Made by a program: the position numbers and the translations under genes. Positions 1 through 56,808 of a DNA stretch of 56,808 bases are shown here, in pieces (positions within the stretch are counted from its first letter, which is position 1; the number at the start of each line of letters is the position of its first letter). The notes below the pieces were generated by a model. The model made no database searches. It was not told the DNA's origin and saw nothing but the letters and a program-made list of their open reading frames with translations. Origin of the DNA: Bacteroidota bacterium (GTDB lineage Bacteria > Bacteroidota > Bacteroidia > Bacteroidales > JAADGE01). Location of the stretch: NCBI GenBank assembly GCA_024277895.1, contig JAJRUH010000065.1:1-56808 (forward strand), read 5' to 3'.

Positions 1-1749
1 AATAATGAAATTAAAGAACTGGAATTTGCAGAACTTCGGGAAATAAAACGAATTTTAACTGAAATTACCGATATTCTAAGACCGTATTTTGAAGATTTAA
101 TATTAACTTACGATTTTATGGCAACCATTGATTTCATAAGAGCGAAAGCATTGTTTGCTGTTGATACAGAAGCAGTAAAACCAAAAATAACAGATAAAAA
201 TAACATCGAATTTCTGAATGCCAAACATCCCTTGCTCTATCTTGCACATAAAAAATCAGATAAAAAAGTCATCCCTTCAGACATAAAATTAAATAAAGAA
301 CAACGCATATTAATTATTTCCGGACCTAATGCCGGCGGAAAATCCGTAGCTCTTAAAACTACGGCAATTTTACAATATATGCTGCAATGCGGTTTGTTAA
401 TTCCTGTCAGAGATATTTCCGTAACCGGAATTTTTAAAAATATTTTTCTTGATATTGGTGATGAACAATCTATTGAAAATGATTTGAGCACTTACAGTTC
501 TCATCTTCAAAATATGAAATACTTTACGGAAAATGCTGATGAAGAAAGCCTGATTTTAATTGACGAATTCGGTACCGGAACAGAACCTATGCTCGGAGGT
601 GCTGTTGCCGAAGCCGTTTTGGAACAAATTCACAAAACAGGTGCAAAAAGTGTTATTACAACTCATTACACTAATTTAAAGCACTTTGCAGATAATAACG
701 AAGGAATAATTAATGCTGCAATGTTGTATGATAATGAAAAAATGTTGCCGCTTTATAAAATGGAAATCGGGAAACCGGGAAGTTCATTCGCTTTTGAAAT
801 AGCCGAAAAAACAGGTTTAAGCAGGGCTGTTTTAGAACTTGCAAAATCCAAAATCGATAAAAATCAAATTGACTTTGAAAAAGCATTAAAACAAGCACAA
901 CACGAAAAAAGAAAACTCAAACAAAGTAAACGAAACATCAGAAATACAGAAAATAAACTCAGTGAAACACTGGAAAAATATGAAAGTGAACTCGAAAACC
1001 TTCTGCAAAAGAAAAAAGAAATTTTAAAAACAGCAAAAAACGAAGCAGAGGAAATTTTAAATTCAGCAAACAAAAAAATTGAAAAAACAATTCTGGAAAT
1101 TAAAAGAAAAAATGCCGAAAAAGAACAAACAAAACAACTTCGTAAAGAACTGAACGAGTACATAATCAAAGAAAAAGAAAAACAACAATTGGTAAATGAG
1201 AAAATCGAAAAAAACATTGAAAAACTGAAACAGAAAAAAAACAGCCGTAAAAAAAATACTTCGAAAACTCAAACAGAAGTTAAAAAAACCAAAATATTAC
1301 AAAAAGGTGATTATGTGAAGATTAAAGGATTAGATACCATCGCAGAAGTCATTTCAATAAAAAAACACAAAGCAATAATAACAGGAAATAATGTTCAATT
1401 AACAGTTGATACCGACAAACTCGAATTTACAAACCAAAAACCGCGAAAAACAAACAAATCAACTATAAACATTATCAGAAACTCTGACCCCGAACCGGAC
1501 AATTTTCTTGCACAACTTGACGTAAGAGGCAAACGAGCCGAAAATGCTTTATTTGAAGTTACAAAATATATAGATAATGCAATTGTAAAGCAAACACGAC
1601 ATTTAAAAATACTCCACGGTACCGGTAACGGAATTTTAAGAGAAGTTATCAGAGATTATTTACGAACACATCAATTAGTCAAAAATTTTAAAGATGAACG
1701 TATTGAAGCCGGCGGTGCCGGAATAACCTTAATTGAATTAGATATTTAA
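1..1749 (+). CDS. mutS2: Endonuclease MutS2 (MutS ATPase, coiled coil, KOW, Smr); 5'-truncated by the window edge
   Basis: Frame open from base 1; Walker A GPNAGGKS, DIGDEQSIENDLSTYSSH, LIDEFGTGTEP, TTHY; C-terminal Smr LDVRGKR...ILHGTGNGIL...GGAGIT. Confidence 0.95.
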   Translation, partial: NNEIKELEFAELREIKRILTEITDILRPYFEDLILTYDFMATIDFIRAKALFAVDTEAVKPKITDKNNIEFLNAKHPLLYLAHKKSDKKVIPSDIKLNKEQRILIISGPNAGGKSVALKTTAILQYMLQCGLLIPVRDISVTGIFKNIFLDIGDEQSIENDLSTYSSHLQNMKYFTENADEESLILIDEFGTGTEPMLGGAVAEAVLEQIHKTGAKSVITTHYTNLKHFADNNEGIINAAMLYDNEKMLPLYKMEIGKPGSSFAFEIAEKTGLSRAVLELAKSKIDKNQIDFEKALKQAQHEKRKLKQSKRNIRNTENKLSETLEKYESELENLLQKKKEILKTAKNEAEEILNSANKKIEKTILEIKRKNAEKEQTKQLRKELNEYIIKEKEKQQLVNEKIEKNIEKLKQKKNSRKKNTSKTQTEVKKTKILQKGDYVKIKGLDTIAEVISIKKHKAIITGNNVQLTVDTDKLEFTNQKPRKTNKSTINIIRNSDPEPDNFLAQLDVRGKRAENALFEVTKYIDNAIVKQTRHLKILHGTGNGILREVIRDYLRTHQLVKNFKDERIEAGGAGITLIELDI

Positions 1750-1851
1750 AATGCAAAATAAAAAGTTTGCAAAGCTGAAAATTGAAAAATTATCCTAAAA
1801 ATTCACTCACCAAAAAATATTTCCGTATTCCGCAATTAACAATAAAACAAA

Positions 1852-1877
1852 AAAACTTTTTCGGTTTTAAAAGTTTT
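1852..1877. promoter_or_regulatory. Putative TetR operator, AAAACT-N14-AGTTTT
   Basis: Inverted repeat just upstream of the -7 box of tetR; the same motif and spacing recur at 2529-2554. Confidence 0.65.
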
Positions 1878-1880
1878 CAT

Positions 1881-1888
1881 TACTTTTG
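1881..1888 (+). promoter_or_regulatory. Bacteroidetes sigma70-type -7 element (TACTTTTG)
   Basis: Matches TANNTTTG, 23 nt before the tetR ATG. Confidence 0.6.
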
Positions 1889-1911
1889 CCGGATATTACA
1901 TAATTTTAAGA

Positions 1912-2511
1912 ATGGATACAAAACAACGAATAATTGAAGAATCACTGAACTTATTTATTCACTACGGAATTAAAAGTATCACGATGGATTCTATTTCTGA
2001 AACTCTCGGTATATCAAAACGAACCATTTATGAATTATTTAAAGACAAAGATGATTTATTGAAAAATTGTATTCAATATAAGATTACAGAATCAGAAAAA
2101 GCAAACCGTGAAATTATCAAAAATTCAGAAAATGTTATAGACGCATTTCTTACTCACATTAAAAGAAATGTTGAAATAATGAAAGTAATAAATCCCTTAT
2201 TCTTTTTTGACGCAAAGAAATATCATCCCGAAGTTTTCAAATTAACAGGAAAAGAACATGAAAAAAAAGGATGTAAGCAAATTATTGAATTAGTCAGTCA
2301 AGGGAAAAAAGACGGTTATATTCGATCGGATGTTAATGCAGATATAATAGCAAAACTAATTACCGAACAATTCAAAATCTTAGGGAATGACGATTTATTT
2401 CCTCCGGACAAATACTCCAAATCTGAAATTTTTGAAAACATTGCCGTTAATTTTATCAGAGGCATTGCTACCGAAAAAGGTTTAGCAGTAATAAATAAAC
2501 ATAAACTTTAA
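1912..2511 (+). CDS. TetR/AcrR family transcriptional regulator
   Basis: N-terminal HTH GIKSITMDSISETLGISKRTIYELF; lies upstream of the RND pump genes. Confidence 0.92.
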   Translation: MDTKQRIIEESLNLFIHYGIKSITMDSISETLGISKRTIYELFKDKDDLLKNCIQYKITESEKANREIIKNSENVIDAFLTHIKRNVEIMKVINPLFFFDAKKYHPEVFKLTGKEHEKKGCKQIIELVSQGKKDGYIRSDVNADIIAKLITEQFKILGNDDLFPPDKYSKSEIFENIAVNFIRGIATEKGLAVINKHKL

Positions 2512-2528
2512 AAAAATTTACCCGAAAC

Positions 2529-2554
2529 AAAACTTTAAATAATAAAATAGTTTT
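2529..2554. promoter_or_regulatory. Second putative TetR operator, AAAACT-N14-AGTTTT
   Basis: Same half-sites and 14-nt spacer as 1852-1877; upstream of tolC. Confidence 0.6.
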
Positions 2555-2606
2555 ATAAGTACAAACATAAAAATAAGAAAATTATACAAACAAATAAAAT
2601 AATAAA

Positions 2607-3917
2607 ATGAAACTTTTTTTAAAAATAACTTTTATAAGTGTGTTGAGTCTGAGCACTTTATATCTAAAAGCTCAGGAAAAAGAGCCGCTGATTCTGACTG
2701 TTGACAGTGCTGTGAATTACGCTGTTAAACATAACAAAACTTTAATAAATTCAAGATATGCCGTTAATAAATCATCGCAAAAAATAAAAGAGACTATTGC
2801 AGCAGGATTGCCTCACATTAATGCATCTGCCGATTACAATAATTTCTTAGGTGCCGAAGCTTCTCTGCAATTAAACCCTATGGCTCCCCCGGCAGTTATT
2901 GAATTTAACCCCACAAGCAGTTTTAAAGCAAGTGCAAGTCAGTTAATTTTCAGCGGAAATTTTATAGTCGGCATTCAAATATCAAAACTCGCAAAAAAAA
3001 TTACCGAAAAAAAATATTATAAAGATGAATTAAACGTAAAAGAACAAACAATACAAGCATATTATATGGTTTTAATAAATCAGCAGATTTTAAAAATAAT
3101 AAAAGAAAATAAAGAAAATGCCGAAGCAACATATACCAAAACACAAAATATGGCAAATGCCGGATTAACAGAACAAACCGAAGCAAAAAAATTATCGGTT
3201 ATGGTAACAAGTGTAAATAATGAATATAAGGCAGCTGAAAGACGATTAGAATTAGCATATAATTTATTAAAACTTCAATTAGGATTAGAACCCGATCAGG
3301 CAATTACACTCACTTCAGATATTAACGATATCGAACAAAGAACTATTCTGCAATCATCAGTTATTCCGGATTCTTTTAACATAAAAAACAATATTGATTA
3401 TCAGTTAATTTCTATGCAGGGAGATATTTCCGAAAAACAAATACAAATGCAAAAAGCAAATTATTTACCCACTCTCACAGCATTTTATTCTCATACAGAA
3501 AAAATATTAAAACCCTATTTTGATATGACTCCGAAAGATGTACTCGGACTGCAACTTAATATTCCGATTTTTTCAAGCGGAGAAAGAAGAGCAAAATTAA
3601 ATCAAGCTGAAATTGATTACGATATTAATAAAAACACAAAAGAATTAGTTAATCAGCAATTAACTATGACAGAAATTCAATTAATGTATAATTATAAAAA
3701 TTTATCGGAACAATACGAAAACCAAAAAACTAATGTTGTAATAGCCAAAGAAATACTTGACCAAATGAATTTAAAATTCAAACAAGGCATTATTTCAAGT
3801 CTCGAACTTACAAGTGCCAATAATGACTATTTAAAAGCCCAATCTGATAAAATAAGCACTTTGCTTCAATTATTAAATGCAGATCTTGCTTTAAAAAAAT
3901 TAAATAATAATCTGTAA
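2607..3917 (+). CDS. TolC family outer membrane efflux protein
   Basis: Signal peptide, two OEP-like repeats (AAGLPHINAS..., ANYLPTLTAF..., LNIPIFSSG); precedes MFP and RND genes. Confidence 0.9.
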   Translation: MKLFLKITFISVLSLSTLYLKAQEKEPLILTVDSAVNYAVKHNKTLINSRYAVNKSSQKIKETIAAGLPHINASADYNNFLGAEASLQLNPMAPPAVIEFNPTSSFKASASQLIFSGNFIVGIQISKLAKKITEKKYYKDELNVKEQTIQAYYMVLINQQILKIIKENKENAEATYTKTQNMANAGLTEQTEAKKLSVMVTSVNNEYKAAERRLELAYNLLKLQLGLEPDQAITLTSDINDIEQRTILQSSVIPDSFNIKNNIDYQLISMQGDISEKQIQMQKANYLPTLTAFYSHTEKILKPYFDMTPKDVLGLQLNIPIFSSGERRAKLNQAEIDYDINKNTKELVNQQLTMTEIQLMYNYKNLSEQYENQKTNVVIAKEILDQMNLKFKQGIISSLELTSANNDYLKAQSDKISTLLQLLNADLALKKLNNNL

Positions 3918-3928
3918 AATCCTATAAA

Positions 3929-4981
3929 ATGAATATCAATAAAATTATCACATTCTCAATAATTGCCGGAATATTAAGTTTTACTGCATCATGCTCTTCA
4001 AAAAAAGAAGATAATTCACGAAATAAAGCAGAAATCAAACAGGCAATCCCCGTAAAAACGATGATATTAAAAAAAGAAAAAATTAGCAGAACTATTAATT
4101 ACACCGCTACTTTAATCCCATTTAAAGAAGTGTATTTAGCACCCGCAACACCGGGTAAAATCGAAAAAATATATGTCAAAACAGGTGATTTTGTTAAAAA
4201 AGGACAAATTGTAGCCGTAATGAATCGAACTAACCTTGAACAAGCAAAATTAAATTTGATAAATCTTGAAACAAATTATAAAAGATCAGATACACTAAAA
4301 AAAACAAATACCATTTCCGACCAACAATACGACCAAGTAAAAACAGCTTATGAAGCAGCTAAAGTAAGCTATCAGTTCCTTTTGGATAATACACAATTGA
4401 AAGCACCTTTCAGCGGAGTAATATCCGGCAAATATTTTGAAAATAATGAAAATTTTTCCGGTGCACCTAATACCAAAGTCGGAAAATCTGCAATAGTAAA
4501 AATAGTAAAAATAAATGAACTGAAGGCTCTTATCGGAATATCAGAATCTTACTTTCCGCAAATAAAAGAAGGAATGAAAGTAACTGTTAAAAGCGACGTT
4601 TATCCTGATATAAATTTTGAAGGGGAAATTTTTCAAAAATATCCGACCATCGACAATACAACAAAAACTTTTACTGTTGAAATTAAAATTCATAATAAAA
4701 ATTTAAAACTGCGTCCGGGTATGTTCGCTGAAATTAAACTTAATCTCAATAAAGGTAACGCCGTTCTTGTTCCTACAATTGCCTTAATTAAACAAACCGG
4801 CACTGATAACATGTATGTGTTTATGAATAAAAATAATATTGCCGTAAAACAACCGGTTACAACAGGTCGAATGATTGATGATAAAACTGAAATTACAAAA
4901 GGTTTAAAAGAAGGTAACGAAATAATTGTTGTAGGACAAAATAAACTGAAAGACCAAACAGCAATAACCATCATTAAATAG
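3929..4981 (+). CDS. RND efflux periplasmic adaptor (MFP), lipoprotein
   Basis: Lipobox TASC, GKIEKIYVKTGDFVKKGQ, KAPFSGVI, LRPGMFA. Confidence 0.93.
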   Translation: MNINKIITFSIIAGILSFTASCSSKKEDNSRNKAEIKQAIPVKTMILKKEKISRTINYTATLIPFKEVYLAPATPGKIEKIYVKTGDFVKKGQIVAVMNRTNLEQAKLNLINLETNYKRSDTLKKTNTISDQQYDQVKTAYEAAKVSYQFLLDNTQLKAPFSGVISGKYFENNENFSGAPNTKVGKSAIVKIVKINELKALIGISESYFPQIKEGMKVTVKSDVYPDINFEGEIFQKYPTIDNTTKTFTVEIKIHNKNLKLRPGMFAEIKLNLNKGNAVLVPTIALIKQTGTDNMYVFMNKNNIAVKQPVTTGRMIDDKTEITKGLKEGNEIIVVGQNKLKDQTAITIIK

Positions 4982-5019
4982 TATGTAATAAATACTAATA
5001 ATTTATAAAAATAAAAATT

Positions 5020-8000
5020 ATGAGTTTATACAGTACAGCAGTAAAAAAACCGGTCAGTACCGTTATGATATTTATCGGAGTAGTAATATTCGGACTTTAT
5101 TCATATTTACAACTGCCCGTAGATTTTTTCCCTAAAATGGATCCTCCTATAATCTCAATTTTTACTTTCTATCCCGGAGCAGATGCCGAAGACGTTGAAC
5201 AAAATATTACAAAAAAAATTGAAGACAGAATGGGTTCCATTACCAATCTGAAAAAAATATCTTCTTCTTCAAAAGATAACACATCAGTAGTTACACTCGA
5301 ATTTGAATGGGGAGCCAACTTAGATGAAGCAACCAACGAAATTCGTGATGCCGTAGGTATGGCAGAACGATATTTACCTGACGGCGTTGAAAGCCCCACA
5401 ATTTTCAGATTAAACACAAGTATGATACCGGTAATTATGTTTTCGGTAACATCCGACGAAAGCTACGAAGGTATAAAAGACATATTAGAAAATAAAGTTA
5501 TTCAACCGCTTAATCGCATCGAAGGTGTAGGAAATATTATAGAAATAGGTGCACCGGTAAGGGCAATAATGGTAGATGTCGATCCGCGAAAATTAGATGC
5601 ATATAACCTGAGCGTCGAGCAAATCGGCAGTATTTTAGCAGCTGACAATATTAATTTACCTTCAGGAAGTTTGGAAATGGGAAAATCAGATTTCCCGCTT
5701 CGCCTTCAGGGTGAGTTTAAAAACAGTGAAGCAGTTAAAAATATTATTATAAGCAATTTTAACGGAAAACCGGTATATCTCCGAGATATTGCTACTGTTC
5801 GCGACAGTTTAAAAGATATTAATTCTTACGAAAGAGCTAACGGAGGTAAAAATGTCCGCCTGATGGTTCAAAAACAATCAGATGCAAACACCGTTACCGT
5901 TGCAAATAAAATAAAAGAAAAACTTGAAAAAATTAAACCGACATTGCCTTCTGACGTTAAAATAGATGTTCTTATGGATTCATCTCTTAACACTATGTCT
6001 GCAATAAATAATCTGACAGAAACCATAATGTTTGCTCTGTTCTTTGTAATAATTGTTGTCCTCTTTTTTATGGGCAGATGGCGAGCTACTCTTATTGTCT
6101 CCGTTTCAATTCCTATTTCACTTATTGCAGGTTTTATTTATATGTATCTATCTGGCGATACCATAAATATTATAACTCTTTCATCTCTATCAATAGCCAT
6201 AGGTATGGTGGTTGACGATTCTATTGTGGTACTCGAAAATATTACAAAAAAATTAGAAAGAGGCGGCTTTGCCCGAGAATCGGCTATATACGGAACCAAC
6301 GAAGTAAGTCTTGCCGTTATTGCTTCCACAATGACAATTGTAGCAGTTTTTCTTCCCTTAACTATGCTCGGAGGTATGACAGGAATTCTCTTTAAACCGT
6401 TAGGTTGGGTTGTTACTATTTCTATTGTTACTTCGGTTATTGTTTCTCTCACACTTGTTCCCATGTTGTCTTCAAAAATTTTAAGTGTTAAAGAACCAAG
6501 CAAAAAAAGTATCGGCGGAAAACTCTATTATTTTTCTCAGGGGCTCCTGAATAAACTCGACAATTTTTATGCAAAAACGCTTACTTGGGCAATAGCTCAT
6601 CGTTGGTTAGTACTCGGCGGAGCAACAATAATTTTCGTTTCATCCCTTTTCCTTACAAAACTTATCGGTTCCGAATTTATGCCTGCCTCCGATAACGACA
6701 GAATATCGGCACAAGTAAAATTAGCACAAGGTGTTAAATTAGACGAAACCATAAAAACGGCAGAATATTTAGATTCTGTTTTTATGAATAAGAAAAAATA
6801 TCCCGGGATAAATATAGTATCAACAAGTGCCGGTGCCGGCGATGAAAACAGCTTATCATCAATATTTACCGAAACCGGAAATTATATTATCAATTTTACT
6901 TTTGCTATGAAGCAGAGAAAGAATCGTAAAAAAGATATTTTTCAGATTGGAGAAGAAATGCGAAAAGATATTGAAAAATTACCCGAAGCAGAAACATATT
7001 ACGTTGATCCCGGAAGTTCCAGAAAAGCTAAAATGTTGGGAGGAGGAGGAGGAAGTACTATGGAAGTCAAAATATACGGTAATAACTTTAACCAAACCAA
7101 TATAATTGCCGAAAAAATATCTGATGCATTAAAAAATATTAAAGGCACAAAAGATATTTTAATAAGCCGCGATAAAGATAAAGCAGAATTACAATTAGTT
7201 TTAGACCCGCAAAAAATGACTTCTTTCGGTTTAAATACAGCAATGGTTGCAACAGCAATCAGAAACCGAATTACCGGACTTACCGCAACAGTGTACAAAG
7301 AAGACGGCAATGAATATGATGTAATTGTACGTTATGCCGATAAATACAGACACACAACCGAAGATGTAGAAAATATCAGTATTATGACACCTGTGGGGAA
7401 ATTAGTAAAAGTTGGTGAAATAACAAAACTAAAAAGGTTTTATTCACCTCCGAATATTGAGCGTGAAAATAAAGTACGCGTTGTTACTGTTTCATCTGCT
7501 CTTTCCGGCATTGATTTAGGAACATTAAAATCGTTACTTGAAAAAAAGATTGCTGAAATGAATATTCCTAATAATGTCAATATAGAATTTGGCGGCAGCG
7601 TTGAAGATATGCAAGATTCATTCAAAAGCCTGTTTATGCTTATGATATTGATTATACTGTTGGTTTATATCGTTATGGCATCTCAGTTTGAATCCCTGTC
7701 AGAACCTTTTATCATTATGTTCTCTATTCCGTTCGCTTTTACGGGAGTTTTCGCAGCTCTGTATCTTTTTCACACAACTATCAATGTTATTTCAATGATT
7801 GGGGCAATTATGCTGATAGGTATTGTAGTGAAAAACGGTATCGTTTTAGTCGATTATATTAATTTATTGGTTGACAAAGGGTATTCTTTGAAAAAAGCAG
7901 TTATTGCCGGCGGTCGTTCTCGTTTACGCCCTGTTTTAATGACTTCAATAACTACCATTCTCGCTATGTTACCGATGATTTTACTGAAAGGCAGCGGTTC

Positions 8001-8166
8001 TGAAATGTGGCGACCTATGGGTGTTGCCGTATTCGGCGGATTAACATTTTCAACAGTAGTAACTTTAGTCTTAATTCCGACAATTTATACCATCTTCGGA
8101 ATGGGAAAAATCAAAAGAAAAAGAAAAGCAATTGAAAAAACTCAAAAGAATTTAAATGTTCGGTAA
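5020..8166 (+). CDS. RND efflux permease (AcrB/AcrD/AcrF family)
   Basis: 1048 aa; GMVVDDSIVVLENI, GIVVKNGIVLVD, RLRPVLMT. Confidence 0.96.
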   Translation: MSLYSTAVKKPVSTVMIFIGVVIFGLYSYLQLPVDFFPKMDPPIISIFTFYPGADAEDVEQNITKKIEDRMGSITNLKKISSSSKDNTSVVTLEFEWGANLDEATNEIRDAVGMAERYLPDGVESPTIFRLNTSMIPVIMFSVTSDESYEGIKDILENKVIQPLNRIEGVGNIIEIGAPVRAIMVDVDPRKLDAYNLSVEQIGSILAADNINLPSGSLEMGKSDFPLRLQGEFKNSEAVKNIIISNFNGKPVYLRDIATVRDSLKDINSYERANGGKNVRLMVQKQSDANTVTVANKIKEKLEKIKPTLPSDVKIDVLMDSSLNTMSAINNLTETIMFALFFVIIVVLFFMGRWRATLIVSVSIPISLIAGFIYMYLSGDTINIITLSSLSIAIGMVVDDSIVVLENITKKLERGGFARESAIYGTNEVSLAVIASTMTIVAVFLPLTMLGGMTGILFKPLGWVVTISIVTSVIVSLTLVPMLSSKILSVKEPSKKSIGGKLYYFSQGLLNKLDNFYAKTLTWAIAHRWLVLGGATIIFVSSLFLTKLIGSEFMPASDNDRISAQVKLAQGVKLDETIKTAEYLDSVFMNKKKYPGINIVSTSAGAGDENSLSSIFTETGNYIINFTFAMKQRKNRKKDIFQIGEEMRKDIEKLPEAETYYVDPGSSRKAKMLGGGGGSTMEVKIYGNNFNQTNIIAEKISDALKNIKGTKDILISRDKDKAELQLVLDPQKMTSFGLNTAMVATAIRNRITGLTATVYKEDGNEYDVIVRYADKYRHTTEDVENISIMTPVGKLVKVGEITKLKRFYSPPNIERENKVRVVTVSSALSGIDLGTLKSLLEKKIAEMNIPNNVNIEFGGSVEDMQDSFKSLFMLMILIILLVYIVMASQFESLSEPFIIMFSIPFAFTGVFAALYLFHTTINVISMIGAIMLIGIVVKNGIVLVDYINLLVDKGYSLKKAVIAGGRSRLRPVLMTSITTILAMLPMILLKGSGSEMWRPMGVAVFGGLTFSTVVTLVLIPTIYTIFGMGKIKRKRKAIEKTQKNLNVR

Positions 8167-8251
8167 TATACAAATTTCAGTAATTATTAGTTTCTTTGAA
8201 CAGCTTTTTTACAAAAATTTATTTTAAAAATAATTATTAATCTTTATTCTA

Positions 8252-8545
8252 ATGAAAGCAGTATTTATATCATATAACCAGTCAATTAGTTTTGAAGTAC
8301 AACAAATATTAAACGAATTATCCGTTCGCGGTTATACCCAATGGACAGATATTAAAGGAAAAGGTTCTGTAAAAGGCGAACCTCATGAAGGCACTCACAC
8401 TTGGCCCGAATTAAATAATGCACATTTAACCATTGTTGAAGACCAAAAAGTATCTCCCTTGCTTAAAAAACTGAAAATATTAGACTTAAAATCAGAACAA
8501 CAGGGTTTGCGTGCATTTGTATGGAATATTGAAGACAGAATATAA
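8252..8545 (+). CDS. PG0541 family transporter-associated protein (P-II-like)
   Basis: 97 aa with RGYTQW...GKGS..GEPHEGTHTWP and GLRAFVW, directly after the RND permease. Confidence 0.85.
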   Translation: MKAVFISYNQSISFEVQQILNELSVRGYTQWTDIKGKGSVKGEPHEGTHTWPELNNAHLTIVEDQKVSPLLKKLKILDLKSEQQGLRAFVWNIEDRI

Positions 8546-8556
8546 CTAATTTAAAA

Positions 8557-9123
8557 ATGCACAAAAATTTCGACAAAAAGATATTCACGTTTCGTTTGCT
8601 CTTAAACGATTTAGCTTTCCTTATTTCTAATACCGGCAATATATCAGCCGCTATGCACAATAAACAAATAGGCAAAGTATTTATGGAAAAAATAATGTCC
8701 GTAGTTACAGCAGTCAACGATTGCAGATATTGCACATGGTATCACGCCAAACAAGCCGCAGCAAGCGGAATAAGCGAAAAAGAAATAAAAAATATGCTCA
8801 ATTTGCAATTTCATTCGGATGCCTCCGATTTTGAGGTTCCCGCTTTACTTTACGCTCAGCATTATGCCGAAACAAACAGAAATGTTGACAAAGAAATGAC
8901 AAAAAAGTTGATTGATTTCTATGGTGAGAAAACCGCAAAACATATTATTCTGATGATCAGAATGATATTCTTCGGAAATCTTTCAGGTAATACTTTCGAT
9001 GCTTTTATTAGCCGATTAAAAGGGAAAAAAGCCGAAAACAGCAATATAATTTTTGAAGCAGTTTTTTTTCTGTTAAATGCTCCTTTTATGCTTCCTTTAA
9101 TTCCTTTTACAAAAAAAAATTGA
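8557..9123 (+). CDS. AhpD / carboxymuconolactone decarboxylase family protein
   Basis: EKIMSVVTAVNDCRYCTWYH, an AhpD-core CxxC..H motif; hydrophobic C-terminus. Confidence 0.8.
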   Translation: MHKNFDKKIFTFRLLLNDLAFLISNTGNISAAMHNKQIGKVFMEKIMSVVTAVNDCRYCTWYHAKQAAASGISEKEIKNMLNLQFHSDASDFEVPALLYAQHYAETNRNVDKEMTKKLIDFYGEKTAKHIILMIRMIFFGNLSGNTFDAFISRLKGKKAENSNIIFEAVFFLLNAPFMLPLIPFTKKN

Positions 9124-9164
9124 AAAAAATAAGCAAATAATTTCTTCATTGCAGAAACTTGTTA

Positions 9165-9172
9165 TATTTTTG
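9165..9172 (+). promoter_or_regulatory. -7 promoter element (TATTTTTG) for the second tetR operon
   Basis: TANNTTTG 25 nt before ATG 9198. Confidence 0.55.
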
Positions 9173-9197
9173 TACAGAAAAACGAATATAGTCAGTT

Positions 9198-9785
9198 ATG
9201 GTAAATGGTAAAATTGAAAAAACACGTGAGAAAATCTTACAAGTTGCCGATAAATTATTCGGTCACTACGGTTTTTATAAAACATCAATGGATGAAATTG
9301 CAAAAATAGCACGTAAAGCAAAAGGTTCATTATATTATCATTTTGCAAGCAAGGAAGAACTGTTCAAAGAAGTTGTTGCAAAAGAAATTCAAAACTTAAA
9401 ACACGAATTAAACGAAATTGTAAATTCAAATCTTAATGCAAAAGATAAAATTAAAGCATATTTAATTAAACGAATGCAAATTGTTGAAAATGCTTCAAAT
9501 TACCACGAAACACTTAAAGCAGATTTTTATGAACATTTCGATTTTATCGACGGTCTGCGCAATGATTTAGATAACTGGGAAAAAAATAAAACAAGACAAA
9601 TAATTAATGAAGGCATTGAAAACGGTGAATTTGTGGAAATGCAAAATACAAAAGTTATTCTTGATGTTTTCATTATGGTTCTCAAAGGTTTAGAAATACC
9701 GTTCTTTATCCAAGGTAAATATAAAGAATTAGAACCCTATTTCGATGATATGTTGGGAATTTTAATCAGGGGTATATCAAAATAA
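9198..9785 (+). CDS. TetR/AcrR family transcriptional regulator
   Basis: HTH GFYKTSMDEIAKIARKAKGSLYYHFASKEELF. Confidence 0.92.
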   Translation: MVNGKIEKTREKILQVADKLFGHYGFYKTSMDEIAKIARKAKGSLYYHFASKEELFKEVVAKEIQNLKHELNEIVNSNLNAKDKIKAYLIKRMQIVENASNYHETLKADFYEHFDFIDGLRNDLDNWEKNKTRQIINEGIENGEFVEMQNTKVILDVFIMVLKGLEIPFFIQGKYKELEPYFDDMLGILIRGISK

Positions 9786-9840
9786 TTTTGAGGTAAATAT
9801 TAGAATTTACCCTAATAATATTAATTCAAACATAAAAAAG

Positions 9841-10608
9841 ATGAAAGAAAAAATTAAAAGTCTGTTTTTTAAAATTTGGTATTGGTACATTAGTTCTGCA
9901 GATAAAAATGCGGAAGTTATTTTTATGAATTACGGATATTCAAAGGAAAAAGAAGAACTTAAACTTGACGAAAAAGATAAAAAAAACAGATACTCAATAC
10001 AATTATATAACCTTGTCGCCAAAGGAGTTGATATTACAGAAAAAGATTTATTAGAAGTCGGGTGCGGAAGAGGCGGAGGTCTGTCCTATATTAATCAAAA
10101 TTTGTTACCGAAAAATGTTACGGGTATTGATTTGAATAAAAAAGCAATTCAATTTTGCAATAAATTTTATAAAGATACAAATAGTACATTTATACAGGCA
10201 AATGCACAAAAACTGCCTTTTGAAGACAACTCCTTTGATGTTGTATTAAACGTAGAATCATCACATCGCTATCCGCAACCGGAAGTTTTTTTCAAGGAAG
10301 TTTATCGTGTATTAAAACCCGAAGGATACTTTTTATTTGCCGATTTCAGATATGATTATGAAATTGAAGAGACGGAATTACAATTAAAAAAATCCGGTTT
10401 GAAAATTGAAAAGAAACAAGACATCACTCAAAACGTAGTTAAAGCATTAAAATTTGCAACACCCGACAGAGAAATATTAATAAAAAAAATAGTTCCTAAA
10501 TTACTGCAAAATTTAGCCGGACAATTTGCTGCAATTGCAGGAACTCCGACATATAATAAATTTTTAACTCGTAAATTCATTTACTTTAATTATATTTTAA
10601 AAAAATAA
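9841..10608 (+). CDS. Class I SAM-dependent methyltransferase, resembling mycobacterial lipid O-methyltransferases (Rv2952/Fmt type)
   Basis: FMNYGY, NRYSIQLY, LEVGCGRGGG, VLNVESSHRY, RVLKPEGYFLFADFR. Confidence 0.8.
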   Translation: MKEKIKSLFFKIWYWYISSADKNAEVIFMNYGYSKEKEELKLDEKDKKNRYSIQLYNLVAKGVDITEKDLLEVGCGRGGGLSYINQNLLPKNVTGIDLNKKAIQFCNKFYKDTNSTFIQANAQKLPFEDNSFDVVLNVESSHRYPQPEVFFKEVYRVLKPEGYFLFADFRYDYEIEETELQLKKSGLKIEKKQDITQNVVKALKFATPDREILIKKIVPKLLQNLAGQFAAIAGTPTYNKFLTRKFIYFNYILKK

Positions 10609-10634
10609 ATAGTATTTGAAGTAAAATTTCGATA

Positions 10635-11756
10635 ATGAAAATAACAATAAAAGAAATATCAAGCAAAAATGACCTGCGGGAATTTGTTAAATTTCCCGAT
10701 AAATTATATTCCGACAATATTTACTACATTCCGGCAATACATAAATCAGAATTTAATACACTTAACAAAAATCAAAATCCTGCATTTGAATTTTGTGAAG
10801 CAAAATATTGGCTTGCATATATTAATAATAAAATTGTCGGGAGAATAGCCGGTATAATAAACCATAACTATAATAAAAAAGTTAATAAAAACTATGTACG
10901 CTTCGGATGGTTAGATTTTATTGAAAACAAAAGAGTTCTTCAAAAACTGATTCAAGCTGTTGAAACTTGGGGAAAACAAAATAATGCAGAATTCATCAGC
11001 GGTCCGCTCGGATTTTCATCTTTCGATGCTTCAGGTATATTGATTGAAGGATATAATGAACTGCCCACATCTTTCGGTCATTATAACTTTCCTTACTATC
11101 CTGAATTAATAGAATCATTAGGCTATAAGAAAGATATAGATTGGATTGAATTCAATGTGAAAGTACCAAAATCGGTACCCGAAAATTTTGTCAGAATAAC
11201 TGATATATTAAAAACTAAATATAAACTTCATATTGCTGAACTTAAGAATAAAAAAAGTTTATTAAAATATTCAGACGAAATTTTTAAGCTGTTAAATGAA
11301 GAATATAAAGATCTTTATGCATTTTCACAACTATCTGACAAACAGATTACTGTATTAAAAAAACAATTTATTTCATTTTTAAATCCTGAGTATGTATCAA
11401 TTATTTTAAATAACGAAAATAAAATAATTGCATTCGGAATTACAATACCTTCACTCTCAAAAGCATTACAAAAAGCCAAAGGCAAACTTTTCCCTTTCGG
11501 CTTTATAAGAATAATGTTTGCTTTACGAAAAAATGATACCGCTGATACATTACTCATCGCAATTAAAAAGGACTTCAGAAACAAAGGAGTTCATACAATT
11601 ATCTTTAATGAAATTTTTAAAACCTTTGTTAAAAAAGGAATTACAAATCTTGAAACAACACGAGAATTAGAAAACAATTTTAAAGTACAACAACTTTGGA
11701 GCAGATTTGAGCACAGACAACATAAAAGAGCACGATGTTATATTAAAAAAATATAA
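10635..11756 (+). CDS. YghO-like double-GNAT N-acyltransferase (bacterial ceramide synthase family)
   Basis: NPAFEFCE, GRIAGIIN, RFGWLDF, GPLGFSSFD.SGILIEG, YNFPYYP, KDIDWIE, GKLFPFG. Confidence 0.75.
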   Translation: MKITIKEISSKNDLREFVKFPDKLYSDNIYYIPAIHKSEFNTLNKNQNPAFEFCEAKYWLAYINNKIVGRIAGIINHNYNKKVNKNYVRFGWLDFIENKRVLQKLIQAVETWGKQNNAEFISGPLGFSSFDASGILIEGYNELPTSFGHYNFPYYPELIESLGYKKDIDWIEFNVKVPKSVPENFVRITDILKTKYKLHIAELKNKKSLLKYSDEIFKLLNEEYKDLYAFSQLSDKQITVLKKQFISFLNPEYVSIILNNENKIIAFGITIPSLSKALQKAKGKLFPFGFIRIMFALRKNDTADTLLIAIKKDFRNKGVHTIIFNEIFKTFVKKGITNLETTRELENNFKVQQLWSRFEHRQHKRARCYIKKI

Positions 11757-11758
11757 TT

Positions 11759-12685
11759 ATGAAAAGTATAAAAAAACTATTTACTGATAACAGCATAATA
11801 AACAAAAATTTATTAAAGCAATACAATATTAAGTTGCCAAAAATCAAGAACCGCGAAAAAGTAATACAAGGCGGAAAAAAATTTAAAGGTAAAGTAGTAA
11901 TTATTACCGGAGCATCATCAGGTATAGGAAAATCCTGTGCCTTTGAATTTGCAAAACAAGGTGCAAAAGTTGTTTTGGCAGCACGCAGAGAAAATAAATT
12001 AAAAGAAATTGAAACTGAAATCAAACAACAAGGCGGAGATACATTTGTTGTAAAAACAGATGTCAAAAAAATTGAAGATTGCAAAAATTTAATTAAACAA
12101 ACTGCTGAACATTACGGAAAAATTGATATTCTGATAAATAATGCCGGTATTTCAATGAGAGCAACTTTTGAAGATTTGGATTTATCCGTAATAAAAGAAT
12201 TAATGGATACAAATTTCTATGGTGCAGTATATTGCACAAAATTTGCCCTGCCCTTTTTATTAAAACAAAAAGGAACAGTAATCGGAATCTCCTCAATTAC
12301 CGGTTTAACACCTTTACCCGGAAGAACAGGATATAGTGCCTCAAAACATGCAATGGACGGATTTTTAAATACTCTTCGTCTGGAAAATTTTAAAAAAGGA
12401 CTTAATGTATTAATAGTTCATCCCGGTTTTACAAGTTCCGATATCAGAAATACGGCATTGAATAAAAACGGATTACCGCAAAAAGAGTCTCCGAGAGATG
12501 AAGAAAAAATGATGTCTTCCGAAAGAGTAGCACAAATTATTGCAAAAGCTGCCTATAAACGCGAAAGAGACTTAATTCTTACAAACCAGGGAAAACTTGT
12601 TGTCTGGTTACATAAAAATTTTCCGAGCATAACAGATCGTATCATTATAAACGAAATGGCAAAAGAATCGAACCCGCAGGATTAG
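11759..12685 (+). CDS. Short-chain dehydrogenase/reductase (classical SDR, probably NADP(H))
   Basis: TGASSGIG, AARR, INNAG, catalytic YSASK; about 40-aa N-terminal extension. Confidence 0.9.
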   Translation: MKSIKKLFTDNSIINKNLLKQYNIKLPKIKNREKVIQGGKKFKGKVVIITGASSGIGKSCAFEFAKQGAKVVLAARRENKLKEIETEIKQQGGDTFVVKTDVKKIEDCKNLIKQTAEHYGKIDILINNAGISMRATFEDLDLSVIKELMDTNFYGAVYCTKFALPFLLKQKGTVIGISSITGLTPLPGRTGYSASKHAMDGFLNTLRLENFKKGLNVLIVHPGFTSSDIRNTALNKNGLPQKESPRDEEKMMSSERVAQIIAKAAYKRERDLILTNQGKLVVWLHKNFPSITDRIIINEMAKESNPQD

Positions 12686-12749
12686 ATATTTTTTTTATAA
12701 AAACTGACTTTTAAACAATATTAGTTCAAACCAAGTAAATTTAAACAAA

Positions 12750-15002
12750 ATGAAGAGAATTGCAGAAGCAACGATAAAACTGAGATGGCTGATTATAGCA
12801 ATTGTTACAGTTTTAACCGTATTTTTCGCTTATCAGTTAAAAAACATAACCATTAATTCAGATCTTATCAGTTCATTACCCGATGATGACCCTACGGCAT
12901 TGTTATATAAAAATATCGGAAAAGAATTCGGAGGAAATGATATGGGAATGATAGTGTTGGAAACAGATAACATATTTAAAACCAAAGTTCTGGAAGATAT
13001 AAAACAAATTAGCGACACCTTAAAATACACAGAAGGAATTTCAACCGTAACAAGTTTAACCGATATCATCAACATAAAAAATTCTGACGAAGGAATTGAA
13101 ATCGGAAAACTCATTGATGAATATGAATTACCGACTACACAACCGGAATTAGACAGTTTGAAAAATTATGTGCTTTCAAAAGAAATGTACAAAGGAGCCA
13201 TTGTTTCTGCAGACGGAACTTCTGCCATAGTTATGTTTACTATACTTAACAATACTGATGTTCAGCTAATTGCAAAAAACATAAGAAAAAAAATACAGGC
13301 AATGAACCTGACTGAAAAAATATATTTCGGCGGACTTCCGATGATGATGAATGACATTTCCGATTTAATTATTTCTGATATTATTTGGCTTTTACCCGTT
13401 GTATTTTTACTCATAGCTTTTATACTTTTTCTCAGCTTTAAATCTGTAAGAGGCGTTATTTTACCACTTCTGACTGCCGGAATTTCCGTAATTTGGACAC
13501 TCGGAATAATGGTTCTGTCCGGTTATCAATTAACAATGATTTCCAATCAAATTCCTATTATTTTATTGGCTGTTGGAAGTGCTTATGCAATTCACGTAAT
13601 AAACCGCATTAATCAATGTAAAGAAACCGACAGAAAAAAAGCCGTTATTAAAGCTCTTTCATATATAATAGTTCCGGTAGTACTTGCTGCTGTTACGACC
13701 TCAATCGGTTTTATATCTTTTGTTTTCGGAGCTTATTTAACAATGATAAAAGATTTCGGAATTTTTACTTCTCTCGGAACTCTTTTCGCATTATTACTTG
13801 CAATATTTTTTGTTCCTGCAGTAATTGCAGCCTTTTCAATGTATAAAAAGAAAAAAGAAATCAATGAAAATAAGAAACAAGACTTATTAACAGAAAAATT
13901 TCTTAAACCTCTTGTAAATCTCCTGTTTAAACACCCTAAATATACGCTTACAGCTTGGAGTCTTCTGTTAATATTAAGTATCGGCGGAATGTTTTTAATT
14001 AAAACAAGTGTCAATATGGAAGACTATTTTAAGAAAGGCAATCCTACAAGAGTTTCCGAAGATATATTAAAAGCAAAATTCGGAGGTTCGCAACCTGTTT
14101 TTGTTGTATTCAAAGGCGATATGCAAAATCCTGAAGTATTAAAAACAATGATAAAAACAGAAAAGTATATGAAACAATTTCCGGATATTACAACCACACA
14201 ATCCGTTGCAGACCTTATTGAACAAATGAATGATGTAATGGGCGAAGGAAAGAAAATACCCGATGAACAGGCAAAAATTGAGCAGCTCTGGTTCTTATTG
14301 GATGGACAAGATATTATGTCCCAATTAGTTTCGGAAAATTTAGATAAAGGTATCATACAATCAAAATTTGCATCGAACGACACCAAAGCAATGTCGGATT
14401 TTGTAAAATATATGAATAAATTTATTTCAGAAAATTCAACCGAAAAATGTAAAATTGAAGTTACAGGAATGCCCTCCGTTTACGTAAAAATGAATACAAG
14501 CCTTTTATACAGCCAATTCAGCAGTTTAATAATTGCAATTTTGCTTGTTCTTATTATAGTCGGTTCAATATTAAAATCTCCGATGAAAGGTGTTTATGCA
14601 ATTATCCCGATTATAGCGACAATCTTAATTCTATTCGGATTTATGGGCTTTGCAGGAATTTCTTTAGATATTGCAACAGTGCTTGTAGCAAGCATCGCAC
14701 TCGGTATCGGTATTGACTATTCCATTCACGTTATCACACATTTTAATCACAACTTAAAAGCAACAAATGATGTAAACAAAGCATTGGAAGAAACTATCTT
14801 GGTCAGCGGAAAAGCAATTGTGATAAATGTAATATCGGTTGCCGCAGGTTTCCTTGTGTTACTCTTTTCTCAGATGGTACCCTTACAAAATTTCGGATTA
14901 CTGGTCGCTCTGAGTATGTTCGGTTCAGGTATTGGTGCATTAACATTATTACCTGTTATACTGATACTTGTAAACAGAAAAAGAAAAATAACAGCAAAAT
15001 AA
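12750..15002 (+). CDS. MMPL/RND superfamily lipid transporter
   Basis: 750 aa with two repeats of a periplasmic domain plus TM bundle; GSAYAIH and GIGIDYSIH motifs. Confidence 0.9.
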   Translation: MKRIAEATIKLRWLIIAIVTVLTVFFAYQLKNITINSDLISSLPDDDPTALLYKNIGKEFGGNDMGMIVLETDNIFKTKVLEDIKQISDTLKYTEGISTVTSLTDIINIKNSDEGIEIGKLIDEYELPTTQPELDSLKNYVLSKEMYKGAIVSADGTSAIVMFTILNNTDVQLIAKNIRKKIQAMNLTEKIYFGGLPMMMNDISDLIISDIIWLLPVVFLLIAFILFLSFKSVRGVILPLLTAGISVIWTLGIMVLSGYQLTMISNQIPIILLAVGSAYAIHVINRINQCKETDRKKAVIKALSYIIVPVVLAAVTTSIGFISFVFGAYLTMIKDFGIFTSLGTLFALLLAIFFVPAVIAAFSMYKKKKEINENKKQDLLTEKFLKPLVNLLFKHPKYTLTAWSLLLILSIGGMFLIKTSVNMEDYFKKGNPTRVSEDILKAKFGGSQPVFVVFKGDMQNPEVLKTMIKTEKYMKQFPDITTTQSVADLIEQMNDVMGEGKKIPDEQAKIEQLWFLLDGQDIMSQLVSENLDKGIIQSKFASNDTKAMSDFVKYMNKFISENSTEKCKIEVTGMPSVYVKMNTSLLYSQFSSLIIAILLVLIIVGSILKSPMKGVYAIIPIIATILILFGFMGFAGISLDIATVLVASIALGIGIDYSIHVITHFNHNLKATNDVNKALEETILVSGKAIVINVISVAAGFLVLLFSQMVPLQNFGLLVALSMFGSGIGALTLLPVILILVNRKRKITAK

Positions 15003-15003
15003 A

Positions 15004-15807
15004 ATGAAGTACATAAATATAGAAGATATTATAAAAAACAGCAATTCTGAACTGTTGAAAGGTTTACCTCCGATCGTTATTAAAATATTAACAAAAATAG
15101 TCAGACAAAACGGAATAAACCATATCATTAATAAATATTCAAACTATGAAGGTGTTGCTTTTTTACCCAAAGTAATAGAAGAACTCAACCTTAAAATTAA
15201 GATAAAAGGAAAAGAAAATTTGCCTGAAAACGGAAGATGCTTTTTCGTTGCAAACCATCCTTTCGGTTTAATTGACGGAATAATACTTACAAATACGATA
15301 GGAGAAAAATACGGTAAATTAAAAGCCGTCGGTAATGATGCATTCAAATATATACCTAACTTAAAACCGATAATTGCAAATGTCAATTCTTTTGGCCAAT
15401 GTTCAAGAGAATATATTACCGAATTAGAAAAAGTATATGCTTCAGATTTCCCGATTACACATTTTCCTGCCGGTGTTGTATCGCGAATTAAAAACAGAAA
15501 AGTTCAAGACAAAAATTGGGAAAAAAGTTTTATTAAAAAAGCGATTACAAATCAAAGAAATATTGTTCCGATTAAATTTTCAGGCAGAAATTCAAACCTG
15601 TTTTATGCTGTTTATTTTTTCAGACAAATATTTAATATCAAGACAGATATTGAATTAATATTATTACCGAGAGAAATGTTCAGAAAACGTAATAAAACGA
15701 TTAAGGTCATAATAGGAAAACCAATTTCTTATAAAGTCTTTGATAAAACCTTATCTCATACAGAATGGGCACAAAAAATAAGAAGCCAAGTATATAAATT
15801 AAATTAA
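15004..15807 (+). CDS. PlsC-fold acyltransferase, similar to Bacteroidetes GlsA-type O-acyltransferases
   Basis: NHPFGLIDG (HxxxxD), FPAGVVSR, WEKSFIKKA, GRNSNLFY, LPREMF, GKPISY. Confidence 0.8.
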   Translation: MKYINIEDIIKNSNSELLKGLPPIVIKILTKIVRQNGINHIINKYSNYEGVAFLPKVIEELNLKIKIKGKENLPENGRCFFVANHPFGLIDGIILTNTIGEKYGKLKAVGNDAFKYIPNLKPIIANVNSFGQCSREYITELEKVYASDFPITHFPAGVVSRIKNRKVQDKNWEKSFIKKAITNQRNIVPIKFSGRNSNLFYAVYFFRQIFNIKTDIELILLPREMFRKRNKTIKVIIGKPISYKVFDKTLSHTEWAQKIRSQVYKLN

Positions 15808-15830
15808 TAACATTTAAAATCTCAACAAAA

Positions 15831-16565
15831 ATGAAAACAATTAAATTAGCAGTTTTAGTAAGTGCATTAGTCCTTACAACAGGGTTTACTGCCAATGCAC
15901 AAGATGCAAATACCATCTTACAAAAAGTAGACAATATTATGTATTCGCCAAAAGACATGACCGGCAAATTGGAAATCATTTTAATTAATAAAGCAGGAAA
16001 ACAAAGTATAAGAAAAGCCCTAATAATGCAAAAAGGTGCAGACAAACGTATTTTTCGTTTTACGGCACCTGCGTCACAGGCAGGTATAGCCACACTTTCA
16101 TTGCCTAATAACGTAATGTATTTATATATGCCGGCTTTCGGAAAAGAACGTCGTATTTCATCTTCGGTAAAATCCTCGAAGTTTGCAGGCACCGATTTTG
16201 CTTACGAAGATATGGAAGCAGTAAAATATACCGAAAAATATACGGCAAAATTGTTAAAACCCGAAGGAAACAACTATGTTTTGGAATTAAAGCCCAAATC
16301 CCCCGGATCGTCTTATTCAAAATTAATTCTTAAAGTAAATAAAACAAATTATTATCCTACTTATACCGAATTTTACGATAAAGGAAATCATAAAGTAAAA
16401 ACAGCCGAATACACTTTCAAAAAAATAGGAAAATACTGGAATGCACAAGAAATTATAATGAAAGATTTAAAGAAAAATCATACTACAAAAATGATTTCTT
16501 CAAATGTAAAATATGATACCGGTTTAAGTGATGATGAATTTACCGTAAGAAAATTAAAAATGTAA
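15831..16565 (+). CDS. Outer membrane lipoprotein-sorting protein (LolA-like carrier)
   Basis: Signal peptide; F.APASQAGIATL, LYMPAFGKERRI, FAGTDFAYED. Confidence 0.85.
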   Translation: MKTIKLAVLVSALVLTTGFTANAQDANTILQKVDNIMYSPKDMTGKLEIILINKAGKQSIRKALIMQKGADKRIFRFTAPASQAGIATLSLPNNVMYLYMPAFGKERRISSSVKSSKFAGTDFAYEDMEAVKYTEKYTAKLLKPEGNNYVLELKPKSPGSSYSKLILKVNKTNYYPTYTEFYDKGNHKVKTAEYTFKKIGKYWNAQEIIMKDLKKNHTTKMISSNVKYDTGLSDDEFTVRKLKM

Positions 16566-16640
16566 TAAACTCATATAAGCTCAACTGCGTCATTCTGTTT
16601 TAATTTTATTTAAAAACTCAATAACTAAAAATTTAAAAAA

Positions 16641-18023
16641 ATGAAAGTTTCAAAATTAATACCTGCGGTAATGCTTATATTGTTTATAAGCATAAATGTC
16701 GTGAAAGCACAAGATGACACCGGCAAATTAATACTGTCCGGTGAATTACTTACAGATCAGCGTTTTCTCTTGAAAAACGATAACGATTGGGCTTGGAACG
16801 AAAACCGATTAACATTTAAATCCTATAAAAAAATTACGGAAAATTCTAAATTTTATTCCGAAATTTGGTTAAGAAATATCGGTTTGCCGAATATAAATAC
16901 TTCTGCCGACTTATATAATAAAGGAATTACAGACCCTTACAATTTGGAAATCAGAGAAGCTTATGTGCAATTATACGGTTTTTTAAGTAAAAATTTAGAT
17001 GTGAAAATCGGTCGCCAACGTATAGCTTGGGGAACTGCCGATGAGTTAAATCCTACGGATAATTTAAACCCTTACGACTTAGAAGACATTTTGGATTTCG
17101 GTCGCCACAGAGGTTCGGATGCAGTCAGTTTTAATTATTATTTTAATTCCGATTTTTCGTTACAGGGTGTATATATTCCGCTTTTTCAACCGGCAAATAT
17201 GCCCGTCGGCATTTTCGCAAACGTCTTAAATCCGACCGTAGAGCTGCCGCAAGGATTAACATTAAAAGACTTTTCTGATCAAATTAATATGCCTAAATAC
17301 AATTTAGCCGAAAGTTCTGTGGCAGGTGTAAAATTTAAGGGCTTTGCAGCCGGTTTCGATTTCTCGTTAAGCTATGTTTGGGGTCGCGACGGTTTGCCGG
17401 TTTCAACATATAATACGATTATTCCTGTTGATATGACAGGCGGAGTAAATATTCATTCCGATTTATCGTTTTACAGAACACACATTTTCGGTGCCGATTT
17501 GGCGGGAAGCGTAGGCGGTATCGGAGTATGGGCGGAAGCTGCTGCTTTTTTACCTGAAAATAACGTAAATATGACAACCGATTTATCGGCACTTTATCCT
17601 ATGTCTCCTGTTCCGGTAACTGTTGACACTACAATCCTTAAAAAAGAAGTTTACCTGAAATTCATTCTCGGAGCCGATTATAATTTCGCTGACGGTTCAT
17701 ATCTTAATTTTCAGTATTTACACGGTTTTATTAACGAAAGAGGAAATGATAATTTAAATGATTATTTCTTTATTCGTTTTCAAAAGAAGTTTTTTGAAGA
17801 TAAATTATCAATAGCACCCTTAAGCGGAGGCTTTATAGTTTCCGATTGGAATGATGTGAAAAATAATTATGCAATTATTTATGTTCCTGAAATTTCATAT
17901 ATGGCAACCGATAATGCGGAAATTACACTGTCCTCAGCAATTTTTGACGGAAAAGGCACAAATATATTTGCAAATTTAAAAGACTATAATATGCTTATGC
18001 TGAAATTCAAATACAGTTTTTAA
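16641..18023 (+). CDS. Outer-membrane beta-barrel (DUF1302-like)
   Basis: Signal peptide; IREAYVQL, KIGRQRIAWGTADELNPTD; C-terminal aromatic FKYSF. Confidence 0.7.
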   Translation: MKVSKLIPAVMLILFISINVVKAQDDTGKLILSGELLTDQRFLLKNDNDWAWNENRLTFKSYKKITENSKFYSEIWLRNIGLPNINTSADLYNKGITDPYNLEIREAYVQLYGFLSKNLDVKIGRQRIAWGTADELNPTDNLNPYDLEDILDFGRHRGSDAVSFNYYFNSDFSLQGVYIPLFQPANMPVGIFANVLNPTVELPQGLTLKDFSDQINMPKYNLAESSVAGVKFKGFAAGFDFSLSYVWGRDGLPVSTYNTIIPVDMTGGVNIHSDLSFYRTHIFGADLAGSVGGIGVWAEAAAFLPENNVNMTTDLSALYPMSPVPVTVDTTILKKEVYLKFILGADYNFADGSYLNFQYLHGFINERGNDNLNDYFFIRFQKKFFEDKLSIAPLSGGFIVSDWNDVKNNYAIIYVPEISYMATDNAEITLSSAIFDGKGTNIFANLKDYNMLMLKFKYSF

Positions 18024-18067
18024 ACAGTTCTAATCAACAATTAACGCCCTCATAATCAAGATGTTTT

Positions 18068-18099
18068 AAGCCGTGTTGTATTTTTACAATGCGGTTTTT
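18068..18099. terminator. Intrinsic terminator between convergent genes
   Basis: Stem CCGTGTTGTA/TACAATGCGG followed by a T run. Confidence 0.65.
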
Positions 18100-18128
18100 A
18101 TATCGCAAAATTCAGTATCAATTTGTTA

Positions 18129-19754
18129 TTATTTATTGTTCGTTATTAAGCTCTTTTTCCCGTCAACATAATCGGCAAACTGCTTAAAAACTTTCTTATT
18201 TTCTTTTTTTAAAATCATAAGACTTGTATTTAAAGCCGATTTTACTGCTATCAGCACACCTCCGCCCAAATCCGCCCAATGTCCGCTTTGCAGTAAATTT
18301 TTTACGGGTGTTTTATAAGAAGCAACTTTATTCATAATATTTTCTTTTCCCGGTTTTTGTCCCATCATCGTTCCGTTTTTATTCAGAGTATATCGATAAT
18401 AGGTAATCGGAGTTGCTACATCATAAAACAAAATATGTTCTTTTAAATTCGGAATTAATTTTTCCTGAATGCGATTAATCAAAATTTCTGCAAATTCATG
18501 TTTCAGCTTTTTGTATGCTTTGTTGCGCAGAAAATTTCCGTTTGAATCTTTTTCACATTCCCAATAATTATTTTGTTCCATAGAAGCAGGAATAAAAATA
18601 TTCAAAGTTCCTTTTCCTTCCGGAACAAGTGTTTTATCTCTTAACGAAGGTGCCGAAATATGAATTCCGCTTTTATGCGGGTTGCCTCCGCTTAAATCTT
18701 TCCGGTTTACCGAAGCATCAAAAAAATAGATATTTTCCGTACCTATTCCCAGCTTTTCTGCCGGACAATTTAACGCAACCGAAACAGTTACTGCAGAGCT
18801 GTATATTTCCGCATTCTTCAATTTGCTTTTCTTTTTTTCGGAAACAGCATTATCGGGAAGCAGTTTGTTATATAACTCACCTAAATCGCTTGCCGAGACA
18901 ATATATTTGCACCTCACTTCTTTAATTCCGTTTTTCGTAAGAACCCTAACACCTGAAACTTCATTTTTTTCAACAATAATTTTCGTAACTTTAGAATTTA
19001 AGAACACCTCTCCGCCTCTTTCTTTCGTTTTCGCCGATAACCACTGCGGATATGCACGACTTCCGCCTTTCGGAGGCGTTTGAAAATTGTCGGAATAAGC
19101 CCAGGCAACCGGAACCAAACAGGATAGTAAATCATTTTCAGCACCGAAAATATTTTGCAATACTTGTGATTTTGAATATTTTTTTAATCCTTTCTCCACT
19201 CCTTCATCTCCGGTATATTTTATATGCGGAATAAATGCAAAAGCAAATTTCAGCATTTTTAATCCGTATATAATTTTTCCGAATAAGCTGCGTGTTTCAA
19301 CTGAACGCCCGAGATATACATAATCATTAAAAGATTTTGAAATACGCCCGGCATCTCTGAAAAAATTATTAATCCCTTTTTTCTCATCAGGAAATTTTGA
19401 AATAAGATTTTCTTTTAATTTATCAGGATTATTTGTGAGAAGATAATCGGAATTTTCAGCAGCAAATCTGCGAATTTCTGTTTGACTTTCTGCTTTCGGA
19501 TAATCTTCTCCTATAATTTTAAAAATATTACTTACAAACCCTTGCTCTCCGCAATCGTTCAACCAATGAATCGCCGTATCGAATTTATATCCTTTTCTGT
19601 CAAATCCTGCCAGATAACCTCCGACTTTTTCACTCATTTCAAAAACACAGCACGACAATCCGGCTTTGCTCAATAATGACGAAGAAGTTAAACCGCTGAT
19701 ACCTCCGCCGATAATTACAACATCATAATATGCTTTAGGGTTTATTTCTTTCAT
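18129..19754 (-). CDS. Phytoene desaturase/retinol saturase-like FAD-dependent oxidoreductase
   Basis: IIGGGISG, GGYLAGFDRKGYKFD, DVATPITYYRYT, KTPVKNL..SGHW..GGGV; start placed at ATG 19754 (ORF track uses 19766). Confidence 0.85.
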   Translation of the reverse strand: MKEINPKAYYDVVIIGGGISGLTSSSLLSKAGLSCCVFEMSEKVGGYLAGFDRKGYKFDTAIHWLNDCGEQGFVSNIFKIIGEDYPKAESQTEIRRFAAENSDYLLTNNPDKLKENLISKFPDEKKGINNFFRDAGRISKSFNDYVYLGRSVETRSLFGKIIYGLKMLKFAFAFIPHIKYTGDEGVEKGLKKYSKSQVLQNIFGAENDLLSCLVPVAWAYSDNFQTPPKGGSRAYPQWLSAKTKERGGEVFLNSKVTKIIVEKNEVSGVRVLTKNGIKEVRCKYIVSASDLGELYNKLLPDNAVSEKKKSKLKNAEIYSSAVTVSVALNCPAEKLGIGTENIYFFDASVNRKDLSGGNPHKSGIHISAPSLRDKTLVPEGKGTLNIFIPASMEQNNYWECEKDSNGNFLRNKAYKKLKHEFAEILINRIQEKLIPNLKEHILFYDVATPITYYRYTLNKNGTMMGQKPGKENIMNKVASYKTPVKNLLQSGHWADLGGGVLIAVKSALNTSLMILKKENKKVFKQFADYVDGKKSLITNNK

Positions 19755-19917
19755 ATTCGTCTGCAAGATAAAAAGTTTAGATTAAACTTGATATTTTATT
19801 TCCCTATTCGGATATTATCAGGAAATAATTCAAATTAAATTTAAAAAAATTATCCGACAAACTGTTCAATCAGTTATTTTAATATATTTGTACAAATAAA
19901 AATATAAAGTTTCTATT

Positions 19918-20892
19918 ATGTTAGTCCATTTTTTAAAATTAATCAGAATAAAAAATCTTATAATTATCGCAGCCACACAATATTTAATGCGCTATGCGGT
20001 TATTTTTCCGATTTTAGAATCACGAGGATACAAATCACAATTCAGTGATTTTAATTTCTTTCTGTTAGTTTTAACAACAATTCTTCTTGCAGCGGCAGGA
20101 TATGCCATTAATGATTATTTTGATACTAAAACCGACTTAATCAATCGTCCGGAAACGGTTGTTGTGGGAAAACATATCAACCGTCGACATGTTATGACTT
20201 TACATATTATTTTTAATACTGTTGCGATAATATTAGGTTTTTACATTTCTTATCAAATTCATCTTTGGAAACTTCTTTATATTTATATCATTATTACAGG
20301 TTTACTTTGGTTTTATTCGACTTCTTATAAAAAACAATTTCTTATAGGAAATATAATAATTGCATTTTTAACGGCTATGGTTCCGTTAATGACAGTTTTA
20401 TATGAAATTCCGCCGCTTAACAAAGAATATTTTGACACCTTGCTTGAACTGAAAGACAATTTTAATGATTTATTCTTTTGGGTTACGGGTTTTTCGGCTT
20501 TTGCCTTTATTACAATATTAAATCGAGAAATTATAAAAGACGTTGAAGATTTTGAAGGAGATGCTGCCTACGGCAGCAGAACAATGCCGGTGGTTGCCGG
20601 AATTAAAACATCAAAAATTGTTACTGTTTCGTTAAGTATTATAACAATAGCTTTATTAGTTTTTATTTACATTAAATATTTGATGTATCCTTGTTCAAGT
20701 TGCATTACAATTGACTATATATCAGCAATATACTTGAGCCTATTTGTTGTATTTCCGTCCTTAATAATGATGTATCTGATTATTAATGCTAAAGATAAAA
20801 AAGATTGGCATCGAGCAAGCACTTTATCAAAAATTATTATGCTTTTCGGGATATTGTATGCTCTGATTGTGTGGTATAATTTTACACATTAA
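19918..20892 (+). CDS. UbiA family prenyltransferase (DGGGP synthase-like)
   Basis: AGYAINDYFDTKTDLINRP and REIIKDVEDFEGD aspartate-rich motifs; multiple TM segments; TATATTTG promoter at 19883-19890. Confidence 0.88.
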   Translation: MLVHFLKLIRIKNLIIIAATQYLMRYAVIFPILESRGYKSQFSDFNFFLLVLTTILLAAAGYAINDYFDTKTDLINRPETVVVGKHINRRHVMTLHIIFNTVAIILGFYISYQIHLWKLLYIYIIITGLLWFYSTSYKKQFLIGNIIIAFLTAMVPLMTVLYEIPPLNKEYFDTLLELKDNFNDLFFWVTGFSAFAFITILNREIIKDVEDFEGDAAYGSRTMPVVAGIKTSKIVTVSLSIITIALLVFIYIKYLMYPCSSCITIDYISAIYLSLFVVFPSLIMMYLIINAKDKKDWHRASTLSKIIMLFGILYALIVWYNFTH

Positions 20893-20927
20893 TATTCGGA
20901 GTTTCTAATTTTAAAATAAAAAATTTA

Positions 20928-21509
20928 ATGAATTTCCTTTCTGATAAAAAAATTTTACTTGCTTCAAAATCACCGAGAAGAAAGCAACTTTTGAAGGATA
21001 CAGGTTTTAGTTTTACAGTTATAAAAGGTAAAGAAGTTGACGAAAGCATTCCCGAAAAGATTACAGGAAAAGATGTTGCAATTTTTCTTGCCGATTTAAA
21101 AGCCGATGCATATACCAATGAAATTAAAGAAAATACAATATTAATTACGGCAGATACAATTGTTTGCTTAAACGATAAAATTCTGGGAAAACCAAAAGAT
21201 TACGAAGATGCTTTTAACATTTTACAATCTCTTTCCGGCAAGGAACACAAAGTAATTACCGGAGTTTCTGTTCGTTCTGCCGAAAAGCAAATTTCTTTTG
21301 CAGATGAAACTTCCGTAAAATTTAAAGATTTAAGCAAAGAAGAAATTGACTATTACATAACAAATTACAAGCCTTACGACAAAGCCGGCGCATACGGAAT
21401 TCAGGAATGGATAGGTTATATAGGAATTACCGAAATCAAAGGTTCATATTTTAATGTAATGGGCTTGCCGGTTCAAAAAATCTATGAAATTTTAAAGAAA
21501 TTTGCTTAA
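20928..21509 (+). CDS. maf: Maf family nucleotide pyrophosphatase
   Basis: LASKSPRRKQLL, TADTIV, DKAGAYGIQ, NVMGLP. Confidence 0.95.
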   Translation: MNFLSDKKILLASKSPRRKQLLKDTGFSFTVIKGKEVDESIPEKITGKDVAIFLADLKADAYTNEIKENTILITADTIVCLNDKILGKPKDYEDAFNILQSLSGKEHKVITGVSVRSAEKQISFADETSVKFKDLSKEEIDYYITNYKPYDKAGAYGIQEWIGYIGITEIKGSYFNVMGLPVQKIYEILKKFA

Positions 21510-22333
21510 AAATACGGTTCATCGGTAATTTTATTTCTCGGAATATTATAAGGATTATTGCGTTTAAATTCAGAAGCAAGTTTTCTTTTCACAACTTTAT
21601 GATTTAACACATTATTATCATTCTGATTTTTTAAGTATTGTATTAAAATTGTATCAACTTCTTCATAAGACGATGCTCCGATTTGATCCAAATCGCTGTT
21701 TGTAATTCCGAGCCCGTCGGTAGGAACGGCATCAATACACGCATCAAGTGCTTTCGCCTGTTCTTTGTTTTCAATATTGTCAACTAAAAATCTCGACATT
21801 GCATAAACTTCGGTTTTCCAAAGATTTTGTATCATTCCGTAATCTCCCACATCACCGTGCAATGTCCAGAAACCGAGTAATAACTCAGTATAATTATCGG
21901 TTGAAAGCACCATTCCTTTGTATTTTGCAGCCAAATCATACAGATACATCATACGTAAACGTGCTTTAACATTTCCTTGCCTAATTTTATATGCATGTTC
22001 ATTTTTATCAACTGTTTCAAAGTCTTCAGCAATCCCGGGTATAATATCATTAAAAGTTTCCGATAAATTAACTTCTGTAAAATTATGACCGAAAGTTTTG
22101 CCTATATCTTCTGCCCTTTTAATTTCTTCGGATTTATTTGTTGAAATCGTGATGCTTCGGCAGTGTAATGTTGTGCCGGTTTCTTCACAAACAGGACGAG
22201 CCAAAGCTGCACACAAAGCACTGTCGATACCTCCTGAAACACCCAATACTAAAGACTGCAAAGGACTTTTCTGCATATATTTTTTTAATTCTGATTGTAT
22301 ATTTTTAACTGCTGATTTATAATTTTGTATCAT
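21506..22333 (-). CDS. nadE: NH3-dependent NAD+ synthetase
   Basis: GVSGGIDS, GNVKARLRM, GFWTLHGD; no glutaminase domain. Confidence 0.9.
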   Translation of the reverse strand: MIQNYKSAVKNIQSELKKYMQKSPLQSLVLGVSGGIDSALCAALARPVCEETGTTLHCRSITISTNKSEEIKRAEDIGKTFGHNFTEVNLSETFNDIIPGIAEDFETVDKNEHAYKIRQGNVKARLRMMYLYDLAAKYKGMVLSTDNYTELLLGFWTLHGDVGDYGMIQNLWKTEVYAMSRFLVDNIENKEQAKALDACIDAVPTDGLGITNSDLDQIGASSYEEVDTILIQYLKNQNDNNVLNHKVVKRKLASEFKRNNPYNIPRNKITDEPYF

Positions 22334-22463
22334 AATATGTTTTAATTTTGCGTAAAAGTAAATAATTAGCCAAAAAAACTGAAATATTTTTTGCTTATAA
22401 ATAAAGATAACTATCTTTGCACTCCGAAATTTGAAAGAGTATAAGAATACAAATATTACAAAA

Positions 22464-22715
22464 ATGAAAAAAGATATCCATCCGAAGAATTACAGAGAAG
22501 TCGTATTTAAAGATATGTCTAACGAAGAAATAAGAATTGTGAGATCAGCTGCTCCCGCTAAAGAAACTATTGAAATTGAAGGTAAAGAGTATCCTTTAAT
22601 TAAAATGGAAATTTCCAGCAGTTCGCATCCTTTTTACACAGGTAAAATGAAATTTGTGGATTCTGCCGGTCGTGTTGATAAATTTAACCAACGATATAAA
22701 AAGAAAACAAAATAA
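22464..22715 (+). CDS. rpmE: 50S ribosomal protein L31 type B (no Zn-binding cysteines)
   Basis: [31 protein letters not shown]; start set at ATG 22464; promoter TTTG(22390)...TATCTTTG(22412-22419). Confidence 0.95.
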
Positions 22716-22736
22716 TTCTTTTAAAATATTTAACAG

Positions 22737-22766
22737 AAGCTCTGCAATTACGGCAGAGCTTTTTTT
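22737..22766 (+). terminator. Rho-independent terminator after rpmE
   Basis: AAGCTCTGC-loop-GCAGAGCTT plus T tract. Confidence 0.8.
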
Positions 22767-22820
22767 ATATTAATTTTTTAATCTTAAATTTACATATTTT
22801 AAAATTAAAAAAAATTAAGA

Positions 22821-24011
22821 ATGAACATTATATTATTTGACGGTGCCGAAAGAGAAAACCTTTTACCTTTAACTTTCACACGACCTGTTGCCGCATTGAG
22901 AATCGGGATTTTAACAATTAAAGAAAAATGGGAACTTTCTTTAAAAACTTCGGTTTCATTTTTAACGCAAAACTATTTAAGAAAAAAATTTCCGTTTAAA
23001 ACAGAAAAGAGAAACTATCTGATAAACGGCTCTGTTTTTCCGAATAAATCTCTAATCTGCGAAATTAAAAAATTAGAAGCCGGCGAGTTATTAATTAAAA
23101 ACAACAAACCGATTGCAGCCTGCATAAAAGACTTCAGAGTTGAAACAATTAATTTTGAGCATTTTGACGATTTTAAATTAATTCAATCCGAATCCGATTT
23201 TTCTCAAATAAAATTTCCTTGGGATATTTTTTCTTTAAACGGTCAGGAAATTGAAAATGATTTCAAACTTATTACAAAAGGCAGAAAATCGCAAAAATTA
23301 AGCCCTGCCGTTAGTACAAATCAGGCTGAAAATATTTTTTTAGAAGCCGGTGCAAAAGTTGAGTTCGCAACTTTGATTCCGGATAACGGATACATATACA
23401 TAGGCAAAGATGCTGAAATAATGGCAGGTTCAATCGTTAAAGGATCATTTGCTTTATGCGAACATTCTGTTTTAAAAATAGCTGCTAAGATATACGGACC
23501 CACAACTGTCGGTCCGTATTCAAAAGTTGGCGGAGAGGTTAATAATTGTGTAATTCAGGGATATTCGAATAAAGGGCATGACGGTTTTCTGGGAAATTCA
23601 GTTATCGGAGAATGGTGTAACTTGGGTGCGGATACAAACAATTCTAATCTTAAAAACAACTATGCGGAAGTAAAATTATGGAACTATACTAAGAAGGGTT
23701 TTATAAAATCGGGTCTTCAATTTTGCGGTTTAATTATGGGTGATCATTCCAAATGCGGGATAAATACTATGTTTAATACCGGAACAGTTGTAGGAGTAAG
23801 TGCAAATATTTTCGGATCCGGATTTCCGAGAAATTTTATTCCTTCATTTTCGTGGGGAGGTGCTTCCGGATTTACGACTTACAAATTGCCTAAAGTTTTT
23901 GAAACAGCAAAACTCGTTATGCAACGTCGTAACATTGAATCAGATGAAACCGAACAAGCAATATTAAAAGAGATTTTTAAACAAACAGAAGAATTCAGAA
24001 CACAATATTAA
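22821..24011 (+). CDS. GlmU-related putative sugar nucleotidyltransferase with hexapeptide repeats (Bacteroidetes type)
   Basis: LLPLTFTRPVAALRIGILTI, left-handed beta-helix repeats, SNKGHDGFLGNS, GADTNNSNLKN. Confidence 0.85.
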   Translation: MNIILFDGAERENLLPLTFTRPVAALRIGILTIKEKWELSLKTSVSFLTQNYLRKKFPFKTEKRNYLINGSVFPNKSLICEIKKLEAGELLIKNNKPIAACIKDFRVETINFEHFDDFKLIQSESDFSQIKFPWDIFSLNGQEIENDFKLITKGRKSQKLSPAVSTNQAENIFLEAGAKVEFATLIPDNGYIYIGKDAEIMAGSIVKGSFALCEHSVLKIAAKIYGPTTVGPYSKVGGEVNNCVIQGYSNKGHDGFLGNSVIGEWCNLGADTNNSNLKNNYAEVKLWNYTKKGFIKSGLQFCGLIMGDHSKCGINTMFNTGTVVGVSANIFGSGFPRNFIPSFSWGGASGFTTYKLPKVFETAKLVMQRRNIESDETEQAILKEIFKQTEEFRTQY

Positions 24012-24066
24012 AAAAATTGAAATTATATTACACTGTTTTTTTTCAGTAAGAATAACAAATTAAAAT

Positions 24067-24382
24067 AGGGCTTGCTGAAAAGTTCACAGGTGCATTAGAT
24101 TTCAAGTTTCTCGTTTGAAGTCGTATATAAATACCTTAAATCCGCAAGTCATCGTATCAGTGTATTAGCAAACAGCCTGTTAGGTTTAAACCTGTTTTAC
24201 TTAAATTGAAATAGTGATACGATGACTATCAACAGAAAGATGATGTGCCCGTGGGCAGCTAAAATATTTTACACAAGTGCAAGGAAATAGGGTGAAATGA
24301 ATTAAAAGCCTTGCACTTGTATATGTAAATAACCTTATAAGTAACTGAAACACAAATATATTAGCGTTTTTCAGTAAGCCCT
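24067..24382. mobile_element. MITE-like structured element, copy 1 (316 bp)
   Basis: Terminal inverted repeats AGGGCTTGCTGAAAA...TTTTCAGTAAGCCCT; homologous in inverted orientation to 44759-44993; three internal stems; no coding capacity. Confidence 0.85.
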
Positions 24383-24393
24383 AAAATAAACAG

Positions 24394-24424
24394 AAAAGCC
24401 GTCAAAAATACTGACGGCTTTTTT
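24394..24424. terminator. Bidirectional intrinsic terminator
   Basis: AAAAGCCGTCA-loop-TGACGGCTTTT between convergent genes. Confidence 0.8.
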
Positions 24425-24442
24425 GTGAAAAAATATTTTTCA

Positions 24443-24883
24443 TCAGTATGAAAATCCTACAACAACCGCAATACAACCGCTTTGCGGTTTTTTATCTTTT
24501 GCGGCTTCGGGAACTTCTACTGAAATTATTAAATTTTGGTTTTTATCGGAAACAAAATCCCAACTTTCTTCTTTCGTTATATTACTGTCATACAATACTT
24601 GTCGTTGAAAATTAGTAACTTTAAAGTTTAATTTCGGCATATTTTCAGCACCTACAACAACAATTCGGTACGTGCGTCCTTTAAAAAACGATTTATAGAT
24701 ATCAACATTATCTCCTTCACGTAAAGGTAGTGCGTTAAATCGAGCTTCAGGAATATATTTACTGGTATCCAGATACGTAAACCCTTTTGTTTTAACGAGA
24801 TCAATACATTGAGCATTAGCCGAAGTTAAAGCAATAAAGACAAATAATGCCGTTGCAATAATATGTTTAACTTTCAAATTCAT
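24443..24883 (-). CDS. Hypothetical exported protein (Cys near both mature termini)
   Basis: Signal peptide ANA/QC; C-terminal SGCIAVVVGF; beta-rich. Confidence 0.7.
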   Translation of the reverse strand: MNLKVKHIIATALFVFIALTSANAQCIDLVKTKGFTYLDTSKYIPEARFNALPLREGDNVDIYKSFFKGRTYRIVVVGAENMPKLNFKVTNFQRQVLYDSNITKEESWDFVSDKNQNLIISVEVPEAAKDKKPQSGCIAVVVGFSY

Positions 24884-24900
24884 TTTTTCCTGATTTAAAT

Positions 24901-25719
24901 TTATACAATATAACTATTACGGACTTGTTTGATTAAATCGCAAAATTTCTTGAAATTTTCATCAGACATATTATCCTCAAGTAATAAGTATAATTTGTAA
25001 ATTTTATCAATATCATTTTTTAAAGGCATCAATGTTTTATCACCTTTTACGTTTTCCAATGCTTTATTCATTAACTCAAGCGAAATTTTCTGAGCCAAAA
25101 TACTTTCGGTAAGCTGAGGATTTGTTTCGGGAGAATCATTTGATAACGAAACTGCAATATATTGTGCTTCAACCCAACCGCCGATTAAAATCATTGTAAT
25201 TACCTTTTGTCGATTATTTTCCCTCAAATAAGCATCTGTATTCATAAAAGATTCATTGATAATTTTCATCATATGCTCTTTATCCAGTTTATTGTTTTTA
25301 ATCATATCCAAATGACGTTTTTCAATAGATTGTGTGATACCTATTTCCTCTGACATCCCTTTTACAATATCCAAATAATCGTATGTAATTTGTTCTTGAT
25401 CAAAAAGACTTGCATAGCTTAAATCTGCTGTATAAATGCCGATATTTAAAGCAATTTTTGAGTTTGTATTATATTTTTTATAATTTGAGCTTGGATTAAT
25501 AATATCTTTATTAAAATGCAAATCAGGATTATCAATAAGCATAACAGCCATATCGGAAGGTGCCAGCATAGAAATTAATATTTCTTCACGAATATCGGAA
25601 GAATCTATCGTTTCACCTGTTAATTCATCCGTATTTGCATTTTCGCCGGAATTACAGCTGCTCATAAACCAAGTCGCCAGTCCGAAGAGAAAAATTAATG
25701 GAAAAAATCTTCTTTTCAT
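24901..25719 (-). CDS. Hypothetical alpha-helical lipoprotein
   Basis: Start MKRRFF at 25719, lipobox MSSC; ALNIGIYTADLSY and ILIGGWVE motifs. Confidence 0.7.
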   Translation of the reverse strand: MKRRFFPLIFLFGLATWFMSSCNSGENANTDELTGETIDSSDIREEILISMLAPSDMAVMLIDNPDLHFNKDIINPSSNYKKYNTNSKIALNIGIYTADLSYASLFDQEQITYDYLDIVKGMSEEIGITQSIEKRHLDMIKNNKLDKEHMMKIINESFMNTDAYLRENNRQKVITMILIGGWVEAQYIAVSLSNDSPETNPQLTESILAQKISLELMNKALENVKGDKTLMPLKNDIDKIYKLYLLLEDNMSDENFKKFCDLIKQVRNSYIV

Positions 25720-25920
25720 AATAGTTTTATTTAATGTCTGAAACACAAATTAAATAAAAAAAATCCATTCTTTAAAATTAATAGTATAAATGTTCCGAAA
25801 ACATTTATAAAACGTCAAAATCACAGATTAATTATTTAATTTGTCATTTAAAAATTAAACCGTATTTTTGTGTTAAAGAGGTAAAAAGATTTAAAAAACT
25901 TTCAATACAAATTCAGAAAA

Positions 25921-28137
25921 ATGTCTTTAAAGAAAAAATTTGTATATTTCATAGCCATACCGATTATTATTCTTTCAATTTTATTATGGCTTATTTTAAA
26001 TTTAAAATTTAATTCATATAACAAAAACATGTCTTTTGAAGAAGTCAGCAATTCTTCTAATCTCTTTTCGATGTATATTTATGACAGATTAAAAGCTGAC
26101 AAAGATGTATTAAAGACACTGGAAAATGTTCTCGAAAAAGATAATTTAAATTTATATAAAGAAAATAAAACAACTTTTCAATTATTAAAAAATGTTTTAA
26201 TTCAAAACCATAATTATAAAGCTGTTTGGTATATAATTAAAAGTGATAACGAAATTGATAATACGAAAATTATAAAAGTTTCTAAAGAAGACCAAAAAAT
26301 TGTATCTTCCGAAAAGATTTTAAATACAAAAGATTTAAACTATAAAAATATTCTTTTAAAAGCTTCTGCCGGCGAAAAAGAAATTTTCATCAGCAATAAT
26401 CATAAGAATAATAATATCATAAGTATTTCAATTCCTTTAAAAGTGAATTATACATTTGTAGGTATTTGCAGTATTGATATGAATTTCAAAGAGATTTTGA
26501 GTAACTATTACAAAAAGTTTTCAAAAAAAAATCAATACAGTTTTATATTGACTGATAATAATGATTTTATAGGCAATTCGGATATTGATTTTATTAAAGA
26601 TGACTTCATAAATGCGTTTGACAGCAAACAAACAGATTACAATACAAATAAGAAAATCACTTTCGATTTCAACTCAGGAAATGAGCAATATTTTGCTTCC
26701 GTAAAACAATTAAGTTTAAAATCAGGAGACAGTAAATGGCAAACATCTGTTATTATAAAAAATCAAAAAAACGAAGCCTTATTTTCAGAACTATATTTTC
26801 CGGCTTTACGTTTATTTATTATTCTCATAATTATTGCATTACTTTTATTTTGGCTTATCTATTTCAAAATAATAAACAGACTAAATGAAACTAAAAAAGT
26901 AATAAATGCAGTTGCATACGGCAGATTAGAAGAAATTAAAAAACTTAACATTTCTTCCGATGATGAACTTTCGGAAATTAATGCTTCGATTAACAAACTG
27001 AATAATAATTTAGATAATACGGCAAAATATATTGAAGAAATATATAAAGGTAATATTACCTTTGATTATAAACCAGTAAGTAAAAATGAAAAAATAGGCA
27101 ATTTAACAGTTGAGTTAGCAAAAAATATTAAACACTCTAAAGAAGAAGAAAAAAAGCGAAAGAGAGAAGACACAATTCAAAATTGGATTACTAAAGGGGC
27201 TGCATTATTTGCAGAAATTATCAGAGATTATTCCGATAATCTTGAAGAGTTGTCTTATGCAATTGTCAGTAAGTTAGTAAATTACACAGATGCCGACCAA
27301 GGCGGGATATTTGTAATTAATGAAAATGAGAAAAATGAAAAGTATATTGAACTGCTTGCAAGTTATGCGTATGACAGAAGGAAAATGCTTGAAAAACGTA
27401 TTCCGTACGGGGTCGGACTTGTCGGAAGATGTATTTTGGAACGTGAAACTATTTTTATGACAAAAATTCCGGATAATTATTTGAATATTACTTCCGGATT
27501 AGGAGACGACAAACCTAAAACATTAATTATAGTTCCGCTGATTTTTCACGAAGAAGTTTATGGTGTTGTTGAATTGGCTTCTTTTAAATATCTTGACGAG
27601 TATAAAATTAAATTAATAGAACAAGTGAGTGAGAGTATTGCGTCCGCTATTTCAATGGTAAAAATTAATACTCGAACGGCAGAATTGCTTCGTGAAACAA
27701 AAATCAAATCAGAACAATCAGCTTCTCAGGAAGAAGAAATCAGACAAAATATCGAAGAGATGCAAGCTGTTTCCGACGGTTTAAACCAAAAACTGGAAGA
27801 AGTTTCAAATACCTTATCGGCAATTAAAGAAACTGCAAATATTGCGGAATTTGATATGCAGGGAAGAATAACCGAAATAAGCGATAATTATCTGAAATTG
27901 TTAAAAAAAGAAAGAGAAGATATTATCGGAAAAGTGCAGGGAAGTTTCAGTTCCGAAGCTCCAAATCCGGAATCATTTAAAAAATTCTGGGATGAACTGC
28001 AAAAAGGTAAAGTGAAAGAATTTACTCAAGTTATACAAGTTAACGACAAAATGCTTAAAATCTCAAGTACTTATCATCCCGTAAAAAATGCCGCCGGTAA
28101 TGTATTTAAAGTTGTAAGTATTGCAAATATCGTATAA
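25921..28137 (+). CDS. Membrane sensor: TM, Cache-like, TM, HAMP, GAF, coiled coil, PAS; no catalytic output domain
   Basis: Two TM segments; HAMP SDDELSEI; GAF QGGIF..LASYAYDRRK..GVGLVG..YLNITSGLG..IVPL..GVVELAS; PAS EFDMQGRITEIS..FWDELQKG..YHPVKN. Confidence 0.8.
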   Translation: MSLKKKFVYFIAIPIIILSILLWLILNLKFNSYNKNMSFEEVSNSSNLFSMYIYDRLKADKDVLKTLENVLEKDNLNLYKENKTTFQLLKNVLIQNHNYKAVWYIIKSDNEIDNTKIIKVSKEDQKIVSSEKILNTKDLNYKNILLKASAGEKEIFISNNHKNNNIISISIPLKVNYTFVGICSIDMNFKEILSNYYKKFSKKNQYSFILTDNNDFIGNSDIDFIKDDFINAFDSKQTDYNTNKKITFDFNSGNEQYFASVKQLSLKSGDSKWQTSVIIKNQKNEALFSELYFPALRLFIILIIIALLLFWLIYFKIINRLNETKKVINAVAYGRLEEIKKLNISSDDELSEINASINKLNNNLDNTAKYIEEIYKGNITFDYKPVSKNEKIGNLTVELAKNIKHSKEEEKKRKREDTIQNWITKGAALFAEIIRDYSDNLEELSYAIVSKLVNYTDADQGGIFVINENEKNEKYIELLASYAYDRRKMLEKRIPYGVGLVGRCILERETIFMTKIPDNYLNITSGLGDDKPKTLIIVPLIFHEEVYGVVELASFKYLDEYKIKLIEQVSESIASAISMVKINTRTAELLRETKIKSEQSASQEEEIRQNIEEMQAVSDGLNQKLEEVSNTLSAIKETANIAEFDMQGRITEISDNYLKLLKKEREDIIGKVQGSFSSEAPNPESFKKFWDELQKGKVKEFTQVIQVNDKMLKISSTYHPVKNAAGNVFKVVSIANIV

Positions 28138-28139
28138 TT

Positions 28140-28799
28140 TTATTTCGATATCAAGGTTTTCATTTGTTTTATTATCTCTTTCGGATTTTCAACTTTAAAA
28201 ATTCCTGATCCGGAAACAAAAATATCACATCCGGCGTCAGATATTTCCTTAATATTTTCAAATTTAATTCCTCCGTCAACTTCAATTTCGATATGATTTG
28301 CACCGTTTTTTATGAACATTTCTTTAAGCTGTCGTATCTTATCCAAAGAATGCGGAATAAAACTTTGCCCTCCGAAGCCGGGATTAACAGACATAATAAG
28401 CACTAAATCAATATCGTCTAAAATATTTTCCAATACCGAAATCGGGGTATGCGGATTTAAAGAAACTCCGGCTTTAATTCCTGCTGCTTTTATTTTTTGC
28501 ACAACACGATGCACATGAACTGTTGATTCCGCATGAACGGTTAAATAATCAGCACCTGCATTTATAAAAGACTCTGTATAATAATCCGGGTCAGAAATCA
28601 TCAAATGAACATCAAGCGGAATAGTTGCAACTTCTTTAATTGCCTCAACAACAACCGGACCTATAGTAATATTAGGAACAAAATGCCCGTCCATGACGTC
28701 AATATGCAATAAATCAGCTCCGCCTTCTTCAAGCATTTTAATATCTTTTTCAAGATTTGAAAAATTTGCGGATAATAACGACGGAGATATTTTTTTCAT
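28140..28799 (-). CDS. rpe: Ribulose-phosphate 3-epimerase
   Basis: SPSLLSA, HIDVMDGHFVPN, DVHLM, MSVNPGFGGQ, EVDGG. Confidence 0.97.
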   Translation of the reverse strand: MKKISPSLLSANFSNLEKDIKMLEEGGADLLHIDVMDGHFVPNITIGPVVVEAIKEVATIPLDVHLMISDPDYYTESFINAGADYLTVHAESTVHVHRVVQKIKAAGIKAGVSLNPHTPISVLENILDDIDLVLIMSVNPGFGGQSFIPHSLDKIRQLKEMFIKNGANHIEIEVDGGIKFENIKEISDAGCDIFVSGSGIFKVENPKEIIKQMKTLISK

Positions 28800-28848
28800 A
28801 AGATAATAATTGACAATTAGACTTTACATAACTGCAACTGACCGAATT

Positions 28849-30834
28849 TTATTTTTTAAGCATTTCTTTTGCTGCCCTATAAACAGCATCAGCCGTAATA
28901 CCGAATTTTTCATATAATACTTCAAACGGTGCCGAAGCTCCGAAAGTATCCATTCCGATAAATTTTCCTTTTGTTCCTATGTATTTATACCACGACATGC
29001 TTACACCGGCTTCAACAGCAATTCTTTTTTCGGCAAAATCAGGTAAAACACTTTTCTTATAATCATCACTTTGTTTGTCAAATAATTCCTGCGACAAAAA
29101 AGAAACTACTCTGACCTCAATCCCGTCTTTATTCAACAGTTCTTTTGCATTCAGAGCAATTTCAACTTCCGAACCGGATGCCGTTAAAATAATATCAAAA
29201 TCAATATCATCACTTAAAATATATGCTCCTTTTTCGGCATCGGATAAATCAGCAAAATTTCTGCTGTGCCTGTCAACTGTTGTTAAACTTTGCCTTGTTA
29301 AAACCAAAGTTGAAGGACCGTCGGTTCTTTTTAAAGCCAATTTCCAGGCAAGAGCTGTCTCATTAGCATCCATTGGTCTGAAATTCACCATATTAGGAAT
29401 GGTTCTTAAAGACGATAAATGCTCAACAGGTTGATGTGTCGGTCCGTCTTCTCCCAGTCCGATTGAATCGTGAGTCAGAACATAAATTACTCTGATACCC
29501 ATCAAAGCTGCCATCCGCATAGCCGAACGCATATAATCCGAAAATACAAAGAAAGTTCCGCCGTAAGGTATTAAACCGCCGTGCAGTGTAATTCCGTTCA
29601 TTATCGCAGCCATTCCGAATTCTCTGATTCCGTAATGAATATAATTTCCCCATCGATTTGAAGGACTGTATTCTGTTTGGCTTTTAGCTTTTGTTTTATT
29701 AGATGGTGTTAAATCCGCCGACCCTCCGATTAACATCGGAAGTTGCTCTGCCAGTTCTTCAATTACCTTTCCGGAAGAAGCTCTGGTTGCAAGTTTTGTC
29801 CCGGCTTCAAATTCAGAAAGTTTGAAATCAGGCAGTTTATTATCAATAATATCTTGAAGTTCTATTGCGGCTTTTTCATTGTTTTCGGCATAGGATTCAA
29901 AATTTCTTTTCCAAATTTCATTTGCTTCAATTCCTTTATTTACTGTTTCTTCGGTAAAATTGCAAACTTCTTTCGGCACATAAAATTTTTCCGGTGAGAT
30001 TCCGAGATTTTCTTTGGTTAAAATAATTTCTTCTTCACCTAGCGGCGAACCGTGAATACCGGATGTGCCTGCTTTATTCGGACTTCCGAAACCTATAGTT
30101 GTATTACAAATTATAATTGTCGGTTTATCAGTTTCCGATTTTGCTTTTTTAATTGCTTCATTAATTTCATCATAATTATGTCCGTCAACTTCGGAAACAT
30201 GCCAATTATATGCCTCAAAACGTTTTTGTATATCTTCCGAAAATGATAATTTTGTTTTACCGTCAATAGTAATATGATTAGAATCGTAGAAAAGGATTAA
30301 TTTTCCGAGTTTATTATGACCCGCAAAAGAACAAACTTCGTGTGAAAGACCCTCTTCTAAATCACCGTCGCCTGCTGTTACAAAAGTATAATGATTTATT
30401 ATGTCGGAATTTGTATTATATTTTGCAGCAATTATTGATTCTGCCAACGCCATACCTACAGCATTTGCCAAACCTTGTCCGAGAGGTCCGGTTGTAGTTT
30501 CAACTCCCGGAGTATCCTGAACTTCCGGATGACCGGGTGTTTTACTGTGCCATTGTCTGAATTCTTTAATGTCGTGAATGCTCAAATCATATCCGTAGAG
30601 ATGTAACAAGCTGTATAACAACATACTTCCGTGTCCTCCGGAAAGAACAAATCTGTCTCTGTCGAACCAATCCGGATTTTTCGGATTAAACTTCAAATGT
30701 TCATTAAACAAAACTGCAGCAACATCAGCCATTCCCATAGGCAAACCCGGATGCCCGGAATTTGCTTTCTGAATAGCATCAATTGATAATCCTCTTATTG
30801 TATTTGCAACCTTTTTAAGTAAATCAGTATTCAT
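28849..30834 (-). CDS. tkt: Transketolase (single chain)
   Basis: ANSGHPG, RDRFVLSGGH, TTGPLGQG, GDGDLEEG, THDSIGLGEDGPTHQP; promoter TAACTTTG on the minus strand at 30860-30867. Confidence 0.97.
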   Translation of the reverse strand: MNTDLLKKVANTIRGLSIDAIQKANSGHPGLPMGMADVAAVLFNEHLKFNPKNPDWFDRDRFVLSGGHGSMLLYSLLHLYGYDLSIHDIKEFRQWHSKTPGHPEVQDTPGVETTTGPLGQGLANAVGMALAESIIAAKYNTNSDIINHYTFVTAGDGDLEEGLSHEVCSFAGHNKLGKLILFYDSNHITIDGKTKLSFSEDIQKRFEAYNWHVSEVDGHNYDEINEAIKKAKSETDKPTIIICNTTIGFGSPNKAGTSGIHGSPLGEEEIILTKENLGISPEKFYVPKEVCNFTEETVNKGIEANEIWKRNFESYAENNEKAAIELQDIIDNKLPDFKLSEFEAGTKLATRASSGKVIEELAEQLPMLIGGSADLTPSNKTKAKSQTEYSPSNRWGNYIHYGIREFGMAAIMNGITLHGGLIPYGGTFFVFSDYMRSAMRMAALMGIRVIYVLTHDSIGLGEDGPTHQPVEHLSSLRTIPNMVNFRPMDANETALAWKLALKRTDGPSTLVLTRQSLTTVDRHSRNFADLSDAEKGAYILSDDIDFDIILTASGSEVEIALNAKELLNKDGIEVRVVSFLSQELFDKQSDDYKKSVLPDFAEKRIAVEAGVSMSWYKYIGTKGKFIGMDTFGASAPFEVLYEKFGITADAVYRAAKEMLKK

Positions 30835-30919
30835 CTTTTTTTATTAAATTTAAAGACGACAAAGTTACTAAAAAATAATTTGAAATTTTTATTTTTTTAA
30901 AGACCTTGTTGTATTAACA

Positions 30920-30952
30920 AGTCAAGGTTTCACTTAAAGCGAAACCCTGACT
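30920..30952. repeat. REP-like hairpin or terminator (AGTCAAGGTTTC-N9-GAAACCCTGACT)
   Basis: 12-bp inverted repeat with one mismatch, downstream of the DUF4476 gene. Confidence 0.5.
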
Positions 30953-30975
30953 AATGTAATGTCTTTTAATATATT

Positions 30976-31731
30976 TCACCAATTCTCTCTGTATGACGGT
31001 CGGTTATTATTATTTCTGTTGTAATAATTCCAATCGTTATCATAATAATCAGATTGATTCCTTCCTATAAAATTATTCAACTCACGAATACTGCTGCTGA
31101 AACTGAAGGCATTATTTACGAGATAATAGTTTCGTTTATCAACACAATATTTATAAGCAAATTTTGCAAATTTTAATTTTGTTGATTCAAAACTGAACAT
31201 TGTTAATATTCGATATACCTGATTTGCTTTAACACGGTGCGTAGAAACAGCTTGTTCGGCAATAATTTGTTTATCATTTTCAAAAGATGCCCGTCTCATA
31301 GAATTTTGAAGTCTTGCAATATCTAACATCGGTCTGTTATAATATCCGCCTCCGTTATTATAATATCCGTTTCCGTATCCGTTATTTAAATGAACAACAT
31401 TAAGCATAACCAGCCTGTTATATCTGTTAATTTTGGCTTTTACACGCGAACGTGCGGGAATACGTATATTTCCGTTGTAAATAGTTCTGAATGCACCATA
31501 ACGCCCTCCTACCCTTTGCTTTACAATTAAACGGTGAGAACCTCCCATTATTCCGGAAAGAGTAAATAAACTTGTCGGAACATTATAAATTCTTCGGTCA
31601 AAAATAACCGTAAACATAGAATTGTTATCTAATCTTAATCTTAATTCAGAAGAACCGTATCTTTGGGCTTCAGAACTTTTAGGAGCTAAGAGAACACCTA
31701 AAATTGCGAATGTAAAAATTAATCTTTTCAT
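30976..31731 (-). CDS. Exported DUF4476-domain protein
   Basis: Signal peptide; SFENDK, FSFESTKLKFAKFAY..CVDKRNYY.V..AFSFSSS; G/Y/N-rich linkers. Confidence 0.8.
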   Translation of the reverse strand: MKRLIFTFAILGVLLAPKSSEAQRYGSSELRLRLDNNSMFTVIFDRRIYNVPTSLFTLSGIMGGSHRLIVKQRVGGRYGAFRTIYNGNIRIPARSRVKAKINRYNRLVMLNVVHLNNGYGNGYYNNGGGYYNRPMLDIARLQNSMRRASFENDKQIIAEQAVSTHRVKANQVYRILTMFSFESTKLKFAKFAYKYCVDKRNYYLVNNAFSFSSSIRELNNFIGRNQSDYYDNDWNYYNRNNNNRPSYRENW

Positions 31732-31768
31732 AGTTTCTCCTTTTTTAGTTTGATTTAATAATTATAAA

Positions 31769-31782
31769 TCAATTCGTATGCC
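31769..31782 (-). promoter_or_regulatory. Sigma54-like -24/-12 promoter (GGCATACGAATTGA)
   Basis: GGCA..N5..TTG spacing on the minus strand upstream of the DUF4476 gene. Confidence 0.5.
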
Positions 31783-31792
31783 GGAAAAAGAG

Positions 31793-32410
31793 TTAAGGAT
31801 TAATCAGAGTATCAACAGGCACTCTTTTTAAGGTATCTTTTTTTATTACTGTCTGATTATCAATATGTATAAACGGTTGTTTAATGTTAATATCTTCTTT
31901 CAAATTAAAATAATGAGTAATTTTATTTTCCAAACTGTCTCGCTTCATTAAACCTTCTTTAACATACAAAGTATCTTCTCCGTTAAAAAATATTTGTCCT
32001 ATAAACAAATCCTTTGCTTTTCTGTTAAAGAACAATGTATCGCCTGATTTTGTTATAAAGGCAATTGTAGGATTAACAGCATAAACATAATTTACATTAA
32101 CATTTTTTAATGCCGATTTCGTATTCTTTGCAGTTTTTTTAAATTGCTTGTAAATTGTTTCAAAATCCCATTCGGAATATGTCCCGGAACGATGTATAAA
32201 TTGCTTAAATTCTTTTTCGGATAAACTGAAAAATACCAAACTGTTCGGCTTAACATACAATACATCTTGCAAATCAATTGCATTACTGTCAGTATCGGCA
32301 AAATCCGTTAAAGTATCATTTATTTTTTTTTCGGATAAATTATTCCCTTTATTATTTATTCGGCATGAGCTTAAAAGCAAAATTACGAATATTGAGATTA
32401 GTATTTTCAT
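31793..32410 (-). CDS. Hypothetical lipoprotein
   Basis: Start MKILIS at 32410, lipobox LSSC; promoter TATCTTTG on the minus strand at 32429-32436. Confidence 0.7.
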   Translation of the reverse strand: MKILISIFVILLLSSCRINNKGNNLSEKKINDTLTDFADTDSNAIDLQDVLYVKPNSLVFFSLSEKEFKQFIHRSGTYSEWDFETIYKQFKKTAKNTKSALKNVNVNYVYAVNPTIAFITKSGDTLFFNRKAKDLFIGQIFFNGEDTLYVKEGLMKRDSLENKITHYFNLKEDINIKQPFIHIDNQTVIKKDTLKRVPVDTLINP

Positions 32411-32512
32411 CTCGTTATTATTTTTTTGCAAAGATACATTTTTATCAATTATAAAAATCACATTATGTTTTTAACTTTGCAAAACTAATAATCAATTATT
32501 TAAAGTAACAAT

Positions 32513-33745
32513 ATGTATAACACAGTTTTTCTCATCATTATCGTGATTTTAGTATTTTCTTATATTCTTTCGGAATATTTGGATTTTTTAAATTCAAAAT
32601 ACAGAAATAAAAACATACCCGATGAACTTAAAGGTATTTATGATGATGAAAAATATGAGAAATCACAGAAATACGGAAAAACTAATTCAAAACTTTCGTT
32701 TTTAAGTTCTTCGTTTGTTTTAGTTCTGACTTTGGGAATGTTTTTTTTCGGAGGATTTAATTTCGTTAATGAAATTGCAGTTTCTTTTTCCGATAATAAA
32801 ATAATTCAGGCATTAATATTTTTCGGAATTCTGCTTTTGGCATCGGATATTATTACTACTCCGTTTGCCGTTTATTCGGTTTTTGTAATTGAAGAAAAAT
32901 TCGGATTTAACAAAACAACGGTTAAAACATTTATTTTTGATAAACTGAAAGGCTGGTTGCTCGGAGCTGTAATCGGGGGCGGAATACTTGCTCTCATTAC
33001 TTGGTTTTATCTGAAAACAAACAATATGTTTTGGATTTATGCTTGGATTACGGTAAGTATTTTTTCTGTTTTTATGACAATGTTTTATTCGAGCATAATA
33101 GTCCCGCTTTTTAACAAACAAACACCTCTTGAAGATGGCGAACTGCGAAATGCAATAGAAAAATTTGCCCGAAAAGCAGGATTTAAATTAGATAATATTT
33201 TCGTAATAGACGGTTCAAAACGTTCAACCAAAGCAAACGCATATTTCAGCGGTTTAGGTCCGAAAAAACGAATCGTTCTTTATGACACATTGATTAATGA
33301 TTTGACTGTTGATGAAATTGTTGCGGTTTTGGCTCACGAAACAGGACATTACAAAAAAAAACATACCGTAAGCAACATTATTACGGCAATAGTTCAAAGC
33401 GGAATTATGTTTTATATTTTCTCATTACTTGTTGATAATCCGCAACTTTCGCAGGCATTGGGCTCCGAAACAGTAAGTTTTCAGTTAGGATTGGTTGCTT
33501 TCGGCATTCTATACAGTCCGATTTCCATGATTATAGGTTTCTTTATGAACGGAATTTCTCGAAAACACGAATACGAAGCCGATGCTTTTGCAAAGAAATA
33601 CGGACAAGCAGAGGGTTTAATTTCAGGATTGAAAAAGCTTACAGCAAAAAATTTAAGCAACCTTACACCCCACCCTTTATACGTAAAATTCAACTTTTCA
33701 CACCCTACTCTTTATCAACGAATTAAAGCTCTTAAAAATGCATAA
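32513..33745 (+). CDS. M48 family (Ste24/HtpX-like) membrane zinc metallopeptidase
   Basis: DGSKRSTKANAYFSG, KRIVLYDTL, AHETGH (HExxH), EYEAD, SHP. Confidence 0.93.
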   Translation: MYNTVFLIIIVILVFSYILSEYLDFLNSKYRNKNIPDELKGIYDDEKYEKSQKYGKTNSKLSFLSSSFVLVLTLGMFFFGGFNFVNEIAVSFSDNKIIQALIFFGILLLASDIITTPFAVYSVFVIEEKFGFNKTTVKTFIFDKLKGWLLGAVIGGGILALITWFYLKTNNMFWIYAWITVSIFSVFMTMFYSSIIVPLFNKQTPLEDGELRNAIEKFARKAGFKLDNIFVIDGSKRSTKANAYFSGLGPKKRIVLYDTLINDLTVDEIVAVLAHETGHYKKKHTVSNIITAIVQSGIMFYIFSLLVDNPQLSQALGSETVSFQLGLVAFGILYSPISMIIGFFMNGISRKHEYEADAFAKKYGQAEGLISGLKKLTAKNLSNLTPHPLYVKFNFSHPTLYQRIKALKNA

Positions 33746-34712
33746 TCGCGAAATTGAACGAAAATTTTTAGTTTTAAACAATGATTTTATAAAAGAAGCA
33801 ACCGGAAAGGCTGAAATAAAGCAAGGATATTTATCAAAAGACCCTGAAAGAACTGTAAGAATAAGACTAAAAGACAATAAAGGATTTCTTACCGTAAAAG
33901 GAATTGTGAATTCAAGCGGTGCAGAAAGATTTGAATACGAAACCGAAATTAACAAGCAAGATGCTTTGCAATTACTCGATTTATGCCTTCCGGAAATAAT
34001 TATTAAAACAAGATATTTTATCCCGAAAGAAAATCATACTTTTGAAACAGATGTTTTTGAAGAAAAAAATAAAGGTTTGGTTCTGTCCGAAATTGAATTA
34101 AATGATGAAAATGAGTTTTTTGAAAAACCGAAATGGCTCGGAGAAGAAGTTACCGGAGATAAACGCTTTTATAATTCATATCTTTCCGATTATCCTTTTT
34201 CCGGTTGGGATAAAAAAGTTAATTCCGGAGATATTATTTCGAAAATAACAAAAAAGATGATTTCATATTTCGGAAAAGACATAAGAAGAATTAACCATGC
34301 TTTGAAAGTTTTTGCTTATGTGCAAAATATCGGAAAACTTGAAGATTTAGATAAAGAAAAGCAACAGACGGTTGAAATTTGCGGTCTTTTGCACGATATA
34401 GGAATTAAAGTTTGTGAAGAAAAATACGGTTCAACAGCCGGAAAATATCAAGAAACAGAAAGCCCGATAATTGCTGAAGAAATACTGACCGAATTTAATA
34501 TTTCCGAAAAAATTAAAGAACGAATACTTTTTATTATTTCAAACCACCACAGCTACAATAAAATTGACGACACGGATTTCCAAATTCTCGTTGAAGCCGA
34601 TTTTTTGGTAAATTTTGAAGAAGGAAACGAAAGCAAAAAAAATATTCCTTCCGTAAAGCAAAATATTTTTAAAACAAAAACAGGTATCTCATTTTTGAAC
34701 AGTATTTTCTGA
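33738..34712 (+). CDS. CYTH domain fused to an HD-domain phosphohydrolase
   Basis: EIERKFLV, QGYL, TVRIR, EIEL, WLGEEVTGD.RFYN (CYTH); then INHALKV, LLHDIG, NHH, EADFLVN (HD). Confidence 0.82.
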   Translation: MHNREIERKFLVLNNDFIKEATGKAEIKQGYLSKDPERTVRIRLKDNKGFLTVKGIVNSSGAERFEYETEINKQDALQLLDLCLPEIIIKTRYFIPKENHTFETDVFEEKNKGLVLSEIELNDENEFFEKPKWLGEEVTGDKRFYNSYLSDYPFSGWDKKVNSGDIISKITKKMISYFGKDIRRINHALKVFAYVQNIGKLEDLDKEKQQTVEICGLLHDIGIKVCEEKYGSTAGKYQETESPIIAEEILTEFNISEKIKERILFIISNHHSYNKIDDTDFQILVEADFLVNFEEGNESKKNIPSVKQNIFKTKTGISFLNSIF

Positions 34713-34714
34713 TT

Positions 34715-36814
34715 TTATTCCGATAACAGTTTTTCGGCTTCGGCAACAGTTTTTACCGGTTGTTTACAAACATAATTTCTGCAAACATAAATTAAAGTTT
34801 CTCCTTTTTTATATCTGTCCTTAAAAACAGGAATAACTGATTTTCCGGGAACACCGGCAAAAAATACGTCAGGTCGATATTTTTCTGTTAATTTTTCTTT
34901 AAAAGTTTTATAATCTTTCCCTACAATTACAAGTTCATAAGACGGTTTTGAAAAATACAGATACAATGAGGCCCAAGCCGCAAAATAATTCAAATTCGAT
35001 AATAAGTTTTCTTCTGTTTTTAAAACCATTTTTTTTGAAATATCAAGATACCGAGAGTCAGAAAACATAATACCCAAAGAATAAAGATTTTTTGCAGCGA
35101 CTGAATTTGAAGCAGGAATAACATTATCGGAAATTTCTTTTTGCCTTACAGTTAATTTTGCATCTTTATCAGAAGTATAAAAAAACATTCCTGATTTTTT
35201 ATCGTAAAAATGTGTAAGTAAATAATCAGTTAATAATTTTGCTGTTTGCAAATATTTTTCATTGCCTGAGGCTTGATACAGTTTTATAAAAGCTTCAGCA
35301 GTAAAAACATAATCATCGGAAAAAGCATTTATTTTTGCATTTCCGTTTTTATAACTTCTTTTAAGACCTAAATTCGAACTTAATAATTTTTCAATAATAA
35401 AATTTGCCGCATTTTCGGCACTTTGCAAATATTCCCTTTTCCCGAAAACTTCATAAGCATCAATATAACCGGAAATCATCAGAGCATTCCATGAAGTAAG
35501 AATTTTATCGTCTAAACCTGGTTTTACTCTTTTTTTGCGTTCTTTTAATAAAATTTGTTTTTGTTCATTTATTGCTTTTTCGGATAAATTATATTTCTCA
35601 AAAACTTTATCGGATTTTTCGTTTACATACAAAATATTTTTGCCGTTTTCCCAATTTCCGATATTGCTTACATTATAATAATCGCAAAATAATTTCGATT
35701 TTTCTTTTAGTAAAGCCTCAATCTCAGTTTTTGTCCAAACATAATATTTTCCTTCTTCACCTTCGCTGTCGGCATCATAAGATGAATAAAAAGCATTTTC
35801 GGGAGATGTCATTTCATTTTTTATAAATTCCGTTGTTTGAAAAACTACATTTTTATATAAATCATTTCCCGTCAGTAAATATGCTTTACTGTAAAGACTT
35901 ACAAGTTGTGCATTATCATAAAGCATTTTCTCGAAATGCGGAACAATCCATTTTGCATCAGTCGAATATCTGGAAAAACCTCCTGCTAATTGATCATATA
36001 TTCCGCCTTTTGCAATACTACTCAGTGTTAACTCAACTTGACTCTTTATATTTTTATCATTTGAATAAAAACTGTATTCAAGAAAATAATTCCAAAGAAC
36101 AGGCATCGGAAATTTAGGAGAATAATTTGTTCCGCCGTATTTTGTGTCGAAATTTGAAATAAAACGTTCCGTTGCTTTCCTAATTTTGATAAAATCAAAC
36201 GTATTATCAGCCGATTCGGAAAATGAAAATTCCGATTTTTGAATTCCTGCCTGAATATTTTTTGCAGTTTCAAGGAATTTTGTTTTATCAAGTTTATAAG
36301 ATTCCGATAAGTTTAATAATATTTTCTTCCAATCATTCGGTCTGAAATATGTCCCTCCGTAAACAGGCTTGCCGTCGGGCAATGCAAAACAATTTAAAGG
36401 CCAACCTCCTCTTCCGGTAATTAACTGAACTGCTGTCATATAAATATTATCAATATCCGGTCGTTCTTCTCTGTCCACTTTAATACAAATAAAATTATCG
36501 TTCATAATTTTTGCAATCTCCTCATTTTCAAAGCATTCATGTGCCATAACATGACACCAATGACAGGCAGAATATCCGATACTGATAATAATTAATTTAT
36601 CTTCATCTTGTGCTTTTTTCAATGCTTCATCACCCCAAGGATACCAATTTACGGGATTATGTGCATGTTGCAACAGATAAGGACTGTTTTCATGAATTAA
36701 GTGATTTGTGTATTTATGTTCAGCTAATTTTATATTATCGGAATTTTGTTTAAGCATATTACAATTGAGATTTAAAATGATTATGACAGCAAAAATATTA
36801 ACATATATTTTCAT
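34715..36814 (-). CDS. YyaL/SSP411 family thioredoxin-domain protein (DUF255 plus alpha/alpha barrel)
   Basis: [53 protein letters not shown]. Confidence 0.92.
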
Positions 36815-37086
36815 CTTTTTTTCCGTAAAGATAAAATATTATTTACAACGGTTATAAATAACCGGAAATTATTACATAATATTTCTCGATAATTAAAAAA
36901 AAACATAATTCCGGGGCTGTTAATTTAACATTTATTTATTTTTTTAAATCAGAAATAATTCATAAAATATACATATTCTTCCAAACAAAGAGAATATGAA
37001 AAAATATAAAATTTCTCGAAATGTTGTTATTTCAGAATATATTTAGTAACTTTCGAGAAAAATTATTAATCAATAAACTTCATATT

Positions 37087-37941
37087 ATGAAGACTCATAC
37101 TAAGAATGCGATTTTAATACCTACTGACTTCTCGGAGGTATGTAACAATGCTGTTGAACACGGAATGGTTCTGGCAAAAGCACTGGCAAGTCAAGTTTGG
37201 CTGCTACATGTTTTCGACAAAGACACTCAAAAATATTTGGACGAAAATAACCTTGAAGAAACCGACATAGAATCGATGTTAAAACAAACAGCCGAAAAAT
37301 ATTCGGAGAAATACGGGGTTTCGGTTAACACTCATATCAAATACGGAAATTTATTTGATAAAATTAAAGAAATGAATGACAAAATTCAGGCAAAATTAAT
37401 CATTCTCGGAACTCACGGAAAAGTAGGCTTTCAAAAAATCACGGGAAGCTATGTTTTAAAAGTTGTAACGTCAACAAATACACCGACAATTGTGGTTCAA
37501 AAAAATTCAAATCCGAAAGGATATAAAAATATTATTTTTCCTATAACTGCATCTACCGAAGACAGGCAAAAAGTAATGTGGGCAATAAATATTGCTAAAT
37601 TATTTGATGCAACCGTTCATCTTATTCCGAAATTTGAATCGGAAAGATACCACAAAACAAAAATTATGAACGTTACAAAGCAAATTAAGACGATATTATC
37701 GGAATATGACATTAAATTTGTTGATAAAGTTTCGTCGCCCGGTGCAGGAAATTTTGCCAAGCAAGTTATTGACTATGCTGTTGAGTATAAGGGAGATTTG
37801 ATTATGACTTTAGTTGATAAAGGTAAAACATTTTTCTTTGCTTCCTGGGATGAACAAATTATTTATAATTCTTCTCAAATTCCGGTTATTTGTATTAACC
37901 CTATTGACACAAAAAAATCTACTTGGGAAAAAAGTTGGTAA
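37087..37941 (+). CDS. Tandem-domain universal stress protein
   Basis: ILIPTDFS, LIILGTHG, GSYV; second domain NIIFP; start placed at ATG 37087 (ORF track uses 37021). Confidence 0.88.
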   Translation: MKTHTKNAILIPTDFSEVCNNAVEHGMVLAKALASQVWLLHVFDKDTQKYLDENNLEETDIESMLKQTAEKYSEKYGVSVNTHIKYGNLFDKIKEMNDKIQAKLIILGTHGKVGFQKITGSYVLKVVTSTNTPTIVVQKNSNPKGYKNIIFPITASTEDRQKVMWAINIAKLFDATVHLIPKFESERYHKTKIMNVTKQIKTILSEYDIKFVDKVSSPGAGNFAKQVIDYAVEYKGDLIMTLVDKGKTFFFASWDEQIIYNSSQIPVICINPIDTKKSTWEKSW

Positions 37942-37962
37942 TATTGTTATCAGATAAAAATC

Positions 37963-38000
37963 AAAAACAGAGATATTGTATTAATGTCTCTGTTTTGTTT
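37963..38000 (+). terminator. Intrinsic terminator after the usp gene
   Basis: AAAACAGAGATATT/AATGTCTCTGTTTT stem. Confidence 0.65.
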
Positions 38001-38076
38001 TATAACATTTGATTGAATTCACATTTTTTCTATTAATAATTTCAGATAATTATAAAAGTATTTACTTTTGCAGCTT

Positions 38077-38149
38077 GCCACTTTAGCTCAGTCGGCAGAG
38101 CAGCTCATTCGTAATGAGCAGGTCGTGGGTTCGAGTCCCATGAGTGGCT
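38077..38149 (+). tRNA. tRNA-Thr(CGT)
   Basis: Acceptor GCCACTT/GAGTGGC, D arm AGCTCAGTCGGCAGAGC, anticodon arm GCTCA-TTCGTAA-TGAGC, T loop GGTTCGAGTCC; CCA not encoded; promoter TACTTTTG at 38063-38070. Confidence 0.95.
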
Positions 38150-38158
38150 CTTCCTTTT

Positions 38159-38231
38159 GCGAGAATAGCTCAGTCGGCAGAGCATCAGCTTCCCAAGCTG
38201 AGGGTCGCGGGTTCGAATCCCGTTTCTCGCT
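38159..38231 (+). tRNA. tRNA-Gly(CCC)
   Basis: Acceptor GCGAGAA/TTCTCGC, anticodon arm TCAGC-TTCCCAA-GCTGA, T loop GGTTCGAATCC. Confidence 0.95.
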
Positions 38232-38387
38232 CTTTGTATTACAGACATTTACATAAATCTTATTTCTGCATACATCTTACCGGTGTAAAAATTTTTAATT
38301 ATATATTTTTTTTGACATTTCGTTTAATAAACAATAATAAGTAATTTATTTTTCAAATATACTTAAGAAAATGAATTAAATGTCAAA

Positions 38388-38460
38388 GGAAAAATTCACA
38401 TTTTCCTTAATGAAGTTCAAAACATTAAAAACCGAGAAACTTTTGGATAAAACACTTTAT
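38388..38460 (+). pseudogene. Fragment of an AAA+ ATPase (AAA_14/DUF4143 type), Walker B region
   Basis: Reads GKIHIFLNEVQNIKNRETF, then KTLY after a frameshift; resembles IFLDEVQN..WE.F.K.LY. Confidence 0.5.
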
Positions 38461-38486
38461 GTACAAGTTACATATCTTTTGCCGAC

Positions 38487-38810
38487 GGAAAAACAATAAA
38501 ACGAAAATTTTGTAATTTCAGCTATATAATGACAATAAAATACCTCAAAAGAGCCGAAGTTAATATCTGCTTAATTTTTACGGCATATAATCTGCGAAGA
38601 TTTATAAAAATTTTATCGGGGTTAAAAAGTTATCGGAATACCTGAAAGATACTATTATTCTGTATATCAATTTGTTAACCGAGATACGACTTTAAATAAG
38701 CCGATTTAAGACATTTTATTTTTCTGCAGATTTTCTGTACTTTTTCAAAAATAATCGATTAAAATTCAATATCAAAATTTAAAATATTCGGCGGTTTTTA
38801 AACGAACTGC
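38487..38810 (+). mobile_element. IS1182-family transposase 3' remnant with probable right end
   Basis: In frame GKTIKRKFCNFSYIMTIKYLKRAEVNICLIFTAYNLRRFIKI, like the DDE C-terminus TIKR..GF.YI...L.FTAYNLRR; ends GGCGGTTTTTAAACGAACTGC. Confidence 0.65.
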
Positions 38811-38868
38811 CGTTACCCATTATTTGAAAAAAAGATAAAATAAAATTTGGGTTTTAAAACAGAAGTAT

Positions 38869-38884
38869 TAACTTTGTAATTACA
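38869..38884 (+). promoter_or_regulatory. TA-operon promoter (-7 TAACTTTG) overlapping the palindrome TGTAATTACA
   Basis: -33 TTTG at 38846-38849; perfect 10-bp palindrome at 38875-38884, a typical place for an antitoxin operator. Confidence 0.6.
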
Positions 38885-38902
38885 TATATAAAAAATAAAC
38901 AA

Positions 38903-39148
38903 ATGGAATTATCAATAATACAAATAGGAAATTCAAAAGGATTCAGGCTTTCAAAAACCTTGATTGAGAAATATAATATCAAAGACAAGGTTGAACTTAT
39001 TCTTGAAAAGGAATATTTGATTTTAAAACCTATTTCAAGTCCGAGGAAAGGTTGGGAAACAGCATTTAAGGAAATGAATGAAAAAGGAGATGACCAACTA
39101 TTATTCAATGACGTTTTTAAAAATGAGAGCTTGGAAGAATGGAATTAA
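38903..39148 (+). CDS. AbrB/MazE family antitoxin
   Basis: IIQIGNSKGFRLSK, PRKGWE, acidic C-terminus; overlaps the toxin start. Confidence 0.9.
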   Translation: MELSIIQIGNSKGFRLSKTLIEKYNIKDKVELILEKEYLILKPISSPRKGWETAFKEMNEKGDDQLLFNDVFKNESLEEWN

Positions 39149-39462
39149 AACAGTATCAAATAGTTCTTGTAAATCTTGACCCGACTGTCGGAAGTGAAAT
39201 AAAAAAAACCGGACCCTGTGTAATTATTTCTCCGGACGAAATGAATAAATATCTTAGGACAATAACTGTTGCACCAATTACCACAACTTCAAGAAAATAT
39301 CCTACAAGAATTGAAGTAAAACACGACAGAAAAATAGGCCGGATTGTAGTTGACCAAATTCGTACTATTGATAAACAACGAATTATTAGAATTTTAGAGA
39401 GTCTGTCAAAACCCGAAATCAAGGAATTGAAATCCGTGATAAAAGAAACATTTGCAGACTAA
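39139..39462 (+). CDS. PemK/MazF family toxin (catalytic Arg25 replaced by Gly)
   Basis: LDPTVGSEIKKTGPCVIIS, APIT, DQIRTIDK. Confidence 0.9.
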   Translation: MELKQYQIVLVNLDPTVGSEIKKTGPCVIISPDEMNKYLRTITVAPITTTSRKYPTRIEVKHDRKIGRIVVDQIRTIDKQRIIRILESLSKPEIKELKSVIKETFAD

Positions 39463-39470
39463 AAAAACAG

Positions 39471-40558
39471 CATTATCCTAAAAACTGTGTAAAGTTGATT
39501 TTCCTTTTTCCTTCATTTTTCGAAAAAGGAAAAATTATTATATTTATCAACTAAAACACAGAATTATAACAGAAGAAGAATTATTAAACAGTAATTTTTC
39601 TTTATGATACAATTTTTTCAGATTCTATAGGTATCAAGCATATAAAACCTTGGGAACTTATTTAGCAAAAATATATGAAAATACAATATTGTTCCGATTT
39701 ACATTTGGAGTTTTCCGATAATGAAAAATTTCTGAAAGAAACTCCGTTGAAAGCAAAAGGAGATATTTTAATATTAGCGGGAGACATAATTCCTTTAAAA
39801 ATATCAGAAAAATTCGGTTATTTTTTTGATTTTCTGTCTGATAATTTCAAATATACTTATTGGATACCCGGTAATCATGAATATTATTATTATGACATAG
39901 CAGATAAAGGAACAGTTTTTAATGAAAAAATCAGAAAGAATGTATTTTTAGTTAATAACATTTCTGTAGTTCATGATAATGTCAAATTTATCTTTTCAAC
40001 CTTATGGTCAAAGATAAGACCTGCATATCAACGGCAAATTGAAAGAAGAATGAGCGATTTTCACGTTATAAAATATTTCGGGACACATTTTTCAGCATCT
40101 CAATATAATAAATTGCATAATGAAAGTTTAGATTTTATAAAACAAGAATTAAAAAATGTTAAAGAAGATACAATAATTGTTGCCACCCACCATGTTCCGA
40201 CTTTTATGAATTATCCGGAGCAATATAAAGGAGATACATTAAATGATACTTTCGCCGTTGAGTTATTTGAACTTATTAAAAATTCAGATATTAATTATTG
40301 GATATTCGGGCATCATCATAAAAACATTCCGGAATTTAAAATAGGAAAAACCGGCATGCTTACAAATCAATTAGGATATGTAATGTTTGAAAACACAGAA
40401 TTATTTAATCCGGGAAAATATTTTGAAATTGATTAAAATTACTGCCGATTTTCAAGTTCATTTGTTTGCATAAAAGAATTTAATTTAAAATAAGCTTTGC
40501 TTAAAAATAATTTATCAATGGCAGAGGGCAAGCAACTTTACACAGTTTTAGGATAATG
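39471..40558. mobile_element. Non-autonomous cassette bounded by IS256-like terminal inverted repeats
   Basis: CATTATCCTAAAAACTGTGTAAAGTTG (39471-39497) and CAACTTTACACAGTTTTAGGATAATG (40533-40558) are reverse complements apart from one A indel; no transposase inside. Confidence 0.75.
39675..40436 (+). CDS. Calcineurin-like metallophosphoesterase
   Basis: SDLHLE, LAGDI, PGNHEY, THHVP, FGHHH. Confidence 0.9.
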   Translation: MKIQYCSDLHLEFSDNEKFLKETPLKAKGDILILAGDIIPLKISEKFGYFFDFLSDNFKYTYWIPGNHEYYYYDIADKGTVFNEKIRKNVFLVNNISVVHDNVKFIFSTLWSKIRPAYQRQIERRMSDFHVIKYFGTHFSASQYNKLHNESLDFIKQELKNVKEDTIIVATHHVPTFMNYPEQYKGDTLNDTFAVELFELIKNSDINYWIFGHHHKNIPEFKIGKTGMLTNQLGYVMFENTELFNPGKYFEID

Positions 40559-40635
40559 TCAAAATTCTCAAACGAAAACTTTACTTACAATTTATCAAAA
40601 AACATACCGATTACAGTATGTTTTTTAATAAAATT

Positions 40636-40670
40636 TATGCCCGATTTTATCAACCGGGCATATTAAAAAA
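40636..40670. terminator. Terminator hairpin downstream of the yfdX-like gene
   Basis: TATGCCCG/CGGGCATA stem; a second stem AAAAAACATAC/GTATGTTTTTT lies at about 40597-40626. Confidence 0.6.
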
Positions 40671-40673
40671 TAT

Positions 40674-41630
40674 TTATTTTACTTTTGTCTTATCTGTTTT
40701 TAAAAACAATCGTTCTTTAAATTTTATAATATCATTCTTTAATGAATCAAATTCTGACTGACTGTCAGATTTGCTTTTAACAGATTCTTTAAGTTTTTTA
40801 ATTGAAGCAGACAATGCTTTAAAGTCTTTGTCCTTATTACCGTAACCCATAGCTTTTGCAAATTTCAACTGATAATCGGCAGCATCTAAAAGTGTCATTA
40901 CCTTTTCGGAATTTTTGTGGTTATCTGCATCAATCTTTTTTGCCATAATAATCATTTGTTCAGCCTTCAGAACCGGTAAAGGTAAAATTGTTTTTACTTC
41001 AACTACAGAAGCAGGAAGTTGTTGCAAAACCAATTTAGCATCTTCAGGTTTATTGTTTTCTAAAAAGATAATTGCTTGTTTTATTGCATCAGGATATGTT
41101 GCAAGAGGGATATAAAAATCCGAAATTATTATCTCACTTTTTAAATTCTTCAGCAAATCAGAAGCATCTTGATAATAGCCTTTATCCATTGCTTTTTCGG
41201 CAGATTTGACAATATTTTTAACAGTTCCCATATCCGTCATTACTTCATTCTTTTTGAAACTTACATCAGCCAGAATAAGATTATCATCAGGATTATTTGC
41301 TAATAAAACTTCTAATTTTCCGATTAATTCATTTCCGGCATTAACAGCTTCTTTAGTTTTATGTTCATTAATCAGTTTAAAAATTTTATTAGTTTCTGAA
41401 GCAGTTGTAAACGCTTCATTAATTATGCTGTCTTTCCGCTTGGAAACGGTATTGTTAATTTGTCTGTATATAGCTGCATACAAACTATCCGTAACTGCAT
41501 TTTCAATTTTAACATTATCAGGAGCAACATTTTCAGATTCGCCTTTTTCTTCTGAGTTTGTAGTTTGTCCGCAAGAACTAAAGAAAAACAAACCCAAAAA
41601 AATCCATAAAAAAATACTTCGCTTTTTCAT
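40674..41630 (-). CDS. YfdX family lipoprotein
   Basis: Lipobox FSSC; GKLEVLLA.NP, L.SEI.....IPLATYPDAIK, PLPVLKAE, YQL..AKAMGYG. Confidence 0.75.
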   Translation of the reverse strand: MKKRSIFLWIFLGLFFFSSCGQTTNSEEKGESENVAPDNVKIENAVTDSLYAAIYRQINNTVSKRKDSIINEAFTTASETNKIFKLINEHKTKEAVNAGNELIGKLEVLLANNPDDNLILADVSFKKNEVMTDMGTVKNIVKSAEKAMDKGYYQDASDLLKNLKSEIIISDFYIPLATYPDAIKQAIIFLENNKPEDAKLVLQQLPASVVEVKTILPLPVLKAEQMIIMAKKIDADNHKNSEKVMTLLDAADYQLKFAKAMGYGNKDKDFKALSASIKKLKESVKSKSDSQSEFDSLKNDIIKFKERLFLKTDKTKVK

Positions 41631-41675
41631 TGTTTTATAATTTTAATTTATAAATAAGTTATTTCTTTAGGTAAA

Positions 41676-41748
41676 ACAAAATATATTCCGCAGCGAAAAA
41701 CCTGTCATTTTGTCATTTTTATTGGCTTTTTGCAGCGTCATATTGTCA
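41676..41748 (-). promoter_or_regulatory. Sigma54-like promoter (GGAATATATTTTGT) with two upstream TGACA-N3-TGAC boxes
   Basis: On the plus strand: ACAAAATATATTCC 41676-41689, TGTCATTTTGTCA 41703-41715, CGTCATATTGTCA 41736-41748. Confidence 0.55.
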
Positions 41749-42228
41749 GCTAGCCAAAAACGACAGTTGATTTTCAATAATATTTCTGCCGATTAATTAT
41801 TTTAAAATCAATTAATTAACGGAAATAAAACAATGAAATAATGACAAAGATTAATTATTATTAGAATTATATAAAATAAGGTCTTTTAAAATTGATATTT
41901 GATATAGTTCAGACACATAAATTCAAGCAATAAACACAACTTTTATAAAGATAAACATTAAGAAAATAACTATATTTTTTAAAATAAGAAAGCAAAGGTA
42001 TCCTCATTCGGGAATTAGTAAAAGCCAAATTTAATTATCTGCAAAAAACTTACTTTTAATTAACGGAACAATCCGCCTAACACATTTTTAATTTAGTCCC
42101 TTAACTTATAAAATATTAAAATATCTTCATATATTGTTGTCAAACACTTTTTATTATTTTGTTTAATCATTATAATAATCTATTTTTGGGATTTACAAAT
42201 TAACAATAATTCATTAAACTAATTATAA

Positions 42229-43098
42229 ATGAGCGTATTAGTAAATAAAAATTCGAAAGTTATCGTTCAGGGATTTACCGGAAGCGAAGGAACTTTTCAT
42301 GCCGGACAAATGATTGAATACGGAACAAATATTGTCGGAGGCGTAACTCCGGGAAAAGGCGGACAATTTAGACTTGACAAACCGATTTTTAATACCGTAA
42401 GCGATGCCGTTGCAAAAACCGGAGCAGATGTTTCCATTATTTTTGTACCGCCGGCTTTTGCCGCCGATGCCATTATGGAAGCTGCCGAAGCAGGCATTAA
42501 AGTAATTGTTGCTATTACCGAAGGCATTCCTACTGCCGATATGGTAAAAGTTAAAGAATATTTGAAAGATAAAGATTCTACATTAATAGGTCCCAATTGC
42601 CCGGGAATTATTACTGCCGAAGAAGCAAAAATAGGTATTATGCCCGGATTTATTTTTAAGAAAGGAAGTGTCGGTATCATCTCAAAATCAGGAACTTTAA
42701 CCTATGAAGCAGTTGACCAAATTACAAAAGCAGGTCTTGGACAAACTACGGCAATCGGTATAGGAGGCGATCCTATTATCGGAACATCAACATTAGATGC
42801 AGTAAAACTTTTTGAAGCAGATCCTGACACAAAAGGAATTATAATGATTGGAGAGATCGGCGGAAATATGGAAGCCGAAGCCGCAGAATGGATTAAAGAG
42901 CACGGAACAAAACCTGTTGTAGGATTTATTGCCGGAGAAACAGCTCCAAAAGGGAAAAGAATGGGACATGCCGGAGCAATAATCGGCGGAAAAGCAGATA
43001 CTGCACAAGCTAAAAAACAAATTTTGAGAGAATGCGGTGTTCATGTTGTTGACTCTCCGGCCAATATCGGAACTAAAATGGCAGAGCTTCTTAAATAA
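42229..43098 (+). CDS. sucD: Succinyl-CoA synthetase alpha subunit
   Basis: [37 protein letters not shown] (phospho-His); promoter TATTTTTG at 42181-42188. Confidence 0.97.
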
Positions 43099-43162
43099 TT
43101 GAAAGTTTATAAAGTTAAGATTGAAAAAACTCAGACTTTATGTCGAAGTAAATTTAAAAATT

Positions 43163-43191
43163 CCTGCATTAATTCAAATGCAGGTTTTTTT
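43163..43191 (+). terminator. Intrinsic terminator after sucD
   Basis: CCTGCATT/AATGCAGG plus T7. Confidence 0.75.
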
Positions 43192-43358
43192 CATTCCAAT
43201 TGAGTTAAGATTTACAATATTTTTCATAAATAAACTCAAATTATTATATTACAATAAATTATAAAACATACTCAATTATGTTTTATGACATATGTAAATA
43301 TTTTTATATTCTTTAACTTTGAATTTAATTTGGTTTTTAAAAATATAAATCAGACAGT

Positions 43359-44756
43359 ATGGAATACAGAATTGAACATGACACAATGGGAGAAGTAAAA
43401 GTTCCCGCTGATAAATATTGGGGTGCACAAACGCAACGCTCAAAAGATAATTTTAAAATAGGTAAACCTGCTTCTATGCCGAAAGAAATTATAAATGCTT
43501 TCGGATATTTAAAGAAGGCTGCCGCACAAGCAAATTTCGAACTTGGAGTTCTTCCGGAAAATAAAATGAAATTGATTGAAAAAGTTTGTGATGAGATTAC
43601 AGAAGGAAAATTAGATGACCAATTTCCTCTCGTTATTTGGCAAACCGGTTCAGGAACTCAATCTAATATGAACGTTAACGAAGTTGTTTCAAACCGAGCT
43701 CATGTATTAAGCGGAGGTAAACTTGATGACGCAAAAAAAATCATTCATCCGAATGATGATGTAAATAAATCGCAATCGTCTAACGATACATTTCCCACAG
43801 CTATGCACATTGCCGCATATAAAATGCTGATAGAAAAGACAATACCGGGCATACAAAAATTGAGAAATACTCTAGAAGATAAATCATCCGAGTTTAAAAA
43901 CGTTGTAAAAAACGGCAGAACTCACTGGATGGATGCCACACCATTAACATTAGGACAAGAATTTTCCGGTTATGTTTCTCAGTTAGATCACGGATTACTG
44001 GCATTAAAAAATACTATGGAACACCTTACGGAACTTGCTCTCGGCGGAACTGCAGTAGGAACCGGACTTAATACGCCGAAAGGTTACGATAAATTAGTTG
44101 CCCAAAAAATTGCACATCTTACCGGCTTACCTTTTATTACAGGAAAAAATAAATATGAAGGTTTGGCAGCACATGATGCCATTGTAGAATCGTCCGGTGC
44201 TTTAAAACAACTTGCAGTAAGTTTAATGAAAATTGCCAATGATATTCGTGTTATGGCATCCGGACCGAGAGGCGGAATCGGCGAATTAATCATTCCTTCA
44301 AATGAACCCGGTTCTTCAATTATGCCCGGAAAAGTTAATCCGACACAAGTTGAAGCATTAACAATGGTTTGTGCACAAGTTATCGGAAACGATACAGCTG
44401 TTACCGTCGGCGGTATGCAAGGACATTTTGAATTAAATGTATTTAAACCGGTTATGATTCATAATTTTTTAGAATCGGCAAAATTACTGGGCGATGCTTG
44501 TATCTCCTTCAATGATAATCTTGCTGTAGGTATTGAACCGAATTATACGGAAATTAAACACAAATTGGAAAATACTTTAATGCTTGTAACGGCACTAAAT
44601 ACAAAAATAGGTTATGAAAAAGCCGCCAAGATTGCCAAAAAAGCTCATGCAGAAGGTACAACTTTAAGGCAAGCAGCTATTGAGCTTGGTTTTGTTACCG
44701 ATGAGCAATTTACTGAATGGGTTGATCCGTCAAAAATGGTCGGCACTTTAGAGTAA
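43359..44756 (+). CDS. fumC: Fumarate hydratase class II
   Basis: [43 protein letters not shown]. Confidence 0.97.
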
Positions 44757-44758
44757 AC

Positions 44759-44993
44759 AGGGCTTGCTGAAAAACGCTAATATATTTGTGTTTCAGTTAC
44801 TTATAAGATTATTTACATATACAAGTGCAAGATTTTTAATTCATTTCACCCTATTTCCTTGCACTTGTGTAAAATATTTTAACTGCCCACAGGCACACCA
44901 TCTTTCAAATTCCTCTTATTTCACAGTATTTATATACGACTTCAAACGAGAAACTTGAAAGATGGTGTGCCTGTGAGCTTTTCAGCAAGCCCT
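44759..44993. mobile_element. MITE-like structured element, copy 2 (235 bp, inverted relative to copy 1)
   Basis: TIRs AGGGCTTGCTGAAAA...TTTTCAGCAAGCCCT; perfect 21-bp internal inverted repeat 44888-44908/44955-44975; starts 2 bp after the fumC stop. Confidence 0.85.
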
Positions 44994-45014
44994 AAATATA
45001 GTTACCCGAATAAT

Positions 45015-45049
45015 AAAAAATCAGATTTCTTAAGAAGTCGGATTTTTTT
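45015..45049. terminator. Bidirectional intrinsic terminator
   Basis: AAAAAATCAGATTTCT/AGAAGTCGGATTTTTTT between convergent genes. Confidence 0.7.
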
Positions 45050-45052
45050 ATT

Positions 45053-46201
45053 TTACAATTTAATTTTACTTATTAAAGGATTGGAATAAAGACCGTAAAA
45101 GATTTTTTCAAGAATTATTTTGTCTCCGTCTATTGAATCAATTGTTTTTTTGCAAATCATTCGCAATTTAGTTTCTTCTGCTTTTATATATTTATTTTCT
45201 TTGAAGAACTTTTTAGAACCCGTTAAAATATCAAATGCAATATAATTCGGTTTTGTTAATACATAATTTTTATAAATCTCATTATCAATTCTTTCGGCAA
45301 GAGTCGAAAATTTTTCATTACGTTTTTTAATTTTTTCAATACTTTTTAAATCTTCATTAACAGGTTTCCCGAAGACAATATTTACTTTACCTTTCATACT
45401 ATATAAACCTCTGCCCATATCTTTCAAATCTTCTTCCTGAGTTTTTGTATATTTTTCTCCTGTTTTTTTTGAAAAAGTTGCAGCAATTTTTGATTCAATA
45501 GTCGGTTCATTTTCGTAGGATACGCTTACAGGAACAATATTTACTTCAGAAAAGCTGTCAGTAAAATTATTACATCCGCTCATATTAATCATTTTCAAAA
45601 TTGCAGGATCTGTTTTATCAATACCGTTTTTTGTTCTGCCTTCGCGTTGGGCAATCCAAACGGATGTATTACGATTGACGATTGTATCTCTGATATATGC
45701 CGATAGTTTTTGTGAGCCGATAAGCATTTCTTTTCCTTTTAAATCACGTCTTACAATAAAGGATTTATTCAATCTCACAAGCACATTTATCCACTTATGT
45801 ATCAGCAAATTATTACCTATTGCTATTTCAGATGTTTTGTGTCCGGCATTAAGCAAAACATGGTTTATAAGTGTAGAATCCAGAATAATATCTCTGTGAT
45901 TTGAGATAAACAAATATGCAGTATCCGGTTTCAGATTTTCCAAACCGGAAACTTTAAAATCGGAAACCGTAAGTTGTAAAAGGGCATTTACAAATTCCGA
46001 AATATATCTTTTCTGAAAATCATAAACAGAATTAACACGATACAATTCTTTACTTAAATGTGCAATACGTTCATCGGAATAGAGTTTTTTTAATATATAT
46101 ATAAAACCCTCATCATCAAGGATATCCAGAAGTTTATCGTGTACTTCCTCATCTCTGAAAGATCGAATATTATCAAAATTAAAGTTTTCGGTACTTAACA
46201 T
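45053..46201 (-). CDS. Glycerolipid acyltransferase (PlsC domain, Bacteroidetes type)
   Basis: SNHRDIILD (HxxxxD), AIGNNL, NKSFIVRR, WIAQREGRTKNG. Confidence 0.85.
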   Translation of the reverse strand: MLSTENFNFDNIRSFRDEEVHDKLLDILDDEGFIYILKKLYSDERIAHLSKELYRVNSVYDFQKRYISEFVNALLQLTVSDFKVSGLENLKPDTAYLFISNHRDIILDSTLINHVLLNAGHKTSEIAIGNNLLIHKWINVLVRLNKSFIVRRDLKGKEMLIGSQKLSAYIRDTIVNRNTSVWIAQREGRTKNGIDKTDPAILKMINMSGCNNFTDSFSEVNIVPVSVSYENEPTIESKIAATFSKKTGEKYTKTQEEDLKDMGRGLYSMKGKVNIVFGKPVNEDLKSIEKIKKRNEKFSTLAERIDNEIYKNYVLTKPNYIAFDILTGSKKFFKENKYIKAEETKLRMICKKTIDSIDGDKIILEKIFYGLYSNPLISKIKL

Positions 46202-46235
46202 TATTTATTATTTTTAAAATACGCAAATAAAAAAT

Positions 46236-46392
46236 GAGGCTGTCCGGAAAGACTGTTTTGTCATACTAAACTCGTTTCAATATCTTTATTAAACGATTAA
46301 AAATCAGCTCTGTAAGATTCCGAACCACGAAGTGCCTCAGCAAAGCTAAATAAATTCATAATGACATTTTCGGATACTTCTCAGACAGTATC
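46236..46392. repeat. Degenerate MITE/REP-like element
   Basis: Imperfect ends GAGGCTGTCCGGAAAG...CTTCTCAGACAGTATC enclosing TGTCATACTAAACTCGTTTC...AAATAAATTCATAATGACA. Confidence 0.5.
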
Positions 46393-46408
46393 ACAATACT
46401 TTTATAAA

Positions 46409-46777
46409 TTAATGTTCGCAATTATGTTCATGATCTTCTGCATCGTGATTACACATATTTGCAGTTGTTTTTAAAGTTCCGGATAAAAAATCACCTACAA
46501 CTTTAGCGGGTTCATTTGCAGGAGCACCCGTAAACACATTGATATTATTTTGATTTAAAATTTCAACAGCTTTCGGTCCTATACCTCCTGTTATTAAATC
46601 TGTTACATTATTTTCTGCCAACCAATTCGGGATTACACCAAATTCGTGAGGCGGCGGGGTTTCCATTTGTTCTTTTACAACTTTATCATTTTCGGCATGA
46701 TAAAAATAAAAATGTGGTGCATGACCGAAATGTGCTGATAATTTACCGTCAATGACGGGAATTGCTATTTTTCTCAT
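46409..46777 (-). CDS. NifB/NifX family (dinitrogenase FeMo-cofactor-binding-like) protein with a Cys/His-rich tail
   Basis: KIAIP...SAHFGHA, PPPHE.G, ITGGIG, tail CNHDAEDHEHNCEH. Confidence 0.85.
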   Translation of the reverse strand: MRKIAIPVIDGKLSAHFGHAPHFYFYHAENDKVVKEQMETPPPHEFGVIPNWLAENNVTDLITGGIGPKAVEILNQNNINVFTGAPANEPAKVVGDFLSGTLKTTANMCNHDAEDHEHNCEH

Positions 46778-46780
46778 TGT

Positions 46781-47545
46781 TTATATTTTTAATTCTTTAA
46801 TTTTATCTAAAAATAATTGCATCCCTTTTCTTTTTTCAACATCTAAAGAATAGCTGATACTTTTTGTTAAATATTTTTTTAAATCTATTTCGGAATTATT
46901 AAATTCTTTTTTATAATCGCTGATTGCAGCATCTATATTCATCAGGCCGGTTTTCAAAGCATTATTAAAATCTTTCACAAATCGGTCGTTTAACTTTTTG
47001 TTTGCAGCCCATACCGCAAATACAAAGGGATATGATGTATATTTCAACCAAATTTCCGATAAATCGTAAATATATTCAAATTTATTTTGATATTTAAAAA
47101 CACGATCTCCGATTATTAATGCAGCTGTCTGATTATCAATATCATCTTCATAACCGGCTTCGGCTGAAACATATTCCGGATTAATATTAAAATAATTTCC
47201 GACTAATATTTTTGTTAATCTGACGGAAGTTCTTGATTGATAGTCTAACAGAATTCTTTTAATATTTTTAATCGGTACATGACAAAAAAGAGAAACTGTA
47301 TCAACTTTTCCAACGGCACCGAGACAATAGTTTGAAATAATCTGCGGATTTTGTAATTTACTGATTTCTGCAACAGGAATTAGCCCTATATCCACTTCAT
47401 CATTTAGTAATTTATCGGCACAAACAGACGGTATATCTTTCTGCAAATCAATTTGAAGCATTAAGGACTTATCGTTTTCAATTCCGTAAATAAAAGGTAA
47501 AGTATTGAGATATGAAACTGCTGATATTTTAATTTTCTTTTTCAA
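46781..47545 (-). CDS. mqnA: Chorismate dehydratase (futalosine menaquinone pathway)
   Basis: VSYLNTLPFIYG, GAVGKVDTV, SRTSV, LIIGD, DLSEIW...PFVFAVW; TTG start. Confidence 0.85.
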   Translation of the reverse strand: MKKKIKISAVSYLNTLPFIYGIENDKSLMLQIDLQKDIPSVCADKLLNDEVDIGLIPVAEISKLQNPQIISNYCLGAVGKVDTVSLFCHVPIKNIKRILLDYQSRTSVRLTKILVGNYFNINPEYVSAEAGYEDDIDNQTAALIIGDRVFKYQNKFEYIYDLSEIWLKYTSYPFVFAVWAANKKLNDRFVKDFNNALKTGLMNIDAAISDYKKEFNNSEIDLKKYLTKSISYSLDVEKRKGMQLFLDKIKELKI

Positions 47546-47550
47546 ATTAT

Positions 47551-48372
47551 TCAGATTTCAGTATTAATAATCTTATCTGTTTCAGCATCTTCAATTCTTC
47601 TAATCTCAACCATTGAAACTGTTCCTGCAATTACAGAAATAACGGCAACAAATGCCGACAAGGCAACACCGATATACGGAATAAAAAGAACCAAAGCGAA
47701 CAATGAACCGTTAACAAGAGCAACCCATTTATATTTTCGCATAAAAGAAACACTGTCTTTGATATTTCGTTTATGTCGTTCATTTGAATAATCCATATAT
47801 GAAAATCCGTAAAAATAAGATGTAATGAGAAACATAAAAATAACTCCTATCCAACTGATAAATGAAAGAATTAATCCTGCCGTAAAGATTAAAATCATTA
47901 TGGCGGTTTCAAAAAGAATATTTCGGATTGCGATACCGATGCCTCTGAACACATCTTTGAAAAATTGCTTTATTTCAAACGGATAATCACTATTCGCGTT
48001 AGTTAATATTTTTTCGGTCTTTTCAGAAATAACAGAAAAAAGCGGTGATAGAATAATTACTATCAGATATCCTCCCAAATAGGTAAAACTGATAAAAAAC
48101 AGGACATAAATCAAAGCAGTAATAATTCCGGATAAAGCAGCTTTCAGAACTTCCGAACCCCAAAAATCAGCATTGCCTATATTAATCCAATCCATCAAGG
48201 CATGTCTTGCTGTTACGGCTAAATCAACAACTTCGCTCATTCCGATCCAAAAAATTAAAATATTCAAAAGCAAAGGGAAGAACATATATTTCATAAATCC
48301 TTTGGAAAAGATTAAGTCCAGTGCCTTAAAATAGCCCTTAAATCCAATTGAGATTTGTTTTCCGAAATTCAT
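47551..48372 (-). CDS. EI24/CysZ-like membrane protein
   Basis: [23 protein letters not shown]; several TM segments. Confidence 0.75.
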
Positions 48373-48377
48373 GTAAG

Positions 48378-50822
48378 TTATTTAGTTTTAAATCTGACAG
48401 GATTATTAACTTTTTGTTTTAATAAAGCAATATCCAAAACTTCCGTAATTGTTTCTGCAAAATGGAATTTCAAACCCTTCAGATACAAATCATTAATTTC
48501 TTCAATGTCTTTTTCATTATCTTTAGGCAATATAAGTTCCTTAATATCAGCACGTTTTGCAGCCAATATTTTTTCTTTTATTCCTCCGACCGGTAATACT
48601 TTTCCTCTTAATGTCATTTCACCTGTCATGGCCAGTCTGTTTTTAATTTTTCTTTGAGTCAGAACGGAAGCCATTGATGTTACCATTGTTATTCCGGCAG
48701 AAGGACCGTCTTTCGGTATTGCACCTTCAGGCACATGAATATGTACATTGTAATTTTTAAAAATACTGTCTTTAATCTTAAAATCTTCGGAATGTGCTTT
48801 CATATATTCAAAAGCAATTACTGCAGATTCTTTCATTACTTGCCCTAAATTTCCCGTTAAATTTAATTGTCCGTTGCCTTTACTGACACTCGATTCAATA
48901 AAAAGAATTTTTCCGCCTACTTGTGTCCAAGCCAGTCCGGTAACTACTCCGGCAAATTCATTGCCTTCGTATTTGCCTTTAATATAACGCGGAATGCCCA
49001 GATAATCCTGAATATCTGCTGTTTTTAATAATTTGGAATAATTTTCTTCAAGAGCAATTTTTTTTGCAATTTTACGTATAACTTCTGCAATTTTCTTTTC
49101 CAAATTTCGTACTCCGGATTCTCCGGTATAATCAGTAATTATTTTTTCAATTGCTTCTTTAGAGAATTTTAATTGCGAAACTTTTAATCCGTGCTCTTTT
49201 AATTGTCGAGGAATTAAATGCCTCTTAGCAATTTCAATTTTTTCTTCTACAATGTATCCGGAAACTTCAATCAGTTCCATTCTGTCTCTGAGTGCCGAAT
49301 TAATTGTATTTAATGAATTAGCAGTAGCTATAAATAATATTTTTGACAAATCAAATTCCAGCTCTAAATAATTATCGTAAAATGTATTATTTTGCTCCGG
49401 GTCAAGCACTTCAAGCAATGCAGAAGACGGATCTCCTCTGAAATCATTACCGATTTTATCAATCTCATCCAAAATAAAAACGGGATTTGATGATTTAACT
49501 TTTTTTAGATTTTGAATAATTCTTCCGGGCATTGCACCGATATATGTTTTTCTGTGTCCGCGAATTTCTGCTTCGTCATGCAAACCTCCGAGTGACATTC
49601 TGGCATATTTTCGTTCCAAAGCATGGGCAACAGATTTTCCGAGGGAGGTTTTCCCTACTCCGGGCGGTCCGTAAAGGCATAAAATCGGGGCTTTTAAATC
49701 ACCTTTTAATTTTAAAACAGCAAGATGTTCTAAAATACGATCTTTCACATTATCGAGTCCGTAATGATCGTCATCCAAAATCTTTTTTGCTCGTTTTAAA
49801 TCGAAATTATCTTTGGTATATTCGTTCCAAGGCAAGTCAACAAGTGTCTGAGCATAAATAAGTTGGTATGAATAATCAGGAGCCATCGGATTTATTTGTT
49901 TCAAACGATTTATTTGTTTTTTGAAGGCTTCTTCCGCATCTTTATTCCATTTTTTCTTCTTTGCTTTTTTTTCAAGTTCTTCAATTTCAACTTTCGGAGA
50001 TTCTAAACCTAATTCATCCTGTATCGCTTTCATTTGCTGATGCAAAAAATATTCTTTTTGCTGCTGATTCATCTCTGTTTTTGCCTTATTTTGAATGTTA
50101 TCTTTAAGTTCTAATTTTTGAACTTCTTCGGATAAATATTTTAATAATAAAGCAGCTCTGCCGGATAAATCATTTTCTTCAAGCAATTTTTGTTTGTCTT
50201 TTGCATTAACATCCGTATTTGAAGATACAAAATTGATTAAAAACTCCGGTGAATCTATATTATTAATTGCAAAAACAGCTTCTTTCGGAAGATTTGAAGA
50301 AAGGTGTATTATTTTTACAGATAATTCCTTAACGGAGATAATTTGAGCTTCAAATTCCTTTTTATCAAAAGTTTCATTTGTAGTATTCAGAACATCATAT
50401 TTAACTTTCAAATACGGTTTCACAGAAAGTTCTTCTGTTATTTTAAATCTTGTAATACCTTGGAGAACAGCAGTTTTTTCACCGTCAGGCATATCAAAAA
50501 GTTTTATGACTCGTGCTAATGTACCTATTTTATATATGTCTTTAAACTTCGGATCTTCTGTTTTTTCATCTTTCTGACTGATTATTCCGATAAGAATATC
50601 TTTTTTATGTGCTTCTTTAATCAGTTTTAATGATTTTTTTCTGCCTACAGCAATAGGAATCACAATTTGAGGAAATAATACTGTATTTCTTAATGTAAGA
50701 AGTTGTAATTCGTCGGGTAAATCAAAATCATCAACCGATAATTTATCAATATCCGCAGCTAAAGGAATCATTTCAGCGGTATTTGCTTCATTTTTATTTC
50801 CGAAAATAATATCTTTAAACAT
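48378..50822 (-). CDS. lon: ATP-dependent protease Lon
   Basis: [37 protein letters not shown]; start placed at ATG 50822. Confidence 0.97.
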
Positions 50823-50857
50823 AAATCTTTCTTTTTTGGAGTATTTGAATTTACATG

Positions 50858-50871
50858 TCAATGGTCGTGCC
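50858..50871 (-). promoter_or_regulatory. Sigma54-like promoter for lon (GGCACGACCATTGA)
   Basis: Matches GGCAC-N5-TTG on the minus strand, about 35 nt before the lon ATG. Confidence 0.6.
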
Positions 50872-50903
50872 GGATATGTAAAACAGGAAATTTCGGCAGA
50901 TTA

Positions 50904-51575
50904 TTATCTTTTCTCGGAAGAAAACTCTGCAATTAATGTCTGAGTACCTTTTACTTTATCTCCTATTTTTACTTTTACATCAGAATTTATCGGTAAGAAA
51001 ATATCAACACGCGAGCCGAATTTAATAAATCCGCATTCTTCTGATTGCTTAACATTATCACCTTCTCTTACAAAAAAAACTACTCTGCGAGCCACCGTTC
51101 CGGCAATTTGACGATAGAGAATTTCTGTTCCTTTTTCATTTTTAATAACAACGGATGTACGTTCATTTTCTTCTGAAGATTTCGGATTTTTTGCTAATAA
51201 ATATTTCCCTTCGTGATACCTGAAGTATTTAATTATTCCGCTGACCGGAAACCAATTAATATGTACATTCCAAAGCGACATAAAAATTGAAATTTGAATA
51301 CGTTCATCTTTAAAATATTCGTTTTCAACTGTTTTTTCAATAACAACAACTTTTCCGTCAGCCGGTGCTATTATTCCCGAATGATTAATAATCAGATTCC
51401 TTTTTGGCTTTCTGAAAAAAAATATCACAATAAAAAAGATAATAAGTGATACAAGTAAGGAAGTTGTTGTAATAATTTTACAATCGTAAAAAAATACGTA
51501 AACGGCGATATTAAATAAAGTTAAACTTAAAACTGCGATAAGAATTGTATGAATTCCTTCTCTGTGAATTTTCAT
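50904..51575 (-). CDS. psd: Phosphatidylserine decarboxylase proenzyme
   Basis: APADGKV, SIFMS..NVH, QIAG.VARR, IKFGSRVD (self-cleavage GS). Confidence 0.93.
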   Translation of the reverse strand: MKIHREGIHTILIAVLSLTLFNIAVYVFFYDCKIITTTSLLVSLIIFFIVIFFFRKPKRNLIINHSGIIAPADGKVVVIEKTVENEYFKDERIQISIFMSLWNVHINWFPVSGIIKYFRYHEGKYLLAKNPKSSEENERTSVVIKNEKGTEILYRQIAGTVARRVVFFVREGDNVKQSEECGFIKFGSRVDIFLPINSDVKVKIGDKVKGTQTLIAEFSSEKR

Positions 51576-51650
51576 TCCGAAAAATTAATATTTATTAAAG
51601 TGTAAAGATACGAAACTTACATAAATTCTGTATAAGAGAATTAATTTTGA

Positions 51651-52487
51651 TTATAAAAAGAAGTATTCAATAATCTTTAAATAGAGAAATATCATAGGTG
51701 CTGCAAAAAAGGTACTGTCGAAACGATCAAGTAATCCGCCGTGTCCGGGCATTATTGTACCGGAATCTTTAATTCCGGCTCTGCGTTTAAGCCACGATTC
51801 CGTTAAGTCTCCGTAAACACCGAAAACTACTGTTACGGCAGCGAAAATCATCCATTCAGGCAAGGTTAAACTCTTAAAGTACAAAGCGATAACATAGGCA
51901 GCAACAAAAGCAAAAATTGCACCGCCGATTGTTCCTTCCCAAGTTTTATTAGGAGAAATACGTTCAAATAATTTAGTTTTTCCGAATTTTGAACCGATTA
52001 AATAAGCTCCTGTATCATTTATCCAGAGTATTACAAAAAGAGCTAATAAATATTTATGTGTAAAAACGCCTTTATTTATTCCTGAAAAAGCTATAAAATT
52101 TAATGTCGCCATAGGAATTACAACATAAATAATTCCGAAAACAGTAAATGCGATACTTAAAAAATGGTCTTCTCTGTCTTGATAAATTTCAAAAATAAAC
52201 AGAAAAATAACAAGAAATATTGCGACAAAATAAGATATAGAAGGAATATCATCGCGAGCAACAAAGAAAGTTAATAACCAGACGGTTAATCCTAAAAAAA
52301 GTCCGTAATATTTTTGCGGTTTATTGCCTGTTTTTTCAAATAAATGATATGCCTCTGCTAAAGCTATAAGTGTAATTAACAGAAATACAACAACATATAA
52401 ATATTCATTAATTAAAATACCGCCCAACAGAACAATAACAAAAATCAAAGCAGACAAAGCTCTTTTTAACAAATTACGTTTCAACAT
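51651..52487 (-). CDS. cdsA: Phosphatidate cytidylyltransferase
   Basis: NDTGAY, ISPNKTWEG, GDLTESWLKRRAGIKDSG..MPGHGGLLDRFDS. Confidence 0.95.
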   Translation of the reverse strand: MLKRNLLKRALSALIFVIVLLGGILINEYLYVVVFLLITLIALAEAYHLFEKTGNKPQKYYGLFLGLTVWLLTFFVARDDIPSISYFVAIFLVIFLFIFEIYQDREDHFLSIAFTVFGIIYVVIPMATLNFIAFSGINKGVFTHKYLLALFVILWINDTGAYLIGSKFGKTKLFERISPNKTWEGTIGGAIFAFVAAYVIALYFKSLTLPEWMIFAAVTVVFGVYGDLTESWLKRRAGIKDSGTIMPGHGGLLDRFDSTFFAAPMIFLYLKIIEYFFL

Positions 52488-52492
52488 GTCAA

Positions 52493-53431
52493 CTATAGTT
52501 TTGCTATCAGATTTTGAGCTTTCTTAAGATAATCTTTTTCTGTATATAACTCAATTTCACCGAGTAAAAATGTTGTATCTTTATCGTTAATAATAACTGA
52601 AGGTATTCCGGCTTCTTCTAAAATGCTTTTATGAAACAGTGCATTTGCTATATCGGAATATGTTTTAAGCACTACCCATTCTTTATTTTCAGCTAAATAT
52701 TTATTTGCAGTTTCAATATCATTTTCTTTTACAAATAACTGAATTTTTCCGTTGTCTTTTTTAATAAGTGCTTTTATTTTTTTTGAAAACAAAAGTTCTT
52801 CTGCTTTTTCAATTTTACTTAACGAATCAAATTCTTTAAATAATTTATAATTTTTGAGTTCTGAAATATATTTTTTTGCTTTGTCCGAATCATCATTTTT
52901 AACATAGATACTTATAGTTTCCAAATGATAATCTGAATCTTTTTTCTTGATTACAATAGTATTAATAAGGTTTTCGGCAAGCAAATCAACATAATATTTT
53001 GTTTGTCTTACTTTATTGCAAATCAGCACTCTTGACCAATCTTTTAATTCTTTGCCTGTCAAATACGGGATTGTTTTTTCAACATCTTTATTTTCAACAT
53101 AGAGTTCATAATTATCTAAAATGTATTTTTGACTTTCTTTCCTTTTAAGAATGGTTTTTATTCCGGTATTCTGCAATACTTTTTGAAATAACAAAACAGG
53201 TTTTAAATCAACAAATGAGTTAATTTTTGTTAAACCGTCAAAATCATCAATTAAAGCACGTGCTTTTTTTTCATTGTTTTTTTCAACATATAAATCAATA
53301 TTTCCCAAAAGAAATAAGCTGTCTTTTTCATCTAAAATAACGGCATTAATATCGTTTTGATTAAGAATACTTTTTCTTAATTCTGCTTGATGAAATCTCT
53401 CAAAAGTTTGAATTTTAACCCAATTCTTCAT
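52493..53431 (-). CDS. Protein of five tandem DUF2007-like (putative signal-transducing) domains
   Basis: Repeating ~60-aa unit W..I.TF....A...K.IL....I..V....KD..F.LG.I.LYV...D..KA. Confidence 0.75.
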   Translation of the reverse strand: MKNWVKIQTFERFHQAELRKSILNQNDINAVILDEKDSLFLLGNIDLYVEKNNEKKARALIDDFDGLTKINSFVDLKPVLLFQKVLQNTGIKTILKRKESQKYILDNYELYVENKDVEKTIPYLTGKELKDWSRVLICNKVRQTKYYVDLLAENLINTIVIKKKDSDYHLETISIYVKNDDSDKAKKYISELKNYKLFKEFDSLSKIEKAEELLFSKKIKALIKKDNGKIQLFVKENDIETANKYLAENKEWVVLKTYSDIANALFHKSILEEAGIPSVIINDKDTTFLLGEIELYTEKDYLKKAQNLIAKL

Positions 53432-53443
53432 AATGTCTAATAT

Positions 53444-55558
53444 TTAAAATTTCGTTGTATCTGAATCTTTCTTAGTTTCCTGTTCAGCTTCTTTTCTTCT
53501 TTTTTCTTGTTCTTGTTCTTGCTGATGTTTTAAACGTTCTTTGTTTTTCTGTCTTATTTTTTGAACTTCTTCGTCATATTCATCATTAAAAGGTCTTTTC
53601 CCGAGAATTCTTTCGGCATCTTCAAAATAAATAACTTCTTTTTCGAGCAGTAATTCAGCCAATTTTGTAATTCCCTCATTATTTTCTTTTAATATTTTTT
53701 TTGCACGGTTATACTGTTCTTCTATCATTTTCTTAACTTCCGCATCAATTAATTCGGCAGTTTGTTCGCTAAAAGGTTTTTGAAATTGAAATTCATTCGT
53801 ACCGCTTGAATCATAATAGCTTAAATTACCGATTTCATCACTCATACCAAAATAAGCAATCATTGAAAATGCTTGTTTAGTAACACGTTCCAAGTCATTT
53901 AAAGCACCGGTTGAAATTTTTCCGAAAGTTATTTCTTCAGAAGCTCTGCCTCCGAGCATAGCACACATTTCATCTAATAATTGTTCTTTAGTAGTTATTT
54001 GACGTTCGTGCGGTTGGTACCAAGCAGCCCCGAGAGCTTGTCCGCGCGGAACAATTGTTACTTTTACCAAAGGATGAGCATTTTCAAGCATCCAGCTAAC
54101 GGTTGCATGACCGGCTTCGTGATAAGCAATAGTCTTTTTTTCAGTTTTTGTAATTATTTTACTTTTTTTCTCAAGCCCGCCGATTATACGATCTATTGCA
54201 GCATGAAAATCCTCATGAAAAACATTTTTTTTATCTTTTCTTGCGGCAATTAAAGCAGCTTCGTTACAAACATTAGCAATATCGGCACCCGAAAAACCCG
54301 GTGTTTGCTTGGACAATTTCTGAATATCAACATCTTCACCTAATTTCAGCGGTTTAATATGTACTTTAAAAATATCTTCTCTTTCGGTTAAATCGGGTAA
54401 TTCAACATGTATTTGACGATCAAATCTGCCGGCACGCATTAATGCCGGGTCAAGAACATCGGATCGATTTGTTGCAGCAAGTATAATTACTCCGGTATTT
54501 GTGTCGAACCCGTCCATTTCAGTAAGTAATTGATTTAATGTATTTTCTCTTTCGTCATTTCCGCCTAAGCTGGCTCCTCTGCTTCTTGTTCTTCCGATTG
54601 CATCAATTTCATCAATAAAAACGATACAAGGCGATTTTTGTTTTGCTTGTGCAAATAAATCACGAACACGTGATGCACCAACACCTACAAACATTTCAAC
54701 AAAATCGGAACCTGACAGTGAAAAAAACGGCACATTTGCTTCTCCGGCAACTGCTTTTGCAAGTAAAGTTTTCCCGGTTCCGGGAGGTCCTACCAGCAAA
54801 GCACCTTTAGGAATTTTACCGCCTAATTTGGTATATTTATCAGGTCTTTTAAGAAAATCCACAATTTCCTGAACTTCAATTTTTGCTTCTTCAAGTCCGG
54901 CAACATTACTGAAATTAACTTTCACTTTTGTTTTTTCATTATCAAAAAGTTTGGCTTTAGAGCGACCTACATTGAATATGCCGCCGGCACCGCCGCCCAT
55001 TCCGCTGCCCATTTTGCGAAAAAGAAACATCCAAATAGCAACAATTATTATCAAAGGCAATAACCAACCAAGCAATTCTCCCATTACATCTGTTCTGTTT
55101 TCATAATCAATAGGAACTCTGTTTATCTTATCAACATTTTTTTGAAGTTCTTCCATATCTTTTTCAAAAACTTCAACCGATCCGATATTAAAATAATAAT
55201 CAGGTGTATTACCTGCGGCAAATACTTTATTTTCTTTTCCTAAATCACTGAATTCAGGATCGCTGCGCATTTGCTCTTTAATATAAACCTCAACTTTTTC
55301 GTGGTTTACAACAACCAATTTCTCAGCTGCATGTTTCGGCATTATTTTAGTTTCAAAACGAAGTTGAGTTATTTTTTTCGCAGTTTCCTGATTTGAAAAA
55401 TAGTTTAAAGCAAAAAAGCCGACAGTTACAGCAATAAAAATAAAAATGGTATTTTTATTTCCTTTATTTTTGAACATATTATTGGCATCTTTAGGATTAC
55501 CCTTTTCAGGTCTTCTCTCAGGTATTTTATTTCTTATATCTTTATTTTTTTCTGACAT
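53444..55558 (-). CDS. ftsH: ATP-dependent zinc metalloprotease FtsH
   Basis: Two TM segments, [17 protein letters not shown] motif, HEAGH. Confidence 0.97.
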
Positions 55559-55569
55559 TTCTTTTTTCT

Positions 55570-55944
55570 TTAATTTTCAACACTTGAATACTTTACGTTA
55601 ACTTCGGTAATTTCTGCATCGGCCCATAAATCCTCCAATTTATAAGTATTTCTGAACTCAGACCTGAACACATGTACCACAACATCAAAATAGTCCAAAA
55701 TAATCCATTCGGCATTTTCATAACCTTCTTTATGAAATACTTTTTCTCCGGTTTCTTTTCTTACAAATCGTTCAACAGAATCGGCTGCAGCTTCAACTTG
55801 TTTGTCAGTTTCTGCTTCACATATTATAAAAAAATCCGTAATTGAGTTTTGTGTTCCTCTAAAATCTATTTTTACAATATTCTTTGCTTTCTTTTCTGTC
55901 ATTCCTTCCAAAATTGCATTTAGAAGTTTTTGAATTTTTACCAT
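55570..55944 (-). CDS. rsfS: Ribosome silencing factor
   Basis: EKKAKNIV, DFFIIC, WIILDYFDVVVHVF, YKLEDLW; promoter TAAATTTG on the minus strand at 55976-55983. Confidence 0.95.
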   Translation of the reverse strand: MVKIQKLLNAILEGMTEKKAKNIVKIDFRGTQNSITDFFIICEAETDKQVEAAADSVERFVRKETGEKVFHKEGYENAEWIILDYFDVVVHVFRSEFRNTYKLEDLWADAEITEVNVKYSSVEN

Positions 55945-56327
55945 AAATTTTATTTGTATTTTTTAATTAATCCGGCAAATTTAATCAAATTTATACGATA
56001 AATGAACTTTACTGTAAAATTGTATCCTCTTTAAAATTTTCTTACTCGGCAAGTTTGAGACAATTAACTTAATATGAAAATGTTACTACCTTATACTTTA
56101 TAAAACACATACCGAAACAGAAACATATAAAACTGTCTGTCAATGATATAATTTTATGCAACTGTTAATTCATAAGTTTTCGGAGTGTCAGATAAATGTT
56201 TGTTAATCATACCGTTTAATTGACTATAAAATGAAAAAAAACAAAATATTTAATAAAAAAAATATTACTTTTGTCTCACGTAAAAATACTTTACCGTAAA
56301 ACGCAACTTTACAAAAATTATATAGCC

Positions 56328-56808
56328 ATGAAAGGAAAACTGTTAATCGTAATACTCGTTATAGGAATAAGTGCATCAGCTGTATATTACGGATTAGAGC
56401 CGGTAACGAAACAACAAGAAAAAAAAATTGTAGAATTAAAAGATAAAATTAATTTTCTGAAGAAAGAAACTATCCCTTTACGTTTTAAAATTCTCGAAAA
56501 AGATACCGCACAAATTAAATTTGCAGTAAAATTCTACGATCAAGATTCTGTTGAATTTAATACCGACACTTTAACACTTCAGGGTCAGGAATTATCCTTT
56601 GATTTTGATGTTGTTAAGATTAAAAAAGGCTTAAGTATTGCATTTCCGACAAAAATTTTTACGAATAAAATTCCTGCAAAAAAAGGCATTATACTATTCA
56701 AATATTATGATGATCACGGTTTTCCTCAAACAATGAGTACAAACGGAGCTGACACATCTTATGTAAGACTGATGACCGAACTTTTTACAAAAATTAAAAC
56801 AGGCAATA
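56328..56808 (+). CDS. Hypothetical membrane-anchored protein, 3'-truncated by the window edge
   Basis: Open frame MKGKLLIVILVIGISASAVYYGLEP... to the window end (absent from the ORF track); promoter TACTTTTG at 56266-56273. Confidence 0.7.
   Translation, partial: MKGKLLIVILVIGISASAVYYGLEPVTKQQEKKIVELKDKINFLKKETIPLRFKILEKDTAQIKFAVKFYDQDSVEFNTDTLTLQGQELSFDFDVVKIKKGLSIAFPTKIFTNKIPAKKGIILFKYYDDHGFPQTMSTNGADTSYVRLMTELFTKIKTGN

Follow-up and report, generated by a model that had tools for sequence, protein, structure and literature searches.

Eight genes at positions 9198-18023 of a 56,808-nucleotide contig from a Bacteroidota bacterium (the window, meaning the whole stretch analysed) raise the question of which lipid would be handled by an operon that joins a ceramide-synthase-like acyltransferase to an envelope transporter. 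Judged by its gene content and that of related loci, the operon combines two separable and conserved lipid modules, with a single TetR heading both. Of these, module A has the form TetR-(methyltransferase)-GNAT-SDR and module B the form MMPL-(O-acyltransferase)-LolA-like-DUF1302 barrel. The features are as follows.

9156-9197, no strand assigned: imperfect inverted repeat 5' of the TetR gene, a weak candidate operator (13-nt arms, 77% complementary)
9198-9785, + strand: TetR-family regulator, first gene of the operon (PF00440 58 bits; TetR_C_5 23.1 bits)
9781-9822: second inverted repeat, between the TetR and methyltransferase genes (18-nt arms, 78%)
9841-10608, + strand: SAM-dependent methyltransferase, Rv2952/Mtf2-like, module A accessory (Methyltransf_11 92 bits)
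10635-11756, + strand: predicted tandem-GNAT N-acyltransferase, YghO-type, 'GNAT2' clade (homology, tree, AF2 fold)
11759-12685, + strand: classical SDR ('SDRw'), candidate 3-keto long-chain-base (3-ketocapnine) reductase (adh_short, PRK06181)
12750-15002, + strand: MMPL/HAE3-type RND inner-membrane transporter, module B (PF03176, TIGR00921)
15004-15807, + strand: GlsA-family lyso-aminolipid O-acyltransferase paralogue, within module B (PF19576, NF053697)
15831-16565, + strand: LolA_like periplasmic carrier with signal peptide (PF17131 166.7 bits)
16641-18023, + strand: DUF1302-like outer-membrane beta-barrel (PF06980, AF2 model)
18068-18097, + strand: hairpin terminator between convergent genes (13-bp stem, then U-rich tail)

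All eight reading frames are co-oriented on the + strand and are separated, in order, by 55, 26, 2, 64, 1, 23 and 75 bp, in agreement with the tight, TetR-headed layout given by an earlier, sequence-only reading. The order in the title of that reading differs slightly from the true one, which is TetR, methyltransferase, GNAT, SDR, MMPL, GlsA-like, LolA-like, barrel. The order from TetR through the LolA-like gene is found again in a second MAG (locus L018, 66-82% identity), so the arrangement is neither random nor an assembly artefact. A consensus scan lists no terminator 3' of 18023, although folding of 18024-18128 recovers the single closing terminator that had been described, as a hairpin at 18068-18097 (-20 kcal/mol, z = -3.55; equalled by 1 of 200 shuffles). 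The hairpin sits between the operon and a convergent gene at 18129-19766 (- strand).

By homology and tree placement, the window GNAT is a paralogue of the bacterial ceramide synthase, nested in the bCerS family. Its Pfam matches, to Acetyltransf_1 and Acetyltransf_7, are weak and fall one per half; it is a full-length homologue within the bCerS/YghO family, whose architecture is a tandem GNAT of ~370-390 aa. It is 26% identical to Escherichia coli YghO over 376 aa (E 9e-45; hhalign probability 100%), and its AF2 model (pLDDT 91.6) has its top PDB matches among tandem GNATs (5kf1, 7q3a and 2wpw), which upholds the earlier call of a YghO-type double GNAT. The tree places it in a 21-row paralogue clade (SH-aLRT 100), apart from the Spt/CerR-linked Bacteroidota clade. 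Other members of the family, in the sister clade and in loci of Pseudomonadota and Spirochaetota, lie between Spt and CerR-type reductases. Five residues that are kept in the bCerS clade and the outgroups are altered in the window clade: S102L, M/L130F, E133S, Y241L and Y245F.

Neither Spt nor CerR is encoded anywhere in the window; the lack of a serine palmitoyltransferase had already been noted from the sequence. In six of the 21 rows of the window clade (L024-L027, L031 and the second copy in L032), the GNAT gene lies directly 3' of Spt and a KdsR-like SDR. Spt at window-clade loci scores 676 and 649 bits against NF047600 (cut-off 640), and the KdsR-like SDR adjoining Spt in L026 scores 321 bits against NF049977 (cut-off 400). 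This placement suggests that the enzyme type acts on long-chain bases and, because these six rows follow true Spt, that the clade is not specific to sulfonolipids.

Where might such a base come from? The genome-wide search for spt, glsB and a second cerS that the sequence-only reading had proposed was productive for all three. A single Spt is present, on contig C11, where an Spt-GNAT-CerR-like order stands within an inositol-phosphoceramide locus; the GNAT between them, a bCerS paralogue, is 49% identical to that of the window, and the locus has a second, paralogous trio of MMPL, LolA-like and DUF1302 genes. GlsB lies on contig C117. Contig C86 encodes an alpha-oxoamine synthase (AOS) whose match to the solved CFAT and SulA (557 and 555 bits) exceeds that to Spt (249 bits); on these scores, the genome carries a cysteate fatty-acyltransferase (CFAT). 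The same contig has a cysteate-synthase-like gene and sulfate-activation genes, and the cluster has its own YdfG-like SDR.

The SDR of the operon, whose start lies 2 bp 3' of the GNAT gene, scores 193.5 bits for adh_short and 329 bits for PRK06181 (cut-off 215). Of 201 genomes sampled from the order, 111 have an orthologue, and CFAT is present in 106 of these, against 46 of the 90 that lack SDRw (odds ratio 20). For a control SDR taken from C86, 117 of 143 genomes are CFAT-positive (odds ratio 3); all co-occurrence counts given here are raw, with no phylogeny correction. SDRw adjoins CFAT in four genomes of three families (G006, G011, G124 and G152) and adjoins family GNATs in four others (G115, G164, G022 and G197). 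Outside the order, an SDRw orthologue is absent from 40 of 52 CFAT-positive genomes, and no adjacency of SDRw to CFAT was seen there. The excerpts of one publication report 3-ketocapnine reductases as promiscuous and unclustered (PMC11211663).

The GNAT type, too, tracks CFAT more than Spt: all 21 other genomes with it have CFAT and 11 have Spt, although CFAT is common in the order (152/201 genomes), so that 21 of 21 is only a mild enrichment. The isolate Marinilabilia salmonicolor is one carrier of this GNAT type in which Spt was not found. The window-type MMPL (at least 56% identity) occurs in 14 sampled genomes, all of them CFAT-positive and two of them Spt-positive. Among 121 genomes with CFAT and no Spt, a search at E <= 1e-30 finds no family GNAT in 57, and 23 are left once a third paralogue type is added; in these, capnine N-acylation, if it takes place, would be independent of this enzyme. 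Because the SDR co-occurs with and adjoins CFAT, and because the GNAT type leans to CFAT, the genomic evidence favours a capnine-based sulfonolipid over a serine-derived ceramide.

We propose, at roughly even chances, that the operon finishes and exports a sphingolipid-like amide lipid, most likely a sulfonolipid based on capnine. What the genomes show is gene content, homology and paralogy, together with the modularity, co-occurrence and adjacency of the parts; from these we infer each chemical step, which substrate is used and which way it is carried. The SDR would reduce a 3-keto long-chain base or its N-acyl form, and the GNAT would N-acylate the amino group from a fatty acyl, probably 3-hydroxyacyl, thioester. 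The base would be supplied from elsewhere in the genome, most likely as capnine through the C86 CFAT cluster, giving a sulfonolipid, and less likely as sphinganine from the Spt of C11. The GlsA-family enzyme would then esterify a hydroxyl on the amide-linked chain, and the methyltransferase may add an O-methyl group; to our knowledge, no methylated sulfonolipid has been described. Finally, the lipid would leave the inner membrane, cross the periplasm and reach the outer membrane by way of the MMPL/HAE3 pump, the LolA-like carrier and the DUF1302 barrel. The amide-linked, ceramide-like lipid of the sequence-only reading is thereby kept as a probable class of product, but its base is probably capnine and not derived from serine. 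If the proposal is true, the product would be a ceramide-like, likely sulfur-containing membrane lipid, for which late synthesis and export genes are put forward here.

The operon could instead serve a second ceramide route, in which the single Spt provides 3-ketosphinganine or sphinganine to the GNAT as a second ceramide synthase, the SDR carries out the 3-keto reduction, the ceramide is turned into an O-acyl or O-methyl species by the GlsA-like enzyme and by the methyltransferase, and the trio exports it. The identity of the GNAT to its Spt-adjacent paralogue and the window-clade members found 3' of Spt and a KdsR-like SDR speak for this. So does the reductase, since no protein of the genome passes the KdsR cut-off (NF049977, 400 bits) and the highest score, 120.9 bits, belongs to the window SDR; yet 88 of the 111 genomes with SDRw have no Spt. 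Nor was Spt found in 10 of the 21 other genomes with the window GNAT type or in 12 of the 14 with the window-type MMPL. The C11 locus cuts both ways, as its paralogous trio indicates that such trios accompany sphingolipid genes, but it also means that the genome already has the full Spt-bCerS-CerR set plus a separate exporter for it. On balance we consider a second ceramide route unlikely, while leaving it an appreciable probability.

The capnine proposal joins the products of module A to the transporter of module B, and the parts of this transporter are as the sequence-only reading had named them. The MMPL protein matches PF03176 in two stretches (182.4 bits), and the HAE3 model TIGR00921 spans its full length at 304.4 bits, below the cut-off of 351.9; in the fetched loci, its orthologues of at least 56% identity always have an adjoining LolA-like gene. 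The N-terminus of the LolA-like protein, MKTIKLAVLVSALVLTTGFTANAQ, has no lipobox Cys and was judged by eye to be a signal peptide. The barrel matches PF06980 at 32.1 bits (cut-off 23.2) with partial model coverage, and its AF2 model (pLDDT 70) is all-beta, with OmpF/OmpC porins as the top Foldseek matches (E 1e-12, TM 0.42-0.55).

How firmly the two modules belong together can be read from related loci. In 9 of 19 related loci, the GNAT has module-B genes as neighbours. A TetR of 61-88% identity stands 5' of the genes corresponding to those of the operon in L015, L018, L023 and L028. Module A is alone in at least five genomes (no window-type MMPL at E <= 1e-100), and module B is alone in 12 of 13 other sampled carriers, all 12 without the window GNAT type. 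The link is thus recurrent but facultative. Co-conservation of the enzymes with the transporter triad, which the sequence-only reading had named as a test, holds in part, and export would not be dedicated in the strict sense.

This separability is also the core of a second alternative, that the modules are merely juxtaposed and module B is a general cassette for hydrophobe or lipid efflux or remodelling, with its own acyltransferase and no relation to the product of module A. Such a cassette would resemble AmeABCD of Castellaniella defragrans, which excerpts of one publication describe as an HAE3-type RND pump with a periplasmic protein of the LolA superfamily and an outer-membrane protein of the DUF1302 family, and as giving monoterpene tolerance (PMC6394551). 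Stand-alone module B with its own TetR occurs in L134, L135, L138 and L142, whose cassettes have patatin, PlsC-like, GT2 or CDP-alcohol transferase genes and no GNAT, and family GNATs (E <= 1e-30) are missing from 7 of the 14 genomes that carry the window-type MMPL. Module B is absent at the syntenic site of the closest relative, L015, which has module A. However, adjacency in nearly half of the related loci would be surprising for a window-type MMPL present in just 14 of 201 sampled genomes, and a single TetR and a single terminator enclose both modules in the window, with no gap above 75 bp. The cassette also always has lipid acyltransferase or lipase genes, indicating an endogenous lipid substrate. 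We therefore hold mere juxtaposition to be doubtful.

The acyltransferase of module B is GlsA-like, as had been read from the sequence: it scores 168.3 bits for PF19576 (Acyltransf_2) and, with 287.4 bits, passes the GlsA cut-off of 260 (NF053697). Four proteins of the genome pass it, the other three at 315.6, 287.3 and 262.9 bits. The canonical glsB-glsA pair lies on C117 (469.6 and 315.6 bits), whereas the window copy has no adjoining GlsB. A GlsA-like gene takes the same position in L018, and a PlsC-like acyltransferase replaces it in the cassettes of L026, L028, L133, L134 and L143. A third alternative is a non-sphingoid amide lipid of the glycine- or ornithine-lipid kind, for which the GNAT would attach the acyl chain to an amino acid or a small amine and this enzyme would then O-acylate the 3-hydroxyacyl chain, just as GlsA does. 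It would suit the GlsA score and the many aminolipid genes of the genome (glsBA, one OlsF-like gene and two more Acyltransf_2 genes), but it is improbable, given that the known N-acyltransferases there are of the Acetyltransf_5 type (GlsB/OlsB), not YghO-type tandem GNATs, and that all informative neighbourhoods of the GNAT family feature Spt, CFAT or their reductases.

Among known systems, Spt-bCerS-CerR of Caulobacter crescentus, with homologues in Bacteroides, shares with the operon its tandem-GNAT family and the pairing of an N-acyltransferase with a 3-keto reductase. The operon differs in having no adjoining Spt or epimerase-type CerR, in a reductase that is a classical SDR, and in a GNAT whose paralogue clade stands apart, has five substitutions of its own and leans to CFAT in its genomic associations. 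The sulfonolipid pathway (cysteate synthase, CFAT/CapB/SulA and the 3-ketocapnine reductase CapC/KCR) is matched by the CFAT of the genome and by an operon SDR that tracks CFAT, although its published reductases are scattered and its described route has no O-acylation, methylation or export system. The next step after reduction is capnine N-acylation, and the enzyme for it is not named in excerpts of four publications (PMC10191378, PMC11211663, PMC11525784, PMC9304779).

Like GlsA of Bacteroides thetaiotaomicron (of the GlsB/GlsA pair) and OlsF, the operon acyltransferase presumably esterifies an amide-linked 3-hydroxyacyl chain, but its gene lies between the MMPL and LolA-like genes and not beside a GlsB-type N-acyltransferase. 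The closest known counterparts of the exporter are AmeABCD, other HAE3/DUF1302/DUF1329/propeller cassettes and the hopanoid transporter HpnN. Unlike AmeABCD, the operon has the trio only, without a COG4447 propeller or DUF1329, its carrier is LolA_like PF17131, and its exporter is embedded with lipid acyltransferases, so its substrate is presumably an endogenous lipid and not a monoterpene.

A methyltransferase with an MMPL pump also recalls mycobacterial PDIM tailoring and export (Rv2952, MmpL7), but no polyketide genes are present and the likeness is one of parts only. The best NCBIfam models for the methyltransferase are indeed the Rv2952 type that had been named (NF045823, 235.7 bits) and Mtf2 (NF045825, 214.5 bits), with the third-best far lower at 60 bits, but both scores fall below the curated cut-offs of 300 and 400, respectively. 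Its gene is found only beside the closest relatives of the GNAT, in 4 of 19 loci (L015, L016, L018 and L023).

The window is contig C42 of a 3.19-Mb genome (G000) that is 95.7% complete. Eight co-oriented open reading frames occupy 9198-18023, with intergenic gaps of 55, 26, 2, 64, 1, 23 and 75 bp.

9198-9785, + strand: TetR regulator (TetR_N 58 bits, Pfam/NCBIfam)
9841-10608, + strand: SAM methyltransferase (NF045823, Rv2952-type, 235.7 against a cut-off of 300; NF045825, Mtf2, 214.5 against 400)
10635-11756, + strand: GNAT, 373 aa (weak GNAT matches, one per half)
11759-12685, + strand: classical SDR (PRK06181 329 against a cut-off of 215)
12750-15002, + strand: MMPL/HAE3 protein (PF03176 182.4; TIGR00921 304.4 against a cut-off of 351.9)
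15004-15807, + strand: Acyltransf_2 protein (GlsA model NF053697 287.4 against a cut-off of 260)
15831-16565, + strand: LolA_like protein (166.7 bits)
16641-18023, + strand: DUF1302 barrel (32.1 against a cut-off of 23.2)
18068-18097, + strand: hairpin terminator (13-bp stem, U-rich tail), facing a convergent gene

The layout of the reading frames, their Pfam/NCBIfam typing and the identical gene order in a second metagenome-assembled genome (locus L018) confirm that the operon exists and that the sequence-only reading named its gene families rightly. The single terminator proposed to close it was overlooked by a consensus terminator scan and later revealed by folding. Inverted repeats near the TetR gene (9156-9197 and 9781-9822) are weak and count as candidates only. 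The best reading of the operon is sphingolipid-type lipid synthesis in a variant form, joined to an envelope exporter for lipids that is so far uncharacterised.

The operon GNAT can be aligned over its full length with YghO of E. coli (26% identity, E 9e-45; hhalign 100%). Its AlphaFold model, built on a 41-row alignment, has a pLDDT of 91.6, and the top PDB folds matching this model are the tandem GNATs 5kf1, 7q3a, 2wpw and MshD, with N-myristoyltransferases ranking lower. A sequence search of the PDB returned nothing at E <= 10, and the ESM Atlas matches are confined to clusters generically named 'N-acetyltransferase', plus a single odd automatic name. The bCerS/YghO tandem-GNAT family (hereafter the family) is large: of 8000 candidates, 6560 proteins scored E <= 0.001, and functional names are absent from all 120 family matches listed.

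The sequence-only reading had proposed a search of the rest of the genome for spt, glsB and a second cerS, which found a serine palmitoyltransferase (Spt) on contig C11, a glsB-glsA pair on C117, and two further family GNATs, one on C11 (49% identical to the window copy) and one on C9 (24% identical). On C11 the order is Spt, GNAT, epimerase-type reductase, and the Spt scores 606 bits against NF047600 and 475 bits against its best PDB match, a solved Spt. The triad's locus also has PIP synthase, MIPS, PgpA, a phosphoinositol-dihydroceramide-synthase-like PAP2 protein and a lipid kinase, and it begins with a TetR-MMPL-LolA_like-DUF1302 set of its own. This complete inositol-phosphoceramide locus (L009, 1837-19557 of C11), in which a paralogous exporter trio leads the sphingolipid genes, reads TetR, MMPL, LolA_like, an unknown 300-aa gene, DUF1302, BT1523-like PIP synthase, MIPS, PgpA, GtrA, DUF5686, Spt, bCerS-type GNAT, epimerase-type CerR-like reductase, DUF4833, PAP2_3 synthase-like protein and lipid kinase.

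A quick IQ-TREE was made of 84 GNATs, comprising rows from 77 related loci (some giving two copies) and two copies from the source genome; because the loci were retrieved with peptide patterns from the window protein, the sample is biased toward its relatives. The window GNAT falls within a 21-row clade (SH-aLRT 100, stem 0.56), and the C11 GNAT within a 22-row clade (SH-aLRT 100) with Spt, CerR, MIPS and PAP2 as gene neighbours. Neither clade includes the Spt/CerR-linked GNATs of Pseudomonadota and Spirochaetota; support at the deeper nodes is only 82-89. From this position among Spt/CerR-linked members, we take the window clade to be a paralogous branch within the bCerS family. Five residues kept in the bCerS clade and in the Spt/CerR-linked outgroups are replaced in the window clade, including E133S, Y241L and Y245F; speculatively, these substitutions are compatible with an altered head-group pocket.

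Genes around window-type GNATs follow three arrangements. The first, TetR-methyltransferase-GNAT-SDR, is found in the window, L015, L016, L018 and L023, and without the methyltransferase in L017, L028 and the first copy of L032. The second, Spt followed by a KdsR-like SDR and the GNAT, occurs in L024-L027, L031 and the second copy of L032 (Spt 676 and 649 bits against a cut-off of 640; KdsR-like SDR 321 bits). In the third (L019-L021), the GNAT is next to the transporter genes only. The locus of Marinilabilia salmonicolor, L028, runs TetR-MMPL-LolA-like-GNAT-SDR-PlsC-like-patatin-GT2-barrel. Around the GNAT and exporter, bigger versions of the cluster in other Bacteroidales (L026, 2148-13338; L032, 1-14904; L028, 875-10288) also encode UppS, a KAS III like FabH, a PlsC-like acyltransferase, a patatin lipase, a CDP-alcohol phosphatidyltransferase, GtrA and GT2 glycosyltransferases, which suggests phospho- or glyco-headgroup variants.

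Which long-chain base the GNAT and SDR would act on can be approached through the genome's three alpha-oxoamine synthases: the Spt on C11, a Kbl on C22 (686 bits) and a cysteate fatty-acyltransferase (CFAT) on C86, which scores 557 and 555 bits against the solved CFAT and SulA and 249 against Spt. C86 also holds the genome's top match to the cysteate synthase model TIGR03844 (120.5 bits, under the cut-off), CysD/CysN-like genes and a sulfate-symporter-like gene. This capnine-type cluster (L092, 246-11605) includes, besides the cysteate-synthase-like PALP gene and the CFAT, a YdfG-like SDR, the Na/sulfate-symporter-like gene, the CysN/CysD-like genes and a glyoxalase-fold gene.

All co-occurrence counts are raw, with phylogeny not corrected for, and CFAT is itself common in the order, being present in 152 of 201 genomes. 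Spt is present in 60 of these genomes and a family GNAT in 132: all 60 with Spt and 72 without it, 64 of the 72 having CFAT. The use of bCerS-family genes as sphingolipid markers would therefore over-call production. Orthologues of the operon SDR (46-68% identity) occur in 111 of the 201 genomes, and CFAT is found in 106 of these 111 versus 46 of the 90 without the SDR (odds ratio 20); for a control SDR from C86 the count is 117 of 143 (odds ratio 3). The operon-type SDR directly adjoins CFAT in G006, G011, G124 and G152, which represent three families, and adjoins family GNATs in G115, G164, G022 and G197, while in G076 CFAT abuts a family GNAT. The 21 other genomes with the window's GNAT type (19 from the related loci, G197 and the borderline G022) all have CFAT, and 11 have Spt; no Spt was found in one of the carriers, Marinilabilia salmonicolor, which is cultured. 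Taken together, the data lean toward a sulfonolipid. A serine-derived ceramide made by the same mechanism would fit the six window-clade rows that are clearly tied to Spt, and set against the CFAT counts we consider it rather unlikely.

Broader versions of the capnine assignment were rejected. The operon GNAT type is not a general capnine N-acyltransferase, since 57 of 121 CFAT-positive, Spt-negative genomes are without it at E <= 1e-30, and 23 such genomes have no family member even counting the C9-type paralogue. Nor is the operon SDR a universal 3-ketocapnine reductase: orthologues are missing from 46 of 152 CFAT-positive genomes in the order and from 40 of 52 in a phylum-wide sample. In that sample, 12 of 15 genomes with the SDR have CFAT, and adjacency of the two genes was not found. 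Published 3-ketocapnine reductases, as described in excerpts of PMC11211663, are several unclustered SDRs per genome. Membership of the operon SDR in KdsR was ruled out (120.9 bits against a cut-off of 400). G129, from the same genus and 99% complete, has a CFAT that is 82% identical, and it yielded no family GNAT (E <= 1e-30), Spt, operon-type SDR orthologue or window-type MMPL; the sphingolipid locus and the operon therefore both vary within the genus.

The operon divides into module A, TetR-(methyltransferase)-GNAT-SDR, and module B, MMPL-(O-acyltransferase)-LolA-like-DUF1302 barrel. The expectation that the enzymes are co-conserved with the MMPL triad holds in part: nine of the 19 related loci contain window-type MMPL, LolA-like or barrel genes (at least 50% identity), and of the remaining ten, five are too short to judge, but each module also occurs alone. 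L015, the closest relative (91%), has CrtI-like, UbiA and Maf genes directly after the SDR, the same ones that the window has, and lacks the four module-B genes. At E <= 1e-100, the window-type MMPL is absent from the L015 genome and from four other genomes with the GNAT-SDR pair, two of them 98-99% complete. The window-type MMPL (at least 56% identity) occurs in 14 of the 201 genomes of the order; the window-type GNAT accompanies it only in the window genome and G165, and no family GNAT was found in seven of the 14. Stand-alone cassettes read TetR-(PlsC-like)-MMPL-LolA-like-(patatin, GT2)-barrel(-CDP-alcohol transferase). The GlsA-like gene is part of module B and is one of four paralogues in the genome that pass the GlsA cut-off, the canonical glsB-glsA pair being separate. 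A module A that simply lies next to an efflux or remodelling cassette of unrelated function would account for this separability; given the loci that share both modules, we judge it unlikely. A non-sphingoid aminolipid as the product seems highly improbable.

Our preferred mechanism is sphingolipid-like synthesis and export with capnine as the base, a reading to which we give an even chance. CFAT, or Spt, would provide a 3-keto long-chain base, which the SDR would reduce and the GNAT would N-acylate, by analogy with bCerS. The GlsA-family enzyme would then esterify the 3-hydroxyl of the amide-linked chain, much as GlsA does on lyso-glycine lipid (excerpts of PMC10191378), and the methyltransferase would add a methyl group. 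By way of the MMPL pump, the LolA-like carrier with its signal peptide and the porin-like barrel, the lipid would reach the outer membrane, and TetR would sense a lipid ligand. We infer these steps of chemistry and transport from the observed gene content, paralogy, modularity and associations.

Bacteroidota sulfonolipids and sphingolipids are outer-membrane lipids. The literature, as far as excerpts go, ties them to gliding motility, host immune signalling and choanoflagellate development. For the sulfonolipid pathway, excerpts of four papers name cysteate synthase, CFAT/CapB/SulA and CapC/KCR and describe the N-acylation step without a named enzyme (PMC10191378, PMC11211663, PMC11525784, PMC9304779). 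Literature searches turned up no publication assigning this N-acylation step, and published lists of bCerS homologues may already include the clade. The excerpts likewise mention no transporter that carries sulfonolipids or sphingolipids across the envelope in Bacteroidota, and among the matches listed for these lipids none contains 'MMPL'. According to excerpts, second Lpt components are proposed for sphingolipid transport in Caulobacter (PMC11324152), and HAE3/DUF1302 cassettes are characterised only as AmeABCD, in monoterpene tolerance (PMC6394551). We also rejected the Black Sea 'acsulfono-1-deoxyceramides' as O-acyl sulfonolipids, because 'ac' denotes acetyl.

More tentatively, and with doubts that outweigh our confidence, we propose that the GNAT and SDR together supply the dedicated late steps that the sulfonolipid pathway of Bacteroidales has been missing, as a bCerS paralogue retuned to N-acylate capnine with its cognate 3-ketocapnine reductase, and that the MMPL/LolA-like/DUF1302 trio with its O-acyltransferase is the first identified sulfonolipid-type route to the outer membrane. 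If so, the related trio that accompanies the inositol-phosphoceramide genes of C11 would serve sphingolipids likewise. The operon and its relatives offer testable candidates for the N-acyltransferase, the cognate reductase and the export machine.

Several other loci of the source genome contain related genes. The C9 GNAT (L010, 184-1353, - strand) is a third, divergent YghO-family paralogue with no Pfam match; its orthologues occur in 89 of the 201 genomes of the order, 84 of them with CFAT, making it another candidate capnine N-acyltransferase. L012 (C25, 4663-7712) has two tandem Acyltransf_2 genes that pass the GlsA cut-off (287.3 and 262.9 bits), followed by an amidohydrolase, and a GlsB-type gene is absent from the vicinity. 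A third LolA_like gene lies in a different setting in L013 (C176, 3938-11317), with a DUF1295/steroid-reductase-like gene, three MacB/FtsX-type permeases, an ABC ATPase and an unknown 397-aa protein weakly similar to the DUF1302 barrel.

In the window itself, the region immediately upstream (1912-9123) holds a second, distinct operon for RND efflux, of TetR-OEP-HlyD-AcrB type, which also encodes a transporter-associated protein of the PG0541 family and an AhpD/CMD-like protein. Downstream, a CrtI/carotenoid-isomerase-like FAD oxidoreductase (18129-19766, - strand) adjoins a UbiA prenyltransferase (19918-20892, + strand) that scores highest, though under the cut-offs, against NCBIfam models for prenyltransferases of the geranylgeranylglycerol-phosphate type (PRK12872 models, 236 and 211 bits); the two, also seen 3' of the SDR in L015, resemble an archaeal ether-lipid pair, here in a member of the Bacteroidota. 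A 107-aa PemK/MazF-type toxin reading frame lies at 39139-39462 on the + strand (Pfam 97.4 bits).
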